A stretch of 64,000 nucleotides of DNA, from sequence record NZ_CP123987.1. The stretch is one strand, 5' to 3'. The stretch is from a plasmid. A model generated the notes under the pieces. It saw only the letters and a list, made by a program, of their open reading frames with translations, had not been told where the DNA came from and searched no databases. Below, piece after piece: positions 1 to 64,000 of the stretch. Position 1 is the stretch's first letter, and every line of letters starts with the position of its first letter. The translations under genes were made by a program, and so were the position numbers.

Positions 1-130
1 TTAGTAATACTTTTGCCATTATTACTCAATGGTACTTTATAATTAATATTTAAGCCCTAGTAATTAGGCTTTTATATATCGCCAATATGTGATCGCTTAC
101 TAATAAAATAATAAGATGTTTTTGAAATGA

Positions 131-409
131 TTGGCTAGTCAAAACTTAAACATAAAAGTTAAGCTAGACTTTGACGAGTCGAACTTAAAGAGTTTAAACC
201 TAGGTACAGTAAGGGTAGAATCAGATGTAAATCACTTTAAGAGTAAGTTAAGGTCAGTTTTGAATAGTAATTTTAAGATTACTCCAAAGATAAACACAAA
301 AGGTATATCTAACCGACTAAGCAACATCAAGAATGATATGAGGGAATTTAGAAACGCTGCTCCTATCAAAATTAATTTTGAGTTAATAAAGATGTATTTA
401 GTGATATAG
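131..409 (+). CDS. hypothetical protein (92 aa); no recognisable motif
   Basis: ORF track only; AT-rich context with no clear RBS. Confidence 0.2.
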   Translation: MASQNLNIKVKLDFDESNLKSLNLGTVRVESDVNHFKSKLRSVLNSNFKITPKINTKGISNRLSNIKNDMREFRNAAPIKINFELIKMYLVI

Positions 410-1080
410 CTGTTGTATTAAGACAATTAGAGAAGATACATCGCGGTGAATTAAGATTATATTAGTATTGTATAGAGTGTTTTCAAGTACTACAATAATC
501 ATAGTAAGTTAGAAAGTACGAGTTTCTAACTCACTATGATTGGATACTAATGTTCATGCTTATCAACTAAGCGTTTTAAAGCTTTAACATTAGCAAAATA
601 TATCTTTCAACATCGGATACAATGCACTAACTAAAGTACAATAAAATGTAACCGTGTTGACGTCAACATTTTTCATAGAATACCACTATCTTGTTAAAAT
701 TGATTGTATAAATCTACTTAGTAAGAAGGTGGTATTTTTTGTATTCTTATATGTTTATTGCTACTTGGGGTACTTTATAGTTACCCCTTAACATTGGAAT
801 TATAACGAGGAAACTCAAGGGTTACCTTGTTCAATACGTCGCGATGACTATTATATAATTAACTAGAATGATGAGAGCTTACAGATGCTTTGTATTCAAA
901 GTACAAGCAGTCTTAACAAAAGTATACCTTTATTGTTAAAGAGTTTACACGTGATTATATTAAGTATGTGGTTATTGCTATAAACTTTGATATAATAACG
1001 TTTGTACGGTATAATAAAAACCAGAAACTTACGTGTGTTTCTACTAAATATATACAAAATCAAAAGGACGATATTATTAT

Positions 1081-1413
1081 ATGTTATACAATGAAAAATT
1101 GGTGCTTAACAATATTAGAAAACTAAGAAAAGAAAAGAAGTTAACACAAGATGAAGTATCTAAATTTTTAGGTATTGCTCGTGGGTCTTATGCAAAAACA
1201 GAAAACGGCATTAATAAAATAACCCTTGATATAGTTTTAAAATTAAGCAGATTGTACAATACAAGTATTGAGGGTTTATTATGTCTATCTAATGATAACA
1301 ATGAATTAGATACCGTATTAAAAGAAGGTGTTACATACAATGGCAAAACACTTTCAAGTACTGATATAATCGCGCTCAAAGCCTTTTTACAGGGTCTAAT
1401 AGCTAATAAGTAA
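1081..1413 (+). CDS. XRE-family HTH transcriptional regulator (110 aa)
   Basis: N-terminal helix-turn-helix pattern 'LTQDEVSKFLGIARGSYAKTENG' typical of HTH_3/XRE. Confidence 0.6.
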   Translation: MLYNEKLVLNNIRKLRKEKKLTQDEVSKFLGIARGSYAKTENGINKITLDIVLKLSRLYNTSIEGLLCLSNDNNELDTVLKEGVTYNGKTLSSTDIIALKAFLQGLIANK

Positions 1414-1730
1414 ATTATAAAATAGTGTAAGAGTAGCTAGACAATATCTCCAAAGCAAGTAGGGGACTTTATGTTATTTGTAATGCTGTTGCTTATCCTT
1501 ATAACATCGGCAATGATTTAAGGCGTTTATATTAACATATGTAATGGAATAACTACCGTAATTATAAATACGCTTGTTGTTAATTGTTAAAAGAACTATT
1601 AAGATGCTTGGAATTAATACTATTAAGTAAATAATTAGAATAATTTTGAAAATACTTACTATTCATGGTGCCGGAACTATACTAATTGTTGTATAATTTA
1701 GGTATGCGATGTTTGAAAGGGGTATAATTA

Positions 1731-2414
1731 ATGAACCAAGATGAATTAAAGCAATTAGTAGGTACAAAGGCAGTTGAATGGATTAAAGATGGCATGATTG
1801 TCGGTCTAGGAACAGGTTCAACTGTTAAATACATGGTTGATGCACTTGGAAAACGTGTAAACGAAGAAGGTCTAAACATTGTTGGTGTTACAACTTCTAT
1901 TAGAACAGCTGAACAAGCTAAGTCTTTGGGCATTGTTATCAAAGATATTGATGAAGTTGATCATATTGATTTAACAATCGATGGTGCTGACGAAATTTCT
2001 TCTGACTTCCAAGGAATTAAAGGTGGCGGTGCAGCTTTACTATATGAAAAGATTGTTGCAACTAAATCTAATAAGAATATGTGGATTGTCGATGAAAGTA
2101 AAATGGTCGATGATCTAGGACAATTCCCATTACCAGTTGAAGTTATCCCTTATGGTAGTGGTACTGTCTTTAAACGCTTTGAAGAAAAAGGATTAAATCC
2201 AGAATTTAGAAAAAATGAAGATGGCAGTTTACTTCATACAGACTCTGATAACTATATTATCGATCTTCACTTAGGTAAAATTGAAAATCCTAAAGAACTT
2301 GGAGATTACCTAATTAATCAAGTAGGAGTTGTCGAACACGGATTATTCTTAGACATCGTAAATACTGTTATTGTTGGGCGTCAAGATGGCCCTGAGGTTC
2401 TTGAAGCCAGATAA
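1731..2414 (+). CDS. rpiA: ribose-5-phosphate isomerase A
   Basis: 227 aa; 'GLGTGST', 'DGADE', '[13 protein letters not shown]' motifs of RpiA. Confidence 0.9.
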
Positions 2415-2430
2415 TTCGAGGTGAATTTAT

Positions 2431-3078
2431 ATGAAAATAGCTCCTTCTATTCTTAGCGCTGATATGTTAAATCTAGGTGCTGATGTACAAAAGGTAGAAG
2501 ATGCCGGTGCTGAATATCTCCATATTGATATTATGGACGGAAATTTTGTTCCCAATCTGTCTTTTGGTGCTAATGTAGTTAAAGCATTAAGACCACAAAG
2601 TAAAATGGTGTTTGACGTTCATTTGATGGTGAATAACCCTGAAAATTGGGTAGAAGACTTCATAAAAGCTGGTGCAGACATTGTAGGTGTTCATTATGAA
2701 GCTACACCACACATTCATCGTGCATTAGATTTAATCAAGAAAAACAATGCTAAGGCTGAAGTAGTAATTAATCCAGGAACACCAGTTAGTGCAATTGAAA
2801 GTGTTCTATCAATTGTTGATCAAGTACTTGTTATGACAGTTGATCCTGGATTTGGTGGACAAAAATTCATACCAGAAACATTAGAAAAGATTCGCCAACT
2901 ACATCAAATAAAAGAAGAAAGAAATCTTAACTTTGATATAGAAGTTGATGGTGGAATTAACGAAGAAACCGTTAAGTTATGTCGAGAAGCTGGCGCAACA
3001 GTTGCGGTTGCCGGATCATACGTTTTTAATTCTGGTAATGAAACTCATGCTGAAAGAATAAATAAATTACGTAATTAA
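2431..3078 (+). CDS. rpe: ribulose-phosphate 3-epimerase
   Basis: 215 aa; 'MKIAPSILSAD...HIDIMDGNFVPNLSFG' and 'VMTVDPGFGGQKFI' typical of Rpe; 17 nt downstream of rpiA. Confidence 0.9.
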   Translation: MKIAPSILSADMLNLGADVQKVEDAGAEYLHIDIMDGNFVPNLSFGANVVKALRPQSKMVFDVHLMVNNPENWVEDFIKAGADIVGVHYEATPHIHRALDLIKKNNAKAEVVINPGTPVSAIESVLSIVDQVLVMTVDPGFGGQKFIPETLEKIRQLHQIKEERNLNFDIEVDGGINEETVKLCREAGATVAVAGSYVFNSGNETHAERINKLRN

Positions 3079-3096
3079 TATATAGAAGATACTACT

Positions 3097-3672
3097 GTGA
3101 TTAGTGGTATCTTCTATTTTTATATATTGATGAAAGCGTGGGGAAAAATGACTATACATGATTCGAATGTTCGGGAAAAATTACTTCAATTAGGAAGTCA
3201 AAAACGGTACAATTTTACAGCTGAATATGCAAGGTGTGGTTACAAAGTTACATATAGGCGTGGATTAGATAGAGATAAATTAGCTCCAACAATTATGTTC
3301 AAAAATGTTAAGATAAATAACAATCTAGTTACAGACCATCTGTGGTTCAACTACACAAAAGGCTTTGCTGAGTTGGGAAAACTAATTGTTGGGGATGTTA
3401 TTAGTTTTAATGCAAGAGTTGCTAGCTATGAGAAATTAGGACATAAAATAGATTATAAATTAGAACGTCCAACAAAAGTTAAATTAGTTCCCCATAAAAA
3501 TGGTAAAGATGCTTTGCCTATACCTAACACTACAAAAGGTAAAAATGAGTTGTTGGGATACATTATGCTAGAGAATAAAAAATTTTATCAAGAAAATAAT
3601 CGTCCATATTACCCATGGTATGTTGAAAAGTATAAAAAATTCTTAGATCAAAGATCTTCTAACACTGTTTAA
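3097..3672 (+). CDS. hypothetical protein (true start probably internal, near 3148)
   Basis: ORF track; protein-like composition with no family recognised. Confidence 0.35.
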   Translation: MISGIFYFYILMKAWGKMTIHDSNVREKLLQLGSQKRYNFTAEYARCGYKVTYRRGLDRDKLAPTIMFKNVKINNNLVTDHLWFNYTKGFAELGKLIVGDVISFNARVASYEKLGHKIDYKLERPTKVKLVPHKNGKDALPIPNTTKGKNELLGYIMLENKKFYQENNRPYYPWYVEKYKKFLDQRSSNTV

Positions 3673-4197
3673 CAATAGATACACTTTAAAGTCTCCAATT
3701 TACTATAAAGATTAGGGGGCTTTTTTGTCATGATTAATTCTTAATTCATCTTTCTAAAAAATGTACGTTTTTCATAAAGATGGATAGAGAGAAATCCAAA
3801 CAGTGTAATATAATCTCATTATAGCTTTATTGATTAATTTTGATGTTTATCAAAAATCATATTTTTTCAGAAAGTTAAAATAACTTTTTATTTTATCAAA
3901 AATTGATTTCCTAAGTTTGACTTTAATAATCTATCTACAATCTGCTATTTATAAAAAAACAAATTTGCATACTTTTAATTTGGCTATAACAACTGATTCC
4001 ATTCAATAATTCTTCATCAAAACAATTATATTAACATACCAATCCTTATATTATATTGATATTCAACTTTTTAAATAAGCAAAAACAATTATTTACTTAT
4101 ATTTTTAATTTTACCCTTGCTTTTATTCGTAAATGAGAGTAGAGTTATACTTGTAAGTTAAGGAAAGCATTTACATTTATTAAGGTGGTAATTATAT

Positions 4198-4500
4198 ATG
4201 AATAAAATTATTATTAGCAAGTTAAACAATGACGAAAATAAGATTGAATGGCGTATTTCTAACAGTGAAACTGGACATTACTTAAATATTTCAATTTCCC
4301 GTGCATTAGAAGATGCTATGAAGAAAAAGCGTAATTTATCCTTTAACCGCTTTGAATCTGAACAAATTAACAATTTGTCTCACTTAGTTACAAACATTCA
4401 AGAAGACTACGTTCTTAATATTGATGAATCAAATATTAGTTCTAGTTATTTACCATTAAAGGGTATCGACGCATTATCATATATGAAAACCGTCGAATAA
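4198..4500 (+). CDS. hypothetical protein (100 aa)
   Basis: ORF preceded by a GGTGG RBS at about 4184-4190. Confidence 0.35.
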   Translation: MNKIIISKLNNDENKIEWRISNSETGHYLNISISRALEDAMKKKRNLSFNRFESEQINNLSHLVTNIQEDYVLNIDESNISSSYLPLKGIDALSYMKTVE

Positions 4501-4587
4501 GTGATTATAAGCATTAAATTAAGTTGTTATTTTAATACTTATCTTGGATATACTTAAGTATTCTTAATTGATTAAAGATTTATCTGT

Positions 4588-4626
4588 CAACAGCCTCTAT
4601 TTTAATGATAGAGGTTGTTTTTTTGT
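4588..4626 (+). terminator. rho-independent terminator
   Basis: stem 'caacagcctctat / atagaggttgtt' followed by T7. Confidence 0.5.
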
Positions 4627-4757
4627 TAAATATTTTACAGTTGCATTGTTTTTGACTAATTAAATATTTAAATTCTCTTATTATTCCTTTGTATTCTTGC
4701 TATCTCTACTTTTTAGGTTTATATTAATTCTAGTTATTTTTCGAAAGGAATGGTTAC

Positions 4758-5636
4758 ATGTATTACAATGCAGCTCTAGTTTTAGAAGGTGGTGCAATGC
4801 GTGGCCTCTATACTTCTGGCGTTCTAGATACATTTTTGGAACATGATATTCAATTTGATTGTGTTATTGGAGTTTCTGCAGGGTCTCTAAATGGCGCTAA
4901 TTTCGTTTCAAAACAATATCAAAGAACTTATAATGTAAATGTTAAATACCGTAAAGATCATGACTATATCTCCTTAGCACGCCCTTTTAAGCATGAAAGT
5001 ATTATTAACTTAGATTTCTTATTTGATGATCATGGATTAGATTGGCATAATTTCGATAATAAAGCCTATTTAAAGTCTGAAACTGATTTTATTGTTGTAG
5101 CTACTTCTCTAGAAAGCGGAAAAGCTGTAACGCTACGTAATCCCCAACCTGGTCAAGATTTAATTGATGCCTTAGAAGCTTCTTCATCTATGCCTTTCAT
5201 CTCAAAGCCACATAATACTTCTAAAGGACTTTGTCTAGATGGTGGTATTGCTAACTCTATCCCTTTTGATATCGCTCAAAAAATGGGTTTTCAAAAAATT
5301 ATAGTTGTTCGTACTCGCCCACGTGATTATCGCAAAAAGCCTACTAGTTTTGCTTTAAAACGCCTCTACAGTAATAGCTTCAAGGAATACCCAGAATTCG
5401 TTAAAACGGCTATCAGACGTCCTGAAATGTATAACCATTCTGTTGAAGTTTTAAATAAACTTGAACACAACGACAAAATTTTTTGTTTAGCACCCAATGA
5501 TCCAGTTAAAGTTGGTAGGCTTGAACACAATACTAAAAAGATGACTGAACTCTATAATATAGGTAGAAATGATGCTGAAAGTAATCTTGAAGCAATGCTT
5601 AACTATCTTCAAAAAAGTGAACCCCTATATGACTAA
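4758..5636 (+). CDS. patatin-like phospholipase family protein
   Basis: 'GGAMRGLYTSGVLD' Gly-rich loop and 'GVSAGS' (GxSxG) nucleophile elbow. Confidence 0.75.
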   Translation: MYYNAALVLEGGAMRGLYTSGVLDTFLEHDIQFDCVIGVSAGSLNGANFVSKQYQRTYNVNVKYRKDHDYISLARPFKHESIINLDFLFDDHGLDWHNFDNKAYLKSETDFIVVATSLESGKAVTLRNPQPGQDLIDALEASSSMPFISKPHNTSKGLCLDGGIANSIPFDIAQKMGFQKIIVVRTRPRDYRKKPTSFALKRLYSNSFKEYPEFVKTAIRRPEMYNHSVEVLNKLEHNDKIFCLAPNDPVKVGRLEHNTKKMTELYNIGRNDAESNLEAMLNYLQKSEPLYD

Positions 5637-5654
5637 AAATACATTTTAAAACCA

Positions 5655-5705
5655 AAAAACATGGTATCTACTTAGCAAAACTAAGCGATACCATGTTTTT
5701 ATTTT
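5655..5705. terminator. bidirectional hairpin terminator between patatin (+) and pflA (-)
   Basis: 'catggtatc...gataccatg' stem flanked by an A-run and a T-run. Confidence 0.55.
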
Positions 5706-5721
5706 ATATTTGCCAATTTAG

Positions 5722-6567
5722 CTAGCTTGGTTGTTGATCCAAAGTATTAATGCCTGGATACCAATCTTTATATCCTTGATATCTATCTACTTCTAGCAGT
5801 TTTTCAGCATTTTTTACTCTTTCTGGCGTAGGAGGCTCAACACCTTCAAGACGATATCTGATACCCATTTCCTGATACTTATGAACGCCCATTGTATGAT
5901 AAGGTAATACTTCAAATTTTTCGACATTATGAAGATTTTCCTTAACATACTCGCCCAATTGTTTCAAGTATTCATCATTATCCGTGATGCCTGGGATAAG
6001 GACATGACGAATCCAAACAGGTTTCCCTATACTAGAAAGATATTCGCACATATCCAAAATATTATCATTTGGGAATCCGGTTAATCTCTTATGTTCGTCC
6101 GAATTAATATGCTTGATATCAACTAATAAAATGTCGGTATAGTCCATTAACTCATTGAACTTACTAAACCAAGGTTCTCTTCTTGTAAATGGCTGTCCAC
6201 AAGTGTCCAAACAAGTGCTAATACCTTCTTCCTTGCACATCTTGAATAACTCTAGTGCAAAATCTATTTGCAATAGAATTTCACCACCTGATAAAGTTAT
6301 TCCACCTTTGTCGCCCCAAAAGCTGCGATAAGGAAGTGCCTTGTTTAGAACTTCTTCAGTCGTCATTTGTGAACCTACCCTTGTTTTCCAAGTGTCCGGA
6401 TTGTGACAGAACTTACACCTCATATGGCAACCTTGCATAAAAGCGACAAAACGTATACCTGGTCCATCAACAGCTCCAAAAGTTTCCAAAGAGTGTACAT
6501 ATCCTACGACATGACCGTCTTTAGTTGGAACTGGATTCAATAAAGGATTAGCACTCATTCTCTCCAC
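5722..6567 (-). CDS. pflA: pyruvate formate-lyase activating enzyme (radical SAM)
   Basis: 'CHMRCKFCHN' CxxxCxxC radical-SAM motif; immediately downstream of pflB. Confidence 0.9.
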   Translation of the reverse strand: MERMSANPLLNPVPTKDGHVVGYVHSLETFGAVDGPGIRFVAFMQGCHMRCKFCHNPDTWKTRVGSQMTTEEVLNKALPYRSFWGDKGGITLSGGEILLQIDFALELFKMCKEEGISTCLDTCGQPFTRREPWFSKFNELMDYTDILLVDIKHINSDEHKRLTGFPNDNILDMCEYLSSIGKPVWIRHVLIPGITDNDEYLKQLGEYVKENLHNVEKFEVLPYHTMGVHKYQEMGIRYRLEGVEPPTPERVKNAEKLLEVDRYQGYKDWYPGINTLDQQPS

Positions 6568-6584
6568 CTACTCTCTTCTAATTA

Positions 6585-8858
6585 TTACATTGAAGCATGG
6601 AAGGTTCTTGCAATAACGTCATCTTGTTGTTCTTTAGTTAAATCAGCAAAGTATACACAGTAACCTGAAACACGAATTGTTAATGTTGGATACTTCTCTG
6701 GATGTGCTTGAGCATCTAATAAAGTATCTCTGTTGAATACATTAATATTCAAATGATGACCATCTTTTCTCATATAGCCTCCGATCATGTTTACCAATGT
6801 ATCTTCTTGCATCTTTTCATCATGACCCAATGTTGTTGGTGTTACAGCAAATGTATTAGAAATACCATCTGTAGCATACTTGTATGGTAATTTAGCAACG
6901 GATAATAGTGATGCTAAAGCACCTGTTGTATCTGCTCCGTATGCTGGGTTAGCACCTGGTGCAAATGGTTCACCCTTTTGACGACCATTTGGAGTAGTAC
7001 CTGTGTTCTTACCATAAACAACATTTGAAGTAATTGTAAGAACGGATGTTGTTAACTTAGCTCCACGATATAGATGATGCTTGCTCATCTTAGTAAATAG
7101 TTCCTTAACAAGCCATGCAGCAATATCGTCAACACGATCATCATCGTTACCATAACGAGGGAAGTCATGATCTGCCTTGAAGTCAACAGCAATACCATCT
7201 TCGTCACGAATTACTTTAACATGTCCGTACTTGATAGCTGAAATTGAGTCAGCAGCAACAGACAATCCAGAGATACCTGTAGCAAAGCTACGATCTACCA
7301 ATGTATCTTTCAATGCCATTTGTGCTGATTCATAGTAATACTTGTCATGCATGTAATGAATTGTGTTCAAAGCATTTACGTAAATATCAGCAATCCATTC
7401 CATCATGTCATCGAATTTCTTCATGAATTCATCGTAGTCAATGTATTCTGAGCTAATTGGTTCGTATGCAGGACCTACTTGTTGTTTTGTAAGTTCATCC
7501 TTACCACCATTGATAGCATACAATACAGCCTTAGCTAGATTTGCACGAGCTCCGAAGAATTGCATACCATTTGCAATTGGTTGTGCAGATACACAGCAAG
7601 CAATGCCATAGTAGTCTGTTCCCCATGTCTTCATCATTAAGTCATCGTTTTCGTATTGAATTGTAGAACTTGCAATAGATACACTTGCAGCATAGTGCTT
7701 AAATGATTCAGGCAAACGATCAGACCAAAGTAATGTAATATTTGGTTCTGGTGCGGCACCCATATTATGCAATGTATTTAAGAAACGATATGATGTCTTA
7801 GTTACATGGTGACGTCCATCTAAGCCCATACCAGCAATTGATAATGTTGCCCAGATAGGGTTACCTGAGAATAGTGAGTTGTAAGCTGGTGTACGAATGA
7901 AGCATACCATTCTCAATTTCATTGTGAATTGGTCAATTAATTCTTGTGCTTCTTTTTCAGTTAAAATACCACGCTTCATATCACGTTCAATGTAAATATC
8001 GATGAATGAATCGATACGACCAATAGACATAGCAGCACCATTTTGTTGCTTGATAGATGCTAAGTAACCAAAGTATAGCCATTGAATTGCTTCTTTAGCT
8101 GTTGTAGCTGGTTTAGAAATGTCATAGCCATAGGATTCAGCCATAATCTTCATATCGTTTAAGGCTTTGATTTGGTCAGAAATTTCTTCACGCATTTGGA
8201 TTACGTCGTTAGTCATTTCACCATCGCCGCAATTTTCCAAATCCTTCTTCTTTCCTTCGATCAAACGATCAATACCGTATAATGCAATACGTGGGAAGTC
8301 TCCAATCAAACGGCCACGACCATATGCATCTGGTAGTCCAGTGATAATCTTGTTGTGGCGAGCTTTCATGATTTCGCTTGTGTATGCATCAAATACACCT
8401 TGGTTATGCGTCTTAGATAGATTTTCAAATACGAAGTCTGTTTCTGGATCAATCTTGAATCCATAAGCTTCCAAAGCACCTTTAGCCATTCTGATACCAC
8501 CATATGGCATAAGTGCACGTTTCATAGGTTTATCTGTTTGTAAACCAACAATCTTTTCTAATGACTTGTCTAAATAACCTGGTTTATGAGATGTAATTGT
8601 TGATACTACTTTTGTATCAGCTTCAAGAGGTCCACCATGTGCACGTTCTTTTAATTTTAAGTCGATTAATTTATCGTTTAACTTCGTTGTAGCTTCGGTT
8701 GGTCCTTCAAGGAAAGATTGATCTCCATCATATGGAGTGAAGTTATCTTGAATAAATTCACGAATATCAATTTCTTCTTTCCATTCTTTTCCTCTAAATC
8801 CTTCCCAAGCATCTTTTACATCAACGTTTTGCATTTGAGTCTTTTCAACCATACTCAA
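6585..8858 (-). CDS. pflB: formate C-acetyltransferase (pyruvate formate-lyase)
   Basis: 757 aa; C-terminal glycyl-radical motif 'RVSGY'; catalytic 'CCVS'. Confidence 0.95.
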
Positions 8859-9111
8859 AGCCTCCTTTGTGATTTTTAAGAAAACGCTTTCTACACTGTT
8901 AATACTACACCTTAGTTAAATTAAATTCAATGAAAAATCGTTCACAATGTTTTTTATTTTCAAAAAATCTTATAAACGCTATCATTTATTTTAATCATTA
9001 TAAATGTTAATATGACAATATTTTTGACAACAGTTTATAAACTTTAAAAATGTGATTTATGTATCAAAATATAAATTTCATTAATTTTATTTTAGAATTT
9101 CTTAAAATTAC

Positions 9112-9152
9112 AAAAAAAGACCCTATATCCAAAAAAATTTAGATATAGAGTC
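9112..9152 (-). terminator. hairpin plus T-run terminator after the VIT-family gene
   Basis: 'ctatatc...gatatag' stem; T7 on the minus strand. Confidence 0.4.
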
Positions 9153-9163
9153 TTTAAAAGTAT

Positions 9164-9751
9164 TTATACTGATGCCCCTAAAATAAAGGTAACTAACGTC
9201 GTTAACAATCCAGTTATAACATTTCGTAAAATTGTTTTGCTAGTTGAAACTTCGGAGTTGTGTGTACAAACTATCGCATTAATTGATAATGAGGCAATCA
9301 TCGCAATTAATGTAAATACCACGCGATGTTCTGGCCTTGCTAGGATCATCGTCAATAATGGAATCATTGCCCCAATTATAAATGAACAGAAAGAACTGGC
9401 TGCAGCATGAAATGGCATTAAGATATCGTTCTTTTGCAATTTTATCGGACAATTTTCACAGTCTTCATTTTCCAACTGTCTTTCCATTGTTTTTTCTTGA
9501 ATATCTCTTTGAGTACTTACAGATATCCATTCTCCACCAGCCATTGAACAAGCTCCAGCTAGCATGCCAGACAAACCACTGATTAAAAGGGTCTTACTAT
9601 CAAGATTAGCCCCTGCAGCACCTAACACGATTCCAGATACTGAAATAATCCCATCATTGGCCCCTAAAATACTAGCCCTTATAACATTTAAACTATCCCA
9701 AAAAAAATTAGTCTTAACTTTCAATACATGCGTAACTTTCAATTTGTACAC
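9164..9751 (-). CDS. VIT1/CCC1-family membrane protein (iron/manganese transporter-like)
   Basis: 'ANDGIISVSGIVLGAAGA' motif and hydrophobic C-terminus. Confidence 0.55.
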   Translation of the reverse strand: MYKLKVTHVLKVKTNFFWDSLNVIRASILGANDGIISVSGIVLGAAGANLDSKTLLISGLSGMLAGACSMAGGEWISVSTQRDIQEKTMERQLENEDCENCPIKLQKNDILMPFHAAASSFCSFIIGAMIPLLTMILARPEHRVVFTLIAMIASLSINAIVCTHNSEVSTSKTILRNVITGLLTTLVTFILGASV

Positions 9752-9896
9752 TTCCTCACGAAATATAAAAATAATACCGTTTTTATATATATATTTAAAT
9801 TATATAAATCGCTTTTATCACGATTAAATTATACATCATATGAGTAATTAGTACTAATTTAGCAAAATTTATAATTATATACACGTTTCACAATAA

Positions 9897-9931
9897 TATA
9901 AAAAAGCATACTTAAAAAGTATGCTTTTTTA
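9897..9931. terminator. bidirectional terminator downstream of sufB
   Basis: 'aagcatactt aaaa agtatgctt' stem with an A-run and a T-run. Confidence 0.55.
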
Positions 9932-9934
9932 TAA

Positions 9935-11368
9935 TTAACCTACACTACCATCCATTTGATACTCAATCAATCTATTCAATTCGACTGCATATTCCATTGG
10001 TAGTTCTTTAGTAAATGGTTCAACAAATCCCATAATAATCATTTCAGTAGCCTTTTCTTCAGAAATACCTCTACTCATCAAATAGTAAAGCTGATCTTCT
10101 GAAATTTTCGAAACTTTAGCTTCATGTTCCATTGATACATTACTATTTAATACTTCATTAAATGGAATTGTATCACTTGAAGACTCATCATCCATAATGA
10201 TAGTGTCACATTCAACGTGCGCAAACGAACCATCACTATCTCTATTAAACCTTACATACCCACGATAGTCAGCAATTCCTCCATCTTTACAGAGAGATTT
10301 TGATACAGTTGACGAATATGTATTCTTAGCATTATGAATCATTCTTGCACCAGTATCAGAGTCAATACCTTTGCCCGCAAATGCAATAGATAACATATTT
10401 CCATGTGCCCCTTCGCCATCTAAATAGATACTTGGATATTTCATAGTTACCTTGGAACCAAGATTCCCATCTACCCATTCCATAGTAGCATTTTCCAAAG
10501 CTCTGGCACGTTTTGTTTCCAAACTATATACGTTGTTGGACCAGTTTTGGATTGTTGTATAACGGCAATAAGCATCCCTCAAAACATTTACTTCAACAAC
10601 TGCCGCATGTAAGGAATCTTGTGAATAATTAGGAGCTGTACAACCTTCTACATAGTTAACACTAGCACCTTCATCGACAATGATTAGTGTTCTTTCAAAT
10701 TGTCCTGAATTTCCGGCATTAATTCGGAAGTAACTTTGAATAGGTGTTTCAACCTTTACTCCCTTAGGTACATAAATAAATGTTCCCCCAGACCAAACAG
10801 CTGTATTAAGAGCTGCCATTTTATTATCATCTGCTGGGATTAACTTTCCAAAATATTTCTTTACTAATTCTGGATATTCTTGAACTGCAGAATCTGTATC
10901 CATAAATATGATACCTTTTTTGGCAAAGTCTTCTTTCATATTATGGTAAACAACTTCTGATTCATATTGAGCAGAAGAACCAGCTAAATATTTACGTTCA
11001 GCTTCTGGTACACCCAAACGATCAAATGTATCTTTAATTTCTTGTGGTACATCTTCCCACTTTCTAGCTACCGTATCAGTATCACGTCTAAAATAATTAA
11101 TATGATCTAAGTCCAACTCTGACAAATCTGGTCCAAAATTAGCCATCTTCAAAGTCTTGTACTTTTCATAAGCAGCCAATCTAATATCTAGCATCCATTC
11201 AGGTTCATTTTTAGCTTTAGAAATATTTCTTACAACTTCTTCACTAAGACCTTCACCAGTTGTATAAATTGGTTCAATGTCATCTTTAAAGCCATATTTA
11301 TATTGGCCACCAATGTCTTTTATATCTTCACTAATCATTCTTTTCACCCTTTCCTTCATACTTCTCAA
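9935..11368 (-). CDS. sufB: Fe-S cluster assembly protein SufB
   Basis: 477 aa; last gene of the Firmicute sufCDSUB arrangement. Confidence 0.9.
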
Positions 11369-11780
11369 TAAGTTGATAAATTGCCTTCCATGATAACATT
11401 GCGCATTTAATTCGAGCTGGGAATTGTTTAACCCCTTCTAAAATTATTGCCTCACCTAAAACTTTTCTATCAGGTTTTACTTCTTTTGTAATCATATCGG
11501 AAAATGACAATACCATGTTTTTTATTGTATCGAAGTCTTTATTTAATACTTCATTTGTCATAATACTTGCGGATGATTGAGAAATTGTGCAACCATAGCC
11601 ATCAAAAGCAATATCTTTTATCTTATTATCCTCAATTAATGCAGTTAAGGTAATAACATCCCCACAAGTCGGATTTCTCAATTCAACTTCAACACTTTTA
11701 TTTTCCAACTTACCTTTATGTCGTGGATGGTTAGCTTCTTCTAAAATTGCTTGTCGATATAAATTATTTAAATTACTCAT
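11331..11780 (-). CDS. sufU: Fe-S cluster scaffold SufU (NifU-like)
   Basis: 149 aa; conserved Cys (CGD, GCT, C near C-terminus); between sufS and sufB. Confidence 0.85.
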
Positions 11781-13006
11781 ATTTGGAAAAATTCCTCTAC
11801 TTTCTTTAGAGAATCTACTAATTTGTCGATTTCTTCATAAGTATTATAAAAATAGAAACTTGCTCTCAAAGTAGCACTAACACCTAACCAATCCATAAGT
11901 GGTTGTGCACAATGGTGACCAGCTCTAACTGCAATTCCATCAGCATCCAAAAAGGTTGCTACATCATGAGGATGAATACCTTTCAAATTAAAGGATACTA
12001 CTCCACATCTTTGATTAGGATCTTTAGGACCATAAAATTCAATAGACTTGATATTAGCTAACTTTTCGAGTGCATACTTTTGTAAGTCCTCATCGTTTCG
12101 AGCCACATTTTCCATTCCGATTTCTTCTAAATAATCAATCGCAGCACCAAGACCTAGTACGCCTTCAATATTTTGTGTTCCACCTTCAAAATTCCAAGGA
12201 ATCTCTTTGAATGTTGATTTTTCAGTTGTTACACTGTCAATCATTTCTCCACCATATTCTAAAGGATGCATTTTTTCTAAGAGTTCATACTTTCCCCAGA
12301 GAACACCAATTCCAGTAGGTCCTAGCATCTTATGGCCAGAAAATACATAAAAGTCTGCTTCTAAATCTTGCATATCTACTGGTAAATGTGGCACAGATTG
12401 AGCACCATCAACTACTAAAATTGCATTACTTTGATGAACAATAGCTGCAATTTCTTTAATTGGATTAATTGTTCCTAAAACGTTAGAAACATGAGTAACT
12501 GCTACAATCTTTGTTTTATCAGTAATCTTTTGCTTTAAATCATCTAAATCAAGTTTACCTTCTTCAGTTAAAGTTACATACTTTACCTTTAGATTCTTTT
12601 CTTGTGCAATTGCTTGCCATGGAACAATATTACTGTGATGCTCCATATAGGTGGTAACAATTTCATCGCCTTCATGCAAGTTATATCTAACATAACCTTG
12701 TGCTATCCAGTTCAAACTTTGAGTTGTTCCCTTGGTAAAAAGTACTTCCTCATCGCGATAAGCATTAATAAACTTTGCCACTTTATGTCTTACATTTTCA
12801 TATTTATCAGTTGTTTTGACTGCTAAATTGTAGACACCGCGATGAATATTGCTATTGTATTTATTATAGTAGTCTGCAATTTCGTCAATTACTTGCTTAG
12901 GCTTTTGCGAAGTAGCTGCACTATCTAAGTAAGTTAAAGGCTGATCGTTCATTTTAGTTTCTAAAAGAGGAAAATCTTTTCTTAAATCACTAGTTTTCTT
13001 CATCAT
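11777..13006 (-). CDS. sufS: cysteine desulfurase SufS (class V aminotransferase)
   Basis: 409 aa; PLP 'SGHK' lysine region; catalytic 'HHCAQP'. Confidence 0.9.
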   Translation of the reverse strand: MMKKTSDLRKDFPLLETKMNDQPLTYLDSAATSQKPKQVIDEIADYYNKYNSNIHRGVYNLAVKTTDKYENVRHKVAKFINAYRDEEVLFTKGTTQSLNWIAQGYVRYNLHEGDEIVTTYMEHHSNIVPWQAIAQEKNLKVKYVTLTEEGKLDLDDLKQKITDKTKIVAVTHVSNVLGTINPIKEIAAIVHQSNAILVVDGAQSVPHLPVDMQDLEADFYVFSGHKMLGPTGIGVLWGKYELLEKMHPLEYGGEMIDSVTTEKSTFKEIPWNFEGGTQNIEGVLGLGAAIDYLEEIGMENVARNDEDLQKYALEKLANIKSIEFYGPKDPNQRCGVVSFNLKGIHPHDVATFLDADGIAVRAGHHCAQPLMDWLGVSATLRASFYFYNTYEEIDKLVDSLKKVEEFFQI

Positions 13007-14240
13007 AACTTACCTTTCTTTCAATCAATTCACTAAACTCATTGCGAATTTCTTTCAAAGGTATTTCATCTAAAACAGGAGCTAGGAAACCTCTAATTAC
13101 TAATTTTTCAGCTAAACGTTTTTGTAAGCCACGACTCATTAAGTAGTACAATTGTTCAGGATTTACACGACCAATACTTGCCGCATGTCCTGCAGTAACA
13201 TCATTATCATCAATTAGTAAGATTGGATTAGCATCCCCTCTAGCTTGTGGAGATAACATTAAAATACGACTTTCTTGTTGTGCATCAGAACCTTTACTTC
13301 TCTTCATTACATGTCCAATGCCGTTGAAAGTTAGTTCGGATGCATCTAAAGCAACACCATGTTGTAAGATATGGCCGATCGTATTCTTTCCAATATTTGT
13401 AACTCGTGTATCGATTCCTTGAATTTGATCACTTGTTGAAATACCTACGACTTTTAATTCAGCATGAGAGCCATCGCCAACTAAATCAGAATCAAAATCA
13501 CCGATTGTTAAACCAGAATTCATCATACCCATTGCCCAGTCAATCTTAGAGTCTCTTTGTAAGTATCCACGACGATTCATATAGGCAGTTGTGTTCTTAC
13601 TTAAATTATCAACACTAGCAAAGTGAATGCGACTTCCATTACCGGCAATAACTTCAACTACAATATTGGCTGTATTACTCTTATCACCATCAGTTTTTAA
13701 ACGTTCTACATAAGATAGCGAACTATTTGCTTCCGTAACAATTAATACATGATGAACATAATCTCCTTCAACTCGTGAATTTTGGATATATTCACAAATT
13801 AATGGTGTTTCTAAATCTACATTTTTAGGTACATAGACTAAAACACCACTTTGAAGATTTGCTACATGTTCTGCTAATAGACGATTATCGTCCATTTTTA
13901 GTCCTTTTTCCATAAAGTATTTCTTCATAATATCTTCATGGTTAACCAGAGCATCCTCAAAATCTTCAACAATTACTCCCTTATCAAGAAATTCTTGTGG
14001 TAGTTTAATTTGTGCTTTGTCACTTGCATATTGATAAACATCAGCATTGGTATCAAATTCAGGTTGATTATCAATTGCAGTTGTTCCATCAACATTTATG
14101 TTCCAATCATGATATTTAATCTTTTGGAAACTAGGTAATTTAGTAGTTTCAATTAGTTGCTTAGCTTCATTTCGCTTAGCTTTAAACCATTCGGGCTCTT
14201 TTCGAAGTTCAATTAATTCATCTATGGATAGTTGTTTCAT
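12990..14240 (-). CDS. sufD: Fe-S cluster assembly protein SufD
   Basis: 416 aa; position between sufC and sufS; SufB/D-like C-terminus. Confidence 0.85.
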   Translation of the reverse strand: MKQLSIDELIELRKEPEWFKAKRNEAKQLIETTKLPSFQKIKYHDWNINVDGTTAIDNQPEFDTNADVYQYASDKAQIKLPQEFLDKGVIVEDFEDALVNHEDIMKKYFMEKGLKMDDNRLLAEHVANLQSGVLVYVPKNVDLETPLICEYIQNSRVEGDYVHHVLIVTEANSSLSYVERLKTDGDKSNTANIVVEVIAGNGSRIHFASVDNLSKNTTAYMNRRGYLQRDSKIDWAMGMMNSGLTIGDFDSDLVGDGSHAELKVVGISTSDQIQGIDTRVTNIGKNTIGHILQHGVALDASELTFNGIGHVMKRSKGSDAQQESRILMLSPQARGDANPILLIDDNDVTAGHAASIGRVNPEQLYYLMSRGLQKRLAEKLVIRGFLAPVLDEIPLKEIRNEFSELIERKVSYDEEN

Positions 14241-14252
14241 TGTACAAGCCCC

Positions 14253-15032
14253 CTAAGCATTTTCATCAACTAATTTAATATCTAAACCAAGTTCATCACG
14301 AAGTTTTGCATATCCTTCTTTTTCCAAACGGATTGCCAAATCTGGACCACCAGTTTTAACAAGACGACCGTCCATCATAACATGTACATAATCTGGAATA
14401 ATATAGTTTAAAAGTCTTTGATAGTGAGTAATGATCAAGGATCCAAAATTATCGCCACGCATTTGGTTAACCCCACGAGAAACAACCTTAAGAGCATCAA
14501 TATCTAGTCCAGAGTCGATTTCATCTAAAATTGCGAATTCAGGTCTGATCATCATCATTTGCATAATTTCATTACGTTTCTTTTCACCACCAGAAAAGCC
14601 TTCATTCAAATATCTGTCAGCCATTTCTTCAGACATATCCAATGTTTCTAAAGTTTCATCCAAACGTTTGATGAAGTCCATTAAAGGAATTGGATCATCT
14701 TTAGGACGACGAGCATTAATTGCACTCTTAACAAATTCTGCATTAGTTACTCCTGGAATTTCTTGTGGATATTGCATTGCTAAAAATAGTCCCATTCTAG
14801 CACGTTCATCAACCGGTAAATCAATAATGCTTTTACCATTTAACAAAATATCCCCTTTAGTAATCTTATAAGCAGGATCGCCCATAATAGTTGAAGAAAG
14901 TGTTGATTTCCCGGTACCGTTTGGACCCATGATTGCATGAATCTCACCAGTTGACATCTTCAAATTAACACCTTTCAATATTTTCTTTCCTTCAACAGTT
15001 ACATGTAAATCTTTAACTTCTAATACTGACAT
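14253..15032 (-). CDS. sufC: Fe-S cluster assembly ATPase SufC
   Basis: Walker A 'GPNGTGKST'; ABC signature 'LNEGFSGGEKKR'. Confidence 0.9.
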   Translation of the reverse strand: MSVLEVKDLHVTVEGKKILKGVNLKMSTGEIHAIMGPNGTGKSTLSSTIMGDPAYKITKGDILLNGKSIIDLPVDERARMGLFLAMQYPQEIPGVTNAEFVKSAINARRPKDDPIPLMDFIKRLDETLETLDMSEEMADRYLNEGFSGGEKKRNEIMQMMMIRPEFAILDEIDSGLDIDALKVVSRGVNQMRGDNFGSLIITHYQRLLNYIIPDYVHVMMDGRLVKTGGPDLAIRLEKEGYAKLRDELGLDIKLVDENA

Positions 15033-15254
15033 TTAAATCACCACTATAAAATAGTTACCTTTCCTGGAATTTTCTTATCAATAATAATTATAAGACAAAT
15101 TACTCAACATAACGATTAGATTTAAGTATTTTTACAATATATATCCTTAAATTTATTTGTAATTAAGTAATAATCTTTATAATAAGTTTACAAATATAGA
15201 ATAACGCTTACATACAACATAATCAATACTCTTATGCAAATTATTTAGCACAAC

Positions 15255-15290
15255 TTAAAAACTCGCCTAGAAATCATTCTAGACGAGTTC
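15255..15290 (-). terminator. terminator after the oppA-like gene
   Basis: 'ctcgcctagaa...ttctagacgag' 11-bp stem; T-run is weak. Confidence 0.4.
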
Positions 15291-15294
15291 TTAC

Positions 15295-16929
15295 CTATTT
15301 AATATAAGCGTATTTGTAGTTCCATTGTGTACCTGCAGTATTTTGAATAATACCCTTTACTTTGGTATTTTGCATATAAGATGTTGTTTGTTGATATAGA
15401 GGTGTTACCCCTTGATCAGCATTAAAGAGTCGAGCAGCTTTAACTAAATCTTCCCAACGTTTATTAGCATCATTGGCATCTTCATTTTGTGCTTTTTCAA
15501 TTAAAGCATCGTACTCTTTATTAGAGTACTTTCCATAATTGTATGAAGTTCCTGTAACTGGAATTTGCATGAAAGTGATTGGATCTTTAAAGTCTCCACT
15601 CCAACCAGATACATAAATGTCATAGTTACCTTTACGAGCTTTAGATAATGCGCTATTTCCAGGAATATTTTGTACGGAAACCTTAATTCCTGGCAATACC
15701 TTTGTATATTGTGATTGTAGATATTGAGTTAAAGCATCATTATTAGCCATTTCATTGGAAGCTAGAATTGTGAAATTCAAATTCTTTTCACCAATTTCTT
15801 GTAATCCTTTTTTCCAATATTCTCTAGCTAATTTCTCATTGTAATCAACTGTATTATCTACTTTTTGTTCTGCAGCGAAATCTTTACCTGTTTTTGGATT
15901 AGTAGCTAAATCAGATGCTACAAAACCAGTTGGTACATTAGATCCATCGCCGAAAACTTTCTTTGTAAGTGTCTTTCTGTCAATCGCTAATGATAAAGCT
16001 AATCTAATATTTTTATTATTTAGTGCCTTACGATTTACTTCATTAGAATCATTAAAGTTATAGTCTAAATATGCAACGTAAGAATAAGAGTATTGCTTGA
16101 ATTCTGGCTTGTTATGTAGATTCTTAACTTGTTCACTAGATAATGGTGTTAAATCTAACTTACCTTGTTGGAATAATTGATAACCTGTATTGGTATTTTT
16201 AACTACTTGATAGTTAATCTTTTGTAGTTTTACCACTTTTTTATCCCAATATTGATTATTCTTTACAAATGACCACTTATCCGAAGTACCATTCCAGTCT
16301 TTAACTTTAAATGGTCCTGAGTACACCATGTATTTAGAATTAGTTCCATATTTCTTACCATACTTTTGTACCACTTTTTCACTTTGTGGTCCAAATAATG
16401 GATATGTCATTAAGACTTTAAAATATGATATAGGTCTATCTAACGTAATAACAACCTTATTATCACCTTCAGCCTTTATTCCTAATTTATCAGCTGACAT
16501 TTTACCTTCATTGATAGCTTGGGCATTCTTTACATCATAGAACAAATAAGCATATGGTGAAGCTGTCTTAGGATCAATTGTTCTTTTCCAAGAATATACA
16601 AAATCTTGAGCAGTAATCTTATCTCCATTACTCCACTTTGCATCTCTCAAAGTAAAAGTCCATGTTTTGCCATCTTGTGAAACTTGACCACTTTTAGCTA
16701 ATCCAGGAGTTACCTTGCCATCTTTACCTAAACGATAAAAACTTTCAAAAACATTCCCAGTTTGACCATAACCTGTAGACTTAGAAATATCAATGGTATC
16801 CAATGGTCCAGTTGTACTTAGATTTAAAACTTGTTTAGAATTTTCACCAGTTGATTTACCACATGCAACTAACAAAATTGCGGTTAAGCTTATAAATATT
16901 CCAGTAATAATTGCTTTAATTCTTTTCAT
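15295..16929 (-). CDS. oppA: peptide/oligopeptide ABC transporter substrate-binding lipoprotein (OppA-like)
   Basis: 544 aa; signal peptide with lipobox 'LVACGK'; family-5 SBP size and composition. Confidence 0.8.
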   Translation of the reverse strand: MKRIKAIITGIFISLTAILLVACGKSTGENSKQVLNLSTTGPLDTIDISKSTGYGQTGNVFESFYRLGKDGKVTPGLAKSGQVSQDGKTWTFTLRDAKWSNGDKITAQDFVYSWKRTIDPKTASPYAYLFYDVKNAQAINEGKMSADKLGIKAEGDNKVVITLDRPISYFKVLMTYPLFGPQSEKVVQKYGKKYGTNSKYMVYSGPFKVKDWNGTSDKWSFVKNNQYWDKKVVKLQKINYQVVKNTNTGYQLFQQGKLDLTPLSSEQVKNLHNKPEFKQYSYSYVAYLDYNFNDSNEVNRKALNNKNIRLALSLAIDRKTLTKKVFGDGSNVPTGFVASDLATNPKTGKDFAAEQKVDNTVDYNEKLAREYWKKGLQEIGEKNLNFTILASNEMANNDALTQYLQSQYTKVLPGIKVSVQNIPGNSALSKARKGNYDIYVSGWSGDFKDPITFMQIPVTGTSYNYGKYSNKEYDALIEKAQNEDANDANKRWEDLVKAARLFNADQGVTPLYQQTTSYMQNTKVKGIIQNTAGTQWNYKYAYIK

Positions 16930-17115
16930 CTTTATTTTCCCCTTTATGTAAAATATGTTTTTTAATCTATAAACAGTTCATCATCCATCCTTCCAAATAA
17001 ACAAAAAGGACTTGCAACTCCAAAAAATTAGAATCGCAAGTCCAGTTATTATTATCTCATATAATCTAACTGATTAAATTAATCTGCATCGGTACCGATA
17101 ATAAATATATACAGT

Positions 17116-17226
17116 TTAATCCAATCTTGGAAGTGTGAATCTAATTTTCTGCATGCCAAAACCCATGTTTCCTACTGGACAACATGTTACCAAACAACAG
17201 CATTGTGTATTGATAAAGTTTGACAT
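17116..17226 (-). CDS. small Cys-rich peptide, 36 aa: MSNFINTQCCCLVTCCPVGNMGFGMQKIRFTLPRLD
   Basis: Hand-translated; absent from the ORF track because it is under 60 aa. Strong RBS GAGGAG 8 nt upstream of ATG. An inverted repeat pairs the RBS region with the 3' end of the ORF. Confidence 0.35.
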   Translation of the reverse strand: MSNFINTQCCCLVTCCPVGNMGFGMQKIRFTLPRLD

Positions 17227-17337
17227 AGTGATTCACACTCCTCTCATTTCTTTAACCAAATCATATAACCTTACTATACTTTTGTCAATAAATTTTAATT
17301 ATAAGTTTGTATTTTCTAATTTTTGGTAAAAATAATA

Positions 17338-17526
17338 TTACTTATTTAATAAACTCTCTAATTCAGCTAAATTGCTTGCTCGTTCTAATTTAGAATCATT
17401 TAAATCATCTATCATCTCTAAGATAGAATAATTTATCCTAGAAGAAGGGGCCCTCCAATCTAATCTACGCACAACTAAAGCTTTTTTAGATTCTATCTTA
17501 ATCTTATTAACTCTACTTTTTTTCAT
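17338..17526 (-). CDS. hypothetical small protein (62 aa)
   Basis: ORF track only. Confidence 0.2.
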   Translation of the reverse strand: MKKSRVNKIKIESKKALVVRRLDWRAPSSRINYSILEMIDDLNDSKLERASNLAELESLLNK

Positions 17527-17643
17527 AATACATCACTTTCCATAAAAGTATACATCCTATTTGTCGACCAAATTTCTAATCGCTCTATTTATACTGTCAG
17601 AAATATCTTCATCACGAAGTTCAGAATATAAATATAATTTTTC

Positions 17644-17910
17644 TTACAAATCTGGTTCTAAGTTAATTACAATGTTCTGCTTGTAAGGTTTTTCAGGAGT
17701 CATATTGTGATTTTTGCAACACTCAAAATAATCATCAATTGTATCTTCAAAATCATCTTTCAATTCTTGTAATGTATTTCCTTCATAGGATAATAAACTT
17801 CTAATCCCCAAAACTTCGCCATGTAAAATATTATCCTCTAAAGAATACTCTATTGTTCCTTTGTAACCTCTATAGCTCATGACTTCTTGCATTTTTATGT
17901 TTCCTTTCAA
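17644..17910 (-). CDS. HicB-like antitoxin-domain protein (88 aa)
   Basis: 'MSYRGYKGTIEYSLEDNILHGEVLGIRSLLSYEGNTLQELKDDFEDTIDDYFE' resembles the HicB N-terminal domain. Confidence 0.45.
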   Translation of the reverse strand: MKGNIKMQEVMSYRGYKGTIEYSLEDNILHGEVLGIRSLLSYEGNTLQELKDDFEDTIDDYFECCKNHNMTPEKPYKQNIVINLEPDL

Positions 17911-17913
17911 TTA

Positions 17914-18195
17914 TTATCTATTTAACTGTATAGTCCAAGTTAAATTGAATAAAAAAACAACATCCCCGTCAACAACGAGGATGTCTTCGATTGTGGTATG
18001 TAGAACCTTACTGAGAATGACTAAGTTATCCAAACTAGGTAGTGATCTACCAGATAACCATTTATAAATGGATTGTGGGTTCTCAAATCCCATAACTGAT
18101 TGAATATCACGTACACTGTACCCATTATTTTTGAATAAACTTTTTAGATTAGCACCAGTTTTTTCTGAATTTATCGAAACATACATTGGCTTCAT
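17914..18195 (-). CDS. XRE-type HTH DNA-binding protein (93 aa)
   Basis: 'YSVRDIQSVMGFENPQSIYKWLSGRSLPSLDNLVILSKVL' HTH pattern; lies immediately upstream of the HicB-like ORF. Confidence 0.4.
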   Translation of the reverse strand: MKPMYVSINSEKTGANLKSLFKNNGYSVRDIQSVMGFENPQSIYKWLSGRSLPSLDNLVILSKVLHTTIEDILVVDGDVVFLFNLTWTIQLNR

Positions 18196-18850
18196 GAAAT
18201 CACCTCAATTTAATTATACATACCTCGAACATTTAATACCAAAAATAGCCAACGCAAAATTTGCATTGACTAAAAATTATGTAAACCGACGCGTATTGGC
18301 TTACGTGGGATACTCTTGTATCTGGACTTATTAGACTACTGAATCAGACTAGCACATCATGGCTAGCAACTTCCATGACCTAGTCCGCATTTCAAGTTCA
18401 GGGCATAGACCTTTTCCTATCCAATTTTCACCAAACATGTGCAATGTTCCAGTTAATGTAATATTGTCGATTTTGGCTACTCAAACCTTACTCGTCAGTT
18501 ATAGCTGTGTCACCACAACTTCACGACACGAATTCTTAGTTGATATTCTTCTTTGGTTCCTAAGGTAATCAGCCTTAATTAACTGAAGATGGCATATTGC
18601 GAATCCCTGACGGCAAGTGTCTTAGTTTCAGATATGAGTCCCCTTGCTTCTCTCTACACAACTTTTTTTCGTTGCTCCCAATTAGTACATTAGAAAAAAT
18701 AAACGTATCCGTATATTTCGTCATAGTAGTTATTAAGAGACGTATGGCTAGGCGGCTTGTCACACCTCATCCACTAGCTTCATCGGTACACTTATATACT
18801 AACAAAGCTTAGGTCATTAAACTATAAACTGTTAGGTTAATTTGGGCGAT

Positions 18851-18935
18851 TTCGACATAGGACCAATTTCTTAATTTATGCAAAATAAACTTTGATATCG
18901 CTTTATTTGCATAAATTTTAGAATTTCTCCTGTGT
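18851..18935. repeat. palindromic intergenic element, copy A (partial): 'ataggaccaatt..aatttatgcaaaataaa..tttatttgcataaatt'
   Basis: Shares the 'ataggaccaatt' plus 'atttatgcaaa/tttgcataaat' palindrome with copy B at 59862-59957. Confidence 0.5.
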
Positions 18936-18972
18936 CTAATATTCAAAATTAGCTTTTCATCACCCCAAAATA

Positions 18973-19626
18973 TCAGTCTATTCTTTCTAATTCTATACTT
19001 CTAAAGATGAAATAATCTAAAATTGTTAATATCAAAATCCACATTGCACTAAAATAAAGTTTACTATTATCTGCATGAATCAAATAGTTAATAGGCCATG
19101 CTACGAAACACCAATAGGCTGACATTAAAGTTTTATTACTAGCAAAAATAATAAATAAAATCTCTACTAATGAAAATACTAAATTTATATATTTATTAGT
19201 AACCATATATAAAAACATGTGACTATGATTAAGTAATACTATCAATAGCCACATTGCTATTCCGCTGATTATCCCTAATTTAACTTGGGCTATGGAATAA
19301 CTTATTATCCACCATACAAAAAATGAAATCCACCATAATAATAAGTCTAAGATTAACGTTTTTATTGTAAGTAATTTCACTTGACTATACTTACGAACTT
19401 CTTGAAAATTATTTGCTTCTCTTTCTTGTTCAAAGCATATATTAGTTATCACAGAAATTAAAGATGGATAAGCTAGAGCAAATGCCAGTACAATATTTTT
19501 ATAAGTTAGTAAATTTCGATGCCAATACAAATACCCGTAGGCTGATGCAATTTCAAAAATAGTGAAACTTACTAATAGGTATATAGTAGGACTACTTTTT
19601 AATTTTAATAATTCACTTCTAATCAT
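18973..19626 (-). CDS. lanG: lantibiotic immunity ABC transporter permease, NisG-like
   Basis: 217 aa polytopic membrane protein; last gene of an F-E-G triplet. Confidence 0.6.
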   Translation of the reverse strand: MIRSELLKLKSSPTIYLLVSFTIFEIASAYGYLYWHRNLLTYKNIVLAFALAYPSLISVITNICFEQEREANNFQEVRKYSQVKLLTIKTLILDLLLWWISFFVWWIISYSIAQVKLGIISGIAMWLLIVLLNHSHMFLYMVTNKYINLVFSLVEILFIIFASNKTLMSAYWCFVAWPINYLIHADNSKLYFSAMWILILTILDYFIFRSIELERID

Positions 19627-20335
19627 TTGATTTACCCCATCTTGTAAAATATATTAAAAGTAAAGATATCAATAATGAAAGTAATACAGGACTCATAACA
19701 TCAAAAAGTTGTAAATTTATAATTTTAAAAATTCCTGAGGGCTGTACCCCTAATAGATACTGTGATATTTTATAATGGTACGAGTATGGAAATGCAAACC
19801 ACCATTGTGTTTGAGAAATGATAGATCCAAATAATAAACATACTAACGTATTAACTGCTATAAGCAAATAGCCATTTATAAAATTAGCTAAAAAATATAA
19901 CCACGGTATATTCCAAAATACAGATAACAATAACAGAAATATACTTAGTATACTTTTACTTAGTAATAATTCTGTATAACCACTAAAAAACTTATTTAAG
20001 ACAATTACTAGTATTATAAAAAAAAGACTTGATATTGCAACTCGTACAAAGATTAAGAAAATTTTTGCCAAATAAATTTGGAAACTCCACAAATTATACT
20101 TAACATTTTGAAAGTTTCCTGCTTTTTTCTCCATATTAAAATCCATTAAAAATAATAATCCTATTAGTAGGTATAAAAAAACAGATTCCCACCAATATAT
20201 GGCAAAAGGAGAAAAAATAATTACTCCCCCTACTAAAAAAGCAATTAAACCCGTTAATAAAGGGATGATCCATAAAAGTTTGTTTATTCTAACTTTTTTT
20301 AATTTCAATATTTCAGAAAACAAAGCTTTTATCAT
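19619..20335 (-). CDS. lanE: lantibiotic immunity ABC transporter permease, NisE-like
   Basis: 238 aa polytopic membrane protein; overlaps lanF and lanG by 4-8 nt. Confidence 0.6.
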   Translation of the reverse strand: MIKALFSEILKLKKVRINKLLWIIPLLTGLIAFLVGGVIIFSPFAIYWWESVFLYLLIGLLFLMDFNMEKKAGNFQNVKYNLWSFQIYLAKIFLIFVRVAISSLFFIILVIVLNKFFSGYTELLLSKSILSIFLLLLSVFWNIPWLYFLANFINGYLLIAVNTLVCLLFGSIISQTQWWFAFPYSYHYKISQYLLGVQPSGIFKIINLQLFDVMSPVLLSLLISLLLIYFTRWGKSND

Positions 20336-21024
20336 ATGAAACTCTCTCCCTTCATAACATTAAAGAAAATCTCTTCAATATCTTTATAATTACTTTGAAT
20401 TTTATCATATACAACATGTCCTTTATCTAAAATGATAACTTGATCGACGATTCTTCCAATTTCATGTAGCTGGTGACTTGATATCAAAATAGTTACACCT
20501 TGTTTTTTTAATGACTTTAGTAAATCTAAAAATTCAATAACCCCATCAGGATCTAATCCGTTAATTGGTTCATCGAGAATTATAAATTTAGGTTGTGTTA
20601 AAATAGCCATTCCGATCCCCAATCTTTGTTTCATGCCAACTGAAAATTTACCTGCATGTTTTTTATCCGTGCTATCTAAACCAACTCTTTTTAAAACATC
20701 TTTAATTTGATTATTTGGAATATCATATAAAAGTGCTTTAGTTTTTAAATTATCAAAAGCTGATAAATTCGAATAAATTGGTGGTTGTTCAATCAAAGCA
20801 CCAATGTTACTAGTTTTTCCGTGACCTTCAAATAGTACTTGTCCTTTATCTGGTATTTCAATCCCATAAATAATTTTCATTAAAGTTGATTTTCCAACAC
20901 CATTCATCCCAAATAAACCACAAATAGTACCTTTTTCAATCGTAAAGCTTACATCCTTTAATACTTCTCTATCCTGGTATTTCTTAGAAATATTTTTCAC
21001 TTCAATTTTCATCTTATATATCAC
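20332..21024 (-). CDS. lanF: lantibiotic immunity ABC transporter ATP-binding protein, NisF-like
   Basis: Walker A 'GMNGVGKST'; signature 'FSVGMKQR'; Walker B 'ILDEP'. Confidence 0.8.
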   Translation of the reverse strand: MIYKMKIEVKNISKKYQDREVLKDVSFTIEKGTICGLFGMNGVGKSTLMKIIYGIEIPDKGQVLFEGHGKTSNIGALIEQPPIYSNLSAFDNLKTKALLYDIPNNQIKDVLKRVGLDSTDKKHAGKFSVGMKQRLGIGMAILTQPKFIILDEPINGLDPDGVIEFLDLLKSLKKQGVTILISSHQLHEIGRIVDQVIILDKGHVVYDKIQSNYKDIEEIFFNVMKGESFI

Positions 21025-21075
21025 CTTATCTTTAATTATTCGGTAATAGTATAAGTAATTAAATTCATAATTAGA

Positions 21076-22242
21076 TCAGAATTTCTGGATTCCTAACTTT
21101 ACACTCACCCCATCATTTACTAGATTTGTAATTATCATGGTACCACCATGTCTGACTGCAACCGCTTGTGCAAAAGATAGTCCAATTCCATAATGCTTTC
21201 CACTACGGCCTTTATCTTCAGTAAAAAATAACTTTTGCGCATTAACTTGTGCTTCTTCTGAAAATGGTGCCCCATTATTCCATATTTCAAACCATAAAAA
21301 TTTTAAATCTTCAGTTACAGTAACCGATACTTGGGGATTACTTTTATCCGCATACTGACACGCATTAAGAAAAATGTTGATTAGTGCTCGTTTTAGAGCT
21401 GGAACATTAGCATGAAATTTCTTTAAATTAGTTTTTACCTTTAATCGATTATTCGTTTTGTTGACTATGGCAATATCTGTTAGTTCAAGAAAAAGTTCTT
21501 TAATAAATTCATTTAAATTTATTTCTTCGCTTATTGAATTTAAATTTAGTAACTTAGTATAATTAATCATTGTATTAAAATAATTTTCTAAAGTTTGAAT
21601 ACTGTTTTTCATAGATTCCATAAATTCTAATTGTCTCTTATCAGGATTAGTCAGTTCCAACAACTCTATATTTCCTTTTAATACAGTAAGTGGTGTTTTT
21701 ATATCATGAGATAATGCTGCTACCTGAAATGATAAATCTTCTTTTTCTATCCGTTCAGTCTCAATTAAAGTTGATAACTCATTACTTTTTTGATAGAGTT
21801 GCTTTAATACAGTATCAAATTCTTTAATTTTCGACTTAGGATAATCTTTAGTAACCTTATTCCCCATATTTAAAGCAATCTTTTGAATAGCTGTAAAATT
21901 TTTTGAAATCTCATGAATTAGTTTATAAATTGCAATAATGATTATTAATGATTCGTATATAATCAAAAATATATATGATATTTGATTATACGAAAACTTT
22001 CTCAAGACTGGATTAGTAAATTCCGGAACACTATTTTGTCTAATCACTAAGCTATATAACTTATTAGAAGATATAGTATAACTTGTAGTCCCATTTATAT
22101 AACTTTTATTCTTTACTTTAGCTAAGTAGTAATTATCTTTATCATTTTTTTGATATCTACTTGCTACAATTTTTCCTGTTCTCCTATCGAATACAATAAA
22201 GTCATAAGGATATTTTTTCATCGTTTGCCTAATATCCGTCAA
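21076..22242 (-). CDS. lanK: NisK-like sensor histidine kinase, apparently lacking the N-terminal TM1 segment
   Basis: H-box 'LSHDIKTPLTVLKGNIELL'; G-boxes 'GRSGKHYGIGLSFAQ'. Opens with a hydrophilic sensor-domain-like stretch 'MKKYPYDFIVFD...' before a single TM. Only TTG or an internal ATG is available as start. Confidence 0.75.
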   Translation of the reverse strand: MTDIRQTMKKYPYDFIVFDRRTGKIVASRYQKNDKDNYYLAKVKNKSYINGTTSYTISSNKLYSLVIRQNSVPEFTNPVLRKFSYNQISYIFLIIYESLIIIIAIYKLIHEISKNFTAIQKIALNMGNKVTKDYPKSKIKEFDTVLKQLYQKSNELSTLIETERIEKEDLSFQVAALSHDIKTPLTVLKGNIELLELTNPDKRQLEFMESMKNSIQTLENYFNTMINYTKLLNLNSISEEINLNEFIKELFLELTDIAIVNKTNNRLKVKTNLKKFHANVPALKRALINIFLNACQYADKSNPQVSVTVTEDLKFLWFEIWNNGAPFSEEAQVNAQKLFFTEDKGRSGKHYGIGLSFAQAVAVRHGGTMIITNLVNDGVSVKLGIQKF

Positions 22243-22265
22243 AGTAGTTTTATTAGAATCTAATA

Positions 22266-22895
22266 CTAAATAAACTTTATTCGGATTTGATATATATATT
22301 CGGAAATAGATCCAAATAAAGTTTCTGCATATTCGTCATATACATTATTATAAATGTCTTCACGACTATAAATATGAGAAGTCCTTCGTGAGAGCAATTC
22401 TAAAATATCATATTCACGACTAGTCAAAGGAATATCTTGACTATTAACGCATACCCTTCGTTCTTCCAAATAAAAAGTTATTTTCCCCATATCACGCTTA
22501 ACTTCTGCGAAATCCCGAACTGCTTGACGACTACGTTCTTCTCGTTTAATATTTGCATCAATTTTAGCTAATAACTGTTTCAAACTAAAAGGTTTGGTTA
22601 TATAATCATCACCACCAATTTTTAAACCATATAAAATATCTTCTTCATCATCTTTAGCACTTATAAAAATAATTGGCGTTGAAATCTTAGAACGAATCTG
22701 ATAACAAATTTCAGTTCCTGATATCTTTGACATCATAATATCTAATAAAATTAAATTAAAACCCTCAAAATCTGATAATTTTAACGGAACATGAACATTT
22801 TGGCAAGTTACAACCTCATAATTTTTCATTTCTAATGCTGTTTTCATAAGTTTTAAAATTTCTACATCATCATCTATAACTAAGATTCTATACAT
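22266..22895 (-). CDS. lanR: NisR-like OmpR-family response regulator, C-terminal wing apparently truncated
   Basis: Receiver 'VIDDD...LLDIMM' with conserved D/K; wHTH region ends at '...EYIYQIRIKFI*' with no following '...TVRGVGY' wing. Confidence 0.75.
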   Translation of the reverse strand: MYRILVIDDDVEILKLMKTALEMKNYEVVTCQNVHVPLKLSDFEGFNLILLDIMMSKISGTEICYQIRSKISTPIIFISAKDDEEDILYGLKIGGDDYITKPFSLKQLLAKIDANIKREERSRQAVRDFAEVKRDMGKITFYLEERRVCVNSQDIPLTSREYDILELLSRRTSHIYSREDIYNNVYDEYAETLFGSISEYIYQIRIKFI

Positions 22896-22931
22896 ACGTC
22901 CTCTTCCTTATAATAATTTTTATAACTACAG

Positions 22932-24152
22932 TTAAAAATCATCAAATAACATTAATGATTTCATCCATTGCGTTTTCCCTTTATTTGAAAAACACTCATT
23001 TAAAGTTAAAATAATACCCGTTGTTCCCTCAAGAAAGCCTAAATTTCGAATATCTTTGTCAAAAATACTTTCTATTTCATCAGTATAGTTATTTATAAAT
23101 GTATCAAATTTTCTCGTTTTTGTAAGTTTCCTAAATAAAATGCATATCGAAACTATCCCTGACTTGCCATGACAAATCATGTTGGAATCTACATTCCGCA
23201 TTTCCTTAGTAGCTCTATATAGTATTTCTATTGCTTTTTTTATAAGGTATGAATTATCTTGAATTAGTCCAATATATAAATATAAAACACTTATTCCTGG
23301 ACTACCGTAACACCATGCGTCTCTTATAAATAAATCATTATCTTTTAAAATTGTTCTATTATTAACCAATTCATTATAATCTATTCCATCTTTCCAATGA
23401 AATTTATTCTTATCAACTAATTCAAATTTTTCATAAATCTGAATAATCCTTTCTAATCCGTGTAATATTTCCTTTTTCATAAAGCCCTTTTTATACGCAT
23501 AAGCCAATACACTTCCTACACCAGCAAGTCCATGTGACATACCTGTATTTAGACAACCATTAGGATAAATTTCGTTTTCTGCCTCTGACATTTGGTTACC
23601 TGTTTTAATATACATCGCTATCAATGAATCATTATCATCTAATAAGGTTAATAAAAAAATAATAATTTTTGTCACTAATTTGATATCTATATTATCTATT
23701 AAAAGCAGATACATGAGAATTCCTGATAATCCTTCAATCACATCATAATTAGGTGGAGTAACATTTCCAATATTAAACTCTCCAATTTCTTTGTCTACAT
23801 AATAACTAATGTAATCATTTAGACTTGCAATTAAATTTTGAAATCTCAAATCTTTTTTGAGTGGTAATAAACTTAATGCAATCCCAGCTGCACCTGAATA
23901 TAGAGAACCTGTTAAAAGTCCATATTTTGATAACTTTCCATATAAATAGTCACAATACTAATCAATTTTGGACTTATATGTCCTATCTAAATCTTCCATC
24001 TCTAATAACAGTAAAATAACCCCTGGTAATCCCGAAGAAAGCGTGAATTCTTCGAAATTGTATCGATAAGCATTCTGTTCAATTCTCCTGTCCCATTCTA
24101 ATATCACTCTGCCAAATTTATTTTTTAAAATTTTTCTTTTTATTTCTTCCAT
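22932..24152 (-). pseudogene. lanC: LanC/NisC-like lanthionine cyclase interrupted by an in-frame TAG at 23958-23960
   Basis: ORF-track pieces 23958..24152 and 22932..23849 are in the same frame (24152-23849=303). The stretch between them translates to 'YCDYLYGKLSKYGLLTGSLYSGAAGIALSLL', continuous with NisC-like sequence. 'CHGKSG' Zn-ligand motif is present. 407 codons in total. Confidence 0.75.
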
Positions 24153-25938
24153 ATTTTTCTGCCCAATATAGTTCTTGATAGAAACTACAATCTTTTAAAA
24201 GTTCTTCATGAGTTCCAATACCTACTACTCTTCCTTTATTCATAACAATTATTTTTGATGCCTTACGAGCTACATTTAAATCATGTGAGATAAAAATAGA
24301 TATATTATCTTTGGATAGATTTACAAAATAATCAAATATTTCTTTTTCTGAAATTGGATCTAGCGCTGCACTTGGTTCATCTAATATATATACAGAAGCA
24401 TTTTTAAAAAAAGCTCTAGCCAAAGCTATTTTTTGCCACTGACCACCTGATAATTGCCTCCCATTTTGGAACCAAGTTCCTAATTGTAAATTTAAATTAT
24501 ATTCTCCATTCTCTTTTAAAAAATTTAACCTTAATTTATCCATAATATGTATAATCTTATTATCATCCCACTTCTCTGCAATATTACCAAGACCAATATT
24601 TTCCCTTAAAGTTAGCTCATATTTAACAAAATCTTGGAATAATATCGATATATTCTTTTGATAAAAATCTGTCGATATATGCTTATCTTCAATACCGTTA
24701 TAATATATATGACCTTTAGATGGTGTGTATAACTCTGAGATTAACTTTACTAGAGTACTTTTACCAGATCCATTTTCCCCTATTATCGCAATTAGTTCCC
24801 CTGTATGCATAGAAAAGTTTATTTTTTCTAAAGCATTGACAGAAGAGTTAGGATACTTATATTCAACATCTATTAGATCTATCCTTTTTATTCTGTTCTC
24901 ATCACCTATCCCTATGTTTTCACGATAATCACTTTGATTTTCTATTTTCAAAAAATTAAGTAATTGCTCCATAAACAAACTAGTATTATAAATAATATAA
25001 ATATTTTGTATGATTGTTTGTGAATAGCCATTTATCTTTGTAATTGCTTGCATAAGACTAACTAAATTTCCTATTAATATTCTTCCAGCTTGTACAGATA
25101 CTATAATAGTGCATATAACAAAAATATTGATAAAGTCTAATAAAATTTGAAGTCCCGAATTAAAATATGCTTTCTTTCTAGCAATAAGCAAATCTTGTAA
25201 TATAAAATCTTTTTTTAATTTCTTATACTCTTCCACAAAATAATCACTTAAATTATTTAATTTAATTTCCTTAAAAGAAAAGTCATGTGTCAATAAATAA
25301 ACTATATACCACGACTTTCTTTCTGCACTCGCTCTTTTCCATTGTATTAAAAATTCAAGTTGACCTACTTTTAAAAATATAATTAAAGATAACATAGGAG
25401 TTACTAATAACAGCAATCCTATCCATATGTTCCACGCCGCAACAAAAATCAAACTAGTCAGTAAAGATATAAAAGCAGCCAGCATAGTAATAACAGCATT
25501 AAAAAGTTGAAATGGTTTATACGTACTATCCTGTGTTATTTTCTCAATAAGATTATACATATCTGATTGTTCATAATCTGTCAACTTTAAGGAGGTTGTT
25601 TTTTTTATCAATTTTAAATTAATATTGTAAGAAAGCCACATATTAAATTTTCCGTTTATATAATTTTCTAATTGAGATAATATTACCGTAAATATTTGTA
25701 GTATTAAAAAATAAATAATATTATATACAAGCTGCATTCCTCGACTAAATATACTATTGATCAGATTTTGATAAACTATTAAATTTAATAGCGGAATTAA
25801 TGCCGTTACTATATTTAAGCACATTAAGTATGTTGCATATTTTCTTTCTAATTGAAAAATTAACTTAATCGTATCTGGAAGTGTTAATAATGTCTTAAAA
25901 AAATTTTTTGATGTTAGTTTTTTTATTTCATCCATCAT
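24118..25938 (-). CDS. lanT: NisT-like lantibiotic export ABC transporter (no C39 peptidase domain)
   Basis: 606 aa; six N-terminal TM segments then Walker A 'GENGSGKST', 'LSGGQWQK', 'ILDEP'. Start ATG overlaps the lanB stop (TAATG). Confidence 0.85.
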   Translation of the reverse strand: MMDEIKKLTSKNFFKTLLTLPDTIKLIFQLERKYATYLMCLNIVTALIPLLNLIVYQNLINSIFSRGMQLVYNIIYFLILQIFTVILSQLENYINGKFNMWLSYNINLKLIKKTTSLKLTDYEQSDMYNLIEKITQDSTYKPFQLFNAVITMLAAFISLLTSLIFVAAWNIWIGLLLLVTPMLSLIIFLKVGQLEFLIQWKRASAERKSWYIVYLLTHDFSFKEIKLNNLSDYFVEEYKKLKKDFILQDLLIARKKAYFNSGLQILLDFINIFVICTIIVSVQAGRILIGNLVSLMQAITKINGYSQTIIQNIYIIYNTSLFMEQLLNFLKIENQSDYRENIGIGDENRIKRIDLIDVEYKYPNSSVNALEKINFSMHTGELIAIIGENGSGKSTLVKLISELYTPSKGHIYYNGIEDKHISTDFYQKNISILFQDFVKYELTLRENIGLGNIAEKWDDNKIIHIMDKLRLNFLKENGEYNLNLQLGTWFQNGRQLSGGQWQKIALARAFFKNASVYILDEPSAALDPISEKEIFDYFVNLSKDNISIFISHDLNVARKASKIIVMNKGRVVGIGTHEELLKDCSFYQELYWAEKYGRNKKKNFKK

Positions 25939-28898
25939 TATTTCCCTTTCAAAATATATTTTTCAGACATAATCATTTTTTTTACAATAAAATACAGATT
26001 TTGTTCCCTAACCCTATTAATTCCAAATAACCTATTATTATGTACATGTATAATACTATCCATAATAGTGTCAGCATTTTTTTTATCAATTATTAATTTT
26101 AGTTTTTTAATCTCTTCCTTAAGTCTATTAAAGTTGTATTTGTCAATCTCATATATGTCAGTTAACTGATTAAATACTACACTTTTATAGTATTGTATTT
26201 TAGACCTTACATTTTTATCTACCTTATTGGGACAGACTTTATCTAGAAAACATAAAATGTCTTCATTTGTTTTATAAAATATTTTTAAATAAAAATAAAT
26301 CATTGCAACTGCAATATCATCAAGTTTATCTTCCATGTTCTTTTCTTTTATAAATTTCAAATACTTTATTACAAGTTTAGAATCTTCACAGAAAATATTT
26401 TCAGCTATATCTATTGCATTAACTCCTCCATATCTCTCAATTTCGCGATCATATGTAGAAATATCAAAAGTCGATAAAATACCATTTCTATGACCTTGCT
26501 CCAAATCTTTTTTAATAACTTCATATATTTTATATAAATTATTACCACTTATCCTTATCCTTATTTGTGGTACTGGATCCATATAACGTAAGAAAAATAG
26601 TTTTCCGTCTAATTTTTCTACCTTTTTTTGAATCAGAGGTATGTAAACTCGTATAAACTCTTCTTGTCTCCTAGTCGACATATACACTTTTAGATATAAC
26701 CAATCATTGAATGGCAATTTCTCTCGAACATGTTTGGAGATTCTCTGTTGTTTTTCCTTGTTTACTTTTTTAACATCGAATTTACTATTAATAACTGGAA
26801 CCACTATCTCTGATATTTTTCCTTCACTATCTTTATATATCATGTCTTTATTATTAAAATATTCTTGTATAATGGCATGACCATTCTTTTCTATATTTCT
26901 TTTTATTTCTGACATAAACAGTTCAACATCAAGTGAATTTTTACGATTAATATATAGTTTGTTATCACCGTCAACAATATAAATTTCATTCGGTATATTT
27001 CTCTGCTTTATAATCGACTCTATTGCTATATTACTTAATTCAAATTTAAATATTCTCCATGTCTTAGGACTGACTACTATATCCTCAAACATAATTCGTG
27101 GAATAAAATTCATATCTTTATAGATTAAATCCCATGGTACATATCCAAAATTATTATTTATTGAAATTTCACATAAAAATCTTAGTTCATTACTAAATAA
27201 TGTCTTGTTATACATGCTTGTTACATAAAACTTCATTTTTTCTTGAGTAGACACATCATACGCATAAAAATTTTCATTTTCATCTAATCCAATATAAATA
27301 TTAGTTAGCCTTACTTCAGATTGATCAGTACTTGAGAAAATAGGAAGAACTTTTTCTCTTACAAAAGATGTTCGCATTATATTAGCGTGTCGTATATTTT
27401 CAGGAAGAAAAACTATTTCACAAGACGTCACCCCTTCTTCAATATTTGCAGCTTTCACTTGTTTAAGTGTCTTCATGTGATAATCCCTTAATTTATCTGA
27501 TAATAATGAGAACCTTCCAGAGGATCCCCCTATATTATTACTGCCTATAATATTGCTTAATGCTAAAGTTTTCTTCTTATTAATTTGGACCATATGAAAA
27601 AATAATTCTATTCCTTGTATTGAGGTACTTTCTTTGGAATTCAGATTTCTATAATAATTAGAAAAGCATTTCAAATTAATTTCCTCTCTATTTAATAAAG
27701 CTTCTATATATTTATTAATATACATTTCTTTTTCATCATGGGAATAATATGACGTTGGAGGCTCTAATTCAAAAACTTCATTCTGAGGATGCGTATAATC
27801 ATACGGTGCGCCAATTCCTTTTATTGGATCAAATAGTTCTATTAACTGCACATCTTGATCAATACCATATTTTTCAATGAATTTATCTTTATAGTCATCA
27901 AAATAAGTCCTAGTTACTGATTTAACAGTATTAGTTATAAAATTTGAAAATTTCTCTATTCTTTGTTTATTACTATTATCAATATATATATTCCCATCAT
28001 TATATAAATCTACTTGAATATAATTATCACTTTTATTAAGTCTAGCCATTTGGTGATATATTTCAATTAATTTATCAGAACCCGAACCTATTTCAATATG
28101 TGTATATTCTTCAATTAACTCTTGTATCTTTGTTAATATTTCTACATATTTTTTACTAACATCTATTTCCCTAACTTTCATTATGAAGTCTGACATAGAA
28201 AAATTAATTAGTATATTTTCTTGTAAATTTGATATTAGATAATGATTCTCTACTAAATCATTAATATATTCTTTTGTTAAATTTAAGTATTCATTACCAT
28301 ATATTGTTATAACCTTTTCTATGATTTCACTATATGTCTTATAAGTTTGGCTACACTCTTCTGATATAATTCGATAAACTTTAGAGTTATTAATACTAAC
28401 TTCCTCTAAATCTTGATCATTTATTGAATATAATTGCATAACACGATTTCCACTAATGTAATTTCCATTATTAGATATGAAAGATAAGTTTGATTGATAG
28501 TCCTTTTCTAATTTAAAAATTACATCTGTTAACCATTTAATATCTATAAAAACTACTTTGTGTGTTTTCCCTAATTCTTTCTTATCACCCTTAACGGTAA
28601 ATTTACCATTAGAAGTTTCACTAAATAGTCCAAAAGGAGTTGCTCGATAATAGCTCCTTTTATAATATTTATATATTGATTCAAAAAAATTTTTTTCTTT
28701 CTTTTTCTTTAGTTTTCCTGCATTATACTTTTTAAGCATTCCATACAGCTTAGGATTAGCCAATAATATTTGTTCAAGAAAAATATTATCATTTTTAATA
28801 ATTTCAATAAATTCCTTATAATTATTGAAATTTTGACTTTTTTCATATGTTTGAATTGTATTACGTATCATTACATCACTAACATTGAAATTATTCAT
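25938..28898 (-). CDS. lanB: LanB-type lantibiotic dehydratase (NisB-like)
   Basis: 986 aa; N-terminal 'FLEQILLANPKLY...KYNAGKLKKKKEK..FESIYKYYKRSYYRATPFGLFSETS' closely parallels the NisB N-terminus (R.TPFG motif); size matches NisB at about 993 aa. Confidence 0.9.
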   Translation of the reverse strand: MNNFNVSDVMIRNTIQTYEKSQNFNNYKEFIEIIKNDNIFLEQILLANPKLYGMLKKYNAGKLKKKKEKNFFESIYKYYKRSYYRATPFGLFSETSNGKFTVKGDKKELGKTHKVVFIDIKWLTDVIFKLEKDYQSNLSFISNNGNYISGNRVMQLYSINDQDLEEVSINNSKVYRIISEECSQTYKTYSEIIEKVITIYGNEYLNLTKEYINDLVENHYLISNLQENILINFSMSDFIMKVREIDVSKKYVEILTKIQELIEEYTHIEIGSGSDKLIEIYHQMARLNKSDNYIQVDLYNDGNIYIDNSNKQRIEKFSNFITNTVKSVTRTYFDDYKDKFIEKYGIDQDVQLIELFDPIKGIGAPYDYTHPQNEVFELEPPTSYYSHDEKEMYINKYIEALLNREEINLKCFSNYYRNLNSKESTSIQGIELFFHMVQINKKKTLALSNIIGSNNIGGSSGRFSLLSDKLRDYHMKTLKQVKAANIEEGVTSCEIVFLPENIRHANIMRTSFVREKVLPIFSSTDQSEVRLTNIYIGLDENENFYAYDVSTQEKMKFYVTSMYNKTLFSNELRFLCEISINNNFGYVPWDLIYKDMNFIPRIMFEDIVVSPKTWRIFKFELSNIAIESIIKQRNIPNEIYIVDGDNKLYINRKNSLDVELFMSEIKRNIEKNGHAIIQEYFNNKDMIYKDSEGKISEIVVPVINSKFDVKKVNKEKQQRISKHVREKLPFNDWLYLKVYMSTRRQEEFIRVYIPLIQKKVEKLDGKLFFLRYMDPVPQIRIRISGNNLYKIYEVIKKDLEQGHRNGILSTFDISTYDREIERYGGVNAIDIAENIFCEDSKLVIKYLKFIKEKNMEDKLDDIAVAMIYFYLKIFYKTNEDILCFLDKVCPNKVDKNVRSKIQYYKSVVFNQLTDIYEIDKYNFNRLKEEIKKLKLIIDKKNADTIMDSIIHVHNNRLFGINRVREQNLYFIVKKMIMSEKYILKGK

Positions 28899-28977
28899 TT
28901 TTTCAAGCCCCTTTCACCTATTAAAAAAATGGGATAGCAAATCATCAAATTGATCTACGCTATCCCTTACTTTCTTA

Positions 28978-29157
28978 CTATTTACTTATATGTACATGAC
29001 AACCACATGATGCAGTTTTCATTGTACATCCCATTAGTGCACCTGTTTTGCAACCTGGGGTACAAAGTGAGTAGCTTGTAATTTTAACTGAATAATTTGA
29101 ATTTGTACTTTCCTTTGATACTTTTACTAAATCCAATTTAAAATCATTAACACTCAT
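28978..29157 (-). CDS. lanA: nisin-like lantibiotic precursor, 59 aa: MSVNDFKLDLVKVSKESTNSNYSVK-ITSYSLCTPGCKTGALMGCTMKTASCGCHVHISK
   Basis: Hand-translated; absent from the ORF track. AGGAGG RBS 10 nt upstream. 'F(N/K)LDL' leader box. 34-aa core differs from my recollection of nisin A at 7 positions, with all ring-forming Ser/Thr/Cys conserved. Lies immediately upstream of lanB. Confidence 0.85.
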   Translation of the reverse strand: MSVNDFKLDLVKVSKESTNSNYSVKITSYSLCTPGCKTGALMGCTMKTASCGCHVHISK

Positions 29158-29184
29158 TTAGAAAACCTCCTAATAACCCTTTAA

Positions 29185-29245
29185 TTGTTTGTTCTAGAAC
29201 GTCACTATAATATGTTATTATTTTCAGATTTTGTTCAGAATACAT
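29185..29245 (-). promoter_or_regulatory. putative lanA promoter with a NisR-type TCT-N8-TCT direct repeat
   Basis: Minus-strand 'TCTGAACAAAATCTGA' (forward 29224-29239) sits about 13 nt upstream of a TATTAT/TATAGT -10-like box, echoing the TCT-N8-TCT operator of nisA/nisF promoters. Confidence 0.4.
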
Positions 29246-29382
29246 ATTATTTAAACTGATAATTTTAAAACCATGGAAAAATCTTTAAAATAAAAAATGC
29301 CAAAGATTAACATTTCAGCAATGTAACCTTCAGCATTTTCTTAACTTAAACTATTTTTAATTAGATTCAATTCTAATATTTT

Positions 29383-30489
29383 CTAACCTAAAAATTCAAA
29401 AACATCTTTGCGGTCATATAACTTAAATACTTTTTCAAATAAGAATTGACCGACAAGTGACGCAATAACTGGAATAACTAACCATGCTAGCAATGCTGCG
29501 ACAACGCCTAAGCCTTTTTCAATTGATGCTAATGGTCCTACTAAACCTACTAAACCAAAACCACCGGAAGCAGGAGAACCTGAAATTGACATCAAAGCTA
29601 CAGGAACTGCAGAAATTATTGCTGTAAAGAAACATGGTACTAAGATAATTGGACGTCTAAATAAGTTAGGCATCATCATCTTCATCGCACCTAAGGCAAT
29701 CGCAATTGTTACCCCTGGCTTGTTAACTTTCCATGAGTTTACTACAAGTACAAGTGTTGTTGCAGCAACTCCCATTGCAGCAGCACCAGCAGCCAAGCCG
29801 TTAACTTGGATAGCCATTGCAATCGCTACTGTTGAAATTGGAGAGATAATTAACACTGCAAAAGAGCAGGCAATTAAAATACACATTAAAACTGGTTGTA
29901 ATTCTGTAAATGTGTTAATCACATTACCAATTGCGGAAGTTATCGCTGTAACATATGGATACATATAGAATCCAATTAAGCCAGCACCTGTTCCTACTAC
30001 AATTGGTGTTAAAACAATTGCTACTGATCCAAATTTATCGCCTATCAACAGAATTAATCCAACTGCAATCGATGCTGTTAACATGGTATTAATAATATCC
30101 CCTGTTCCAGCACCTACATAGGCACCTGTTTTATTCAACGCTGGGAAGTATTTAATTACGCCAGAACCTACAAATGCGGCTCCACCAACTACGGTCATCT
30201 TCATGCCATCAAAGCCAAACTTTTGAGCAATCAATGTACCAATAATTAAAGGTGTTCCTAATTGGAAAATAATTGCTGCTTGTCCTAAATGTACGGCAAA
30301 AGGATTAGTGCCGAACATCTTGAGGATAGCGGCAAGAACAGCATTAGGAATTAAACCAACTATAATCCCGATGGCAGTACCGCCTAAAACACGATCAATG
30401 AAAACTTTGGGTGTAATCTTTGTTGTTTCCAAATTCGTCACCTTCTTTATATAAAATATACACATTATTATAAGTGAGATTGTGAGCAA
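29383..30489 (-). CDS. polytopic membrane protein, putative PTS EIIC-like sugar permease family
   Basis: 368 aa, Gly/Ala-rich with many TM helices; resembles Lactobacillus proteins annotated PTS EIIC (family assignment from memory). Confidence 0.4.
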   Translation of the reverse strand: MLTISLIIMCIFYIKKVTNLETTKITPKVFIDRVLGGTAIGIIVGLIPNAVLAAILKMFGTNPFAVHLGQAAIIFQLGTPLIIGTLIAQKFGFDGMKMTVVGGAAFVGSGVIKYFPALNKTGAYVGAGTGDIINTMLTASIAVGLILLIGDKFGSVAIVLTPIVVGTGAGLIGFYMYPYVTAITSAIGNVINTFTELQPVLMCILIACSFAVLIISPISTVAIAMAIQVNGLAAGAAAMGVAATTLVLVVNSWKVNKPGVTIAIALGAMKMMMPNLFRRPIILVPCFFTAIISAVPVALMSISGSPASGGFGLVGLVGPLASIEKGLGVVAALLAWLVIPVIASLVGQFLFEKVFKLYDRKDVFEFLG

Positions 30490-30638
30490 TGTAAATATAT
30501 TTTTCTTTAGTTTCTTTCTTTTATTAGAAAAAAACGTAAAAAATTAATTAAATTTAACACTTATATTTAAGTATTCTGTTATAATGATGATATAATATAT
30601 ATTGTAAAGGTTATCATTTATATGAGGAGGAATTTTTA

Positions 30639-31634
30639 ATGGTTTCAATCAAAATGTTTGGTGTTCGTGATGAAGAACGTCCAATGGCTGAAAACTGGGC
30701 AAAGGAACACAACGTTAAAATTGATATGACTAGTGACATCCTTACATCTGATACTATCGATGAAGTTAAGGGTTTTGACGGTCTAACTTTAATGCAAGTA
30801 GCAGAAGTTACAGATGACTTATATCCTAAATTGAAAGAATTTGGTATCAAACAAATCGCACAACGTAGTGCTGGTTATGATATGTACAATTTAGATGCTG
30901 CTAAAGAAAATGGCATTATTATTACTAATGTGCCTAGCTACTCCCCAGAATCAATTGCTGAATATACTGTAACTACAGCATTGAACTTAGTACGTAAATT
31001 CCCACTAATTGAAAAACGTGTTAAGGAACATAATTTCTCATGGGAACCTGAAATCAGAGGTCGTGTTATCGGTGACATGACAGTTGCTGTTATCGGAACT
31101 GGCCGTATTGGTTACCATGTAGCTAAAATCTTCCATGGTTTTGGTGCTAAAGTTGTCGGATATGATCTATATCCTAGTGACAAATTAGACGGTATCTTGG
31201 AATATCGTGATTCTGTAGAAGATGCAATCCGCGATGCAGACATTATTTCTTTACATATGCCTGCTTTCAAGGAAAACCACCACATGTTTAACTACGAAAT
31301 GTTCAAGAAATTCAAATCTGACGCTGTATTAGTTAACATGGCTCGTGGTGCTTTAATTGATACAGAAGATTTATTGAAAGCTTTAGATGATGGCCTTTTG
31401 GCTGGAGCTGGTCTTGACGTTTACGAACACGAAGGTCCATTAGTTCCTATTGACCTAACTGGAAAAGATATTGAAGACGAAACATTCAAGAAAGTACTTG
31501 AATCTGATAAGATTATCTACTCACCACACGTAGCATACTACACTGATGAAGCTGTTAGAAACTTAGTTGAAGGTGGCTTAAATGCTACTTTGGAAGTATT
31601 GGAAACTGGCGATGCTTCAACACGTGTAAACTAA
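30639..31634 (+). CDS. ldhD: D-lactate dehydrogenase / D-isomer-specific 2-hydroxyacid dehydrogenase
   Basis: 331 aa; NAD fold 'VAVIGTGRIGYHVAKIF'; catalytic 'MARGALID' and 'SPHVAY'; GAGGAGG RBS. Confidence 0.85.
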   Translation: MVSIKMFGVRDEERPMAENWAKEHNVKIDMTSDILTSDTIDEVKGFDGLTLMQVAEVTDDLYPKLKEFGIKQIAQRSAGYDMYNLDAAKENGIIITNVPSYSPESIAEYTVTTALNLVRKFPLIEKRVKEHNFSWEPEIRGRVIGDMTVAVIGTGRIGYHVAKIFHGFGAKVVGYDLYPSDKLDGILEYRDSVEDAIRDADIISLHMPAFKENHHMFNYEMFKKFKSDAVLVNMARGALIDTEDLLKALDDGLLAGAGLDVYEHEGPLVPIDLTGKDIEDETFKKVLESDKIIYSPHVAYYTDEAVRNLVEGGLNATLEVLETGDASTRVN

Positions 31635-31696
31635 TTAGTTTAATCCTAATAAAAGCCTCTGAGAATCCATCTCAGAGGTTTTTTGTTATATACTTA

Positions 31697-32377
31697 CTAT
31701 AAGTTATTTATATTTTTATCACCGTATAGACTTTCCCAGTCATTTCTAAAATCTGCCACAGCTTGAGAAATAGACGGCATCTTAAAAGCAGATGCTACAA
31801 TATCAGGACCAACTGTTACAGCTTGAGCACCATTACTTAATGCTTCATTTACTTGTGCTACATTATGGAAACTTGCAGCTAAAATTTTAGTATTGCTATT
31901 ATCTAAATTAATTCTTTTAGATAGATTTCTAATAACTTCAGCTGAATTAATATTTTGATTTAACATTCTATTATAGTAAGGAGCCAAGTAGTCAGCACCA
32001 ACGTTGATTGCTTGATAACCTTGAAATTCCGTATAAATTGCAGTTGCTGTTACCCTAATTCCTTCAGCCTTTAGTTTTTTCATGACTTCTAACCCATCTA
32101 AAGTAGTTGGAACTTTGATGTATACATCCTTACCTACTTCATCTACAATTTTATGAGCTTCATCTATCATTCCAGATACTGAAGGTGCCACAACTTGTAC
32201 GTGGAGTTCTCTTTCATCTTCAATGATTTCCTTTATTTTTTTAAGATGTGCGAATAAATCATCGCCTACTCCATCTTTTTTTAGAATCGTTGGATTAGAA
32301 GTTACTCCTTTAACATTTAATTTATCACAGTAATATTTAATCTTTTTCAAATCAACTGTATCTAATAAAAATTCCAT
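31697..32377 (-). CDS. fructose-6-phosphate aldolase / transaldolase-like (MipB/TalC family)
   Basis: 226 aa; 'DTVDLKKI...GVTSNPTI' N-terminus typical of FSA/TalC. Confidence 0.75.
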   Translation of the reverse strand: MEFLLDTVDLKKIKYYCDKLNVKGVTSNPTILKKDGVGDDLFAHLKKIKEIIEDERELHVQVVAPSVSGMIDEAHKIVDEVGKDVYIKVPTTLDGLEVMKKLKAEGIRVTATAIYTEFQGYQAINVGADYLAPYYNRMLNQNINSAEVIRNLSKRINLDNSNTKILAASFHNVAQVNEALSNGAQAVTVGPDIVASAFKMPSISQAVADFRNDWESLYGDKNINNL

Positions 32378-32443
32378 ATCTATTTTGTCCTTTCATGCTA
32401 GAAAAGCATAGAGAAACCTCAACGCTCCCTATGCTTCCCTAAT

Positions 32444-32824
32444 TTATTTTATAATAGCAATCTTTGTACCTTCATTAATTTTAGGGTATTCCTTTTCTTC
32501 TACGTACATTGATCCTGGTAATGTAGCAGTTTTATCCCCTGTGAAGTTAATGGCTATATGACCTAAGTTCTTCAAGTTAGTTTGAACTTCGTTACCTACT
32601 GCTGTTATTTTATATTTTTCATCGTCAATTTGTAAAGTCATACCTGCCTTTATTTCACCAGATAATTCGTTTACTTTAATGATGTAGCAGGATGGTCTAA
32701 GTGCATCTGGAGCCCCTTCACCAAATAAGATAACCATCTTAATTTCCTTGAAATTCTTAGCTTCTTCACCAATTTCTATAACTTCTGTTTCATAAAGCTT
32801 AGTCTTTTTCTTTTGTAAGAACAT
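32444..32824 (-). CDS. srlB: PTS glucitol/sorbitol-specific EIIA
   Basis: 126 aa; operon position after EIIC and EIIBC. Confidence 0.75.
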   Translation of the reverse strand: MFLQKKKTKLYETEVIEIGEEAKNFKEIKMVILFGEGAPDALRPSCYIIKVNELSGEIKAGMTLQIDDEKYKITAVGNEVQTNLKNLGHIAINFTGDKTATLPGSMYVEEKEYPKINEGTKIAIIK

Positions 32825-32860
32825 AACAAATCACACCTCATCATCAATTCATTTTTACTT

Positions 32861-33886
32861 TTATTTTCCTGAATATAATCCGAAACTAGCTAACCATGCT
32901 ACAAATACTCGAGGTAAACCGTTTAAGAAACGTGAGTACAATACAGATGTAACCCCAACTTCAACTGTTTCTGGCTTAGCTTCTTCAAGACCTAAACCAA
33001 CAGGAATGAAGTCACAGGCATTTTGAGTATTGATAGCGAACAATGCTGGTAATGCATATTGTGGAGGAATATGACCTTTACCAATTTCAACACCAATTAG
33101 AGTACCGATAACTTGGGCAATTACAGCACCTGGTCCAAGCAATGGTGATAAGAATGGCAATGAACAAATGAAACCTAAAATCATCAAGCCCCAAACGTTA
33201 CCTGCAAGAGGTACCATGATTTTAGCGAACCAGTTACCAATACCGGAACCCATGATAATACCGATTAGCAAAGCAACAAATGCCATAAATGGAATAATTG
33301 TATTCAAAACTGTTTGTACTGATTCCTTAGCAGCTTGGTTAAATGTAGCAACAACTTTACCTACACCAATACCAATCTTAGCGATAAATCCGCCACCATG
33401 ACCTTGTTGTGTCAATGTTTTAGAAGTATCTATTCCGTCTTCTTTATCATCTGCAACTTCTTCTTTGGTAGCCTTTTCATTTTGTTGTTTAACAATTGCT
33501 TCTGCATCTTCAGCATTTACTAATGAAATTTGCTTTGGAGTTACAGCAGATACATATAATTCTGGAGTAATGTATTTAGCTAAAGGACCACTTTTACCTG
33601 TTGGAAGAACATTTACTGTTAAAATATTTTTACTTGGGTAAATACCACAACGTAAGGTACCACCACAGTCAACGATTGCTAATGCGATTTCTTCATCAGG
33701 AATTGCTGTCTTAAAACCATCAATAGCTTCCATACCTGTTAATTCAACAATTGTATCAACAATATCTGGTCTATTACCACCTGTTACATAAACTACTTTA
33801 TGTTTTTCTTCTGTTGGTGTTACAACGATTGGACCACCCCAACCACCTGAGCCTTTTACGATTTTAATACTGTTCCATTTACTCAT
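32861..33886 (-). CDS. srlE: PTS glucitol/sorbitol-specific EIIBC
   Basis: 341 aa; N-terminal soluble domain with 'DCGGTLRCG' plus C-terminal membrane domain. Confidence 0.8.
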
Positions 33887-33902
33887 AGTTCATTACCTCC
33901 AA

Positions 33903-34445
33903 TTAATCCACTGTCTTAGATAACTTGATTCCAGTTGTGCGACATACATAAGCAGTTGTAAAGTCAGTTACCCAACCACCGATGAAGTTCATAACTAAAC
34001 CTACTAATAAGTATCTAATAGCTAAGTCCATACTATTCAAACCTAATTTTTGTACACCTTGTGCGATACCCATCCATACAAACAATTCACCTGGATTGAT
34101 GTGAGGGAATACCCCATTACTTGTATGACAGAATTGAGCTTGTGCAGCGTAGTAACTTGGCTTGTAGTATTCAGGTAAGAAACGAGCCATTGTAAAGGAC
34201 ATTGGATTACCTAACATAAATGCTGATAAGAATGGCAAAATTAGATAACGTGTAAAGATGTTCTTAGATGCCCCTCTAGCAATCTTATCCATCTTTTCTT
34301 CACCTAAGAATGCAATAATTGTATTCATTAAAACCAATAATAGCAATACAACTGGTACGATTGTCTTCATCCAACCAATGAATGTTTTTCCACCTGTTTC
34401 AAAGAGGTTCATAAAACCTGATGCAAGATTTACAACTATATCCAT
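33903..34445 (-). CDS. srlA: PTS glucitol/sorbitol-specific EIIC component
   Basis: 180 aa membrane protein immediately upstream of srlE. Confidence 0.8.
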   Translation of the reverse strand: MDIVVNLASGFMNLFETGGKTFIGWMKTIVPVVLLLLVLMNTIIAFLGEEKMDKIARGASKNIFTRYLILPFLSAFMLGNPMSFTMARFLPEYYKPSYYAAQAQFCHTSNGVFPHINPGELFVWMGIAQGVQKLGLNSMDLAIRYLLVGLVMNFIGGWVTDFTTAYVCRTTGIKLSKTVD

Positions 34446-34456
34446 GAGATCATCTC

Positions 34457-34954
34457 CTAATTAAATTTCTTTGACATATTTGCCTTCAAATTGTTTGCCA
34501 TTAAACCAATCTTTGTAAATAATGGCATGTTGAACACATTTACACTTGTATCGTAAGCACTTGCTGACAATTTTTGTGTCTTAAAATCAACAAAAGTTTT
34601 GTAAGCATTCAATAAACATTGTCTAGTCAATTTATTCATTCTCTTTAACTCTTGATAATCTGCAGCTAAAACCGCGATGTTTTTACCTTCGAGTTTCTTC
34701 AATGTTCTAAATTTAGCGAACACTGTAACCCCTTGCATTAAACGAGCTTCTTTTATATTTCCATCATTATCTATCGCTATCAACATCAATGAACCTGAAA
34801 AGAAGCGTTTAGGATTTTTACCAATCAGAATGCGATAAGGTCCTAGTAATCTTAGTTCACGATAATTTCTGGAAAAATTTTTAATTTGAAAGATTCCAAA
34901 CAATCCTTGTAAGAGAAACGCCCCTACAACAATCAATCCTATTAAAATAATCAT
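34457..34954 (-). CDS. gutM: glucitol operon activator GutM
   Basis: 165 aa; N-terminal TM; between the regulator and the EIIC gene, as in gutFRMCBA operons. Confidence 0.65.
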   Translation of the reverse strand: MIILIGLIVVGAFLLQGLFGIFQIKNFSRNYRELRLLGPYRILIGKNPKRFFSGSLMLIAIDNDGNIKEARLMQGVTVFAKFRTLKKLEGKNIAVLAADYQELKRMNKLTRQCLLNAYKTFVDFKTQKLSASAYDTSVNVFNMPLFTKIGLMANNLKANMSKKFN

Positions 34955-36814
34955 CTATATTCCCTCCGTTATCTGTGTTAATGGTAAATCCATGTCATAT
35001 TCCAACAAATTATTATAAATTTCATCATATCCTGAAATCATAAAGATTAAGTCGTATACGCGAGACAGAATCTTACTCAATTTAGAGTTTAGATTTTGCG
35101 GTATACCTATTAAGAAAATGATTCTTACTTCTTTTCCCTGATATTTTACAGCTTTTGATAAGATGCCAACTGTCAACAATATTCTAGAATGATTAGATTT
35201 ATCAACCATATGCGGAATTGCAATCCCATTTTGGAAGACATTACTCATTTTTTCTTCTCTTTTCTTCCAATCTAGCTTAAATTCTGGTAATAATTCACCT
35301 GTTGAAATTTCTGTATCAATTAAATTCTCAACAGCTTTCAAATAGGAAATTCTTTCTTCAAATCTTTGAATTCTAAATTTTACTTGTTGGCTACTAATTC
35401 CCGCCATAACTTGCGATAGAGTTACTTTGCTAACTAATTCGTCATTCTTAAAGATACTCTGAATTCTAACAATTGGAGTTGTAACATCTTTACTTTCAAG
35501 TGGTAAAGTTGAAAATACAATCAAGTAACGTTCGGACGATTTCTTGAAACTTTCACTACTCTTGAAAACATCTGCTTCAGTTGTTCCTTGAAAAGTTTCA
35601 TTTAACCTACTAATAATCAAATTTTGAATACTTTTACTTACTTCACCAACAATCGCAACTTTATGATATTGAGGATTCCCTCTTTTTTCATCTTCTATTT
35701 CCATTTGATAATAAAGTGCTAAATAACCCAATTCTTTATCTGAAATCTTAATATGCAGTTTACTTTCTAATAAATTAACTGTCATAATAGCTAAATCTAC
35801 TGCCACTGGATATTTTTCAACAATTTCTCGACTGAATAGATCATCATTTCTCATATATGTGGCACTTCTATTTATCATGAAAATTGAATGATACTTTATC
35901 TGTTCAAAGACTCGATTGTAATCAATATCTAGACTGATATTTTCCTTAACTTGACTAAAAATTTCTGCAAATAATTCATCTATCCACATCAAGCGTTTAT
36001 TTATTCGTTCAGTATTTCTATTACTATAATTGATATTCAGTGGTATTAATAGGAAGCTTTTTTCTGCTTCTGTTATTTCCTTTGAATGTAAATACTTCTT
36101 TAATATAGATAGAATTTCGTCATTTACTTCAGAACTAGTTAATTCATAATAACAATCTGGCGTCGTTGAAATTTTTCTACCATGCTCATGTAAGAAGTTA
36201 AGTATTTTCAAATGTCTTATTATTAAATTACGTACTGTTTTACTTTTATCGTACTTTCTAACTAATTTGGTTATTTCCTGCTTTTCTTCAATTGCTAGTT
36301 TCTCACCCAAATCATAGTAGTCACAAACAAAGTTACGTAGAATGAAAGCAATCTGACAGTCTTCCTTACTTTCTAACATTACTCCGTTGTTACTTACCGA
36401 TCGAATAGTAGTATCGTAATCTTTTAATAGAAGTTTTATTTCTTTAATATCACGATTGATTGTACCTTTACTTACCATCAAATATTCAGATAAATCATCA
36501 AGTAACATATATCCTTTAGATTTAATCAGCATCAATAATATATATGCTTGACGTTTTAAAGGATTATTGAAATCCAAAGTTGTCTTTAAATAATGCGTCT
36601 GAAATTTAGCTAATCTAGCATAATCTTCGACTTTCAAATAATATTTTTGATTTTTTTCTTGAATCTCAGCTATTTCGCCTAATTCTTCATTCAAACTCGT
36701 TATATACTTTTGTAAAGTTTTCTTAGATACCTGTAACTCACTAACTAACCTATCTACTGTAATCGAATCATTTGTCGTAAGAATCTTAAACAATTGATAG
36801 TTTAATACATTCAT
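34955..36814 (-). CDS. gutR: sorbitol operon transcriptional regulator (GutR, PRD/BglG-type)
   Basis: 619 aa; N-terminal HTH; operon context. Confidence 0.7.
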   Translation of the reverse strand: MNVLNYQLFKILTTNDSITVDRLVSELQVSKKTLQKYITSLNEELGEIAEIQEKNQKYYLKVEDYARLAKFQTHYLKTTLDFNNPLKRQAYILLMLIKSKGYMLLDDLSEYLMVSKGTINRDIKEIKLLLKDYDTTIRSVSNNGVMLESKEDCQIAFILRNFVCDYYDLGEKLAIEEKQEITKLVRKYDKSKTVRNLIIRHLKILNFLHEHGRKISTTPDCYYELTSSEVNDEILSILKKYLHSKEITEAEKSFLLIPLNINYSNRNTERINKRLMWIDELFAEIFSQVKENISLDIDYNRVFEQIKYHSIFMINRSATYMRNDDLFSREIVEKYPVAVDLAIMTVNLLESKLHIKISDKELGYLALYYQMEIEDEKRGNPQYHKVAIVGEVSKSIQNLIISRLNETFQGTTEADVFKSSESFKKSSERYLIVFSTLPLESKDVTTPIVRIQSIFKNDELVSKVTLSQVMAGISSQQVKFRIQRFEERISYLKAVENLIDTEISTGELLPEFKLDWKKREEKMSNVFQNGIAIPHMVDKSNHSRILLTVGILSKAVKYQGKEVRIIFLIGIPQNLNSKLSKILSRVYDLIFMISGYDEIYNNLLEYDMDLPLTQITEGI

Positions 36815-36829
36815 AACCTATCCCACTTT

Positions 36830-37633
36830 CTATCCGCGAGATTTTCCTCCGGCAACGTTTGTTGTAACACCTGTTATATAACTTGATCTGTCTGATAAGT
36901 AGTAGGCAACTAAATCAGCAACTTCTGATAATTTACCACTTCTTCCTAATGGTGTAGTACTCTTACTCTTGTATCCTGCACGGACATCTTCAACCGTTTT
37001 ATGTCTTGTATATGCCAAAGCTTCTTCATAAGCTAGTGTTCTTAAACCTGTTGCTTCCATAATTCCAGGAGCTACACCTACTACACGAACATTGAATTCA
37101 CCTAATTCTTTTGCCCATGAACGTGTTAAACCTACGATTGCTGCTTTAGTTCCTGAATAAATGCTTTGTCCTTGTGAACCTTCCAGACCAGCTTCAGAAG
37201 CCATATTAACAATTACACCTGATTTTTGTTTTACTAATTGACGAGCAACAGCTTGTGACATCAAAAATACACTCTTTACATTGACATTAAACATCTTGTC
37301 AAAATCATTTTCAGTTAATTCATATTTGCTATTGCTTTCCTTAGCATCTACTAACAATCTTGGTAAGTTAATACCTGCATTATTTACAACACCATCAACA
37401 TGTCCATGTTCTTCAACAACTCTAGCAACTAATGCATCAACTTGTCCTTTATTTGTTACATCTGTCTCTACAAATGTTAAATGATCATGTTCTTCCTTAG
37501 CTGGTTGTAAATCTGCATCATATACATATGCGCCGTCATTTAATAATTCTTTTACAATTGCTTCCCCGATACCAGAAGAACCACCTGTTACAATGTACAC
37601 CTTTTCATTTAAGTTCAGCCAGTTCTCACTCAT
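36830..37633 (-). CDS. srlD: sorbitol-6-phosphate 2-dehydrogenase (SDR family)
   Basis: 267 aa; 'TGGSSGIG' Rossmann motif; 'YSGTKAA' catalytic YxxxK. Confidence 0.8.
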   Translation of the reverse strand: MSENWLNLNEKVYIVTGGSSGIGEAIVKELLNDGAYVYDADLQPAKEEHDHLTFVETDVTNKGQVDALVARVVEEHGHVDGVVNNAGINLPRLLVDAKESNSKYELTENDFDKMFNVNVKSVFLMSQAVARQLVKQKSGVIVNMASEAGLEGSQGQSIYSGTKAAIVGLTRSWAKELGEFNVRVVGVAPGIMEATGLRTLAYEEALAYTRHKTVEDVRAGYKSKSTTPLGRSGKLSEVADLVAYYLSDRSSYITGVTTNVAGGKSRG

Positions 37634-37999
37634 AAGAATTCCTCCAATAACTTTATATCTTTATTACAATTCTTATTTTAGTGTTAACGGTTACAACAAT
37701 TAATACCAAGAATTTCTAAAATCTGAGAAAAATATTGCATGAATTAAATATTTAAATAAAATTATACAGTTAACATAAATTTAAATCAATATATAGTAGG
37801 TAATTATTTTAAATAATATTTTTTATCATCTTATATCCTTTAATACGATATTATTATTTTTTCTTTCCTATTTTCTCTAACTTACACAAAAGTTACTAAA
37901 AAGTACCTATGTTACTTTAAAGTTCGTACTTACAAAAAGTAACTAAATAGTATATATTATCTTCATCAACTTAATATATGAAAGGAAAGAATTTTTAAG

Positions 38000-39202
38000 A
38001 TGAATAAAATTTCACCTCGTTTAACATTATTTGCACTGGCTATTAATGCTTTTGCAATAGGTTCTACTGAATTTATTAGCGTTGGATTACTTCCAATGAT
38101 CGTTAAAAGTTTCAATATTAGTTTATCTCAAGCTGGACTAACTGTTTCATTGTATGCTTTAGGCGTAACTATTGGCGCACCTTTGTTAACGATTTTAACT
38201 GGTAAATGGAGCCGCCATTCCTTAATGCTAGGAATCATGACTTTATTTATAATAGGTAATTTACTTGCAGCTTTTGCTCCGTTTTTTGCTATTTTACTAT
38301 TGGGTAGAATTTTAGCCGCTTTAGCTCATGGAATATTCATGTCAATTTCAACAGTTATAGCTGCTGATGTAGTTGAACCATCTCGTCGTGCTAGTGCTAT
38401 TGCAATTATGTTTACCGGACTAACTGTTGCAACTGTTACAGGTGTTCCTTTGGGTACTTTTATTGGTCAACAAACTTCTTGGAATATGTCTTTTATCTTC
38501 ATCGCTACCGTGGGACTTATTGGTTTAATTGCTGATTATTTTCTAATTCCTAAATCTTTACCAATTCCTGGAAAAGTAGATTTGCATGGTTTTATTCGTA
38601 TCTTTACTAACAAACCTTTAGTTCTATCATTCCTGATTACTGCTTTTGGCTATGGAGGAACTTTTGCAGCATATACTTATCTTTCTCCATTATTAGAAGG
38701 AGTAGGCTTTTCAGCAAACGCCATTGTTATTATTTTAGTTATTTACGGAGTAATGGTCGCTATTGGCAATACTTTAGGAGGACGTTTTGCTAATACTAAC
38801 CCTCTTAATTCTTTAATAAAGATGTTTGAGTTGTTAATGACTACCTTACTTTTCCTTTTTGTTGCAGTTTTAGCTAATAATGGGATACTAACCTTACTAG
38901 CAAGTATATTACTTGGTCTATTCGCCTTTATGAACGTTCCAGGCTTGCAATTATATGTAGTTCAATTAGCTGAAAAATATGTACCTAATGATATTACTCT
39001 GGCTTCTGCTTTAAATATTGCAGCTTTTAATATCGGTATAACACTAGGATCATTTATCGGTTCCAGTGTGACTGATACTTTATCAGTTATATATACACCT
39101 CTATTTGGAGCCATAGTCGTGATTATCGCTATTGTACTAATTCTATTCATTAGAAACGATCGTCAATCTGTCTCTGATGTAATTCCTGAAGAAAATAAAT
39201 AA
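38000..39202 (+). CDS. MFS transporter
   Basis: 400 aa, 12 predicted TM helices; 'GRILAALAHG' motif-A-like loop. Confidence 0.8.
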   Translation: MNKISPRLTLFALAINAFAIGSTEFISVGLLPMIVKSFNISLSQAGLTVSLYALGVTIGAPLLTILTGKWSRHSLMLGIMTLFIIGNLLAAFAPFFAILLLGRILAALAHGIFMSISTVIAADVVEPSRRASAIAIMFTGLTVATVTGVPLGTFIGQQTSWNMSFIFIATVGLIGLIADYFLIPKSLPIPGKVDLHGFIRIFTNKPLVLSFLITAFGYGGTFAAYTYLSPLLEGVGFSANAIVIILVIYGVMVAIGNTLGGRFANTNPLNSLIKMFELLMTTLLFLFVAVLANNGILTLLASILLGLFAFMNVPGLQLYVVQLAEKYVPNDITLASALNIAAFNIGITLGSFIGSSVTDTLSVIYTPLFGAIVVIIAIVLILFIRNDRQSVSDVIPEENK

Positions 39203-39274
39203 TCTTTACAAAAACACGCTAAGGATAAAAATTTTTCTCCTTAGCGTGTTTTTAGCTTCAGTATTATTTTTTTA

Positions 39275-40174
39275 CTATTCCTTCATTAAATCAGAAATAA
39301 TTTCCGCAGCACTTTTACTCTCATGAATCATTCCAGCAACTGAACCAGCAAATATTATTCCATTTTCTACATCATCTTGATAAACAGCCTTCTGATATGC
39401 CTCATCTAACAATTGATTGAATTTTAACTTATCAGTCATTTTGTCTTCCAACTCATATAGCTCTTTAGCTTTCTTATTTACAACCGTTCGACTGGCTACT
39501 CCCATTTTTGTACCAATTACACCAATAGAAGTGTCCTTTGATTCAATAATCGTTTTCTTCCAATTATCACCAACGGGACTTTCCTTAGAAATCGAGAAAA
39601 TTGTACCACATTGTACACCTTCAGCTCCCATCGCCATTGCTGCCTTCACTCCACGATTATCAGCAATTCCTCCGGCTGCAATAACAGGAATATTTACGGC
39701 ATCAACAACTTGAGGCCAAAGAGTTTGCGATGCCATAGTTCCGATATGTCCTCCACTTTCCATACCTTCAGCAATAACAGCATCTACACCTAGATCTTCC
39801 ATCTTTTTAGCAATTTTTACATTTGGAATTACAGGCATTACTTTTATTCCTGCTTCCTTTAGTTTAGGCATATATAATTTAGGTGTACCAGCACCAGTTG
39901 TTACAATTTTTACTCCTTCTTCAATGACAACATCAACGATTTCTGGAGCCCTCTTATTTAAAAACATCAAGTTGACAGCAAATGGCTTATCAGTTAATTC
40001 TTTTACTTTATGGATTTCTTCGCGTACCTGTTCAGGTGTATCTTGCCCTGAAGCTAGCACCCCTAAACCACCAGCATTAGAAACAGCTGCCACCAATCCG
40101 ACTTTAGCTACATCTTGCATCGCTCCTTGAATAATTGGATATTTAATTCCTAACATTTCTGTAATTCGATTCAT
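39275..40174 (-). CDS. NPD-family FMN oxidoreductase (nitronate monooxygenase / FabK-like)
   Basis: 299 aa; 'GIKYPIIQGAM' N-terminus and 'GGIADNRGVKAAMAMGAEGVQCGT' typical of 2-nitropropane dioxygenase-like proteins. Confidence 0.75.
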   Translation of the reverse strand: MNRITEMLGIKYPIIQGAMQDVAKVGLVAAVSNAGGLGVLASGQDTPEQVREEIHKVKELTDKPFAVNLMFLNKRAPEIVDVVIEEGVKIVTTGAGTPKLYMPKLKEAGIKVMPVIPNVKIAKKMEDLGVDAVIAEGMESGGHIGTMASQTLWPQVVDAVNIPVIAAGGIADNRGVKAAMAMGAEGVQCGTIFSISKESPVGDNWKKTIIESKDTSIGVIGTKMGVASRTVVNKKAKELYELEDKMTDKLKFNQLLDEAYQKAVYQDDVENGIIFAGSVAGMIHESKSAAEIISDLMKE

Positions 40175-40278
40175 GATTTCTCACCTCAATTATTTAAAAT
40201 ATAAAAAGGATATCTTACAACCATATAGTTATAAGATATCCCAATTGATATTAATGGTAATTACAATTTACTAAATAA

Positions 40279-42936
40279 TTAGAATTGATCGATCAACAAT
40301 TGACGAATTTCTTCCAAGTATGGTTGACGAGGATTTGCAGTTGTGCATTGATCATCGTAAATACGATCAACCATCTTATCAAGAGCTTTTTCAAATTGTT
40401 CTTTAGTTACACCATTTGCAGATAACTTAGGTTCAACGTCTAACTTCTTCATTAAATCGTTAATCTTGTTGCATAATGCATCTACTAATTCAGCATCTGA
40501 GTTGCCTTTCAAGCCTAATGCACGAGCAATATCTGCATAATCTTTTTGAGCACGATATACTTCATAACGTGGGAATGGTGTACGCTTTACACGACCAGAA
40601 GCACCGTTAAATTTAATTACATGTTGCATAGCGATGGAAATTGCCAAACCATGTGGTAATCCAAATTCCCCACCAGTCTTATGAGCGATTGAGTGGTTGA
40701 TACCTAAGAATGCGTTAGCAAATGCCATACCTGCTAATGTTGCAGCATAGTGCATGTTTTCACGAGCCTTTTCACCTTCCAATGTAGGATGTTTTGGATC
40801 GTAGTTGTATGAAGCTTCCAAGTTTTCAAATACTAACTTGATAGCTTGCATTGACCATGGACGTGTGAAGTCAGATGCCATAACTGATACATATGATTCA
40901 AGGGCATGTGATAAACTATCCAATCCAGACAATGCTACAGTTCTCTTAGGAACAGTCATAACAAATTCTGGGTCTACGATTGATACTTGTGGTGTCAATT
41001 CATAGTCTGTTAATGGATACTTAACATGTGTATTGTCATCTGTAATAACAGCATATGGTGTTACTTCGGAACCTGTACCAGATGTTGTTGGAATTGCAAA
41101 CATTCTTGTCTTCTTTGCATGATGGAACTTAACAATTCTCTTACGGATATCAACGAATTTTTGTTGTAATTCTTTAAATACTTCACTAACTTTTTCGTAG
41201 CTATCTAAGAATCCTGGTTCTTGATCTAAGGAGTATTCGTAGATATAACGAGCAATCTTTGTAGCATCCAATGCGGAGCCACCACCGATAGCAATAACTG
41301 TATCTGGTTCGAATTGTGCCATTTGTTGAGCAATTTCAATTGTTTGTCCTAACATTGGGTCAGGTCTTACAGTTCCATAAAGAGATATTTTAACTTCATT
41401 TTCTCTTGCTGCTAATTGATCGTAAACTTTGTCTACAAATCCAAACTTAACCATTCCTGGGTCAGCTACGATGAATGCACGGTTAATATCTTCAGTTTCA
41501 TCTTGTAGATAGCTGATAGCATTCTTTTCGTAGTAGATCTTTTCTGGTAAACGAACCCATTGAGGCCTGTTACGTCTCTTAGCAACTGTCTTAACATTTA
41601 ATAGGTCTGATGTTGATAAATTATGTGACAATGAATTCTTCCCCCATGATCCTGTTCCAAGTGTCAAACTTGCACGTAAGCCATCTGTGTAAATATCACC
41701 AATACCACCAATGGAATCAGGTTGATTTACCAAGATACGAGCTGCTTTAGTTCTATCACCAAATTCTTTTACAAATGGATCGGATTGAGAACCAATTTGG
41801 ATAGCAGCGTTATGGCCTGCACCTTGATAATCTAATAATGCAGCAACGGTCTTAATACCATCTTCACGATCTTTTGCTTTATATACTGACAATAATGGAG
41901 AAAGCTTTTCAGATGATAGTTTTTCACCGATGTTCTTAGCAGAAAGTTCGAATAACATTACATCTTTACCTTCTGGAAGTTCTACACCAGCTTGTTCAGC
42001 AATCCAGCGAGCTGGCTTACCAGCAACTGGACCATTTACACCATGTCTATCATTGAATACGAAATCTTCAATCTTCTTATAGTCTTTCTTAGGAACAACG
42101 TATGCTCCTTTTTCTTCCATCTTCTTTAGCCATTCATCATAGATAGGAGCTTCAACAACTGCAGAGTTTTCAGTAGCACAAATCATACCGTTATCAAATC
42201 TCTTAGATAGAAGTAAATCTTCAACAGCTCTGTCAAGGTGTGCTGTATGATCAACGTAGATAGCACCATTACCAGCACCTACACCCATTGATGGATTACC
42301 AGACTTCAAAGCTGCATTAACCATTCCTGGACCACCAGTAGCCAAAATAGAAGCAATCTTTGGATTTTGAATAAGAGCTGTTGTCTTTTCTAGACTTGGT
42401 TCTTCAATCCATTGAATAATGTTCTTTGGAGCACCAGCTTTTACAGCTGCATCATAAACGATCTTTGCAGCATGTGCTGAACTCTTTTGAGCTTGTGGGT
42501 GGAAAGCGAATACAATTGCGTTTCTAGTCTTCAATGCTAATAATGACTTAAACATTGCTGTTGATGTTGGGTTTGTTGTAGGTACAATACCTGCTAAAAC
42601 ACCAAGTGGAGCTGCAATTTTTACTTCGCCTTTAATCTTATCTTCTTCAATTACACCAACTGTTTTATCATTCTTAATAGCATTATAGACATTTTCAGTT
42701 GCGAAACGGTTCTTTGTATCCTTATCTTCTACAACCCCACGTCCAGTTTCATCTACTGCTTCATGAGCTAAAATCAAAGCAGCCTCTGAGCCAGCCAAAG
42801 CAGCAGCTGCAACAATCTTATCTACTTGTTCTTGTGAGAAAGTAGAATATTCTTGTTCAGCTTTTAATGCTTTTTCTACTAAACCATCAGTGTATACACG
42901 AGCATCTTCTTCTTTGTTGTTTGTCTTGTTAACCAT
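40279..42936 (-). CDS. adhE: bifunctional acetaldehyde-CoA / alcohol dehydrogenase
   Basis: 885 aa; N-terminal ALDH domain and C-terminal Fe-ADH domain (GGGS..D..K; 'HSIAHKTGG...HG'). Confidence 0.95.
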   Translation of the reverse strand: MVNKTNNKEEDARVYTDGLVEKALKAEQEYSTFSQEQVDKIVAAAALAGSEAALILAHEAVDETGRGVVEDKDTKNRFATENVYNAIKNDKTVGVIEEDKIKGEVKIAAPLGVLAGIVPTTNPTSTAMFKSLLALKTRNAIVFAFHPQAQKSSAHAAKIVYDAAVKAGAPKNIIQWIEEPSLEKTTALIQNPKIASILATGGPGMVNAALKSGNPSMGVGAGNGAIYVDHTAHLDRAVEDLLLSKRFDNGMICATENSAVVEAPIYDEWLKKMEEKGAYVVPKKDYKKIEDFVFNDRHGVNGPVAGKPARWIAEQAGVELPEGKDVMLFELSAKNIGEKLSSEKLSPLLSVYKAKDREDGIKTVAALLDYQGAGHNAAIQIGSQSDPFVKEFGDRTKAARILVNQPDSIGGIGDIYTDGLRASLTLGTGSWGKNSLSHNLSTSDLLNVKTVAKRRNRPQWVRLPEKIYYEKNAISYLQDETEDINRAFIVADPGMVKFGFVDKVYDQLAARENEVKISLYGTVRPDPMLGQTIEIAQQMAQFEPDTVIAIGGGSALDATKIARYIYEYSLDQEPGFLDSYEKVSEVFKELQQKFVDIRKRIVKFHHAKKTRMFAIPTTSGTGSEVTPYAVITDDNTHVKYPLTDYELTPQVSIVDPEFVMTVPKRTVALSGLDSLSHALESYVSVMASDFTRPWSMQAIKLVFENLEASYNYDPKHPTLEGEKARENMHYAATLAGMAFANAFLGINHSIAHKTGGEFGLPHGLAISIAMQHVIKFNGASGRVKRTPFPRYEVYRAQKDYADIARALGLKGNSDAELVDALCNKINDLMKKLDVEPKLSANGVTKEQFEKALDKMVDRIYDDQCTTANPRQPYLEEIRQLLIDQF

Positions 42937-43792
42937 TACTTTAGCCTCCTACTATAGCTAAATAAACTATAAGTTAATATTTAACCATTAATAAACGATA
43001 CAAATATAATTATGTTATCGTGAATTAATTCACAAATATTACACTTATAAAATAACATCATATACACAATAAATCAATACTATTTTTAAATTTATTTTAT
43101 TTTTTCTTTTATTTTGTTAAATAAGTCACTTACTTAAACGGATTAAAAATATAAATAAAGTATATAGAAAATATTAAAAATATTTTTTGTAATCGTTTTC
43201 TATAATGATTTAATCATATCTTATATACTGTTTTTTTACAATATATTTCAACAAATTTATCGATAAAAATACTTTAATATCAATTAAACAGCATGTATCA
43301 ATTCTAATTATGATTAAAATAATAATTCTTTACCCTTTCATTAGCCCTACCTAAGTTTATAAACCTAAAACTTATTGTTACTTAGTTTTAATTAATCCAC
43401 AATAATATAAGAATTTTAGATACATTAGTACTCACTACATATAATTTGCTTCTCTTCTTTTTTATTCTTTATCTTCTTGGTTAAACTATGAAGAAAAATA
43501 TAATTTTTTGTTAAATTTATTTGAAGAAATGTTTGAAAAAATATTTATTTTACTATATTCTAAAAGGGACGAAATGTATGAAAACGAATAAAATCATCAT
43601 AAAAATATCAAGTTACATTGTTCACATAATTAAAAATCAGAAGTTAGACTTATCTTTTACTATTTATACTTATTGTACTTTTCTAGATAACTATCAATAA
43701 TTATATTTTCTTATTTCTGATTAACTCTAAATTTATGATTTTCCATTCAATCCTGAGCATTTCTTAATTACTTTTAGAAAGGACAGATTAAT

Positions 43793-46700
43793 ATGCTTAA
43801 CAAGAATAATCATTATGGCAAACAACTTGCTAATACTCCACATACACCTCGCTACGCTCTTAGAAGGCTTAAAGTTGGACTTGTTTCAGTCGCTCTTGGA
43901 ACTGTCTTTTTCTTTACACCACAAGCTCTAGCTGATACAACTAGTGGAGTTGATACGAGTACAGACCCTTCTACATTAACCACTACTAATGCAGCTGAAA
44001 ATCACACAACTAATGCTTTGAGTAGTGCTAATGCTGCCAACAAAGTCAGTTTAACTAATACTACTTCAAAGAATACAGTCCAGGCATCTTCTACTTCCAA
44101 TAACACTGAAACTGTTACAAATATATCCACGCCGACTACTACAAGTGGAACAGAAAACAATACTGCTAATACTCAAAGTAGCAACACCAATGCTATCGAA
44201 AATAACACAGCTACCGATACTACAATAAAAGCTAATAATAGTAAGGTTCAATCGAAGCTACAAGCTACTCCAAGTAATACTAGTGCTTCAATCAGTGATA
44301 ACAACACTAATCAAGTAACACTTTCTCATGGTCAAGCACAAGGACAACGTGTCGTTAATATTACTACTGACGCTACTAGTGGGGACACTTTTACAATTGA
44401 AGTACCTTACATTTTTACAGCCACAAACAATGCTAATGGAGATCTCTTCTCTGCAGAGACGAAACTTACTCCCGTAAATAATCCTGCTTTTATTTCGAGC
44501 AAACCGCTCTTTAATACTACTTTTATTTATCATATTAAAAATGTTAATGGAAATATTTCATTTAACGTCAATTTATTACCACAGTTACGTGACTGGGCTC
44601 TATTAAAACCCGGTCAAGTATTCAAATTAACAGTAGCTCGCAATAATCAACAGGTAGGCGATATCACTTACACAATTGGCCCACAACCTTTAATAAATGA
44701 TGTAACGATTACCTTTGATCATAATCAAAGCAACAACTTACTTCCTAACCAGACATATATGGTAGGAATTGGACTACCTAATGATGGAGTAAATGACGGC
44801 GATAACTTCACTGGAACAATTAAGGTTGATGTTCCAGATGGATTTGTCTTTGATTCTAGCCGTTCTAATGGCGTGGTTACCGGTTCTAATATTGGTGACG
44901 ATTTAGGTATGTTTAATACTTTAGGTTCGATGGAAGGGATATCCATCAGTCAAGAAGCTGCTGGAAAACCTATTATCATTGAATATAACCGTACAAAATC
45001 TGAATTAGGTAAAGGATTCATCCTTCTTTACGGTCACTACACTAAGAATATTGATGCTAGTCAAAACACTTTCACAGCTACAGTAACAGCAACAACAACT
45101 AATGCAGATGGCGATAAAGCAAACTATGATGGATCAATTCAAACAATTACCAAGAGTCGTAATATTAGTATGCCAGTAGAAAATCCGGCTCGAAATTCTC
45201 TCGACTCTTCATTTGCTATTGGGGAAAACAATATTTATCGTGACCAGGTCAATCCAGATGGTAGTCATAGATCTGATGATCCAAAGTTAACATATGGGGC
45301 ACAACGTCGGATTGAAATTATCAATAATGGAAACCAAACTCAACAAGATGTTACTACCCATATCAATCTAGAACCTGGAACAGTACTTGTTAAGTTAAGT
45401 AATGGAAAATATGGATTGCTACTAAATTCTTCAGATATCAACAAACCAAAGTCAATAGTAGCTACTCTCGAGGACGGAAGAAAAGTAAATATTCCTATTA
45501 ATATCTCTACTTTCAGCGATGGTCGTAGTATTGGCTATGCTGCACTAATTACTTCTGACTTAGTTAATTCAGGAGTAAATGCAGACGGAACAAATATTAC
45601 TTCTCTTGATGTTACCTATACTTCACTGGAACCAGGAACAAAATTAGAAATTTCTTTTGGAAATAACGGTTTGATTTCTGACAAGAAACCTGGAGAAGTT
45701 GCTACTTACTCCTATACAGTAACCTCTGCTAATGGAGCTAGTCATAACGGAGTTCAATCTATTCCGATTGCCGATCCAAAGGGGTTTCAATATCAATTTA
45801 CTGGTTGGATTAACTTTGCTGGTGGCGATTACCAACCCAACAGTGAAAATGGTGGAAATATTGCCAAAATTTCCTATACTCTTCAACACGTTAATTATTC
45901 AGATGAAGCAAGTTCTTACCTAATTGAAATTCCTAGAGGATTCACTGTTAACCCAAGTGATCTTCGTCTCTTTCAAAATAATAAAGAAGTAAAAGATGGA
46001 AAGATTGAATATTTAGGGACTGTTGGAGAACACGGGGAACAAACTTTTGTTATTTCTCTCCCATTCATGCCCTTTTACGGAATTCCAGTTTATGTGAAGG
46101 ATGCTAATAACCAAGACTTAACCATAACGGCAACACCTAACCAAGCACCTGCGAACTACTCATATGCTCCAACTTTGGTTGATACTAATCCTTTAATTGC
46201 TGAAATTGTAACAGATAAGAATAAATTTACTCCAGTTTCATACCAAGCGTTCCATACTATTACTCGTGGTAATCAGACCTTTACTATTCTTAATATGCCT
46301 GGTTTCGGCCCAAACTGGGTTAACTATTCTTTTAGTTATGCTTCAACTTATAGTAGTTTTGATTCAATTCGTTCTAATGGCGATTATATTCAAGCTGGTG
46401 ACAGCTTAACTAATCCACCTAAATTAAACTATATTCAAAACGGCCAAGTGGATAACACCAACGGAAGTCTTAAACTTAATACTTATTTATCTGATCTTGG
46501 AAAATCTGATTGCAGTTATAACCTAGTAAATTTACCAGACGTTGCACTTGGGGATAATACAACTATTTCACTTACTGGACAAGGAACAATCAGTGAAAAT
46601 AGGAACGGAGAAAATGTACAGCTTCTTTACTCTACGAAACATATTAACAAAACTGAAGCTCTCACTGAAGATGACTTCAAAGACTTTATAACTGCTGATA

Positions 46701-48306
46701 AAGTTACAGATTGGTCTGCTATTAAAACTGTACTCCTAAAAGCTGGTACTCTTACTAGTCCAGGAAATATCACTGCTGAATTGCCGTTCAAAGTTACTGA
46801 GATGAAAGATGGAGAGATTAATACTAACGTAATCTTCAACACTAACTTCACTGGTTTTCATAATGCAATTACTCATAGTAATCCACAACTAGCACTTAAT
46901 GTGCAACGTTATATCAACGTTACTACCAAATGGGTAGACGATGATACTGATCAAGAGCTAGCTCCAAGTACTACCCAAATGGTACGCTCTGGCGATACTT
47001 ACCAAACTATCGCTAAGCCAGCTGATCTTAATCCAAATTATCGTCTTGAACGTGTAGAAGGAAATCAATATGGAGTTACTGGTGCTAATGATCTTATTGT
47101 TACTTACCATTACAAGGCTCTAACAGATGACTCGTTAAAAGAAAGCAAATCCATAACTAGAACTATTAACTATGTGGTTAATGATGGTCAAGTCCAAGCT
47201 CCAGATACGGTAGTCCAAGCTGTTACTCTCATTCGCCATGGAAGTAAGAACTTGGTAACTGGTAATATAACTTGGGGACAATGGAGTGATGATCAATGGA
47301 ATGAAGTTGTTTCTAAAACAGTTAAGGATATCACCCAGATAAAGAATCTGTAGCTCAACAAAAAGTAACAACAAACACTGATAATACAACAATAACTGTA
47401 CACTATATTAAGAATCCGATTGTATCTTCTACTGAAAGCAAGACTGTTAAACGTACTATTAACTATCTCGTTGATGGCAATGAAGTTTCTGCTCCAGATT
47501 CCGTAAACCAAGAGTTCACCTTCTCTCGTGATGTATTCACTGATACCATCACTGGTGATGTTACCTACGGTAACTGGAACGTCGATAATACTTCTTTTGA
47601 AGCTGTCGATTCTCCTTCATTGAAGGGTTATACTCCGGATCTTAAATCTGTTACGGCTTTAACTGTTACTCCAGATACTAAGGACACAGTCATTACTGTT
47701 ACTTATACTAAGAATCCAATTGTAACTTCTACTGAAAATAAGACGGTTAAACGTACTATTAACTATCTCGTTGATGGCAATGAAGTTTCTGCTCCAGATT
47801 CCGTAAACCAAGAGTTCATCTTCTCTCGTGATGTATTCACTGATACTGTCACTGGTGATGTTACCTACGGTAACTGGAACGTCGATAACACTTCTTTTGA
47901 AGCTGTCGATTCTCCTTCATTGAAGGGTTATACTCCGGATCTTAAATCTGTTGCGGCTTTAACCGTTACTCCAGATACTAAGGACACAGTCATTACTGTT
48001 ACTTATACTAAGAATCCAGTTGAAGTTCAACCAACTCCTAAACCAACAGAATCGGTTGACTCAAATAAGACTGATCCTGCTGATTCAACAAATACAATGA
48101 CAAAACATGTTAACTCAACTACAGTAACTGCTAAATCACAAATAATAAATCAAGTTGTTCCTTCCCAACCAGTTACAAAATCTAAGAAACTTCCACAAAC
48201 TGGTGAAGAACATAATAGTTTAGCTACTATCGGTCTCTTAATACTTTCATTAGCAACTGGCCTTGGTTTAAAGAAACGAAAAAAAATTAATCTTTTAATT
48301 GATTAG
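43793..48306 (+). pseudogene. very large LPXTG-anchored surface adhesin with MucBP-like repeats; reading frame broken by a 1-nt deletion in a C-run (47334-47336)
   Basis: KxYKxGKxW-like signal peptide, then a Ser/Thr/Asn-rich region. The 1186-aa ORF ends 'VKDITQIKNL*' but the -1 frame continues 'PDKESVAQQKVTT...' into the 47620..48306 ORF, which ends with 'LPQTGE', a hydrophobic stretch and 'KKRKK'. Confidence 0.8.
47400..48017 (+). repeat. two near-identical 300-bp tandem repeats (about 100-aa modules) within the adhesin
   Basis: 47411-47710 and 47711-48010 align base for base with only a few mismatches; a third copy begins at 48011 and then diverges. Confidence 0.85.
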
Positions 48307-48310
48307 ATAC

Positions 48311-48341
48311 AAAAAAGACGCCTAGAAAGCGTCTTTTTTTG
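48311..48341 (+). terminator. rho-independent terminator of the adhesin gene
   Basis: 'aagacgc ctagaaa gcgtctt' followed by T8. Confidence 0.7.
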
Positions 48342-48372
48342 TACCCTTTTTCTTCAGTTGCTTTTTACTACC

Positions 48373-48410
48373 TAAAAAAACATCATCTCAAACTAGTTTT
48401 GAGATGACGC
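48373..48410 (-). terminator. rho-independent terminator of fbp
   Basis: 'tcatctcaaa ctag tttgagatga' stem; T7 on the minus strand. Confidence 0.6.
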
Positions 48411-48415
48411 TCTAT

Positions 48416-50395
48416 CTAATCATAATTTCTCAATAAATTATACAAAACTCTAATTTTTTCTTTAATATTTTCACCAATATCAGTATCCGCAACTGATTTT
48501 CGTTGTAATTCATGCTTTACCACTCGAACCGTTGAAACGATATCTTTCCCGCTTCTAATAGCATCTTGTTTTGAAGTAAATGGTTGATGCGAAACTAGTT
48601 GCAAGCCATATGAATTATACAATAATGTATATCCAGCGATCCCTGTTGTTGGCTGATAGGCTTTGGAGTATCCTCCATCAATTACCAACATATAACCCTC
48701 TGCGCAGATTGCATTATGTCCCCTTTTAACTGGAGTGTGACCATTGATAATATGATTAGTATCATCGCCAGTAAATCCAAATTCTTGTAAAATTTTGATG
48801 CAGAAATCCTTATTTTCCCTTAATTTATAATATGGATTCTTTACTTCTTCATGACAAGCTTTATCTGCAATAAAATAACGTTCAAAAGTAGTCATAGATT
48901 TCTTACCGAACAGTGGGGAAAGAGCTCCTTGCCATAAATACCACATAAAATCAGTGGCAAAATCATCTTTTACATTTGGATTAGAGTAAGCTTTTCGAAT
49001 CATTTTTTCAGAAAAATCAAACAATTTTTTGCCAGAATATTCTTTACTACCAATCTTCAAGCTACAGAAATTTCCTTCTTCATCTGCAGGAATACATCCA
49101 TGGAATAAGAGATTGCCATTATATGTACGGTACATACTACCTTTATTCATCATAAAATCTAGATGACGTTTTAATTTTGTAGAATGTTGAATGGAAATTA
49201 ATAATTCATCTACAATCGCATTTTCTTCATCTGTTAATTCACTAGGATTTTTAGGGTCTACAGTGTTGAAACAAGTATTTTGTAACGGATATTCTTTACC
49301 ATTTAAACTAATTACATTTTTCTTGTAATCTATCTTATTAAGTAAATCTCGATCATCCATTTCCAATTCTGGTCTTCTAGCTATAACTTTCCCTTCAAGC
49401 TTAAATTGCATCATCGCAACAGCTTGATGAATTTGCGTGATTTGTAGCTTTTCGCCGTTGAATCTATACCCATCACCATTAGTCAATTTAGGTCTAAATT
49501 GAGGATTATCCTCATATTGCTCCTCAGCAAATCTCGAAAGGTGACGTAAGTTAATCCCATAAGCATCTTCTATGATGTTCAAGTTATTATATCTTGCACA
49601 AATTCTCAATAAATTCAACATACATAGTTTTGAGCCTGCCATTGCACCTAGCCATAGTAAATCATGATTTCCCCATTGCATATCGACAGAATGATAATTC
49701 ATCAATCTATCCATAATTTTGTCTGGTTCTTCTCCCCTATCGTAAACATCGCCCAGAACATGTAAGTGATCTACTACTAATCTTTGAATTGTGTAACAGG
49801 TAGCAATAATAAATTTACCTGCTTGATCTAATTTCAAAATATTCTTCAAAAGTTGATTAATATAACTTCTCTTATTAAATTCTTGTGGATCGTTATATAA
49901 TAATTCTTCTGTTATGTATACAAAATTAGGATTTAGTGCTTTACGAACCTTTGAGCGCGTATACTTGCTTCCTGATAATTCTAAAAATTCTAATAAGTGG
50001 GAAATGTTATCTAAGTACCATTGTTGTAGCTCATTTTCTGTACGTAATTTTTTCTTTACTAGAGCCAATTCATCTTCAGGATAGTAGATTAGCAAAGCAA
50101 AATCTTGCATCGTTTGTTCTGTCATTCTATCTGAAAAGTAATCTTGAATTTTCTGTTTAATACTCCCAGAACCATTTCTTAAAACGTGATCAAATGCTGT
50201 ATACTCCCCATGCAAATCACTTACAAAGTGTTCAGTTCCCTTTGGAAGATGCAAAATTGCTTCCAAGTTCATAATTTCGGTAATCACATCTTGTTTCGTA
50301 GGATATTTTTCTTTTAATAAGTTATGCGAATAAGCATTCATGTCAACTTGCTTATTTACTAATTCTTCATTATCATCAAAATTCATCGCCATCAA
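48416..50395 (-). CDS. fbp: fructose-1,6-bisphosphatase class 3
   Basis: 659 aa; size and metallophosphoesterase-like 'GDVYDRG...GNHD' motifs of Firmicute FBPase III. Confidence 0.85.
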   Translation of the reverse strand: MMAMNFDDNEELVNKQVDMNAYSHNLLKEKYPTKQDVITEIMNLEAILHLPKGTEHFVSDLHGEYTAFDHVLRNGSGSIKQKIQDYFSDRMTEQTMQDFALLIYYPEDELALVKKKLRTENELQQWYLDNISHLLEFLELSGSKYTRSKVRKALNPNFVYITEELLYNDPQEFNKRSYINQLLKNILKLDQAGKFIIATCYTIQRLVVDHLHVLGDVYDRGEEPDKIMDRLMNYHSVDMQWGNHDLLWLGAMAGSKLCMLNLLRICARYNNLNIIEDAYGINLRHLSRFAEEQYEDNPQFRPKLTNGDGYRFNGEKLQITQIHQAVAMMQFKLEGKVIARRPELEMDDRDLLNKIDYKKNVISLNGKEYPLQNTCFNTVDPKNPSELTDEENAIVDELLISIQHSTKLKRHLDFMMNKGSMYRTYNGNLLFHGCIPADEEGNFCSLKIGSKEYSGKKLFDFSEKMIRKAYSNPNVKDDFATDFMWYLWQGALSPLFGKKSMTTFERYFIADKACHEEVKNPYYKLRENKDFCIKILQEFGFTGDDTNHIINGHTPVKRGHNAICAEGYMLVIDGGYSKAYQPTTGIAGYTLLYNSYGLQLVSHQPFTSKQDAIRSGKDIVSTVRVVKHELQRKSVADTDIGENIKEKIRVLYNLLRNYD

Positions 50396-50629
50396 CCCCT
50401 ATATTATGGTCATCAATATGGTTTTTACATTACGCCTTGAAAAGGTTTTTGTCAATACATTTTAATTATTTAATTACAAACACTTATTTATAAATATTAA
50501 AACTTATTTATATGTAAATTAACCATAACTAACACTTAATTAAATGCAAAATTTTAAAAAAATAAACTTACCTAGCATTTATCGAATTATATGCAGATCT
50601 CTTTACTCAATATTTAAGTTAATTATATA

Positions 50630-50678
50630 AAGATACCCTCAAAAGATTCTCTATAACGCTTTTGAGGGTATCTTTGTA
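50630..50678. repeat. perfect 17-bp inverted repeat 'AAAGATACCCTCAAAAG-N15-CTTTTGAGGGTATCTTT'
   Basis: Read directly from the sequence; 48 bp upstream of the XerD-like ORF; no flanking T-run. Confidence 0.6.
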
Positions 50679-50725
50679 TGTGATATAATTTCAGTAGTTA
50701 TAGTTGCAACGTAATTTTTAGTGAG

Positions 50726-51556
50726 GTGTTATATATGGAGTACCCTTATCGTGAAAAATTTCTATCTTGGGCTAAAGATGTTAAACATTATCGTGAAAGT
50801 ACCGTAATGTTGTACGATTATACCGTCAATAGTTTCTATAACTATTTTTATAGTCAATCAGAACATGGTAATGATATTCGTCTTGTCCGACCTCAAGATA
50901 TCACTAACTATCTTGTAAATATTCAAGAACAACATCATATTGTTGCTAATACTGCTAATAAATACTATTTTCACTTGAAAAAGTATTTTACTTTTCTCTA
51001 TAGTAATCAGTTGATTGATGAATATCCTTTAATCGATTTAAAAACTTACAAAGTCAATAAATACACTAATATTACACTTGGTTGGCAGCAATATCTACCT
51101 GAAATTTTCAAAATTGCGGAACTTTCTGATGATGCAAAATTAGAACTTTTTCTAATCTCTCAAAATATCGAACCAAAGGGATTACTTAATATTACTTTTG
51201 GACAGCTTCGAAACTTTAATACAGAAAATATTGGAATTTTGCTAGATAATATTGAAGTAAAACCTGATAATTATTTCGTATTCTCACTAAAAAACGATCC
51301 TGAAAAACCATTGAATTCGTTAAATTCATTATTAATGAGAGTTAGACCTGATGAAGAAATTTTGAATATGACACTAGCCCCTTCAAAATTAAGACAAAGT
51401 TATATTTACAATTATCTCCTTACTAATAAAGATAAATCCGAAATTGAACTTCTAGATCATCTTCATCTATCTATTAAGTCATTAGTATATTATCGTCAAA
51501 ACTTGCTCAATATTGACTTTAATAATTTTGTTTATGAAACTCCAAAAGAAAAGTAG
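50726..51556 (+). CDS. XerD-like tyrosine-recombinase homologue, probably catalytically degenerate
   Basis: The N-terminal part resembles the phage-integrase SAM-like core-binding domain. The C-terminal half shows no clear R..HxxR..Y catalytic set. Confidence 0.4.
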   Translation: MLYMEYPYREKFLSWAKDVKHYRESTVMLYDYTVNSFYNYFYSQSEHGNDIRLVRPQDITNYLVNIQEQHHIVANTANKYYFHLKKYFTFLYSNQLIDEYPLIDLKTYKVNKYTNITLGWQQYLPEIFKIAELSDDAKLELFLISQNIEPKGLLNITFGQLRNFNTENIGILLDNIEVKPDNYFVFSLKNDPEKPLNSLNSLLMRVRPDEEILNMTLAPSKLRQSYIYNYLLTNKDKSEIELLDHLHLSIKSLVYYRQNLLNIDFNNFVYETPKEK

Positions 51557-51591
51557 TTTTTGCCCTTTCTCATCATAAGGAGATAATTAAA

Positions 51592-51858
51592 ATGAAAAAA
51601 TATTTATTATTTATTTTATCTATTGTTGTTGCACTACTAACTTGGATTCCGAACACTCGTCTATTTTTAACGGATTCCAATATAGGAACTATTCTTATAT
51701 TAGTTTTGACTATTTTTGTATGTGTTTTTTCTGTAATTTATAATAAACACTCTCGTTCTCTTTGGTATATATTTTCTTTTATATTAGGATTAAGTCCTAT
51801 ACTATTTTTAATTTTCGTTGGTATTTTTTTAGCATTAGAAATGCCTTTTGCACCATGA
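51592..51858 (+). CDS. small membrane protein (88 aa)
   Basis: Three hydrophobic segments; AGGAG RBS. Confidence 0.3.
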   Translation: MKKYLLFILSIVVALLTWIPNTRLFLTDSNIGTILILVLTIFVCVFSVIYNKHSRSLWYIFSFILGLSPILFLIFVGIFLALEMPFAP

Positions 51859-51889
51859 TTAACTTTCAAGTAGAAACCGGAAAAATTTA

Positions 51890-51930
51890 AAAAATCGCCA
51901 AAGATTTGCACTAATCCTTGGCGATTTTTA
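51890..51930 (+). terminator. hairpin terminator
   Basis: 'atcgccaa...ttggcgat' followed by T5; long loop. Confidence 0.4.
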
Positions 51931-51964
51931 CTTGGCGTAAGCTATTAAATTTTATCTTAAGTAT

Positions 51965-52822
51965 TCAGTCAGATTCGCATCCAGAATCCTTAACCCATCT
52001 TTCAAAGATAGCGTCACGTCTTGCTTCTTTATCCTTCAACATTCCATGTGTTTGTAACCAAACGTTTTTCGCAAAATTCAGTACTGCTTGCTCATATGTA
52101 TTACCACCACAATCCAAAGCAATATCATGATAGTAAGTTGTTGCGTATGGGACATCAGTATCATCTAAAACATGATATCCACCCTCAGCCCACCATTCTA
52201 CTTTTCCACTTGTTTCACTAGAAGTTGGATAAATATCCATAAAGTTTAAATTCATGTGTGATGTCTCCCAGAAGACTCTATTCCCATGAACATTTTCTTT
52301 CCAGAAATTAGGATGTGTCCTAAGCCATTCATAAATTAATAGAAAATTTTCATGCGTAAAACTGTCTTCTTTGACTTTCTTATCCAAATTTTTCCATTCT
52401 TGGTACTCATCTTCTAGGTTCTTAACACTATAGTCACCATGGTGTCTGAAAATTAGGTGATTCTTTGTCCAAAAGAAATCATCGCTCAAATTTCCAAATT
52501 CTCCTTTTTCATTAAGATCTTCATCTTCAGGTTCACCAAATACTTCATGTGCTATTTCATCTGAAAACCAAACTTCTCCGTCATTATCAGCTTGAGAGTA
52601 GGCTTCCAAGAAAGAATCATATACATAATCTACTTTTCCTAAATTTTCCTTATATTCCAATGAATATCCTAATTCCTCACTAAAGTAGATCCCCCATTTA
52701 TCATGTTTATTCTTTAGGATGATACGTTCTTTTTCAAATAGTTTTAGGTAATTAGGTGATTCTTTTACAAAATTAGGTATATCATAATTCAAAAATTTTT
52801 CTTCCATGTCATTCATCCTCAC
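51965..52822 (-). CDS. hypothetical cytoplasmic protein (285 aa; acidic, Trp/Tyr-rich)
   Basis: ORF track; no family recognised. Confidence 0.35.
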   Translation of the reverse strand: MRMNDMEEKFLNYDIPNFVKESPNYLKLFEKERIILKNKHDKWGIYFSEELGYSLEYKENLGKVDYVYDSFLEAYSQADNDGEVWFSDEIAHEVFGEPEDEDLNEKGEFGNLSDDFFWTKNHLIFRHHGDYSVKNLEDEYQEWKNLDKKVKEDSFTHENFLLIYEWLRTHPNFWKENVHGNRVFWETSHMNLNFMDIYPTSSETSGKVEWWAEGGYHVLDDTDVPYATTYYHDIALDCGGNTYEQAVLNFAKNVWLQTHGMLKDKEARRDAIFERWVKDSGCESD

Positions 52823-53152
52823 TTGTTAATCTACAATAATCCTACCCTAATCTTTACGAAATAAAAATCTACCAGTGGTTTAATGGTAAAGAATATTCAA
52901 AAAATTTTTATTAATTATTATTTTTTAGAACGTTTTACTTTTGCAGCAACTAAGATAAGAAATAGTGGAATAATACCGGCAACTCACCCATATTTAAAAA
53001 TATCAATTATTCAATAGTAATAATACAATAAAAACTAGTATTGACTTTTTCATATGTACTCCTTAACTTCAAAATAAAAAATTAAGAAAAATCATTAAGT
53101 AAAAATATACTTTTTTAATTTGATTTTTCCTAACTTTCTTACTCTATTGATT

Positions 53153-53350
53153 TTAACGCTTTCTTTCATAACGTTTTGTTGTCACCAATGATTGATAGAC
53201 ATATCTTATACCTAGGTAAGTAAATAATATATCAATAATTGCAAATAAAAAATATCCTTTATCAAGAAAAATACTTCCTACTGCTATTGATAACATTACT
53301 AAACCGATATAAAAAGTATAATTTTTATAAAAATTTTTATTTATTTTCAT
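53153..53350 (-). CDS. small membrane protein (65 aa)
   Basis: Two TM segments; may be immunity-like. Confidence 0.2.
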   Translation of the reverse strand: MKINKNFYKNYTFYIGLVMLSIAVGSIFLDKGYFLFAIIDILFTYLGIRYVYQSLVTTKRYERKR

Positions 53351-53893
53351 ATATTACTCTCCATTTCTACTAATAACTTCAGCTAGATTTTTCCATTATA
53401 TAATTTCATTTCCTAGTTTTAATTTATCATATTCTCAAATCATCGTGCCTAAATTATCGAATTAGGTCTTTTTTAATACATATCTGGCTTAACCAAATAC
53501 GCTTTAAAAAGTTCATATTAGGCTTGAAAAATCATCCTATCTTTCATTTGAAATACAATAACTATAGGTAATTATCTTAAATAAGGATGTGAAAAAAGTG
53601 AATAAAAGAATAGACTACTTTATTGGTATAGCCAATATATGTACAGGAATCCTAATGTTGTTTAATAGTAATAACTTATATCCCTTAATTTTTTGTATGA
53701 TGGGATTAATTTCTATAATTGCAACTACATTGAAGAAGTGAATACTAACTTTTATCTAATTTTGTTTAACATATTTAGCGACCCATTACTTTATATTGTA
53801 AATATATTAATAATAGTCAATAAACATTTGCAAAGATAATCATGAGATGTCATATAAAGAGGGTTGGAATACCCTAAGTTCCAACCCTCTTTA

Positions 53894-54139
53894 TTAATTA
53901 TATTTTCTATTTTGTCTAATTTCTTTAATCAACATAACTATAAAAATCATTAATGTTCCCAATAAGATTAAACCTCTCATTGTTAACATAGGAGTTCGCA
54001 TAAGCCCATTTAAATTCAGTAATATTAACAATAGAAACCCTGCATACTTACTATTTCTCGTAAAATTCACTTTCAACCTTGAAATTACCATAAACCCTAC
54101 AATTAGCAATATAATAATACTTGTTTCTACCATGATCAT
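53894..54139 (-). CDS. small membrane protein (81 aa)
   Basis: Hydrophobic; lies directly downstream of the LytTR regulator. Confidence 0.25.
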   Translation of the reverse strand: MIMVETSIIILLIVGFMVISRLKVNFTRNSKYAGFLLLILLNLNGLMRTPMLTMRGLILLGTLMIFIVMLIKEIRQNRKYN

Positions 54140-54168
54140 TCACCACCTACACTAATAAACACAAAAAA

Positions 54169-54963
54169 TTAAACTGTTTTCAAATTATACCTTTCAATCA
54201 AACTTTTCATTTTAGCCTTACTTCTCCTAGGAAAAGTCTCCTTATATCCATCTTTAAAAGAAATACTCCTTGTTGACAGGTTAATTTCAACAATATTACT
54301 TGGATTAGCTAAACAAGATTGTGATATTTTTTCTAGAAAATCATTTTCTACCTCTAACTTCTTAATATCGCCTGTAAACTCACCCATACCATTAACTGTA
54401 ACTATTTTCAATCTATGTGACTTAGGAGTGGTAATAATATATAGAATATCATTGATATTTTCGTTAATAATTCTTCTGCCCATTTTATAGCTAAATGTCA
54501 TTTTCTTTATGGCATGAGATTCCCTAATTCTCCTTGCAGCTAATGATAAAGTCTCATTTAGTCGTTTTTGAATCACTTCATCATTATCATTTTTAGTAAT
54601 AAAATCCAATGCTCCAGTACGACGTCGATAAGTCATTGCTGCTAGATTTTCATAAGCTGTAATAAAAATTATCTGTGCATTTGGATCTTTTTGTCTAATA
54701 AATTCAGCTAAATCTATCCCATCTCTATCTGCTTTATCTTTACTAAGTTCAATATCTAAAAAATAAACTCCACTATCTACTTTGTTATCTTCCAAATAAT
54801 CGGCTACTTCAATATAACTATTAGCTTCCAAAGTTATTTTAAATTTTTTACCTTTACTGTCAGCAGAATCTTCTAAAGACCAAATAGCATATTTAACTAG
54901 ATCATGTATCCTTCTAACTTGATCCTTCTCATCGTCACAAATAATAATTCCATATTCTTCCAA
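54169..54963 (-). CDS. LytTR-family response regulator (AgrA/PlnC/AbpR-like)
   Basis: 264 aa; receiver domain plus C-terminal LytTR DNA-binding domain; immediately downstream of the HPK10-type kinase. Confidence 0.85.
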   Translation of the reverse strand: MEEYGIIICDDEKDQVRRIHDLVKYAIWSLEDSADSKGKKFKITLEANSYIEVADYLEDNKVDSGVYFLDIELSKDKADRDGIDLAEFIRQKDPNAQIIFITAYENLAAMTYRRRTGALDFITKNDNDEVIQKRLNETLSLAARRIRESHAIKKMTFSYKMGRRIINENINDILYIITTPKSHRLKIVTVNGMGEFTGDIKKLEVENDFLEKISQSCLANPSNIVEINLSTRSISFKDGYKETFPRRSKAKMKSLIERYNLKTV

Positions 54964-54976
54964 ATTAAACTACCCC

Positions 54977-56175
54977 TTAAATGCTCATAACCATAAGGAA
55001 AGTAAACCAACCATCTTTAATTTGATAATTAATAAAAATATCATTATAAGATTGACTTAATTCTTCTATATTAGCTAATCCTAATCCGTCATGATTCTTC
55101 TTAGTTGTAAAACCTGATTTTTTTATATCTTGAATTGTTAGATCGGTATCTCGATAACGATTTCTAATCTCAATTTCAAGTTCACCATTTTCTTGATAAA
55201 TCATAGTATCTATCTTAGCTTCATCACCAAACTCAAGACTTTCTTCAATTGCATTATCGTACACAATTCCTAATATTCTAACAATGTCAAACGAGTTATA
55301 CTTATTCGACAAGTTTTCTATCACAATTCGACATTCAAAAGAATATTGAATATTGTTTTGAAAGATTCTATTCAACTTACTGATAAATAGACTCTTTAAT
55401 AATTCATCTTTAACATTGTCAACATCATTAAACTGCCATAATACTTTATCTTCTAAAGTCTTACTTGAATATTCAGCTAGTTTATCTATTAACTCTTTAT
55501 CATGACTTTTTTTACACTGAGTTTCAAGCTTAATAGCATATTTTGATAATCGTGCTTAAATTTACGTAAACCTCGCTGGCTACTTTCTAACTGTTGTGTA
55601 TAAATTTTTAGATCATTAATTTGTTGTAAACTTAATTTATCCTGCCGTATTTTCTTATTAATGGAATATACAAATAATGAAAAGAACAATTGGCTAACAA
55701 CAACTACCGTAGCTATAATATACGATACTGCATCTATATTAAATACATATGTTGTTAGATAGTAAATAACCATTGAACTAATCCATATGTATAAAATTAA
55801 ATAAAAATACAATAATCCATACTCATCATCTAGTTTCTCTATTATAGTCGTCTTTGTTAAAATTATATATTCAAAAATGTTTAATGACACATCTAATATT
55901 ATCACACTGACCATTGTGTAATAATTTGTAAATAATGTAAAAAATAATGCTGAAGCACCGAATGTTATATAGGAAAATAAATCTAGCATTAACAACCTTC
56001 CACATAATCTGTAATCCAAAGTTAGTTGTCTGTATACAATATAAAAAATAAAAATTTCAATAAATGGTGCAAAAAAACCAATAATATCTCCAACACCATT
56101 AATTAAAAGAATTACAGGAAAAGTAAGAAGTATAAATAATAAATTATACTTCTTACTTTTCCTAGTAGGGGTCAA
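54977..56175 (-). pseudogene. AgrC/HPK10-type bacteriocin quorum-sensing histidine kinase, frameshifted in an A7 homopolymer (forward T7 at 55507-55513)
   Basis: The N-terminal ORF has polytopic membrane helices and the H-box 'FKHDYQNMLLSL'. The C-terminal ORF has the ATPase domain. Adding one A restores a continuous frame: '...LSVKKSHDKELIDKLAEYSSKTLEDKVLWQFNDVDNVKDELLKSLFISKLNRIFQNN...'. Confidence 0.8.
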
Positions 56176-56263
56176 AAGATAAAAAAACTATATCTACAAA
56201 AAGTATTTATAAATAAAATTAGTGTAGCTACTATATAACCAGATGTTGAATTTAAATTAACCA

Positions 56264-56380
56264 TTATTTACAAACACCAAAAAATGTGAATATACATTGC
56301 CATCTTTTAAAGCCACCCTTTTTGGTTGCTCCCCCAGCTATTTTCTGTAACTTCTTTTCTGTTAACACTTCAAACTTCAT
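56264..56380 (-). CDS. GG-leader induction-peptide precursor (38 aa): MKFEVLTEKKLQKIAGG-ATKKGGFKRWQCIFTFFGVCK
   Basis: Hand-translated; absent from the ORF track. GGAGAG RBS 8 nt upstream. Double-glycine leader followed by a cationic two-Cys mature peptide. Lies directly upstream of the kinase. Confidence 0.65.
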   Translation of the reverse strand: MKFEVLTEKKLQKIAGGATKKGGFKRWQCIFTFFGVCK

Positions 56381-56499
56381 AAAAAATCTCTCCTTTGTTA
56401 TCTTTATTACAAATATAGTTTAACATTTTTTAATCTACTTTATTCGTTTTTTATCATATTCGGTTCATTTTAATGCTTATTTGGATGAAATTCTTAAAA

Positions 56500-56688
56500 C
56501 TATAGCCACCACATAAAATTTAACACCCACGCTCTCACATAACTTATTTTCTTATTCTTTTCTATGACTTTCTCATCAAATAACTTATGATGCCCCTCTT
56601 CTTTTAGACTAGTATAAATACTGATAAAAATACTATATGCAACTATTACAGTAATCCCAAATATCATATACTCACTTCCTAATCCCAA
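56500..56688 (-). CDS. small membrane protein (62 aa), possible immunity or accessory protein
   Basis: N-terminal TM segment; located between the beta peptide and the induction peptide. Confidence 0.3.
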   Translation of the reverse strand: MGLGSEYMIFGITVIVAYSIFISIYTSLKEEGHHKLFDEKVIEKNKKISYVRAWVLNFMWWL

Positions 56689-56811
56689 AATATATTATGT
56701 TCTATTAAAAATAAAAGTAGTGTCAAATTTAGCTATATACTATAACTTACACTTGACACTACTTGAAGAAAAATAGATTTATTTCTTATTTTCTAATTCA
56801 TTAGACTTATT

Positions 56812-57018
56812 CTAACGGCAACTTGTAAAGCCACCAGAAATTCCACCCGCTACGGCTGACCAGGGTCCACCGATAGCTCCAATTAAAGCTCCACCTACGA
56901 TGCCAGCTCCACAGTGAACCCAGCGATTTCCACTACCACCATAACCATTTTTACCACCATTTACTGATGCTAAGTTATCTTCAGTCATAATTGTGAATCT
57001 TTTATCTAGATTTTTCAT
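56812..57018 (-). CDS. class IIb bacteriocin beta prepeptide (ABP-118beta / LafX-like): leader MKNLDKRFTIMTEDNLASVNGG, mature KNGYGGSGNRWVHCGAGIVGGALIGAIGGPWSAVAGGISGGFTSCR
   Basis: GG leader; GxxxG-rich two-Cys mature peptide; 'NRW' and 'GPW' motifs shared with lactacin F LafX. Confidence 0.9.
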   Translation of the reverse strand: MKNLDKRFTIMTEDNLASVNGGKNGYGGSGNRWVHCGAGIVGGALIGAIGGPWSAVAGGISGGFTSCR

Positions 57019-57035
57019 TTTAAATTACTCCTATA

Positions 57036-57239
57036 TTATAAACAAGTAAGTGCTCCGCCTACCATTCCTAAGTTTGCTCCACCTACAATACCAGCTGGTC
57101 CAAGTGGAACTCCTGCAGCTGCTCCAGCAAATAGACCACCTAAAAAGTTACCTACACAGTTAGGACCACGTTTCCCACCATCAACCTTTGCTAACTCACA
57201 TTCTGTCAATACTGTAAATTCCTTCATCATGATAATCAT
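57036..57239 (-). CDS. class IIb bacteriocin alpha prepeptide (ABP-118alpha-like): leader MKEFTVLTECELAKVDGG, mature KRGPNCVGNFLGGLFAGAAAGVPLGPAGIVGGANLGMVGGALTCL
   Basis: GG leader; GxxxG-rich two-Cys mature peptide. True start is probably the MKEF Met at about 57227. Confidence 0.9.
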   Translation of the reverse strand: MIIMMKEFTVLTECELAKVDGGKRGPNCVGNFLGGLFAGAAAGVPLGPAGIVGGANLGMVGGALTCL

Positions 57240-57505
57240 CCTTTCATATGTTTATTTACTTTCATCGCAGTATCTAATAAGTAAAGTAGTGTACTACCAC
57301 CTACTAGACAAAAAATAGTGACTATTATCATTTTAGGCGTTTGAATATAATCTAAATAAGACATTTCCTCATTACCAAACAGCCATATTCCTAGTGGAAT
57401 CAATAGTGCCCAAATAACTGGAGCAATAACATATCTCTTCTTTCCTCTAATGAATCCACCATCCAACCAAGTCTCCCATAGTTTTTTTAGCATGTAAGAA
57501 CACAC
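57236..57505 (-). CDS. small polytopic membrane protein (89 aa), putative bacteriocin immunity protein
   Basis: Three TM segments; overlaps the alpha-peptide start (ATGA). Confidence 0.55.
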   Translation of the reverse strand: MCSYMLKKLWETWLDGGFIRGKKRYVIAPVIWALLIPLGIWLFGNEEMSYLDYIQTPKMIIVTIFCLVGGSTLLYLLDTAMKVNKHMKG

Positions 57506-57622
57506 CCTTTCTAAAACACTTGTGAAACATATACTTACACTTTTATTGTATTATCATTCCGTATTCAAATATCGATTTAGCGTAAAATACGTTATTCTAT
57601 ACCTAGTTGGTTACATTTCTTT

Positions 57623-57796
57623 TTAACTACAAATATTTTGATTTGAGTGTCTTAATCTTTTAAAAAATTTAGTATTAGCAATTGTACAGCCTATATCGTA
57701 ACCAAACTGTCCGCTATCTATATAATCATAAGAATTTCTTCCACCAATTATATGTGCCAATTCTTTCTTATCAACTTGTACAAAATTATTATTCAT
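57623..57796 (-). CDS. second GG-leader bacteriocin-like prepeptide (57 aa): MNNNFVQVDKKELAHIIGG-RNSYDYIDSGQFGYDIGCTIANTKFFKRLRHSNQNICS
   Basis: Hand-translated; absent from the ORF track. GAGGTG RBS 7 nt upstream. Double-glycine leader; cationic two-Cys mature peptide. Confidence 0.55.
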   Translation of the reverse strand: MNNNFVQVDKKELAHIIGGRNSYDYIDSGQFGYDIGCTIANTKFFKRLRHSNQNICS

Positions 57797-58028
57797 AACT
57801 TCAACACCTCATAATTTTAAAAATTTATTATAGCTATAATTTACACTTATAATTATTCACTTCATCTGCTCTTTTTGACTATTTCTTCTAATTTTGCTAA
57901 ATTTTATTCTTATTCTCTTTTTTCAACCAGATAGGCACCGCTTACTACCAAATTGGAAAAATCCCCTCAATTCATCACTTTCTATGTGATAATAAAAATA
58001 CTTTTATAATGAATTGAGGTAAAAAATT

Positions 58029-58292
58029 ATGAATAGTTTTTCTAATAATATTAATTTCAGCAAAATTTCTGTTTCACTAATTACTTTATTCCTGTTGATC
58101 TGGACATTAGTTGATGGAAATCTAATTCATCTTGGTATATTGGCTTTTTCTTCTTTGGTTACAACCATGCTACATTTTCACTATTTTGAATCTACTGATG
58201 ACAAACATCCATTAAATAGAATTGATTTTGGATTACAATTACTATTTATCTTTATTTCTATTATTAAGTTTTTCTTGATTTCAGGAAGATAA
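58029..58292 (+). CDS. small membrane protein (87 aa), immunity-like
   Basis: Three hydrophobic segments; adjacent to the extra prepeptide. Confidence 0.3.
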   Translation: MNSFSNNINFSKISVSLITLFLLIWTLVDGNLIHLGILAFSSLVTTMLHFHYFESTDDKHPLNRIDFGLQLLFIFISIIKFFLISGR

Positions 58293-58330
58293 CAATAAGC
58301 CTATCAGGTATCAAATTACACCTGATAGGC

Positions 58331-58669
58331 TTATTTATTAACAATTTTGTACTTCTTTTTAAATTTTCTTTCTGGTATAATTTTACGATTAGTGAAATCC
58401 AAGTAATCGCCTATATACCCACTTGCATAAGTTGCCCACCAACCTGAAGGCTCATTAAATAAAGTCTTAAAATTCGTCCAAGCACTAATTTTAACAGGTG
58501 CCTTAACTCCATTCATAATAAATAACAATTTATCACCTGATCACTTTAGATAGTTAGCTTTAAATGCTTCTTTTATCCATTCAGGTTGTTCTGCTGTTTT
58601 ACTTATCTGCCATATTTGTACTTCTTTACCTTTATAGATTGCTTTCATAGAAATCACCTTCTACATATA
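58331..58669 (-). pseudogene. paralogue of the 60767..61120 protein with TGA where Trp is expected
   Basis: Upstream of the 65-aa ORF, the same frame reads 'MKAIYKGKEVQIWQISKTAEQPEWIKEAFKANYLK*SGDKLLFIMNG...', colinear with 'MKAIYRGRKVDVWQVSRDNVQPDWVKDAFEHNGLRWLHGSGNKVRIYW...'. Confidence 0.5.
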
Positions 58670-58869
58670 ATTAAAGAGCTCTATTAATTACATTTTCATT
58701 ATACTATTTTCATAATACATCCAATGCTAAATTTCTTAACTAGCACTATTTCTTACTTATTTGGTAAATAGTCCAAATAAGTAGTTATTGCTACCATTCC
58801 AGCAGTTTATCACACTATGTAGACATTATTTGCAATAATTACATATATACGATTAGGGGGATTGAAAAA

Positions 58870-59841
58870 ATGAGATACATTAAATTTACTTTACTAATAT
58901 ATTCTTTTTTACTAACTTGGGGAATCACCACGAATAGTATATCAGCGGATGAAGTTACACCTACTACAACATCTGAAACAACAGTTACGCCTCAAAGTCA
59001 AAGTACACCTGTTGATTCTAATGATGAGGATGCTGCAATTGAAGAAAAATTTTACTCTCATGATGTTACAATCGATAAATATAATCAAAATGTGGCAAAC
59101 TTCAATAAAGTTAATACTGATACTGTTAAAACCATGGTTACTGAAAATAGCAACAATCTAGACCAAGTTCTTTACATTGGACGTCCTACTTGTTATTTTT
59201 GTCGGCAAGCTTCTCCACATCTACGTGATTTTAACCAACTAATAAATAATCAGCTTTACTACTATGATATTGATGCTGAACCTAATGCTCATGATTTTGC
59301 ATTTAAAGAAATTGGAATTTCTGGAACCCCAACAACTATGCGTTTAAAGAATGGTAAAGTTGTCAGTGCTTGGATTGGTGGCGAAAAAACAGGACAAGAA
59401 TTTTATGACTTTTTATTTTCTGCAGATGCTAACAAGTTAGCAGATTCCTATATCATAAAGAAAACTGTAAGCACGGATACTTCAAATCCTGTTATTACAA
59501 ATAATCAAAATGTTGAACCAACTGTTAAGCCTATATCAACAAATATAAATCAGCTTAAAGAGGAAAAAACTACTCCTGAATTGGTTAATACTACTTCACA
59601 ATCATCTAAACCTGTTAAAAAAATTCATAATCAAACTACTAATAAGAAAAACAAAAATTCTGTTCTACCACAATTAGGGGTTGTCCCTCTTTATCATCAT
59701 CCATTATTTAAACTTCCTATTCCTCGAATTATCCCTAAGCAATTAGAACGTACTATAATGTTAATTACTTTTCTAGTTCTGTATTTGGGGTTCTTAATAT
59801 ATTTATGGTTGAGCTGGAAAGACATAAATAAAAGGAAGTAG
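58870..59841 (+). CDS. secreted or membrane-anchored thioredoxin-like protein with a CxxC motif
   Basis: Signal peptide; 'GRPTCYFCRQ' CxxC in a thioredoxin-fold-like segment. Ser/Thr/Asn/Pro-rich linker, then 'LPQLG' (degenerate LPQTG-like), a C-terminal TM and 'KRK'. Confidence 0.55.
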   Translation: MRYIKFTLLIYSFLLTWGITTNSISADEVTPTTTSETTVTPQSQSTPVDSNDEDAAIEEKFYSHDVTIDKYNQNVANFNKVNTDTVKTMVTENSNNLDQVLYIGRPTCYFCRQASPHLRDFNQLINNQLYYYDIDAEPNAHDFAFKEIGISGTPTTMRLKNGKVVSAWIGGEKTGQEFYDFLFSADANKLADSYIIKKTVSTDTSNPVITNNQNVEPTVKPISTNINQLKEEKTTPELVNTTSQSSKPVKKIHNQTTNKKNKNSVLPQLGVVPLYHHPLFKLPIPRIIPKQLERTIMLITFLVLYLGFLIYLWLSWKDINKRK

Positions 59842-59861
59842 ATAAAGACGTAAAATATGCG

Positions 59862-59957
59862 ATATAGCAATAGGACCAATTAGAAAATTTATGCAAATAA
59901 TCGATTTTTGTAGATTCAAAACTACATTTTTGCATAAATTAGTAAATTGGTCCTATC
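59862..59957. repeat. palindromic intergenic element, copy B (complete): 'taggaccaatt agaaaatttatgcaaa...tttttgcataaatt agtaaattggtcct'
   Basis: Nested inverted repeats with outer 'aggaccaatt/aattggtcct' and inner 'atttatgcaaa/tttgcataaat'; related to copy A at 18851-18935. Confidence 0.6.
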
Positions 59958-60005
59958 TTTATATTCAACTTTTTTTATTATGTTACTTTTATTATGCGGT
60001 AACTG

Positions 60006-60656
60006 TTATTTTGTTTTTAAATAATCAATAACATCGTTTAATGTTTTACAAACAGCAATAGTTTTCTCTAAATATTCTTTTGCTGGTCTTTTCATATCAG
60101 GTATACAAATAACTGGAATATGTGCATTGTAGGCAGCCATAATACCATTTTCACTATCTTCTAAAACTATTGCTTCATTAGTTGATACATTTGTTTTTTC
60201 ACAAGCTTTTAAGAAAACTTCTGGATTAGGCTTACTTAGTGTTACATCTTCACTAAATACAAATTCGTCAAAGTAGCTGAGAATATCGTACCCTTTTAAA
60301 ATAGAAATCGCTCTATCTTTGGTACTTGATGTTGCCAAAGCTACTTTATAATTATTCTCTTTTAGGTACATAAGTAGAGATTTTACCCCTACTTTTAATT
60401 CCACACCTTGTGAAATAAGTTTGCGTTCAATATTCAAAACTTCATCTAAACATTCCTGATAAGATACCGATAAGTTATATGTATCTATAAAACGTTTAAT
60501 ATTTTCTTTTTCTGTTTTCCCACTATAATGTTTTGCATATTCTTCTTTAGTAAAACTATATCCATATTCAGATAATAATTCCTGATATATTTTTAAAGAT
60601 ACGATTTCTGTATCCACTAGCAATCCATCAAGATCAAATATAGCCGCTTTAATCAC
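60006..60656 (-). CDS. HAD-IA family hydrolase (beta-phosphoglucomutase-like)
   Basis: 'AAIFDLDGLLVDTE' motif I; 216 aa. Confidence 0.8.
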   Translation of the reverse strand: MIKAAIFDLDGLLVDTEIVSLKIYQELLSEYGYSFTKEEYAKHYSGKTEKENIKRFIDTYNLSVSYQECLDEVLNIERKLISQGVELKVGVKSLLMYLKENNYKVALATSSTKDRAISILKGYDILSYFDEFVFSEDVTLSKPNPEVFLKACEKTNVSTNEAIVLEDSENGIMAAYNAHIPVICIPDMKRPAKEYLEKTIAVCKTLNDVIDYLKTK

Positions 60657-60766
60657 AATAAATCAACCACCTTTCATAATACATATTTATTATATCATAT
60701 AATTATTCAATCTTATTTTGACGTAAAAGTTGATTATCTTGTCATAGACAATTTAATACCTTTACC

Positions 60767-61120
60767 TCAATCTTCAGACACTATCCGATATTTCTTGGCG
60801 AACTTTTCGGCTGTAACGACCTTAGAATTGGTAAAATCGATAACATCTCCCTCAAAGCCAATGTCATACATCGACACGCTGCCACCAGCTATACCAACAA
60901 AAGAAGCTGAAATATCATTCAAAATAGTTCGTACTATTCCCTTTTTTGCCCTAGTAACTGCTGGCCAATAAATTCTGACTTTATTACCACTGCCATGTAG
61001 CCATCGCAACCCATTATGCTCAAAAGCATCTTTAACCCAATCAGGTTGGACATTATCTCTACTCACTTGCCAAACATCTACTTTTCTACCTCTATAGATT
61101 GCTTTCATTTGCTTTATCAC
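60767..61120 (-). CDS. hypothetical protein (117 aa); intact paralogue of 58331..58669
   Basis: ORF track; paralogy recognised by eye. Confidence 0.45.
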   Translation of the reverse strand: MIKQMKAIYRGRKVDVWQVSRDNVQPDWVKDAFEHNGLRWLHGSGNKVRIYWPAVTRAKKGIVRTILNDISASFVGIAGGSVSMYDIGFEGDVIDFTNSKVVTAEKFAKKYRIVSED

Positions 61121-61128
61121 CTTTCTTA

Positions 61129-61398
61129 TTACTTTTTCCTATCCTTAATAGCCATAACTAATCTATATATCACTAATACTACATATACCAACAGTGCTAT
61201 TAATACTATTATATATAGTATTTTATTCTCATAACCTTCATCAAATATTGTAGTTACTATTAGAAATGTTCCTAATGTTGCTTGCTTTCTAGCTCGTTTA
61301 TCTAATTCACCATATTTTTTCTTATAATTAACTTCCAAAATTGCTGATGTTATAAAAAATATCCAAATAATTGCCTTAATAACTAAATAATCCATCAT
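61129..61398 (-). CDS. small membrane protein (89 aa)
   Basis: Two or three TM segments; lies 8 nt upstream of the 117-aa ORF. Confidence 0.3.
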   Translation of the reverse strand: MMDYLVIKAIIWIFFITSAILEVNYKKKYGELDKRARKQATLGTFLIVTTIFDEGYENKILYIIVLIALLVYVVLVIYRLVMAIKDRKK

Positions 61399-61582
61399 TC
61401 CACCACCTATTCTCTATTTTTGCCATTATTATACTATTTTAATTAAATTTAATTCTATATTTTCTTAATTAATACTATTTTCTGCTTATTTGGTTAACAA
61501 CATATCCATGTATATTATTTCAATAATTTATCTTTTCAAAAAAATAGCGACAAAAACATCGCTGTCTTGCCACTATTCCCAA

Positions 61583-62761
61583 CTATTTAAATAAATTAAG
61601 TTTTGCGATTCTATCAACTGCCTCTTCTAAACGTTCTGGTTCAATTAACAAACCAATTCGTACATAACCTTCTCCATATTCGCCAAAACCATTCCCAGGA
61701 GCTACTGCTACTCCAGCTTCATTTAAAAGCAGATCTGCAAATTCTTCACTACTATATCCCTTTGGTACTTCCATCCAAGCGTAGAACGTTCCCTTAGGTA
61801 CAAAAGCTTTCCATCCGATTTTTTCAGCAGCTTGGATGAACGCATTTCTTCTAGTTTCGTAACGATCTACAATCTTACTGATTTCAGCATCGCGTTCTGG
61901 GGCTTTCAAAGCATCAATTCCTGCATATTGTAGAGCTGGAAAGATACTTACAAATAAATGATCTTGGATAAGATTTAAAGCATCAATGATATCAGCATTT
62001 CCTACCGCAAAAGCAACTCGCCAGCCTGCCATGTTAAAAGTCTTAGAGAAGGTATAAAATTCGATACCAACATCCTTAGCTCCTGGAATCTCCATAAAAC
62101 TTAATGGTCGCTCTCCATCAAAACCAATTGCACCATATGCAAAATCGCTGATGATACCTACTTCATATTTCTTTGCCCAAGCAACTAATTCTTCGTAAAA
62201 TTCTCGAGTTGCGGTCGCACCCGTTGGATTATTAGGGTAGTTAATATAGAAGAATTTAGCCTTTCTAGCAAGTTCTTCTGGAATAGATTTCAAATCTGGT
62301 AAGAAATTATTCTCTTTCAAAAGCGGAACTTTCTCAAAAGTGACCTGCCCAAGTGTAGCTCCAGACCAATAATCTGGATAACCAGGATCAGGTAATAAAA
62401 ATACATCACCAGGATTCATCAAAGCTAGTGGTAGTTCGACTAGGCCAGTTTTAGAGCCACCAAGAACTGCAACTTCTTTTTCTGGGTCGAATGTAGTTTG
62501 ATACTTTTCTTGATAGAAGTCTGCTACAGCTTGTTTAAATTCTGGCTGTCCACGAAACAATGAGTACTTGTGACTTTGCGGACTAGCTACCCATTTTTGT
62601 GTGCTCTTGACGATATATTCAGGAGTTTGTTTATCAGGATTACCTTGTCCTAGATTGATAACATCTACTCCTTCTGCAATTTTTTTGTTAACTTTGATTA
62701 CCAAATTAGCAAAGAATTGCTTTGGTAGATTCTTTAGAATTTCGGATTTCTCAAATTCCAT
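61583..62761 (-). CDS. class I/II PLP-dependent aminotransferase (possible MtnE-like)
   Basis: 392 aa; 'SKTFNMAGWR' PLP-lysine region; directly downstream of a C-N hydrolase gene. Confidence 0.8.
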   Translation of the reverse strand: MEFEKSEILKNLPKQFFANLVIKVNKKIAEGVDVINLGQGNPDKQTPEYIVKSTQKWVASPQSHKYSLFRGQPEFKQAVADFYQEKYQTTFDPEKEVAVLGGSKTGLVELPLALMNPGDVFLLPDPGYPDYWSGATLGQVTFEKVPLLKENNFLPDLKSIPEELARKAKFFYINYPNNPTGATATREFYEELVAWAKKYEVGIISDFAYGAIGFDGERPLSFMEIPGAKDVGIEFYTFSKTFNMAGWRVAFAVGNADIIDALNLIQDHLFVSIFPALQYAGIDALKAPERDAEISKIVDRYETRRNAFIQAAEKIGWKAFVPKGTFYAWMEVPKGYSSEEFADLLLNEAGVAVAPGNGFGEYGEGYVRIGLLIEPERLEEAVDRIAKLNLFK

Positions 62762-62778
62762 CGTCTTTCCTCGCTTTC

Positions 62779-63564
62779 TTAGTCGTATAATTCTGGTCTA
62801 CGATCTTCAAATACATGAATTTGTTGAGTGAATTTTTCCATTTCGGATGTATCTAAATCATAAACTGTCAATGTTTCTTGATCGCCACTATCACTTAAAA
62901 CTTCACCTAAAGGATTAATTATCAGTGAATGACCATTAAATTTATTGTCAGGATTATCGCCCACTCGATTAACTGCAACAACATAAGCTTGATTTTCAAT
63001 CGCTCTTGCAACTAACAAGGCTTTCCATTGTTCAATTCTAGTTTGAGGCCATTGAGCCACGACATAGATTACACTCAATTTTTTCTTGGCAACTGTCCGC
63101 AACCATTCTGGGAATCGGATGTCATAACAGATGAACGATGCACTCTTCACACCAGCTAATTCAAAAACATTTTTTTGATCACCAGCAGCTAAATACTTAT
63201 CTTCATCCATCAATCTAAACAAATGAACTTTACGATACTCACTAATAAGCTTACCTTGTTTATCAACTATATAAGTTGTATTGTAAAACTGTTCATGCTC
63301 TTTAATCGCAACTGATCCACCAACAATGTTAACCTTATAGTCTTGTGCTTTAGCTTGTAGAAATTCTTTAGTTCGCTTCCCTTCAACATCTGCGATTTCT
63401 TCTAACCTTGCTAGGTCATAACCTGTATTCCACAATTCTGGTAAGACAACTACATCCACCTTAGCTTGTGCTGCCTTGCTTAAATATTGATCAACCTTTT
63501 TGTAATTTTCTTCAGGTTTCCCGTGTTCAACAGGAATTTGTGCCAATGCAATCCTTAATGTCAT
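62779..63564 (-). CDS. carbon-nitrogen hydrolase family protein (omega-amidase / MtnU-like)
   Basis: 261 aa; Glu-Lys-Cys triad context ('LPELW', 'CYDIRFPE'). Confidence 0.8.
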   Translation of the reverse strand: MTLRIALAQIPVEHGKPEENYKKVDQYLSKAAQAKVDVVVLPELWNTGYDLARLEEIADVEGKRTKEFLQAKAQDYKVNIVGGSVAIKEHEQFYNTTYIVDKQGKLISEYRKVHLFRLMDEDKYLAAGDQKNVFELAGVKSASFICYDIRFPEWLRTVAKKKLSVIYVVAQWPQTRIEQWKALLVARAIENQAYVVAVNRVGDNPDNKFNGHSLIINPLGEVLSDSGDQETLTVYDLDTSEMEKFTQQIHVFEDRRPELYD

Positions 63565-63633
63565 GCAATCACCTCTTATTCAAGTAATTATGATAATTTA
63601 ATTATACTCTATCATTTTTAAACGAAAAATACG

Positions 63634-63678
63634 AATAAAAAATAAGGATCAAGACTTACATATCTTAATCCTTATTTT
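63634..63678 (-). terminator. hairpin plus T-run terminator
   Basis: 'aataaggat...atccttatt' with T6 on the minus strand. Confidence 0.5.
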
Positions 63679-63680
63679 CA

Positions 63681-63971
63681 TTATTTGTCTAATCTATCTA
63701 AAATTTCTTTAGCCACTTCATGATTAGTATACATCCAGAAAATGTGACCCAATACTTCTGACAAGTGTTCTTCTAAAGGTTGACGTTTAGCACTTGGAAT
63801 AGTCTTCATAGCTGGCATAATTACCAAGTGGAAAGCGATCCACATAGCTACACCAAATGGAATACCTTGTTTCTTAGTTAACCAATTCATTTTCTTTTCC
63901 AATGCTAATGCATATGTTGTCGCAAAAGTTACTGAAAATCCAAAGTGAATTAGGAAACTAGCCCATGGCAT
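63681..63971 (-). CDS. hypothetical membrane protein (96 aa)
   Basis: ORF track; hydrophobic N-terminus. Confidence 0.35.
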   Translation of the reverse strand: MPWASFLIHFGFSVTFATTYALALEKKMNWLTKKQGIPFGVAMWIAFHLVIMPAMKTIPSAKRQPLEEHLSEVLGHIFWMYTNHEVAKEILDRLDK

Positions 63972-64000
63972 TCTATGACCAGAATATTTATAAGTTGATT

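What the first reader, a model, noticed from the sequence alone, without database searches (positions are those of the whole stretch)
17100..17250. Unannotated 36-aa cysteine-cluster peptide (QCCCLVTCC) with a self-complementary RBS / 3' end
The minus-strand ORF 17116..17226 is preceded by GAGAGGAG 8 nt from its ATG. It encodes MSNFINTQCCCLVTCCPVGNMGFGMQKIRFTLPRLD, with five Cys in eight residues. The RBS region (minus-strand GAGGAGTGTGAATC) is the reverse complement of the last codons of the ORF (GATTCACACTTCC; forward GGAAGTGTGAATC at 17129-17141). The mRNA can therefore fold to occlude its own Shine-Dalgarno. It lies just upstream of oppA. Candidate roles are a metal- or redox-binding micropeptide, a RiPP-like precursor, or a regulatory uORF. 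I do not recognise the motif.
Basis: seen in the sequence. Interest (0 to 1): 0.55.

Follow-up and report, generated by a model that had tools for sequence, protein, structure and literature searches.

The report
Cysteine-sensing leader peptide attenuator of oppA
The 36-codon cysteine-rich ORF is most likely a sensor rather than a working peptide: ribosomes stalling on its Cys codons when cysteine is scarce would stop a downstream terminator from forming and switch on a peptide-uptake gene, a device found across Lactobacillaceae and not found described in the papers or RNA-family library searched here.

Summary
The minus-strand ORF 17226..17116 encodes the stated peptide, and its Shine-Dalgarno (SD) region pairs with its last codons. 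The window is Ligilactobacillus salivarius.

The ORF sits between a near-consensus promoter and a strong intrinsic terminator, just upstream of a monocistronic orphan oppA. Three overlapping inverted repeats form the classic attenuator set: 1:2 (SD with the ORF 3' end), 2:3 (antiterminator) and 3:4 (terminator).

In 66 of 69 evaluable oppA orthologs across about ten Lactobacillaceae genera, an SD+ATG ORF with a Cys-codon cluster precedes oppA; 65 of these have a strong terminator after the ORF. Only the Cys codons are conserved, and UGU/UGC swaps are frequent. All three helices covary between lineages. Paralogs lack the ORF. Three Liquorilactobacillus orthologs carry a Met-specific T-box instead.

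A leader of the same design precedes the cysK2-ctl1-cysE2 operon of Lacticaseibacillus. Published RNA-seq shows cysteine-repressed premature termination there, with the mechanism still unknown.

Neither leader matches Rfam. The best reading is a tRNA-Cys-charging sensor acting by ribosome-mediated transcription attenuation. The micropeptide and RiPP readings are not supported: a nisin-like cluster nearby has its own lanA.

The parts
17260..17288 (-). Sigma-70-type promoter, TTGACA-17 nt-TATGAT
   Evidence: 11 of 12 consensus matches, the best in the region. The predicted transcript start is around 17253 (inferred).
17238..17245 (-). Shine-Dalgarno GAGAGGAG of the leader ORF
   Evidence: Read from the sequence. 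It is 11 nt upstream of the ATG. All 66 orthologous leaders have an SD-like motif before the sORF start.
17230..17243 (-). Segment 1 (GAGGAGUGUGAAUC): the 5' strand of the SD-sequestering helix, acting as anti-antiterminator
   Evidence: Inverted repeat I3. Duplex energy -18.7 kcal/mol. In the swap test the cognate partner ranks 1-2 of 15 in most lineages, z about -5.4. Compensatory changes within genera.
17116..17226 (-). Leader ORF, 36 codons plus stop, MSNFINTQCCCLVTCCPVGNMGFGMQKIRFTLPRLD
   Evidence: Counterparts in 66 of 69 evaluable orthologous loci.
17194..17202 (-). Control codons Cys9-Cys11 (UGC UGU UGU)
   Evidence: The type strain has UGU UGU UGU, a synonymous change.
17179..17184 (-). 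Control codons Cys15-Cys16 (UGU UGU)
   Evidence: They lie in the 5' arm of a small hairpin inside the 1:2 helix.
17128..17151 (-). Segment 2 (codons 26-33 of the leader ORF): pairs either with segment 1 or with the terminator 5' arm and loop
   Evidence: Inverted repeats I3 and I1 share this stretch. 1:2 is -18.7 and 2:3 is -21.4 kcal/mol, and 0 of 2000 shuffles reach either. The antiterminator appears in the MFE when the SD-to-Cys region is masked.
17044..17126 (-). Two spacer hairpins enclosed by the antiterminator; they contain the leader stop codon 17118..17116
   Evidence: MFE structure. Not conserved in sequence between genera.
17008..17043 (-). Intrinsic terminator hairpin (segments 3 and 4), 16-bp stem
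   Evidence: Terminator scan. Inverted repeat I2. -23.1 kcal/mol. A terminator of -12 kcal/mol or stronger follows the sORF in 65 of 66 leaders. Many compensatory pairs.
16998..17007 (-). U-tract of the terminator (UUUUUGUUUA)
15295..16929 (-). Regulated gene: an orphan OppA-type family-5 peptide-binding lipoprotein, 544 aa
   Evidence: SBP_bac_5 at 5.6e-83. Best solved relatives are PrgZ/OppA at E about 1e-104. 97% identical to L. salivarius DSM 20555.
15258..15290 (-). Hairpin plus T-run after oppA, a probable terminator that makes oppA monocistronic
   Evidence: Read from the sequence. sufC starts about 230 nt further on.

Best explanation
The ORF is the leader peptide of a ribosome-mediated transcription attenuator that reports the supply of charged tRNA-Cys and controls the downstream orphan oppA.

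Transcription starts at the promoter at 17288..17260. The leader RNA can form three mutually exclusive helices:
- 1:2, the SD region with the last codons of the leader ORF.
- 2:3, those same codons with the 5' arm and loop of the terminator. This is the antiterminator.
- 3:4, the terminator itself.

When cysteine is plentiful, the ribosome runs through the five Cys codons and over segment 2 to the stop codon. Segment 2 is then either covered by the ribosome or, after release, captured by segment 1. Either way 3:4 forms and transcription stops before oppA. The 1:2 helix also hides the SD, so the leader is not re-translated.

When Cys-tRNA is scarce, the ribosome stalls at codons 9-16. That ribosome, or a following ribosome or 30S subunit trapped at the start site, keeps segment 1 unavailable while segment 2 stays uncovered. 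Segment 2 then pairs with segment 3, the terminator cannot form, and oppA is transcribed.

What is shown: the promoter, SD, ORF, Cys codons and terminator; the three overlapping complementarities; and their conservation and covariation across the family.

What is inferred: that the ORF is translated, that stalling gives read-through, how segment 1 is masked, and that this OppA serves sulfur-amino-acid acquisition, for example uptake of Cys- or Met-containing peptides.
For: **Anatomy in the window.** Promoter and terminator; ORF. The repeat finder returns exactly three inverted repeats, overlapping as 1:2, 2:3 and 3:4. Their energies are -18.7, -21.4 and -24.7 kcal/mol, and 0 of 2000 shuffles of segment 2 reach either the 1:2 or the 2:3 value. 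The antiterminator becomes the MFE when the SD-to-Cys stretch is masked.

**Conservation.** 66 of 69 evaluable orthologous loci (53-97% OppA identity; Ligi-, Lenti-, Levi-, Lactiplanti-, Secundi-, Furfuri- and Apilactobacillus, Lactobacillus, Pediococcus) have an SD+ATG sORF with a Cys cluster, and 65 of the 66 have a terminator downstream. None of the 11 paralogs (42-46% identity, plus one truncated 56% match) has an SD+ATG Cys sORF in its leader.

**Codon-level selection.** Only the Cys cluster is conserved between genera, and UGU/UGC swaps are frequent, including window versus type strain. The chance rate is 1.4% per region and the reverse-strand control gives 0 of 15. The background is 8 hits in 1.6 Mb, none followed by a strong terminator.

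**Covariation.** The 1:2 swap test gives cognate -17.7 versus non-cognate -11.4 +/- 3.2 kcal/mol, rank z about -5.4. The 2:3 swap test (arm plus loop) gives -20.5 versus -14.6 +/- 4.0, rank z about -4.2, permutation p < 5e-5, and the antiterminator strand overlaps segment 2 in 14 of 15 lineages. RNAalifold finds compensatory pairs in P1 and in the terminators, and a consensus antiterminator in three genus groups.

**Replacement by another charging sensor.** The three Liquorilactobacillus orthologs carry a T-box (78-94 bits) with specifier AUG. The reading register was calibrated on a BrnQ-linked T-box that reads AUC.

**A second instance with experimental support.** The Lacticaseibacillus cysK2-ctl1-cysE2 leader has the same parts: promoter, GGAGG, sORF MMSQSMFNAINCCCRTTRFWRCSAC, a 1:2 helix, an antiterminator and a terminator. 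PMC6004538 reports that this operon is up about 8-fold without cysteine, with high 5'-UTR read coverage interpreted as premature termination and the mechanism 'yet to be discovered'.

**Expression of the L. plantarum ortholog.** lp_0783 rises together with cblB/cbs/cysE (PMC7645587) and 2.77-fold with cadmium (PMC5430759).

**No known RNA family.** No Rfam family matches either leader.
Against: There is no direct evidence that this ORF is translated or that oppA responds to cysteine in L. salivarius.

Segment 1 lies 5' of the stall site, unlike in the trp leader. A ribosome stalled at codon 9 would not itself cover it, so masking by a queued ribosome or 30S subunit, or a kinetic effect, has to be assumed.

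The first antiterminator swap test, which used the 5' arm alone, was only marginal (z -1.6 to -1.9). It became significant only after I redefined the arm post hoc to include the loop. Within genera the antiterminator pairs are mostly invariant.

The link between this OppA and sulfur amino acids is indirect. Its family assignment is generic, and its Cys/Met content does not differ from that of the paralogs. The identification of lp_0783 as the ortholog rests on gene order, not on a sequence comparison.

From my own knowledge: in Bacillus subtilis RNA polymerase is reported to outrun the ribosome, which is usually given as the reason Firmicutes rarely use this mechanism.
Confidence: 0.84

Rival explanations
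1. The leader is a riboswitch or a protein-binding attenuator RNA. In this view the structured RNA senses a ligand or a protein, and the open reading frame and its UGY triplets are features of the RNA rather than of translation.
For: The leader is unusually stable (z = -6.5) and the helices covary. UGU-rich stretches lie inside conserved hairpins.
Against: No Rfam family matches.

Between genera nothing is conserved in sequence except an SD, an in-frame ATG and the Cys codons, so there is no candidate ligand pocket.

The cluster composition varies (CCC, CCxC, CxCC, CCxCC) while always coding for Cys, with UGU/UGC swaps. SD+ATG in frame is present in 66 of 66 leaders. The reverse-strand and shuffle controls are near zero.
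Confidence: 0.06
2. The ORF encodes a functional Cys-rich micropeptide, for metal or redox binding, that acts in trans, possibly in addition to any cis role.
For: There are five Cys in eight residues. Within a genus the whole peptide is fairly conserved, for example in Lactiplantibacillus. Leader peptides with trans functions are known: peTrpL, PMC7298713, listed (title and abstract only).
Against: Outside the Cys cluster there is no conservation between genera. Length ranges from 7 codons (MLMQCCC) to about 39. There is no signal peptide or partner gene. A T-box replaces the ORF in Liquorilactobacillus. The within-genus conservation is explained by the overlapping RNA helices.
Confidence: 0.04
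3. The ORF is a RiPP precursor that belongs to the neighbouring lanthipeptide (nisin-like) gene cluster.
For: LanB, a LanT-like transporter, LanC, a two-component system and ABC immunity-like genes lie 1.7-12 kb upstream on the same strand. The peptide is Cys-rich.
Against: A canonical nisin-like LanA (59 aa, ITSYSLCTPGCKTGALMGC...) sits directly upstream of lanB at 29157..28978.

The sORF has no leader/core organisation: its Cys residues start at residue 9. It co-occurs with oppA in 65 other genomes whose neighbours are unrelated. It is separated from the lan genes by an HTH gene and two small ORFs.
Confidence: 0.01
4. The sORF is translated and regulates oppA, but the signal is not tRNA-Cys charging. 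Examples would be a nascent poly-Cys arrest peptide that responds to thiol oxidation or metals, or combined Met+Cys limitation.
For: lp_0783 responds to cadmium and to acid. Met makes up 16% of the non-Cys residues around the cluster in 15 lineages. The Liquorilactobacillus orthologs use a Met T-box.
Against: Cadmium and acid induction coincide with induction of the cys-biosynthesis genes, so cysteine depletion is the simpler reading. The cysK2 operon, whose leader has the same design, responds specifically to cysteine versus methionine omission. L. salivarius and several other lineages have no Met next to the cluster.
Confidence: 0.05

Closest known systems
Classical leader-peptide transcription attenuators (trp, his, leu, thr, pheA operons of Enterobacteria)
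   Same: A short SD-led ORF in the 5' leader with a run of codons for the sensed amino acid. Segments 1-4 form anti-antiterminator, antiterminator and terminator. Read-through is expected when the ribosome stalls.
   Different: It senses Cys. It occurs in Lactobacillaceae, where T-boxes are the norm (PMC1262725). Segment 1 is the leader's own SD and start region, upstream of the control codons, so the off-state also shuts down leader translation. It controls an orphan transport SBP rather than a biosynthetic operon.
Polycysteine leaderless sORFs of mycobacteria (Ms5788A; bioRxiv 10.1101/834739)
   Same: Runs of Cys codons in an unannotated upstream sORF act as sensors of tRNA-Cys supply and control cysteine-related genes. 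Several loci may form a 'ribulon'.
   Different: The mycobacterial sORFs are leaderless and were shown to act on translation by unmasking the downstream RBS. Here the sORF has a strong SD and the output is an intrinsic terminator. There is no sequence homology. The L. saerimneri variant (L004) does resemble the translational design.
uORFC-8-2 motif upstream of cysS in Rhodobacterales (PMC8632094)
   Same: A predicted Cys-codon uORF followed by an intrinsic terminator, proposed to act by ribosome-mediated attenuation.
   Different: It is alphaproteobacterial, has two tandem Cys codons at positions 14-15, and regulates cysteinyl-tRNA synthetase. The sequence and structure are unrelated. It is also only predicted.
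Met- and Cys-specific T-box leaders of Lactobacillaceae
   Same: The same logic (uncharged tRNA leads to antitermination) and the same kind of targets, namely ABC-transporter SBPs (PMC6004538). A Met T-box occupies the equivalent position in the Liquorilactobacillus orthologs.
   Different: A T-box binds the tRNA directly and needs no translation. The window's leader has no T-box features.
Antibiotic-sensing leader peptides of Firmicutes (ermC, cat, vmlR)
   Same: A stalled ribosome on a short leader ORF remodels downstream RNA structure in a Gram-positive. vmlR includes a transcription-attenuation layer (PMC9226507, title and abstract seen).
   Different: There the stalling signal is a drug plus the nascent peptide, not amino-acid supply, and those ORFs have no amino-acid codon run.

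Membership tests
Leader-peptide (ribosome-mediated) transcription attenuator | A short ORF with a ribosome-binding site inside the 5' leader of the regulated gene | tested here: met
   SD GAGAGGAG plus ATG, 36 codons, located between the promoter and oppA. The same is seen in 66 of 69 evaluable orthologs.
Leader-peptide (ribosome-mediated) transcription attenuator | A cluster of codons for one amino acid, conserved as codons | tested here: met
   5 Cys in 8 codons. At least 3 Cys in 8 codons in all 66 leaders, with synonymous UGU/UGC changes. Shuffle rate is 1.4%.
Leader-peptide (ribosome-mediated) transcription attenuator | An intrinsic terminator between the leader ORF and the regulated gene | tested here: met
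   17043..17008 plus a U-tract, -23.1 kcal/mol. Present in 65 of 66 leaders.
Leader-peptide (ribosome-mediated) transcription attenuator | An alternative antiterminator that shares nucleotides with the terminator and with a segment whose availability depends on ribosome position | tested here: met
   I1 17128-17151 / 17021-17044, -21.4 kcal/mol. Cross-lineage swap test z about -4.2 under a post hoc arm definition; the first, narrower test was marginal.
Leader-peptide (ribosome-mediated) transcription attenuator | Translation of the leader, and read-through that responds to starvation for that amino acid | not testable with these tools
   Only indirect evidence: a leader of the same design on cysK2-ctl1-cysE2 shows cysteine-repressed premature termination (PMC6004538), and lp_0783 is co-induced with cys genes.
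Leader-peptide (ribosome-mediated) transcription attenuator | The regulated gene serves supply of the sensed amino acid | tested here: inconclusive
   OppA is a generic peptide SBP. Replacement by a Met T-box and the expression data point to sulfur amino acids. The Cys/Met content test was uninformative.
T-box leader (RF00230) | A match to the covariance model (Stem I, specifier loop, T-box sequence) | tested here: not met
   No hit at E <= 1 in 16500-17800. The same search finds T-boxes in L017, L024, L025 and L075.
Any Rfam 15 family | A covariance-model match | tested here: not met
   Only chance-level hits, NrrF at E 0.34 and a CRISPR repeat at E 0.8. None in the leaders of representative orthologs or in the cysK2 leader.
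Mycobacterial polycysteine leaderless sORF attenuators | A leaderless start (translation begins at the transcript's 5' end) | tested here: not met
   About 27 nt of 5' UTR with a strong SD precede the ATG.
Mycobacterial polycysteine leaderless sORF attenuators | A stalled ribosome unmasks the RBS of the downstream gene (translational output) | tested here: not met
   In the window the output element is a terminator 79 nt upstream of the oppA ATG, and the oppA SD is not part of the helices. The L004 variant may fit this feature.
Class I lanthipeptide precursor (LanA) | An N-terminal leader plus a Ser/Thr/Cys core, encoded next to lanB/lanC | tested here: not met
   The real lanA is at 29157..28978, adjacent to lanB. 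The sORF's Cys residues start at residue 9, and the sORF is linked to oppA in genomes with unrelated neighbours.

The most novel reading that the evidence does not exclude
Lactobacillaceae may possess a family-wide 'cysteine ribulon', possibly one that also senses methionine. It would consist of independent leader-peptide attenuators with self-sequestering SD sequences that switch on sulfur-amino-acid acquisition genes when tRNA-Cys charging falls. The members seen here are an orphan OppA, which would then be a dedicated receptor for Cys/Met-containing peptides or glutathione-like thiols, and the mobile cysK-ctl-cysE operon.

The output platforms would be interchangeable: an intrinsic terminator in most lineages, RBS sequestration in L. 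saerimneri, tandem sORFs in Secundilactobacillus, and a Met T-box in Liquorilactobacillus.

This would be classical ribosome-mediated attenuation operating widely in a Firmicute family thought to rely on T-boxes. It would also supply the missing mechanism for the cysteine control reported in L. paracasei.
Probability: 0.4. Interest if true: 0.75.

Novelty: new variant of a known kind. Interest (0 to 1): 0.62.

Why it matters
Leader-peptide attenuation is a textbook mechanism, but it is regarded as rare in Firmicutes. Cysteine-specific versions are known experimentally only from mycobacteria, where they act on translation.

This finding points to a conserved, unannotated Cys sensor across many food, gut and probiotic lactobacilli. 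It is not in Rfam, and I did not find it described in the searchable literature.

It offers a concrete, testable mechanism for a published open question: how the cysK2-ctl1-cysE2 operon of L. paracasei is repressed by cysteine through premature termination. That operon matters for sulfur flavour formation in cheese.

It also assigns a physiological context, sulfur-amino-acid scavenging, to an orphan OppA that the literature treats as an adhesin or a 'quorum-sensing' gene (lp_0783).

The self-sequestering SD is an unusual design feature. It may show how ribosome-mediated attenuation can work where transcription and translation are loosely coupled.

Finally, it is a reminder to genome annotators and RiPP miners that Cys-rich mini-ORFs can be sensors rather than products.

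Tried and rejected
- **T-box or known riboswitch in the window.** Rejected: permissive Rfam scans found nothing.
- **Protein search with the peptide.** The exact-product look-up found no called gene.
- **First antiterminator swap test, 5' arm only.** Marginal, z -1.6 to -1.9. I repeated it with arm plus loop after seeing that the window's antiterminator extends into the loop. This was a post hoc change and is reported as such.
- **Sulfur-sparing composition of OppA orthologs versus paralogs.** No significant difference: 0 Cys in both, Met 1.22% versus 1.50%, p = 0.10.
- **RiPP reading.** Examined seriously because a LanBTC cluster is nearby. Rejected because that cluster has its own nisin-like lanA.
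- **Asp (GAU) reading of the Liquorilactobacillus T-box specifier.** Considered and set aside after calibrating the register on a BrnQ-linked T-box that reads AUC at the same model positions. From my own knowledge, the UGGU bulge also fits discriminator A73 of tRNA-Met.
- **Metagenome scan with the Liu/Wuthrich 'palindromic motif'.** It mostly returned unrelated GC-rich environmental terminators. Only 5 of 120 loci were the Lacticaseibacillus leader.
- **Liu et al. 2012 (J Bacteriol 194:3522).** Could not be read, so I cannot exclude that it comments on an ORF in that leader. Wuthrich 2018 still calls the mechanism unknown.
- **Co-transcription of the suf operon with oppA.** Rejected: there is a terminator-like hairpin after oppA and a 260-nt gap.
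Full report
**1. The observation**

On the minus strand, ATG 17226-17224 opens a 36-codon ORF that ends with TAA at 17118-17116. GAGAGGAG lies at 17245-17238, which is 11 nt, not 8 nt, from the ATG.

The SD region GAGGAGUGUGAAUC (17243-17230) is complementary to GAUUCACACUUCC (17141-17129), which covers codons 29-33. The repeat finder reports a perfect 10-mer. RNAduplex gives 12 contiguous pairs at -18.7 kcal/mol, and 0 of 2000 shuffles of the partner reach that energy. The whole leader folds far better than its shuffles (-80.3 kcal/mol, z = -6.5), and this helix is in the MFE structure. No gene call with this product exists in the public gene-position collection.

**2. What surrounds it**

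One is a near-consensus promoter, TTGACA-17-TATGAT, at 17288-17260. The other is a 16-bp intrinsic terminator with a U-tract at 17043-16998, lying between the ORF and the next gene.

That gene (16929-15295) is a family-5 peptide-binding lipoprotein of the OppA type. It hits SBP_bac_5 at 5.6e-83, and its closest solved relatives are PrgZ and OppA proteins at E about 1e-104. It is followed by its own terminator-like hairpin, so it is monocistronic. The sufCDSUB genes further downstream are a separate unit. OppA is 97% identical to that of Ligilactobacillus salivarius DSM 20555.

The repeat finder returns exactly three inverted repeats in 16990-17270, and they overlap like the segments of a textbook attenuator:
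- 17230-17239 / 17132-17141, the 1:2 pairing.
- 17128-17151 / 17021-17044, the 2:3 pairing (24 nt, 79% complementary).
- 17028-17043 / 17008-17023, the 3:4 pairing, which is the terminator.

Their duplex energies are -18.7, -21.4 and -24.7 kcal/mol. When the stretch from the SD to just past the Cys codons is made unavailable and the 3' arm of the terminator is left out, the MFE structure switches to the 2:3 helix. A permissive Rfam search found no T-box, riboswitch or leader family here.

**3. Comparative evidence**

I fetched 80 loci encoding OppA relatives, one genome per species. 70 count as orthologous leaders: the window, L001-L068 and L076. 69 of these have enough upstream sequence to evaluate.

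Of those 69, 66 carry an SD-led, ATG-initiated short ORF with at least 3 Cys in 8 codons upstream of oppA. Of those 66, 65 have a hairpin terminator of -12 kcal/mol or stronger after the ORF. The genera are Ligilactobacillus, Lactobacillus, Lentilactobacillus, Levilactobacillus, Lactiplantibacillus, Secundilactobacillus, Furfurilactobacillus, Apilactobacillus and Pediococcus.

The gene is an orphan SBP in unrelated genomic neighbourhoods, so leader and gene move together. None of the 11 paralogous loci has an SD+ATG Cys sORF in its leader.

Between genera the peptides share nothing but the Cys cluster (CCC, CCxC, CxCC, CCxCC, CCSMC...). Length runs from 7 to about 39 codons. The first Cys falls at codon 5-16, with a median of 10.

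Cys positions show frequent UGU/UGC exchanges, even between this window (UGC UGU UGU) and the type strain (UGU UGU UGU). That indicates selection on the meaning of the codon.

Controls:
- 1.4% of dinucleotide shuffles of the upstream regions yield such an ORF, against 15 of 15 non-redundant lineages observed. The reverse strand gives 0 of 15.
- In 1.61 Mb scanned on both strands there are 66 such ORFs in the oppA leaders and 8 elsewhere. None of those 8 is followed by a strong terminator. The 64-kb window has no other such ORF.

**4. The helices covary**

The sequences of segments 1-4 differ completely between genera. I therefore tested whether each lineage's segments fit each other better than they fit other lineages' segments.

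For SD region versus the region after the Cys cluster, the cognate mean is -17.7 and the non-cognate mean is -11.4 +/- 3.2 kcal/mol. The cognate ranks first or second of 15 in most lineages (rank sum 30 against 120 expected, z about -5.4). The partner lies in the last codons of the sORF or around its stop.

For the antiterminator, a first test that used only the 5' arm of the terminator was marginal (z -1.6 to -1.9). I then saw that the window's antiterminator runs into the terminator loop and repeated the test with arm plus loop. The result was cognate -20.5 versus -14.6 +/- 4.0 kcal/mol, rank z about -4.2, and 0 of 20000 permutations as extreme. The antiterminator strand overlaps segment 2 in 14 of 15 lineages. 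This redefinition was post hoc and should be weighed accordingly.

Within genera, RNAalifold recovers the SD:segment-2 helix and the terminator with compensatory changes. In Lentilactobacillus, pair 25:101 changes GC to AU three times. In Levilactobacillus, pairs 24:130, 27:127 and 29:125 change on both sides.

Alignments truncated before the terminator's 3' arm give a consensus antiterminator of 13-19 pairs in Lenti-, Levi- and Lactiplantibacillus. Most of these pairs are invariant within a genus.

**5. Independent links to sulfur amino acids**

*T-box replacement.* The three orthologs without a Cys sORF, all Liquorilactobacillus, carry a T-box at the same place (78-94 bits, E 1e-17 to 1e-21). 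Its specifier loop reads GAAG-AUG-R. I calibrated the register on another T-box in the fetched loci that precedes a BrnQ branched-chain amino-acid carrier. That one reads GAAA-AUC-C, so the Ile codon sits at positions 5-7. The same register gives AUG, Met, for the oppA T-boxes. The same gene is therefore controlled by two different sensors of tRNA charging.

*Met enrichment.* Met is over-represented next to the Cys cluster: 16% of the non-Cys residues, with runs such as MMMCCPCC. Dual sensing in some lineages is therefore possible.

*A second leader with experimental support.* PMC6004538 mentions a 'palindromic motif' upstream of the L. paracasei cysK2-ctl1-cysE2 operon. I scanned metagenomes for that motif and found five low-GC contigs. 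They are 98.7% identical to Lacticaseibacillus paracasei and rhamnosus plasmids. In them the motif is the terminator of a leader with the same design:
- promoter TTGACA-17-TATATT and SD GGAGG;
- sORF MMSQSMFNAINCCCRTTRFWRCSAC;
- an SD/AUG-sequestering helix, GUCAUGAU with AUCAUGAC;
- an antiterminator formed by the codons after CCC, followed by the terminator.

The downstream genes are a CysK/CBS-like enzyme, a cystathionine lyase and CysE.

A diverged copy on an L. casei plasmid (CysK 83% identical) keeps the leader almost invariant while the flanks drift. One P1 pair there changes from G-C to U-A.

For this operon the paper reports about 8-fold higher expression without cysteine. It also reports high 5'-UTR coverage, interpreted as premature termination, and states that the mechanism 'is yet to be discovered'. 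The follow-up paper adds nothing on mechanism.

*Expression of the L. plantarum ortholog.* By gene order next to clpP (lp_0786), the L. plantarum ortholog is lp_0783. It is induced together with cblB, cbs and cysE under acid stress (PMC7645587), and 2.77-fold by cadmium (PMC5430759).

**6. Mechanism**

The shown facts are the parts, the three competing helices and their conservation. The following sequence of events is inferred.

*No ribosome on the leader.* Helix 1:2 forms as soon as segment 2 is made. The SD is hidden, 3:4 forms and transcription stops.

*Cysteine plentiful.* The ribosome reads through segment 2 to the stop three codons later. Segment 2 is covered, then recaptured by segment 1 after release. 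The terminator forms.

*Cys-tRNA scarce.* The ribosome stops at codons 9-16. Segment 2 emerges uncovered, but segment 1 must be unavailable for 2:3 to win.

In lineages with the cluster at codons 5-8, the stalled ribosome's own footprint reaches the start region. In others (codons 9-16) the space between the start and the stall site is about one ribosome footprint. A following ribosome or 30S subunit held at the SD/AUG would then do the masking.

Support for masking of segment 1 as the critical step comes from L065. Its sORF ends right after CCC and its segment 2 lies 40 nt beyond the stop. A purely kinetic effect of a ribosome sitting inside the 1:2 loop is an alternative. I could not test this step.

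**7. Rivals**

- *Riboswitch or protein-binding RNA with an incidental ORF.* Unlikely, because nothing but the SD, the ATG and the Cys codons is conserved between genera.
- *Trans-acting micropeptide.* Not excluded as an extra role, but not needed, and it fits poorly with the 7-codon versions and the T-box replacement.
- *RiPP.* This deserved a real check because a class I lanthipeptide cluster lies 1.7-12 kb upstream: LanB, a LanT-like transporter, LanC, a response regulator and kinase, and an ABC system. That cluster has its own nisin-like lanA next to lanB.
- *A signal other than tRNA-Cys charging (metals, oxidation, Met).* This remains a minor possibility.

**8. Comparison with what is known, and novelty**

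It works like the trp/his/leu attenuators. It meets every sequence-level criterion for that class. The functional criteria cannot be tested here.

It is not a member of any Rfam family. It is not homologous to the mycobacterial polycysteine leaderless sORFs, which act on translation, or to the predicted Rhodobacterales cysS uORF.

Ten literature searches found no description of a Cys leader peptide in Lactobacillaceae or upstream of oppA. One relevant paper, Liu 2012, could not be read.

The distinctive points are:
- the amino acid sensed;
- the host family, where T-boxes dominate;
- the use of the leader's own SD as segment 1;
- a transport SBP as the target;
- the variety of output platforms.

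I rate it a new variant of a known kind. Its interest is moderately high because it also explains a published unexplained regulation and is directly testable.

Noticed in passing
window 18973-29157 (minus strand): A complete nisin-like class I lanthipeptide cluster. Its parts are lanA 29157..28978 (MSVNDFKLDLVKVSKESTNSNYSVKITSYSLCTPGCKTGALMGCTMKTASCGCHVHISK), lanB 28898..25938, a LanT-like ABC transporter 25938..24118, a LanC-like protein 23849..22932, a response regulator 22895..22266, a histidine kinase 22242..21076, an ABC ATPase 21024..20332, and two membrane proteins 20335..18973.
   Followed up: partly
L004 3763-4006 (Ligilactobacillus saerimneri): A variant leader. The sORF MTHLLSLASRETMRHRTGFSRGPQLACCCC ends in four Cys codons just before its stop, and no terminator follows. 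Instead, the stretch just 5' of the Cys codons pairs with oppA's own SD (CCUCAGUUGG with CAAUUGGGGAG). This looks like a translational version of the same sensor, as in mycobacteria.
   Followed up: partly
L027 and L065, between the leader terminator and the oppA start: Two Secundilactobacillus species have a second Cys mini-ORF after the terminator, each with a strong SD (UUGGAGGUG): MAKSCCCWMMTKN and MKKACCCRMLRGSI. L026 lacks it. This may be a second checkpoint.
   Followed up: no
L017 919-1156, L024 3566-3801, L025 3630-3867: The Liquorilactobacillus orthologs of this oppA carry a T-box with specifier AUG (Met) in place of the Cys sORF. The reading register was calibrated on the BrnQ-linked T-box L075 3542..3293.
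   Followed up: yes
L179 360-690; L201 (pLC1 of L. rhamnosus Lc705); L202 (pLBCZ-1 of L. casei ATCC 393): The mobile cysK2-ctl1-cysE2 operon of Lacticaseibacillus has an unlisted Cys sORF (MMSQSMFNAINCCCRTTRFWRCSAC) between its promoter and the published 'palindromic motif', which is a terminator. This offers a mechanism for its reported cysteine-repressed premature termination.
   Followed up: yes
sORFs of 15 non-redundant lineages (e.g. L035, L007, L005, L027): Met codons are enriched next to the Cys cluster: 16% of the non-Cys residues within +/-3 codons, with runs such as MMMCCPCC, MCCSMC and MCVCCMSLMS. L. salivarius does not show this. It may reflect combined Met/Cys sensing, or it may be a by-product of CAUG-rich hairpins.
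   Followed up: partly
window 9935-15032 (minus strand); L056 21-2311; L030 6767-9386: The neighbours of this oppA are sometimes sulfur-related. sufCDSUB lies directly downstream in the window. In Apilactobacillus, ORFs that look by eye like SufS/SufU/SufB lie upstream. In L. brevis, MetQ/MetN/MetI-like ORFs lie downstream. The last two were not checked against family libraries.
   Followed up: no
window 17338-18195 (minus strand): Between the lanthipeptide cluster and the leader lie an HTH_3 protein (18195..17914) and two small ORFs of 88 and 62 aa that match no family in Pfam or NCBIfam.
   Followed up: no
literature on lp_0783 and L. salivarius OppA: The L. plantarum ortholog lp_0783 is described in the literature as a quorum-sensing gene (PMC6459948) and as a heparan-sulfate-binding OppA (PMC11109227). 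That paper also cites an L. salivarius OppA adhesin. I did not check whether that adhesin is the gene in this window.
   Followed up: no

What the first reader, a model, noticed from the sequence alone, without database searches (positions are those of the whole stretch)
18973..29245. Complete nisin-type class I lantibiotic cluster (A-B-T-C-R-K-F-E-G) with an unannotated precursor and no nisI or nisP
Hand translation of the gap upstream of the 986-aa gene gives a 59-aa precursor. Its 34-aa core, ITSYSLCTPGCKTGALMGCTMKTASCGCHVHISK, keeps every ring-forming residue of nisin. By my recollection it differs from nisin A at 7 positions: I4Y, N20T, T25S, H27G, S29H, I30V and V32I. The 986-aa protein is a LanB dehydratase, not a LanM; its N-terminus parallels NisB around the R.TPFG motif. 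It is followed by a NisT-like exporter with no C39 domain, NisC-, NisR- and NisK-like genes, and an F-E-G immunity transporter. No lipoprotein immunity gene (nisI) or subtilisin-like leader protease (nisP) is present in the cluster. The island sits between an oppA-like gene and a PTS/ldhD block, so it is probably horizontally acquired. A nisin variant from Ligilactobacillus salivarius (name recalled as nisin S) and kunkecin A have been reported, but I cannot verify whether this is identical to either.
Basis: partly seen in the sequence, partly recalled or inferred. Interest (0 to 1): 0.85.

Follow-up and report, generated by a model that had tools for sequence, protein, structure and literature searches.

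The report
Decayed copy of known nisin S cluster
This is the already published nisin S lantibiotic gene cluster on a Ligilactobacillus salivarius megaplasmid, but this copy carries a stop codon in the ring-forming enzyme gene and a 203-bp deletion in its regulator genes, so it probably makes no active nisin.

Summary
The 59-aa precursor at 28978-29157(-) is real. Its leader and 34-aa core are identical to NssA/nisin S of L. salivarius P1CEA3 (Sevillano 2023, PMC10095417). That paper already reports the gene order nssABTCRKFEG, the lack of nisI/nisP and the 3347 Da product.

The window is collinear at 99.95% with megaplasmid pLS2102-15_1. The cluster is a 10.4-kb low-GC island between an oppA-like gene and a PTS IIC gene.

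- nssC has CAG(Gln65)->TAG at 23958-23960.
- A 203-bp deletion between two 26-bp direct repeats removes the 3' end of nssR and the start and first membrane helix of nssK.
- Apart from these two lesions the cluster is base-identical to the complete pLS2102-15_1 cluster.

Both lesions recur in independent assemblies: the nssC fragment in 106 index blocks, the truncated NssR in 9 contigs, against 2025 blocks for NssA. [quoted passage not shown] The window's Abp118 locus also fits that description.

Verdict: already known, and a recently inactivated allele. Interest is low.

The parts
18949..29350 (-). Nisin S genomic island. It is 10,402 bp here and would be 10,605 bp with the deleted 203 bp restored. 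GC is 26.6%.
   Evidence: Comparison with the empty-site plasmid pHN3 of CECT 5713: this stretch replaces 46 bp. GC is 0.266 against 0.324 for the rest of the window.
29224..29239 (-). TCT-N8-TCT motif (TCTGAACAAAATCTGA) at the -35 position of the nssA promoter. It resembles the NisR box of PnisA.
   Evidence: Exact pattern match upstream of nssA. The resemblance to PnisA is from my own knowledge of the L. lactis promoter. Binding was not tested.
28978..29157 (-). nssA, intact: a 59-aa prepeptide with a 25-aa leader (FKLD box, Lys at -1) and a 34-aa core.
   Evidence: Translation. Identical to published NssA. PF02052 scores 33.3 bits against a cut-off of 21, and TIGR03731 scores 52.5 against 29.3.
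28922..28977 (-). Hairpin followed by a U-run between nssA and nssB. It is a likely attenuating terminator, as between nisA and nisB.
   Evidence: RNA fold gives -21.2 kcal/mol with z = -6.0. The function is inferred by analogy.
25938..28898 (-). nssB, intact: a 986-aa LanB dehydratase.
   Evidence: Pfam N- and C-terminal domains. NisB structure 4wd9 matches at 1023 bits over residues 3-982. Identity is about 52% over the first 618 aligned residues.
24118..25938 (-). nssT, intact: a 606-aa ABC exporter without a C39 peptidase domain.
   Evidence: ABC_tran and a weak ABC_membrane hit only.
22932..24152 (-). nssC pseudogene. It is a LanC cyclase reading frame interrupted by TAG at 23958-23960 (Gln65->stop).
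   Evidence: An in-frame stop in an otherwise continuous frame. The base is C in 8 of 9 other copies and T here and in L007. The intact 406-aa form matches NisC 2g02 at E = 5e-123. There is no Shine-Dalgarno sequence before the internal TTG of the 305-aa remnant.
22266..22895 (-). nssR, truncated to 209 aa from 229 aa. The C-terminal part of the DNA-binding domain is lost and the protein ends ...YQIRIKFI*.
   Evidence: Trans_reg_C matches only profile positions 2-56 of 77. Compared with the intact 229-aa NssR.
22272..22297 (-). Deletion junction. A single hybrid copy remains of the 26-bp direct repeat ATATATATCAAATCCGAA[C/T]AAAGTTT, and 203 bp are missing.
   Evidence: BLAST pieces overlap by 26 bp against all 9 other copies. 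The two repeats lie at L001 16861-16886 and 17064-17089.
21076..22242 (-). nssK remnant. The histidine kinase lacks its start codon and first membrane helix. The longest ORF is 388 aa from a TTG.
   Evidence: HisKA and HATPase_c are retained. The intact protein is 447/440 aa with membrane helices at 19-37 and 150-168, and the remnant keeps only one. No Shine-Dalgarno sequence precedes the remnant starts.
21065..21080 (-). TCT-N8-TAT motif (TCTGATCTAATTATGA) upstream of nssF. It is a candidate NssR-dependent promoter.
   Evidence: Pattern match with one mismatch. The role is inferred.
20332..21012 (-). nssF, intact: the 226-aa ATPase of the immunity ABC transporter.
   Evidence: The best NCBIfam hit is TIGR03740, the lantibiotic protection ABC ATP-binding subunit. 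It scores 252.5 bits, below the cut-off of 309.75.
19619..20335 (-). nssE, intact: a 238-aa permease.
   Evidence: TIGR03732 (MutE/EpiE family) scores 93.2 bits, below the cut-off of 145.2. Six hydrophobic segments.
18973..19626 (-). nssG, intact: a 217-aa polytopic membrane protein. The name rests on position and hydrophobicity only.
   Evidence: No Pfam or NCBIfam hit, and no detectable similarity to NssE. At least five hydrophobic segments. Named nssG in PMC10095417.

Best explanation
The locus is the nisin S biosynthetic gene cluster (nssABTCRKFEG) on a repA-type megaplasmid of Ligilactobacillus salivarius.

How the intact cluster works (steps inferred by homology with the L. lactis nisin system unless marked):
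- NssA is dehydrated by the LanB enzyme NssB.
- It is cyclised into five thioether rings by the LanC enzyme NssC.
- It is exported with its leader by NssT.
- The leader is removed after Lys-1 by a protease encoded outside the cluster.
- The mature 3347 Da peptide (shown by mass spectrometry in P1CEA3) would signal through NssK/NssR to the TCT-N8-TCT promoters of nssA and nssF.
- NssFEG pump the peptide away from the producer's membrane.

How this copy differs:
- A C->T change turns codon 65 of nssC into TAG.
- Recombination or slippage between two 26-bp direct repeats has deleted 203 bp. That removes the C-terminal part of NssR's DNA-binding domain, and the start codon and first membrane helix of NssK.

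Predicted result: no auto-induction of nssA and nssFEG, no ring formation, and therefore no active nisin S from this strain. The decay is very recent, because the other 10.4 kb of the cluster are base-identical to the complete cluster of pLS2102-15_1. The nssC stop came first. It is common and is found with an intact R/K, while the deletion is rare and nested within that lineage. The window matches the published description of plasmid p612A of strain AR612.
For: - Identity: the prepeptide matches NssA exactly. The computed mass is 3491.2 Da, or 3347.0 Da after 8 dehydrations, as published.
- Replicon: the window is collinear with NZ_CP090412.1 over 64 kb at 99.95%.
- Enzymes: NssB and the intact NssC align full-length with NisB and NisC. 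The GMSHGLAG, DAWCYG and MICHG motifs are kept.
- Lesions: the in-frame TAG and the 203-bp deletion between repeats.
- Consequences: the Trans_reg_C match is cut at profile position 56 of 77. The remnant NssK keeps one of two membrane helices and has no Shine-Dalgarno sequence.
- Not artefacts: the 64-aa NssC fragment is in 106 index blocks from unrelated samples, and the 209-aa NssR is in 9 contigs. Neither lesion lies in a homopolymer.
- Order of events: all 10 loci shown with the nssC stop have a 229-aa NssR. L010 and L012 carry both lesions.
[quoted passage not shown] The window's abpR is intact at 264 aa with a truncated abpK, as described for p612A.
- Promoter motifs lie in front of nssA and nssF.
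Against: - No expression or production data exist for this exact sequence. Loss of function is inferred from gene structure.
- The promoter motif has no statistical weight of its own (3 matches against 4.3 expected with one mismatch). Only its position supports it.
- I could not align the window with p612A or pMP1CEA3, because neither is in the searchable collections. The match to p612A therefore rests on the paper's verbal description.
- NssG has no detectable family.
Confidence: 0.9

Rival explanations
1. The cluster is still functional. The TAG in nssC would be read through, or the two NssC pieces would complement each other. Transcription would come from basal or cross-activated promoters, so that some nisin S is made.
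For: nssA, nssB, nssT and nssFEG are intact and identical to a complete cluster. All NisC active-site motifs lie in the 305-aa remnant.
Against: - There is no tRNA, and so no suppressor, in the window.
- No Shine-Dalgarno sequence precedes the internal TTG.
- The remnant lacks about 100 N-terminal residues of the cyclase.
- NssR has lost the end of its DNA-binding domain, and NssK its start and first membrane helix.
- The authors of PMC10778751 mark such ORFs as putatively non-functional.
Confidence: 0.05
2. The two lesions are sequencing or assembly errors in an otherwise complete cluster.
For: Many indels in other copies lie in A7-A8 or T7 runs and could be errors.
Against: - The lesions here are a base substitution and a repeat-bounded 203-bp deletion, not homopolymer slips.
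- Both recur in independent assemblies: 106 blocks and 9 contigs.
- Both are reported in the literature for p612A.
Confidence: 0.03
3. The decayed cluster is kept as an immunity-only module. A non-producer would retain nssFEG to survive nisin S made by neighbouring L. salivarius.
For: - nssF, nssE and nssG are intact.
- 10 of the 24 contigs read for NssA have a gene layout that differs from the intact one. Loss of production therefore seems frequent.
Against: - The nssF promoter carries an NisR-box-like motif, so nssFEG expression probably needs the deleted NssRK.
- The lesions are so recent (no other difference in 10.4 kb) that intact FEG needs no selection to explain it.
- Even the producer P1CEA3 is partly sensitive to nisin S.
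Confidence: 0.2

Closest known systems
Nisin S cluster nssABTCRKFEG of L. salivarius P1CEA3 megaplasmid pMP1CEA3 (Sevillano et al. 2023, PMC10095417)
   Same: The 59-aa prepeptide is identical. The gene order, the absence of nisI and nisP, the megaplasmid location and the neighbouring SalB/Abp118 locus are all the same.
   Different: P1CEA3 makes the 3347 Da peptide, so its cluster is functional. The window has nssC Gln65->stop and a 203-bp nssR-nssK deletion.
Defective nisin S cluster of plasmid p612A, L. salivarius AR612 (PMC10778751, section 3.3 and Fig. 3b)
   Same: The paper reports a truncated nssC with deletions in nssR and nssK. Its Abp118 locus has a truncated abpK, no abpT/abpD and, by implication, an intact abpR. 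All of this matches the window.
   Different: No difference is detectable from the paper's description. Base-level identity could not be checked because p612A is not in the searchable collections.
Complete nisin S cluster of pLS2102-15_1 (NZ_CP090412.1)
   Same: It is base-identical across the cluster except for the two lesions, and collinear over 64 kb at 99.95%.
   Different: It has a 406-aa NssC, a 229-aa NssR and a 447-aa NssK. Its abpR is split.
Nisin A cluster nisABTCIPRKFEG of Lactococcus lactis
   Same: The order A-B-T-C...R-K-F-E-G is shared. NssB and NssC are about 52% identical to NisB and NisC and align full-length. The ring-forming Ser/Thr/Cys residues are conserved. There is a TCT-N8-TCT promoter motif and a hairpin after the structural gene.
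   Different: There are seven core substitutions (I4Y, N20T, T25S, H27G, S29H, I30V, V32I). The leader ends in Lys instead of Arg. There is no nisI and no nisP.
Kunkecin A of Apilactobacillus kunkeei
   Same: It is a nisin-like lantibiotic from a lactobacillus relative. Tyr4 and the lack of nisI are shared.
   Different: Its core is 39 aa (ITSYVLCTPGCITGRLMGCNNKTKTCHCHSSNHFSFHAR) and its gene order is different.

Membership tests
Nisin S (NssA) | Prepeptide sequence identical to published NssA (leader MSVNDFKLDLVKVSKESTNSNYSVK plus core ITSYSLCTPGCKTGALMGCTMKTASCGCHVHISK) | tested here: met
   The translation matches Table 2 and Table S3 of PMC10095417. The printed Table S3 core reads 'MTKTA', a garbled extraction. 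Table 2 and PMC13032696 give the same string as the window.
Gallidermin/nisin family lantibiotic | Score above the curated cut-off of TIGR03731 and PF02052 | tested here: met
   TIGR03731 scores 52.5 against 29.3. PF02052 scores 33.3 against 21.
Class I lanthipeptide cluster | LanB dehydratase with both the glutamylation (N-terminal) and elimination (C-terminal) domains | tested here: met
   PF04738 at 288 bits and PF14028 at 140.8 bits. Full-length alignment with NisB 4wd9.
Class I lanthipeptide cluster | Intact LanC cyclase | tested here: not met
   An in-frame TAG at codon 65. Other copies encode a 406-aa NssC that matches NisC at E = 5e-123.
Nisin-type cluster | LanT exporter without a C39 peptidase domain | tested here: met
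   Only ABC_tran and ABC_membrane hits.
Nisin-type cluster | Intact NisR/NisK-like two-component system | tested here: not met
   A 203-bp deletion leaves NssR at 209 aa instead of 229, and NssK without its start and first membrane helix.
LanFEG immunity transporter | F, E and G subunits belonging to the lantibiotic-protection ABC families | tested here: inconclusive
   F has its best hit to TIGR03740 but below the cut-off (252.5 against 309.75). E hits TIGR03732 below the cut-off (93.2 against 145.2). G has no hit and no similarity to E, and is only a polytopic membrane protein.
Nisin family | Five (methyl)lanthionine rings and eight dehydrations in the mature peptide | not testable with these tools
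   The ring-forming residues are conserved. The 3347 Da mass was published for P1CEA3, and the ring pattern was only proposed there.
p612A-type defective allele | Truncated nssC together with deletions in nssR and nssK, and an Abp118 locus with a truncated abpK and no abpT/abpD | tested here: met
   The window features match the description in PMC10778751. A base-level comparison was not possible.

The most novel reading that the evidence does not exclude
Inactivation of the nisin S cluster may be recurrent and selected in gut L. salivarius. Non-producers would keep nssFEG as 'cheaters'. The 26-bp repeat pair in nssR and nssK would act as a built-in deletion hotspot that switches production off. 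Of the 24 contigs read for NssA, 10 have a gene layout that differs from the intact one. The nssC stop alone accounts for about 5% of NssA-carrying index blocks.
Probability: 0.15. Interest if true: 0.35.

Novelty: already known. Interest (0 to 1): 0.1.

Why it matters
It matters little for discovery. Nisin S, its cluster and a defective allele of this kind are already in print.

The practical point is that genome-mining tools, or a reader, would call this strain a nisin S producer from the precursor and the gene order. The two lesions predict that it is not a producer. That is relevant when L. salivarius strains are chosen as bacteriocin-producing probiotics.

The exact definition of the lesions gives simple PCR or sequence markers to separate producers from non-producers. 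The markers are Gln65->TAG in nssC and the 203-bp deletion between the 26-bp repeats.

Tried and rejected
- Checked whether the short lanC, R and K ORFs were only start-codon artefacts of the ORF list. They are not: six-frame translation and alignment to nine other copies show real lesions.
- Looked for mobile-element signatures at the island ends. The only shared 9-mer, TCTAATATT, lies in the conserved flanks on both sides, so it is not a target-site duplication.
- Looked for a leader protease or a nisI-like gene. The island has no spare coding space, and no protease is annotated in the near-identical plasmid across the 64 kb.
- Looked for an amber suppressor tRNA and for structured RNAs. No tRNAs and no Rfam hits were found.
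- Scanned representative genomes with NssB. The only hit was a 6.3-kb MAG contig at 98% identity, which says nothing about the donor lineage.
The frequency of the intact allele is therefore judged only from NssA counts and from the contigs read.
- The generic promoter/terminator scan was uninformative in this AT-rich DNA: 81 sites found against 83.6 expected.
- tblastn of NssG against plasmids found only the same cluster.
Full report
**Observation.** The region holds nine co-oriented minus-strand genes between 18973 and 29157. The small ORF at 28978-29157(-) translates to MSVNDFKLDLVKVSKESTNSNYSVKITSYSLCTPGCKTGALMGCTMKTASCGCHVHISK and has a GGAGG ribosome-binding site upstream. It scores above the curated cut-offs of PF02052 and TIGR03731. 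The 986-aa protein carries both LanB domains and aligns over residues 3-982 with NisB at 1023 bits. The 606-aa exporter has no C39 domain.

**Identity.** The leader and core are letter-for-letter those of NssA/nisin S from Ligilactobacillus salivarius P1CEA3 (PMC10095417, Table 2 and Table S3). That paper already reports the following:
- the order nssABTCRKFEG;
- a 10,385-bp cluster;
- the absence of nisI and nisP;
- Lys at position -1 of the leader;
- a 3347 Da product, consistent with eight dehydrations.

I reproduce the mass arithmetic: 3491.2 Da unmodified and 3347.0 Da after eight dehydrations. Kunkecin A has a different 39-aa core.

**Replicon and island.**
- The window is collinear over all 64 kb, at 99.95% identity, with plasmid pLS2102-15_1 of L. 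salivarius 2102-15 (NZ_CP090412.1).
- RefSeq annotates the precursor in that record as a gallidermin/nisin family lantibiotic. It is therefore not unannotated in public records.
- Against the cluster-free plasmid pHN3 of CECT 5713, window 18949-29350 replaces only 46 bp.
- Island GC is 26.6%, against 32.4% for the rest of the window.
- The same slot holds a type I restriction-modification system in pR1 and a DUF3800 gene in badger strains. It is a variable site, which supports horizontal acquisition.
- I found no transposase, no integrase and no target-site duplication at the borders.

Other copies of the cluster encode a 406-aa NssC, a 229-aa NssR and a 440/447-aa NssK. In this window they are damaged.
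- *nssC.* The frame is interrupted by TAG at 23958-23960. The base is C (CAG, Gln65) in eight of nine comparison copies. The 305-aa downstream ORF keeps the NisC active-site motifs. It lacks about 100 N-terminal residues and has no ribosome-binding site.
- *nssR and nssK.* A 203-bp deletion has occurred between two 26-bp direct repeats, ATATATATCAAATCCGAA[C/T]AAAGTTT. One repeat lies near the end of nssR and the other inside nssK. A single hybrid copy remains at 22272-22297.
- *Effect on the proteins.* NssR ends prematurely at 209 aa, and its Trans_reg_C match stops at profile position 56 of 77. NssK loses its start codon and the first of two membrane helices that flank the presumed sensing loop.
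- *Everything else.* Apart from these two lesions the cluster is base-identical to the complete pLS2102-15_1 cluster. The decay is therefore very recent.

**Are the lesions real?** Neither lesion is a homopolymer slip.
- The 64-aa NssC fragment occurs in 106 index blocks from unrelated JGI, SRA, ENA and DDBJ samples. All ten loci shown have an intact 229-aa NssR.
- The 209-aa NssR occurs in nine contigs. The six shown are all from runs SRR269088xx, and two of them also show the split nssC.
- NssA itself is indexed in 2025 blocks.
- The nssC stop is therefore a circulating allele, at roughly 5% of NssA-carrying blocks. The deletion is a rare later event within that lineage.

**Already published.** PMC10778751 (section 3.3) states that pLS2102-15_1 has a complete nisin S cluster. 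[quoted passage not shown] The same paper describes the Abp118 locus of p612A as having a truncated abpK and no abpT/abpD, whereas pLS2102-15_1 also has a truncated abpR. The window has an intact 264-aa abpR and a fragmented abpK. The window therefore fits p612A or a very close relative. I could not align the records directly.

**Mechanism.** By homology with the L. lactis system, the intact cluster works as follows:
1. NssB dehydrates NssA.
2. NssC forms the rings.
3. NssT exports the peptide with its leader.
4. An unlinked protease cuts after Lys-1.
5. NssKR sense the product and activate the nssA and nssF promoters.
6. NssFEG give immunity.

The supporting sequence features here are these:
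- a TCT-N8-TCT motif at the -35 position of nssA (29224-29239);
- a one-mismatch version of that motif before nssF (21065-21080);
- a strong hairpin with a U-run between nssA and nssB (-21.2 kcal/mol, z = -6.0).

These roles are inferred, not shown. In this copy, loss of NssRK should abolish induction and loss of NssC should abolish cyclisation. I predict no active nisin S.

**Weak points.**
- F and E match the lantibiotic-protection families only below their cut-offs.
- NssG matches nothing, so its name rests on position and hydrophobicity.
- The promoter motif is not statistically enriched on its own.
- No phenotype is available for this exact sequence.

**Verdict.** This is a known system, and a known kind of defective allele. 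Novelty: already known. Interest: low.

Noticed in passing
window 54169-57796 (minus strand): A second bacteriocin locus lies here. It includes salivaricin B (57 aa, 57623-57796), Abp118 alpha and beta (57036-57239 and 56812-57018) and the inducer peptide AbpIP (56264-56380). abpK is fragmented (54977-55375 and 55489-56175), abpR is intact at 264 aa (54169-54963), and there is no abpT/abpD. This matches the published non-producing Abp118 locus of pMP1CEA3 and p612A.
   Followed up: partly
L002-L008 (other nisin S clusters), mapped to window 25983, 26084, 26629, 25606, 20181 and 20502: Many other copies carry their own lesions:
- nssB shortened to 974 or 971 aa, or split;
- nssT split;
- a 1-bp deletion in nssE;
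- a nonsense codon in nssF (170 aa).
All the indels lie in A7-A8 or T7 runs, so they may be real slippage or assembly errors. Of the 24 contigs read for NssA, 14 had the intact gene layout.
   Followed up: partly
L001 16861-16886 and 17064-17089 (intact clusters); window 22272-22297: Intact nisin S clusters contain a 25/26-identical 26-bp direct repeat, with one copy in nssR and one in nssK, 203 bp apart. This is a ready-made deletion hotspot, and it explains the lesion in this window.
   Followed up: yes
window 17304-17947 and 18949-29350, compared with L016 and L017: The stretch between the oppA-like gene and the PTS IIC gene is a variable slot of the megaplasmid. pHN3 has a chloride-channel gene where the window has 644 unrelated bases. 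pR1 has a type I restriction-modification system with a xerA-like recombinase. Badger strains have a DUF3800 gene.
   Followed up: partly
window 17338-18195 (minus strand): A HicB-family antitoxin gene (17644-17892), an HTH regulator gene (17914-18195) and a 62-aa hypothetical gene lie just left of the island, by transfer of the RefSeq annotation from the near-identical plasmid. No HicA toxin gene is annotated next to them.
   Followed up: no
window 47404-48022: A 300-bp tandem repeat (2.1 copies, 95% matches) lies inside the large MucBP-domain surface-protein gene.
   Followed up: no
L030 (DVII01000253.1): A 6.3-kb contig binned into a MAG named Candidatus Coprovivens excrementavium encodes a 98%-identical NssB. 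It is probably an L. salivarius megaplasmid fragment that was mis-binned.
   Followed up: no

Follow-up and report, generated by a model that had tools for sequence, protein, structure and literature searches.

Nisin biosynthesis is induced through a two-component system of the response regulator NisR and the sensor kinase NisK. In NisK, an extracellular region of 109 residues, on which nisin signalling depends, lies between two transmembrane (TM) segments (PMC5266694). The definition of a NisK-type LanK used here, two TM segments and an extracellular domain of >100 aa, was taken from the same study. The nisin S clusters of the producer Ligilactobacillus salivarius P1CEA3 (10,385 bp as reported, PMC10095417) and of L. 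salivarius 2102-15/LS7247 (plasmid pLS2102-15_1, NZ_CP090412.1) are intact, and share with the locus described here the gene order, the lack of nisI and nisP and an identical NssA precursor. The supplement to the nisin S publication (PMC10095417) does not tabulate the sizes of NssR and NssK. The pLS2102-15_1 locus (L001) was the intact sister allele used as reference throughout; in it NssR has 229 aa, NssK 447 aa (the two genes overlapping by 11 nt) and NssC 406 aa. A further megaplasmid, p612A of L. salivarius AR612, was included in a megaplasmid comparison by Sevillano et al. (Foods 2023, PMC10778751), who mention 'deletions in nssR and nssK'.

The window that we analysed, the whole stretch of 64,000 nt of plasmid record NZ_CP123987.1, contains a decayed nisin S lantibiotic cluster (nssABTCRKFEG) of an L. 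salivarius megaplasmid. This assignment follows from the match of NssA, from pLS2102-15_1 being the sole plasmid of the collection searched that covers the cluster, and from the presence of the abp118 cluster in the same window. The genes of the cluster are as follows:

28978..29157, minus strand: nssA, nisin S precursor (leader MSVNDFKLDLVKVSKESTNSNYSVK, core ITSYSLCTPGCKTGALMGCTMKTASCGCHVHISK)
25938-28898, minus strand: nssB, no difference from the sister allele on pLS2102-15_1
24118-25938, minus strand: nssT, no difference from the sister allele on pLS2102-15_1
22932..24152, minus strand: nssC, lanthionine cyclase gene with a premature stop
22266..22895, minus strand: nssR', truncated OmpR-type response regulator gene, 209 aa, product ending ...SEYIYQIRIKFI (also ...SISEYIYQIRIKFI)
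21076..22297, minus strand: nssK', histidine kinase remnant from codon 42 on, without the native start and without the first TM segment
18973..21012, minus strand: nssFEG, immunity ABC transporter genes (TIGR03740, TIGR03732), no difference from the sister allele

The core peptide of NssA corresponds letter for letter to the nisin S core tabulated in PMC13032696, its leader agrees with Table S3 of PMC10095417, and the precursor matches the gallidermin/nisin family model TIGR03731. The order A-B-T-C-R-K-F-E-G on the minus strand is the published nssABTCRKFEG order, and differs from that of the Lactococcus lactis nisin cluster in that nssRK directly follow nssC, with no nisI or nisP between. A megablast search of positions 18900-29300 against the plasmid collection gave a single full-length match, pLS2102-15_1, which was split in two pieces and spanned 203 bases more than the query; neither p612A nor pMP1CEA3 was among the plasmid-collection matches to the cluster. 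Genes for the class IIb bacteriocin abp118 are located near 57 kb of the window, as on L. salivarius megaplasmids. The Rfam search of the window found nothing, and NCBIfam gave no NisR- or NisK-specific model, with generic matches below cutoff only. The six nss genes outside nssC, nssR and nssK are identical to those of pLS2102-15_1, and the nine intact genes of a nisin S producer locus are here reduced by three lesions, a stop codon in nssC (Q65*), a truncated nssR and a nssK deleted at its 5′ end.

The lesions of the window are exactly those described for p612A (PMC10778751), a combination that includes a broken abpK, which is split into pieces of 228 aa and 132 aa in the window and is also broken in related plasmids. 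The window is thus very probably p612A or a near-identical plasmid, as judged by the matching description rather than by accession, and the loss of the regulator genes has in outline already been reported. That paper speaks of deletions in the plural and gives neither breakpoints nor a mechanism, whereas we found one repeat-mediated deletion of 203 bp together with nssC Q65*. New here are the single 203-bp event, its exact breakpoints, its 26-bp repeat substrate and the probable order of events.

Over positions 15899-32300 the window is 99.97% identical to pLS2102-15_1, minus exactly 203 bp at the nssR/nssK overlap, and the cluster occupies 10,388 bp of L001 and 10,185 bp of the window, the former agreeing with the 10,385 bp reported for P1CEA3. 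When L001 was compared with the window by BLAST, two blocks of 99.97% identity were returned; they share 26 bases of the window (22272-22297), whereas in L001 they are shifted apart by 203 bp. At the block ends L001 carries a 26-bp direct repeat with copies at 6373-6398 and 6576-6601, spaced 203 bp apart and located at nssR codon 200 and nssK codon 41. The copies are identical at 25 of 26 positions, with 18 bp exact, and read ATATATATCAAATCCGAA[C/T]AAAGTTT on the coding strand. The window retains one copy:

22272..22297, minus strand: deletion junction, one hybrid repeat copy that aligns to both L001 copies (coding strand ATATATATCAAATCCGAATAAAGTTT)

This hybrid copy has the nssR flank upstream and the nssK flank downstream, and carries the nssK-type T at the sole variable position (base 22279), which places the crossover within the 18 identical bases (22280-22297). 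Removal of one 203-bp unit from L001 in silico reproduced the junction of the window base for base. Relative to L001, nssR codons 209-229 and nssK codons 1-41 have been lost, which agrees with the first-pass annotation, made from the window sequence only, where loss of the 3′ end of lanR and of the first 40-55 codons of lanK had been proposed. Comparison of the junction with a sister sequence, as it had advised, showed a defined 203-bp difference from a 99.97%-identical plasmid and not a chance pattern.

Replication slippage between short direct repeats is a classical source of deletions, as at the lacI deletion hotspots. The deletion in the window resembles such deletions in all three respects, namely repeats at both ends in the parent, one hybrid copy retained and a length equal to the repeat spacing; the repeat is long for such a context (18 exact bases, 25/26 overall), and the event is otherwise ordinary. 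Among the direct repeats of the 16.6-kb locus the exact 18-bp one is the longest, and an equally long repeat within 500 bp was seen in 0 of 200 first-order Markov simulations. Both repeat copies were kept in every non-deleted allele retrieved, including one of only 98.6% identity. A single deletion of 203 bp took place between the two 26-bp repeats, in the 3′ part of nssR and the 5′ part of nssK, leaving one hybrid copy; the repeat signature suggests replication slippage or RecA-independent short-homology recombination as the likely route. Because nssR and nssK overlap, one event truncates both genes, and as 203 is not a multiple of three, the remnants are in different frames and do not form an R-K fusion protein. 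Of the 'deletion-fusion' originally read at this junction, the deletion part therefore stands, as one deletion of 203 bp, and the fusion does not hold for the proteins. We assign a probability of about 0.93 to the overall explanation, a repeat-mediated 203-bp deletion in a decayed nisin S cluster by which the regulator pair was inactivated.

The 209-aa regulator was found on nine contigs; the eight that are listed come from Logan assemblies of runs SRR26908824-38 and all show the junction of the window. They also agree in the nssC stop and in the linked SNPs wherever these positions are covered, with two having one private SNP each. The exact 51-nt junction gave 0 matches in GTDB species-representative contigs and JGI metagenome contigs. 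The SNPs shared by all carriers indicate one event rather than a recurrent one, and point to a single lineage made up of the window and the SRR26908824-38 assemblies. The nssC lesion is a CAG to TAG change at codon 65 (stop codon 23958-23960; G to A at window position 23960 relative to L001 position 8264), leaving ORFs of 64 aa and 305 aa. It is also present in DRR162207 (L011), which does not have the 203-bp deletion, and this suggests that the cyclase was lost first and that the regulator deletion came afterwards. A commoner variant of the locus (L014-L018) lacks nssA through most of nssC, and has PnssA directly upstream of intact nssRKFEG, forming an 'immunity-only' island.

The loss of the regulator genes may have been selected rather than neutral, with regulator knock-outs favoured as they silence a costly bacteriocin, and with the 26-bp repeat serving as a recurrent deletion hotspot. 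Lesions in nssR or nssK are indeed found in four lineages, through three different mutations (those of the window, L012 and L010, with the nssK change of L011 being that of L010); the independent lesions in near-identical clusters are a +1 change at nt402 of nssR in L012 and, in L010 and L011, a −1 change within the A7 run of nssK. The broken abpK of the second bacteriocin cluster, in the window and in related plasmids, points in the same direction. However, all carriers of the 203-bp deletion have the same SNPs and represent one event, and the nssC stop shared with L011, where the deletion is absent, fits simple decay after loss of production. Furthermore, the 1-bp changes of L010 and L011 (in nssK, nssC and nssF) fall within A7 homopolymers, where sequencing error is a possible cause, and the sample of defective alleles is biased, as truncated proteins served as queries in the search for them. 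We consider selection on this deletion unlikely, and give similarly low odds to the wider proposal that the L. salivarius nisin S locus is under recurrent selection to silence production via its regulators, with immunity kept or rewired; the lesions and the islands allow this scenario but do not establish it. If it were true, the two conserved 26-bp repeats would act as an intrinsic deletion hotspot by which both regulator genes can be inactivated in one step. The population data hint that regulator genes are the usual first casualties in the decay of these bacteriocin loci.

Separate deletions in nssR and nssK, or a deletion by a mobile element or end-joining instead of slippage, would suit the plural wording of the published description (PMC10778751), but are very improbable, as there is one contiguous 203-bp gap of which the ends are the two repeat copies, and no filler DNA, IS remnant or other indel is present in nssR or nssK. 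Slightly less probable again is an artefact of assembly or sequencing, in which the two 26-bp repeats would have collapsed while the real genome is intact. A repeat-bounded deletion is the mark expected of repeat collapse, but with 18 exact bp (26 bp with one mismatch) the repeat falls below the usual k-mer size of assemblers and well below read length. Logan assemblies use a k-mer of 31, which likewise exceeds the repeat (26 bp, 18 exact). The identical junction in eight separately assembled runs of SRR26908824-38, two of them with private SNPs, shows that the junction is not an assembly artefact, and an nssR/nssK deletion was independently reported for p612A (PMC10778751).

The truncated NssR' consists of native residues 1-205 followed by IKFI (T206I, K207, F208, I209) and a stop, and lacks the 21 C-terminal residues of NssR (209-229, APFKLNPVQTIRGVGYKWYEE). 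The first-pass annotation had rightly noted an end at ...RIKFI*, about 20 aa short and without a TVRG sequence. The receiver domain is untouched (Pfam Response_reg, residues 4-112, E = 1e-26), and the phospho-acceptor D52 is invariant in the regulator alignment (27 homologues). The Trans_reg_C profile is covered over positions 2-56 of 77 in NssR', versus 2-76 in the intact protein. In the OmpR/PhoB family, a C-terminal beta-hairpin wing comes after the recognition helix. NssR' does not have the complete winged-helix domain with this hairpin (..TVRGxGY..). When aligned with the solved structures of RegX3 (2oqr) and MtrA (2gwr), the missing residues fall on ...NPVHLVTVRGLGYK (RegX3) and take in the C-terminal TVRGLGYK segment. 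The sequence ...NPIKTVRGxGYKW is kept in 27/27 aligned NisR homologues (55-98% identity). Among the best 120 NisR homologues, 118 are 224-253 aa long and two are shorter (134 and 191 aa), being other truncated forms or fragments; these two entries apart, none of the listed homologues ends at the recognition helix like the 209-aa product of the window. An AF2 model of the intact regulator, based on a 28-sequence alignment, had a mean pLDDT of 77.5, but <50 for residues 221-229, and adds nothing on the wing, which was assigned by the alignments to solved structures instead. The product of nssR' stops four codons beyond the breakpoint; its receiver domain and the greater part of its recognition helix are retained, the wing is not. 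As it has no C-terminal wing, NssR' should fail to bind promoter boxes of the TCT-N8-TCT type, judging from its domain architecture.

The frame adjoining nssR' reads ...YISNPNKVYLVLDSNKTTLTDIRQTMKKYPYDFIVFD... (also ...RIYISNPNKVYLVLDSNKTTLTDIRQTMKKYPYDFIVFDRRTG...) and runs into a NisK-like kinase with its stop at 21076, as had been read before. After the upstream stop codon (22336-22338), the only candidate starts are a TTG at 22242 (388 aa), which has no Shine-Dalgarno sequence, and an ATG at 22221 (381 aa, MKKYPYD), which is preceded by a weak 'tagg'; this bears out the earlier observation that no ATG or TM segment is located ahead of the sensor-like domain and that only TTG or the Met of MKKYPYD could serve as start. 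All candidate starts of intact nssK (GTG, ATG-1 and ATG-8) are within the deleted 203 bp. The lost residues 1-41 of NssK (MKNKIHSMKWRIWKTAFEIFIETFLGLGLLLAITFILQKAG) include the first hydrophobic segment: Kyte-Doolittle analysis gave segments at 15-39 and 145-171 in intact NssK, and only at 86-112 (equal to TM2) in the remnant. The remnant therefore has no start of its own upstream of TM1, and with no hydrophobic segment ahead of the sensor-like region it does not have the two TM segments of a NisK-type kinase. The 388-aa ORF keeps the Pfam domains HisKA (172-231) and HATPase_c (281-382), and the H-box ...LSHDIKTPL is conserved in the kinase alignment. The N-terminal hydrophobic segment (TM1) is kept in 11/11 aligned NisK homologues, and those covering the full query, about 440-460 aa long, have TM1 as well. 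By loss of its start codon, the upstream translation-initiation region, the cytoplasmic N-terminus and TM segment 1, nssK' would at best give a product re-initiated at TTG 22242 or ATG 22221, whose architecture would keep the sensor domain from reaching the cell exterior. The residues 'ISNPNK' near the junction belong to native NssK (43-48) rather than to the NisR wing ('DINPIK') in another frame.

Intact NssR is 74% identical to L. lactis regulator P0122 and intact NssK is 53% identical to P0007, which we take to be NisK-like. The P0007 sequence, reading ...LLLLGLTFFLRQIGQISGSETIRLSLDSDNLTISDIEHDMKHYPYDYIIFD, matches the NisK N-terminus that the first-pass annotation had given. NisR/NisK and intact NssR/NssK have in common the architecture of two TM segments with a sensor region of about 109 aa outside the cell, whereas the copies in the window lack the wing and TM1, respectively. 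Compared with the clusters of P1CEA3 and 2102-15 (NssR 229, NssK 447 and NssC 406 aa), the window is short of 203 bp and has gained nssC Q65*. Orthologous functional lanRK pairs with an equally short regulator and a single-TM kinase, which would have spoken against a defect, were not found in the alignments, where 27/27 regulators and 11/11 kinases keep the lost parts. A native, functional form with a wingless regulator and a single-TM kinase, for which pLS2102-15_1 would carry an insertion, has nothing in its favour except that both remnants are open reading frames, and is highly improbable given that the extra 203 bp of L001 encode the conserved ...NPVQTIRGVGYKW wing and the N-terminal TM1, that the aligned homologues all have these parts, the Lactococcus proteins (74% and 53% identity) among them, that the listed regulators are 224-253 aa save two truncated forms or fragments with none stopping at the recognition helix, and that the remnant kinase does not have an ATG with a good Shine-Dalgarno sequence.

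Two sites in the cluster may be read as promoters that depend on NssR:

29207..29239, minus strand: putative NssR-dependent nssA promoter, TCT-N8-TCT-N13-TATTAT, read by eye
21048..21080, minus strand: possible nssF promoter, TCT-N8-TAT-N13-TATACT, one half-site imperfect, a weak candidate, also read by eye

The TCT-N8-TCT layout of the nssA site is presumably that of the L. lactis PnisA promoter. A generic scan of the window for TCT-N8-TCT followed by a −10 sequence gave 4 matches versus 1.7 expected, none of them at nssA, where the spacing differs from that used in the scan. Both putative promoters are likely to be orphaned targets of NssR. With a wingless NssR and an NssK without TM1, nisin-dependent induction of nssA, and probably of nssFEG, should be lost, which supports the earlier view of a crippled two-component system, as far as domain architecture can predict loss of function. 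Independently of the regulators, nssC Q65* would block production of mature nisin S, as no cyclase would be available. From the sequence we infer loss of DNA binding, loss of sensing and a non-producer phenotype; residual or constitutive activity of the wingless NssR or of the NssK without TM1 is possible.

The event is a gene-decay deletion of an ordinary kind, within a bacteriocin cluster that was already known; it opens no long-standing question, and its practical value is modest. Genome-mining tools such as BAGEL or antiSMASH will report carriers of the allele, which include AR612-like human isolates, as 'nisin S positive', but these strains are predicted not to make nisin S and are probably not inducible for immunity, which matters for the choice of probiotic candidates by genotype. 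The breakpoints provide a simple PCR marker, with an amplicon that is 203 bp shorter.

In intact nss alleles, represented by locus L001 of the Ligilactobacillus salivarius plasmid pLS2102-15_1 (NZ_CP090412.1), the two 26-bp direct repeats that bound the 203-bp nssR/nssK deletion of the window are found at L001 positions 6373-6398 and 6576-6601, with 25 of 26 positions identical. The two copies are read in different frames, as EYIYQIRTKF in NssR versus GYISNPNKV in NssK, and Lactococcus NisK lacks a counterpart of the NssK copy, having ...QISGSETIRL at the aligned position.

A second lesion of the nisin S cluster affects the lanthionine cyclase gene:
22932-24152, minus strand: nssC, with a premature stop at 23958-23960 (codon 65, CAG to TAG)

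The codon-65 stop is common to the window and the near-identical cluster of DRR162207, and since the latter does not carry the 203-bp deletion despite having this stop, the nonsense mutation in nssC is probably the older of the two lesions.

Independent nssR/nssK lesions were observed in otherwise near-identical full clusters: L012 (6001-6691) has an extra T (+1) at nt 402 of nssR, which splits it into 134 and 94 aa, and L010 and L011 (DRR162207) have a -1 change within an A7 run at nt 269 of nssK (near 2898). In DRR162207, nssC and nssF each have a further -1 change, likewise within A7 runs. Sequencing errors at homopolymers may account for the A7-run changes in L010 and L011.

ENA and Logan metagenome contigs (L014-L018, e.g. 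L014 3440-7995; ~98.6% identity) carry an 'immunity-only' form of the nss locus. These loci have a deletion from nssA to approximately nt 993 of nssC, with the ends joined via ~104 bp of filler partly matching short stretches of nssC, and retain the box of the putative nssA promoter (TCT-N8-TCT-N13-TATTAT), which is now immediately 5′ of intact nssRKFEG.

At 26.6% GC, the nisin S cluster (18973-29157) lies below the 31.5% of the entire window, a difference that would fit its acquisition by horizontal transfer. Compared with pLS2102-15_1, there is an intergenic 1-bp indel at 18663, and located just 3′ of nssG are:
17338-18195, minus strand: a small 93-aa HTH_3 regulator, plus an ORF that carries a HicB-family antitoxin annotation in the sister plasmid

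The window also contains a class IIb bacteriocin cluster, in which the split abpK represents a second broken bacteriocin sensor kinase:
54169-57239, minus strand: abp118 cluster
57036-57239, minus strand: abp118alpha
55489-56175, minus strand: abpK N-terminal piece (228 aa)
54977-55375, minus strand: abpK GHKL piece (132 aa)
54169-54963, minus strand: abpR, LytTR regulator

What the first reader, a model, noticed from the sequence alone, without database searches (positions are those of the whole stretch)
54169..57505. ABP-118 / lactacin-F-family two-peptide (class IIb) bacteriocin locus with a three-component quorum-sensing module
Two GG-leader prepeptides have GxxxG-rich two-Cys mature forms: alpha, KRGPNCVGNF...GALTCL, and beta, KNGYGGSGNRWVHC...FTSCR. 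The beta peptide shares NRW and GPW motifs with LafX. They are flanked by an 89-aa membrane immunity-like gene, a 62-aa TM protein, an induction peptide, an HPK10-type kinase and a LytTR regulator. To my recollection the mature sequences match ABP-118/salivaricin P of L. salivarius, which would place this window in that species group. That identification is from memory only.
Basis: partly seen in the sequence, partly recalled or inferred. Interest (0 to 1): 0.6.

Follow-up and report, generated by a model that had tools for sequence, protein, structure and literature searches.

The report
Decayed ABP-118 bacteriocin locus, L. salivarius
This is the well-known ABP-118 two-peptide bacteriocin locus of a Ligilactobacillus salivarius megaplasmid, but in a broken form already described in the literature: the sensor kinase is frameshifted and the export genes are deleted, so the strain very probably makes no bacteriocin.

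Summary
Window 54169-57505 (minus strand) is the abp118 locus of a Ligilactobacillus salivarius repA-type megaplasmid. It is 99.9% identical to pLS2102-15_1 and about 96-97% identical to pMP118 of UCC118. The Abp118 alpha, Abp118 beta and AbpIP prepeptides are 100% identical to those of UCC118. The beta peptide is the ABP-118 form, not the salivaricin P form.

The locus is not intact. abpK carries two 1-nt homopolymer deletions (T8 to T7 at 56188, A8 to A7 at 55514) and reads as three ORF pieces instead of a 429-aa kinase. The same lesions occur in at least six other assemblies, so they are not sequencing errors. The transporter genes abpT and abpD are absent. Their 3.4 kb is replaced by 0.93 kb, and no C39-type transporter lies in the 64-kb window or on the closest complete megaplasmid.

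This same configuration, with a nisin S cluster nearby, was published for strain P1CEA3, which does not produce Abp118 and is sensitive to it. Transporter loss and abpK frameshifts are both documented as causes of non-production in this species.

Verdict: already known, ordinary, low interest. In passing, the window's nisin S cluster is also damaged (nisC Q65*, 202-bp nisR/nisK deletion).

The parts
57623..57796 (-).
   Evidence: ORF. One residue different from UCC118 LSL_RS10570. Identical to the 'salivaricin B' precursor printed for strain P1CEA3 (PMC11594732). Weak ComC and bacteriocin-signal hits.
57927..57956 (.). 9-12-9 repeat (CCAATTTGG-12-CCTATCTGG on the minus strand; CCAGATAGG-12-CCAAATTGG on the plus strand). 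Candidate AbpR (LytTR) box between salB and the divergent 87-aa gene
   Evidence: Pattern and PWM scans. 5 pattern hits in the window against 0.46 expected from shuffles. Function is inferred by analogy with LytTR regulators.
57236..57505 (-). abpIM, the putative Abp118 immunity protein (89 aa from GTG; 85 aa from ATG at 57493)
   Evidence: PF19401 DUF5976 at 121 bits. One residue different from UCC118 over the longer GTG-start reading frame.
57036..57239 (-). abp118 alpha prepeptide (the start used by RefSeq gives 64 aa, 57036-57230)
   Evidence: 100% identical to UCC118. PF10439 at 57.8 bits. 7 GxxxG motifs and 2 Cys.
56812..57018 (-). abp118 beta prepeptide (68 aa)
   Evidence: 100% identical to UCC118. 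Differs from the JCM1046 (salivaricin P-type) beta at 2 C-terminal residues. PF10439 at 51.8 bits.
56715..56765 (-). Hairpin downstream of beta, probably the terminator of the structural operon
   Evidence: RNA fold of -22.9 kcal/mol, z = -5.8.
56500..56688 (-). 62-aa small membrane ORF of unknown role, conserved in UCC118 (7 differences)
   Evidence: No Pfam or NCBIfam hit.
56455..56484 (-). 9-12-9 direct repeat CCAAATAAG-12-CCGAATATG upstream of abpIP. Candidate AbpR box of the regulatory operon
   Evidence: The same architecture lies upstream of abpT in UCC118 and JCM1046.
56264..56380 (-). abpIP induction-peptide precursor (38 aa, GG leader)
   Evidence: 100% identical to UCC118. PF19154 DUF5836 at 103.7 bits. 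RefSeq names the identical protein WP_003703471.1 'induction peptide AbpIP family protein'.
54977..56264 (-). abpK pseudogene (AgrC/HPK10-like histidine kinase), broken by -1 frameshifts at window 56188 (T8 to T7) and 55514 (CA8 to TA7)
   Evidence: UCC118 and LPM01 have an open 429-430 codon frame. The window has open stretches of only 232 and 192 codons. The C-terminal piece hits HATPase_c_5 and AgrC.
54169..54963 (-). abpR, the LytTR-family response regulator (264 aa), intact
   Evidence: PF00072 plus PF04397. AgrA-like. 8 aa differences from UCC118.
53894..54139 (-). 81-aa small membrane ORF downstream of abpR, followed by a strong terminator hairpin at 53854-53894
   Evidence: -23.4 kcal/mol.
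53153..53350 (-). 65-aa small membrane ORF. In JCM1046 it sits between abpR and abpT
53458..53487 (-). 9-12-9 direct repeat CCAGATATG-12-CCTAATTCG upstream of the 65-aa ORF. Candidate AbpR box
52923..53059 (.). Junction segment where abpT-abpD would lie. UCC118/CECT 5713 homology ends at 52922, right at the abpD stop codon. JCM1046 homology resumes at 53060
   Evidence: The 3.4 kb holding abpD and abpT in UCC118 (L001 4574-8000) and CECT 5713 (L007 7523-10947) is replaced by window 52923-53855.
58029..58292 (+). 87-aa membrane ORF divergent from salB, conserved in UCC118. Role unknown
58870..59841 (+). PedC/BrcD-like thioredoxin-family protein (323 aa). Possible disulfide-forming accessory for the two-Cys peptides
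   Evidence: TIGR01295 PedC_BrcD at E = 1.4e-15, below the curated cut-off. PF20207 PedC-like and Thioredoxin_2 on the identical gene in related contigs.

Best explanation
The region is the abp118 (ABP-118, class IIb two-peptide bacteriocin) locus of a Ligilactobacillus salivarius repA-type megaplasmid, preserved in a decayed, non-producing state.

In the intact system (UCC118), the secreted AbpIP peptide is sensed by the membrane kinase AbpK. AbpK phosphorylates the LytTR regulator AbpR. AbpR then activates promoters carrying 9-12-9 direct repeats in front of abpIP-K-R, the structural operon and abpT-D. The C39-peptidase ABC transporter AbpT, with its accessory AbpD, cuts the GG leaders and exports alpha, beta and AbpIP. 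AbpIM protects the producer.

Here the structural genes, abpIM, abpIP and abpR are intact, and the candidate AbpR boxes are still present. Two steps are broken:
- Sensing is lost, because abpK has two frameshifts.
- Leader cleavage and export are lost, because abpT and abpD are deleted together with their promoter.

The predicted phenotype is no auto-induction, no mature extracellular Abp118 or AbpIP, and probably little abpIM expression.

Shown here: sequence identity, the two frameshifts and their inheritance across assemblies, and the absence of abpT/abpD from the window and from the nearest complete megaplasmid.

Inferred: the phenotype, taken from published work on strains with the same lesions, and the role of the 9-12-9 repeats, taken by analogy with LytTR regulators.
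For: - Identity: megablast gives 99.9% to pLS2102-15_1 and 94-98% to other L. salivarius megaplasmids, and all 26 matching records are L. salivarius. Alpha, beta and AbpIP are 100% identical to UCC118. Synteny with pMP118 holds on both sides of the locus.
- Kinase: two 1-nt deletions relative to UCC118. UCC118 and LPM01 have a 429-430 codon open frame; the window has 232 and 192.
- The lesions are real: the same two are present in 2102-15, CECT 5713 and four further NCBI assemblies. The abpK region is 100% identical over 1331 bp to three of them.
- Continuing decay in the lineage: an extra 2-nt deletion (CECT 5713) or 4-nt deletion (2102-15, L009) at 56216-56219, and an abpR frameshift in 2102-15.
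- Transporter: UCC118 L001 4574-8000 is replaced by 933 bp. tblastn with AbpT and AbpD finds only generic ABC ATPase domains in the window, at 27-33% identity over residues about 466-716, with no C39 or membrane domain and no AbpD hit. The same holds for the whole 140.8-kb pLS2102-15_1.
- Frequency: only 10 of the 26 megaplasmid records holding this locus carry a full-length abpT.
- Literature: P1CEA3 has identical Abp118 alpha/beta, an abpK* split into three ORFs by frameshifts, and no abpT/abpD. Abp118 was not detected there and the strain is highly sensitive to cell-free-synthesised Abp118 (PMC10095417). The P1CEA3 precursor sequences equal the window's ORFs (PMC11594732).
- Literature: an abpK frameshift in CECT 5713 is given as the reason for its lack of bacteriocin production (Langa 2012 as cited in PMC11241558).
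- Literature: chicken isolates lacking lanT/hlyD (= abpT/abpD) are inactive, and the loss is polyphyletic (PMC11617682).
Against: - No expression or activity data exist for the strain that this window comes from.
- Only 64 kb of it was available, so a C39 transporter or a cross-talking HPK10 kinase elsewhere in the genome cannot be excluded.
- The structural, immunity and IP genes show no disabling mutation. Only synonymous or stop-codon changes distinguish alpha and beta from UCC118. This could mean recent inactivation or retained selection.
- In PMC11617682 transporter-less strains stayed resistant to salivaricin P, so the immunity part of such loci may still work in some backgrounds. P1CEA3 behaves the opposite way.
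Confidence: 0.9

Rival explanations
1. The locus is still a working producer. Sensing and export are supplied in trans, by another HPK10 kinase and another GG-leader (C39) ABC transporter elsewhere in the genome.
For: All small genes (alpha, beta, abpIM, abpIP) and abpR are intact, and the candidate AbpR boxes are retained. Only 64 kb of the genome could be inspected. The related plasmid pLS2102-15_1 carries a second GHKL/LytTR pair at 31039-32730, itself fragmented.
Against: No C39 transporter or AbpD homologue lies in the window or on the complete nearest megaplasmid. P1CEA3, with the same configuration, secretes no detectable Abp118 (PMC10095417). CECT 5713 has intact abpT/abpD and the same abpK frameshifts and is reported as a non-producer. 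Chicken strains without lanT/hlyD are inactive.
Confidence: 0.04
2. The abpK frameshifts are homopolymer sequencing or assembly errors and the kinase is really intact.
For: Both lesions are single-base contractions of homopolymer runs (T8 to T7, A8 to A7). This is the classic error type of some sequencing platforms.
Against: The identical pair of lesions is present in at least six other independent assemblies, including the complete genomes of CECT 5713 and 2102-15. The second lesion is linked to an adjacent C-to-T substitution. A truncated abpK has been reported independently for P1CEA3 and CECT 5713. Even with an intact kinase, abpT/abpD would still be missing.
Confidence: 0.02
3. The remnant is kept by selection as an immunity-only ('cheater') locus. 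Basal or AbpR-independent expression of abpIM protects the strain from Abp118 or salivaricin P made by neighbouring L. salivarius, without the cost of production.
For: abpIM is intact, with 1 residue change. Transporter-less 'Type B' chicken strains remained resistant to salivaricin P, and the authors propose this scenario (PMC11617682). Loss of abpT/abpD is frequent, in 16 of 26 megaplasmid records, and polyphyletic.
Against: P1CEA3, whose Abp118, salivaricin B and nisin S precursors are identical to the window's, is highly sensitive to Abp118. This suggests abpIM is not expressed once the kinase is dead. The lineage keeps accumulating lesions, including an abpR frameshift in 2102-15, which looks like neutral decay. 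No strong 9-12-9 box or other evidence of an independent promoter lies directly upstream of abpIM.
Confidence: 0.12

Closest known systems
abp118 locus of L. salivarius UCC118 megaplasmid pMP118 (NC_007930; abpIM-abp118alpha-abp118beta-…-abpIP-abpK-abpR-abpT-abpD)
   Same: Same species group, same megaplasmid neighbourhood (FBPase and integrase on one side; thioredoxin, aminotransferase and serine dehydratase on the other), and same gene order. Alpha, beta and AbpIP are identical in amino acids. DNA identity is about 97% over abpR to abpIM.
   Different: abpK is frameshifted twice. abpT and abpD, with their promoter, are replaced by 0.93 kb carrying a 65-aa ORF. UCC118 has an extra stretch of about 0.56 kb with a truncated abpIM-like duplicate between salB and abpIM that is absent here.
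abp118 remnant of L. salivarius P1CEA3 (Sevillano et al. 2023, PMC10095417) and of strain 2102-15 (pLS2102-15_1, NZ_CP090412)
   Same: Same decayed architecture: identical Abp118 alpha/beta, salivaricin B-like and nisin S precursors, abpK* in three pieces, no abpT/abpD, and a nisin S cluster about 25 kb away. DNA is 99.9% identical to 2102-15.
   Different: 2102-15 has a further 4-nt deletion in abpK and a frameshift in abpR. The window's nisin S cluster carries a nisC nonsense codon and a 202-bp nisR/nisK deletion that 2102-15 lacks. These are not expected in P1CEA3, which produces nisin S.
L. salivarius CECT 5713 (pHN3) abp118 locus
   Same: Same two abpK homopolymer frameshifts. About 99.8% identical over abpR to abpIM. 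Reported as a non-producer because of the abpK frameshift.
   Different: CECT 5713 still has abpT (719 aa, Peptidase_C39 + ABC_membrane + ABC_tran) and abpD. It also has an extra 2-nt deletion at 56218-56219.
Salivaricin P locus (for example the JCM1046 pMP1046A type)
   Same: Identical alpha peptide and the same locus architecture.
   Different: The beta peptide differs at two C-terminal residues (FASCH against FTSCR). The induction peptide and abpK are of a different pherotype: abpK is about 78% identical in DNA and the IP mature region is unrelated.
Lactacin F (LafA/LafX) and other PF10439 class IIb bacteriocins
   Same: GG leader, Gly-rich GxxxG mature peptides, two adjacent genes plus an immunity gene. 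NRW and GPW motifs are shared with a LafX-type peptide.
   Different: No statistically significant pairwise similarity. Different species and a different regulatory module.

Membership tests
ABP-118 (Abp118 alpha + beta) of L. salivarius | Alpha prepeptide sequence equal to that of UCC118 | tested here: met
   100% identical over 67 aa. RefSeq gives the same accession, WP_003703435.1, in UCC118 and in the 99.9%-identical plasmid.
ABP-118 (Abp118 alpha + beta) of L. salivarius | Beta prepeptide sequence equal to that of UCC118, which distinguishes it from salivaricin P | tested here: met
   100% identical. The JCM1046-type beta differs at 2 residues.
ABP-118 (Abp118 alpha + beta) of L. salivarius | Location and synteny: repA-type megaplasmid, abpIM-alpha-beta-…-IP-K-R | tested here: met
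Complete abp118 production locus | Dedicated C39-peptidase ABC transporter abpT and accessory abpD downstream of abpR | tested here: not met
   Absent from the window and from the nearest complete megaplasmid.
Complete abp118 production locus | Intact 429-aa AbpK | tested here: not met
   Two frameshifts, giving three ORF pieces.
Class IIb two-peptide bacteriocin (Pfam PF10439 Bacteriocin_IIc) | Two adjacent genes for GG-leader prepeptides that score above the family threshold | tested here: met
   57.8 and 51.8 bits against a gathering cut-off of 27.1. The two genes are 17 nt apart.
Class IIb two-peptide bacteriocin (Pfam PF10439 Bacteriocin_IIc) | GxxxG helix-helix motifs in both mature peptides | tested here: met
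   7 in alpha and 5 in beta.
Class IIb two-peptide bacteriocin (Pfam PF10439 Bacteriocin_IIc) | Antimicrobial activity requires both peptides together | not testable with these tools
   Reported for the identical peptides made by cell-free synthesis (PMC10095417).
Class IIb two-peptide bacteriocin (Pfam PF10439 Bacteriocin_IIc) | Cognate immunity gene in the same operon | tested here: inconclusive
   An abpIM homologue (DUF5976) is present and intact. Its immunity function and expression were not tested here, and P1CEA3 is sensitive to Abp118.
Lactacin F (LafA/LafX) relatives | Significant sequence similarity to LafA/LafX-type mature peptides | tested here: not met
   BLASTP found no alignment for beta against a LafX-type peptide, and E = 0.14 for alpha against a LafA-type peptide. 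Only the NRW and GPW motifs are shared.
Three-component peptide-pheromone regulatory module (IP + HPK10/AgrC-like kinase + LytTR regulator) | GG-leader induction peptide gene immediately upstream of the kinase | tested here: met
   abpIP is identical to UCC118 and hits DUF5836. Its stop codon overlaps the abpK start codon by 1 nt.
Three-component peptide-pheromone regulatory module (IP + HPK10/AgrC-like kinase + LytTR regulator) | Functional membrane histidine kinase with an HATPase_c_5 domain | tested here: not met
   The domain is recognisable (PF14501; AgrC C-terminus), but it is separated from the membrane and H-box part by a frameshift.
Three-component peptide-pheromone regulatory module (IP + HPK10/AgrC-like kinase + LytTR regulator) | Response regulator with receiver and LytTR domains | tested here: met
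   PF00072 plus PF04397. AgrA-like at E = 3.8e-26, below the equivalog cut-off.
Three-component peptide-pheromone regulatory module (IP + HPK10/AgrC-like kinase + LytTR regulator) | Paired 9-bp direct repeats with a 12-bp spacer in regulated promoters | tested here: inconclusive
   Found upstream of abpIP, of the 65-aa ORF and in the salB intergenic region, and upstream of abpT in UCC118 and JCM1046. No strong site lies directly upstream of abpIM. Binding was not tested, and the PWM is circular.

The most novel reading that the evidence does not exclude
The most novel reading still open is that the clade-wide retention of perfectly conserved alpha, beta, abpIM, abpIP and abpR, without kinase or transporter, is not neutral decay but a selected state. 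One form of this is an immunity or eavesdropping module driven by cross-talk from another kinase. Another is a phase-variable switch in which the T8 and A8 tracts of abpK slip on and off. The perfect 20-bp hairpin inside the 5' end of abpK (56116-56163) could then act as an intra-operon attenuator that uncouples abpIP from abpK/abpR expression.
Probability: 0.05. Interest if true: 0.4.

Novelty: already known. Interest (0 to 1): 0.12.

Why it matters
The practical value is for annotation and probiotic screening. Genome miners such as BAGEL or antiSMASH, or a reader working from the peptide genes alone, would score this strain as an ABP-118 producer. The kinase frameshifts and the missing transporter mean it very probably is not one. 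This repeats what has been published for P1CEA3, CECT 5713 and poultry 'Type B' strains. It adds no new biology beyond one more example of recurrent, stepwise decay of the bacteriocin locus on L. salivarius megaplasmids. In this strain the neighbouring nisin S cluster appears damaged as well.

Tried and rejected
- Another GG-leader transporter: tblastn with UCC118 AbpT and AbpD found only generic ABC ATPase domains in the window (nisin nisT and nisF, and sufC) and on pLS2102-15_1.
- Genome-contig scan with AbpT: returned only a MAG contig (88%) and an unrelated archaeal ABC protein, and nothing from the L. salivarius representative. This is uninformative about a chromosomal backup transporter.
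- Sequencing error as the cause of the frameshifts: rejected because the lesions are shared by at least six other assemblies.
- Remnants of abpT/abpD at the junction (52923-53059): none found. UCC118 homology ends at the abpD stop codon.
- Direct-repeat search with the repeat finder on 56200-58100: gave mostly AT-rich chance pairs and coding-sequence Gly-codon repeats. The LytTR-type boxes emerged only from a comparison of upstream regions. A first regular expression missed the abpIP box because its right half has A at position 7.
- sigma-70 promoter scan: not enriched over shuffles (24 found against 26.6 expected), so no promoter claims rest on it.
- Lactacin F homology by pairwise BLASTP: not significant.
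- Conservation of the abpK 5' hairpin: identical in UCC118 but absent from the divergent JCM1046 abpK, so there is no covariation support.
- The expensive protein-database, structure-prediction and fold searches were not used, because exact identity to a characterised locus made them unnecessary.

Full report
**1. What is in the sequence**

On the minus strand of window 53.1-58.0 kb, the ORF listing and the raw sequence show the following genes, in order of transcription:

- a 57-aa GG-leader peptide (57623-57796)
- an 89-aa membrane protein (57236-57505)
- two GG-leader prepeptides (57036-57239 and 56812-57018)
- a hairpin
- a 62-aa membrane ORF (56500-56688)
- a 38-aa GG-leader peptide (56264-56380)
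- three ORF pieces of 30, 228 and 132 aa (56172-56264, 55489-56175, 54977-55375)
- a 264-aa regulator (54169-54963)
- an 81-aa membrane ORF (53894-54139) with a strong terminator
- further on, a 65-aa membrane ORF (53153-53350)

Pfam gives Bacteriocin_IIc for both structural peptides, at 57.8 and 51.8 bits against a cut-off of 27.1. It gives DUF5976 for the 89-aa protein and DUF5836 for the 38-aa peptide. RefSeq names the identical protein 'induction peptide AbpIP family'. The last kinase piece hits HATPase_c_5, and the regulator hits Response_reg plus LytTR. NCBIfam shows AgrC-like and AgrA-like similarity for the kinase piece and the regulator.

The mature peptides have two Cys each, with 7 GxxxG motifs in alpha and 5 in beta. 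The one exception is that the kinase is not one gene but three fragments.

**2. Identity**

Megablast of 53000-59000 against PLSDB hits 26 records, all Ligilactobacillus salivarius megaplasmids. The best is pLS2102-15_1 at 99.9%. UCC118 pMP118 and CECT 5713 match at 96-98% over the part they share.

The alpha, beta and AbpIP prepeptides are 100% identical in amino acids to UCC118. abpIM differs at 1 residue and abpR at 8. Synteny with pMP118 extends on both sides, with FBPase and integrase on one side and thioredoxin, aminotransferase, nitrilase-type hydrolase and serine dehydratase on the other.

The JCM1046-type (salivaricin P-like) beta peptide ends in ...FASCH. The window's ends in ...FTSCR, as in UCC118. 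This is therefore ABP-118 proper.

Pairwise BLASTP to LafX-type and LafA-type peptides is not significant. 'Lactacin F family' holds only at the level of the Pfam family and short motifs.

**3. The kinase is a pseudogene**

Alignment to UCC118 shows only six differences across abpIP-abpK, and two of them are 1-nt deletions:

- TTTTTTTT to TTTTTTT at window 56188 (codon about 28)
- GCAAAAAAAAG to GTAAAAAAAG at 55514, just after the H-box region

UCC118 and LPM01 have an open frame of 429-430 codons. The window has 232 and 192. The two shifts do not cancel.

The 132-aa C-terminal fragment is called as a protein on 11 contigs of public assemblies. The two lesions are shared by 2102-15, CECT 5713 and four draft genomes. 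Three of the drafts are 100% identical to the window over the 1331-bp abpK region. Sequencing error is therefore excluded.

Within this lineage further lesions have accumulated. There is a 2-nt deletion (CECT 5713) or 4-nt deletion (2102-15, L009) at 56216-56219, and an abpR frameshift in 2102-15. That is the pattern expected of a gene that is no longer under selection.

**4. The transporter genes are gone**

In UCC118 and CECT 5713, abpR and the small ORF after it are followed by abpT and abpD. abpT is 719 aa with Peptidase_C39, ABC_membrane and ABC_tran domains.

In the window the homology to UCC118 stops at 53856 and resumes at 52922, exactly at the abpD stop codon. The 3.4 kb in between is replaced by 933 bp. 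Part of that replacement (53060-53487) matches the segment that lies upstream of abpT in JCM1046. This segment holds the 65-aa ORF and its promoter.

tblastn with AbpT and AbpD finds only generic ATPase-domain similarity in the window, at 24169-24936, 20410-20964 and 14310-14990. It finds nothing for the C39 or membrane domains or for AbpD. The same is true of the complete 140.8-kb pLS2102-15_1. Only 10 of the 26 megaplasmid records that hold the locus have a full-length abpT. LPM01 lacks abpT/abpD but has an intact abpK, so the two lesions arise independently.

**5. Regulatory anatomy**

Comparison of upstream regions revealed 9-12-9 direct repeats of the form CCnrATwwG at three places in the window:

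- upstream of abpIP (56455-56484)
- upstream of the 65-aa ORF (53458-53487)
- in the intergenic region between the salivaricin B-like gene and a divergent 87-aa ORF (57927-57956)

The same repeats lie upstream of abpT in UCC118 and JCM1046. A loose pattern gave 5 hits in 64 kb against 0.46 expected.

This is the architecture bound by LytTR regulators such as AgrA and PlnC/D (established knowledge), so these are probably the AbpR boxes. That is an inference. The PWM scan is circular because it was trained on these sites. No strong box lies directly upstream of abpIM. The structural operon may therefore be read from the box upstream of the salivaricin B-like gene.

Strong hairpins follow beta (-22.9 kcal/mol) and the 81-aa ORF (-23.4 kcal/mol).

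**6. How it works, or fails to**

In the intact system AbpIP is sensed by AbpK, which activates AbpR, which drives the promoters. AbpT and AbpD then cleave the GG leaders and export alpha, beta and AbpIP, while AbpIM protects the producer. This model is stated in PMC10095417 with reference to the original UCC118 work.

Here the sensing step and the processing and export step are both destroyed. The best-supported prediction is a silent locus that produces no bacteriocin.

Published strains carrying the same lesions behave this way:

- P1CEA3 has identical precursor sequences, an abpK* in three ORFs and no abpT/abpD. It secretes no detectable Abp118 and is highly sensitive to cell-free-made Abp118, which implies that abpIM is not expressed.
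- CECT 5713 is reported as a non-producer because of its abpK frameshift.
- Poultry isolates that lack lanT/hlyD are inactive, and that loss is polyphyletic.

The main rival still worth testing is an 'immunity-only' remnant kept by selection. The poultry study supports it, because those strains stayed resistant. The P1CEA3 result argues against it.

**7. Comparison with what is known, and novelty**

The locus is a member of the ABP-118 family by exact peptide identity and by synteny. It fails the tests for a complete production locus and for a complete three-component module. Both failures, and their combination next to a nisin S cluster, are already described. Novelty is 'already known' and interest is low.

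**8. Seen in passing**

The window also contains the nisin S cluster (18973-29157, minus strand; order nssA-B-T-C-R-K-F-E-G). The precursor is identical to the published nisin S.

Relative to pLS2102-15_1, this copy has two lesions:

- a nonsense codon in nisC (Q65*, window 23960)
- a 202-bp deletion between 26-bp direct repeats (22272-22297), which removes the last 20 residues of NisR and about the first 50 of NisK

Both bacteriocin systems of this strain therefore look inactivated.

A perfect 20-bp-stem hairpin lies inside the 5' coding part of abpK (56116-56163; -29.3 kcal/mol, z = -9.35). It is identical in UCC118 but absent from the JCM1046 pherotype, and it remains unexplained.

Noticed in passing
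window 18973-29157 (- strand): Complete-looking nisin S lantibiotic cluster (nssA 28978-29157, nisB 25938-28898, nisT 24118-25938, nisC, nisR, nisK, nisFEG 18973-21024). It has no nisI or nisP. The precursor is identical to the published nisin S of L. salivarius P1CEA3.
   Followed up: yes
window 23960 and 22272-22297: Relative to pLS2102-15_1, the nisin S cluster here carries a nonsense codon in nisC (Q65*; ORFs 23958-24152 and 22932-23849). It also carries a 202-bp deletion between 26-bp direct repeats that truncates NisR (209 aa instead of 229) and removes the N-terminus of NisK. This strain's second bacteriocin system is therefore probably dead too.
   Followed up: partly
window 56116-56163 (- strand): Perfect 20-bp-stem RNA hairpin (-29.3 kcal/mol, z = -9.35) inside the 5' coding region of abpK, about 100 nt after abpIP. 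It is identical in UCC118 but absent from the divergent JCM1046 abpK. It could be an intra-operon attenuator, but this is unexplained.
   Followed up: partly
window 58870-59841 (+ strand): 323-aa thioredoxin-family protein with a PedC/BrcD-like domain next to the locus, conserved in all related megaplasmids. It is a plausible disulfide-forming accessory for the two-Cys bacteriocin peptides. It is retained although the transporter is gone.
   Followed up: partly
window 58331-58657 (- strand) versus 60767-61120 (- strand): Two short ORFs (38 and 65 aa) together resemble the N- and C-termini of the 117-aa protein encoded at 60767-61120. They look like a frameshifted paralogue of it.
   Followed up: no
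window 51965-52822 (- strand): A 285-aa hypothetical protein is intact here and in CECT 5713 and 2102-15. In UCC118 it is annotated as two separate genes (L001 3616-4140 and 4213-4458), so UCC118 appears to carry the broken copy.
   Followed up: no
L001 (UCC118) 11760-12320 versus window 57506-57622: UCC118 has an extra stretch of about 0.56 kb between the salivaricin B-like gene and abpIM. It contains a truncated abpIM-like duplicate (62-aa ORF at L001 12049-12237). The window, 2102-15 and JCM1046 lack it.
   Followed up: partly
window 54226-54751: Nucleotide differences from UCC118 are clustered in abpR: about 27 substitutions and 8 amino-acid changes. abpIP-abpK has only 4 substitutions in 1.4 kb. 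This suggests a recombination mosaic within the locus.
   Followed up: no
NZ_CP090412.1 31039-32730 (outside the window): The closest complete megaplasmid carries a second GHKL kinase and LytTR regulator pair. It is also fragmented into separate receiver and LytTR ORFs.
   Followed up: no
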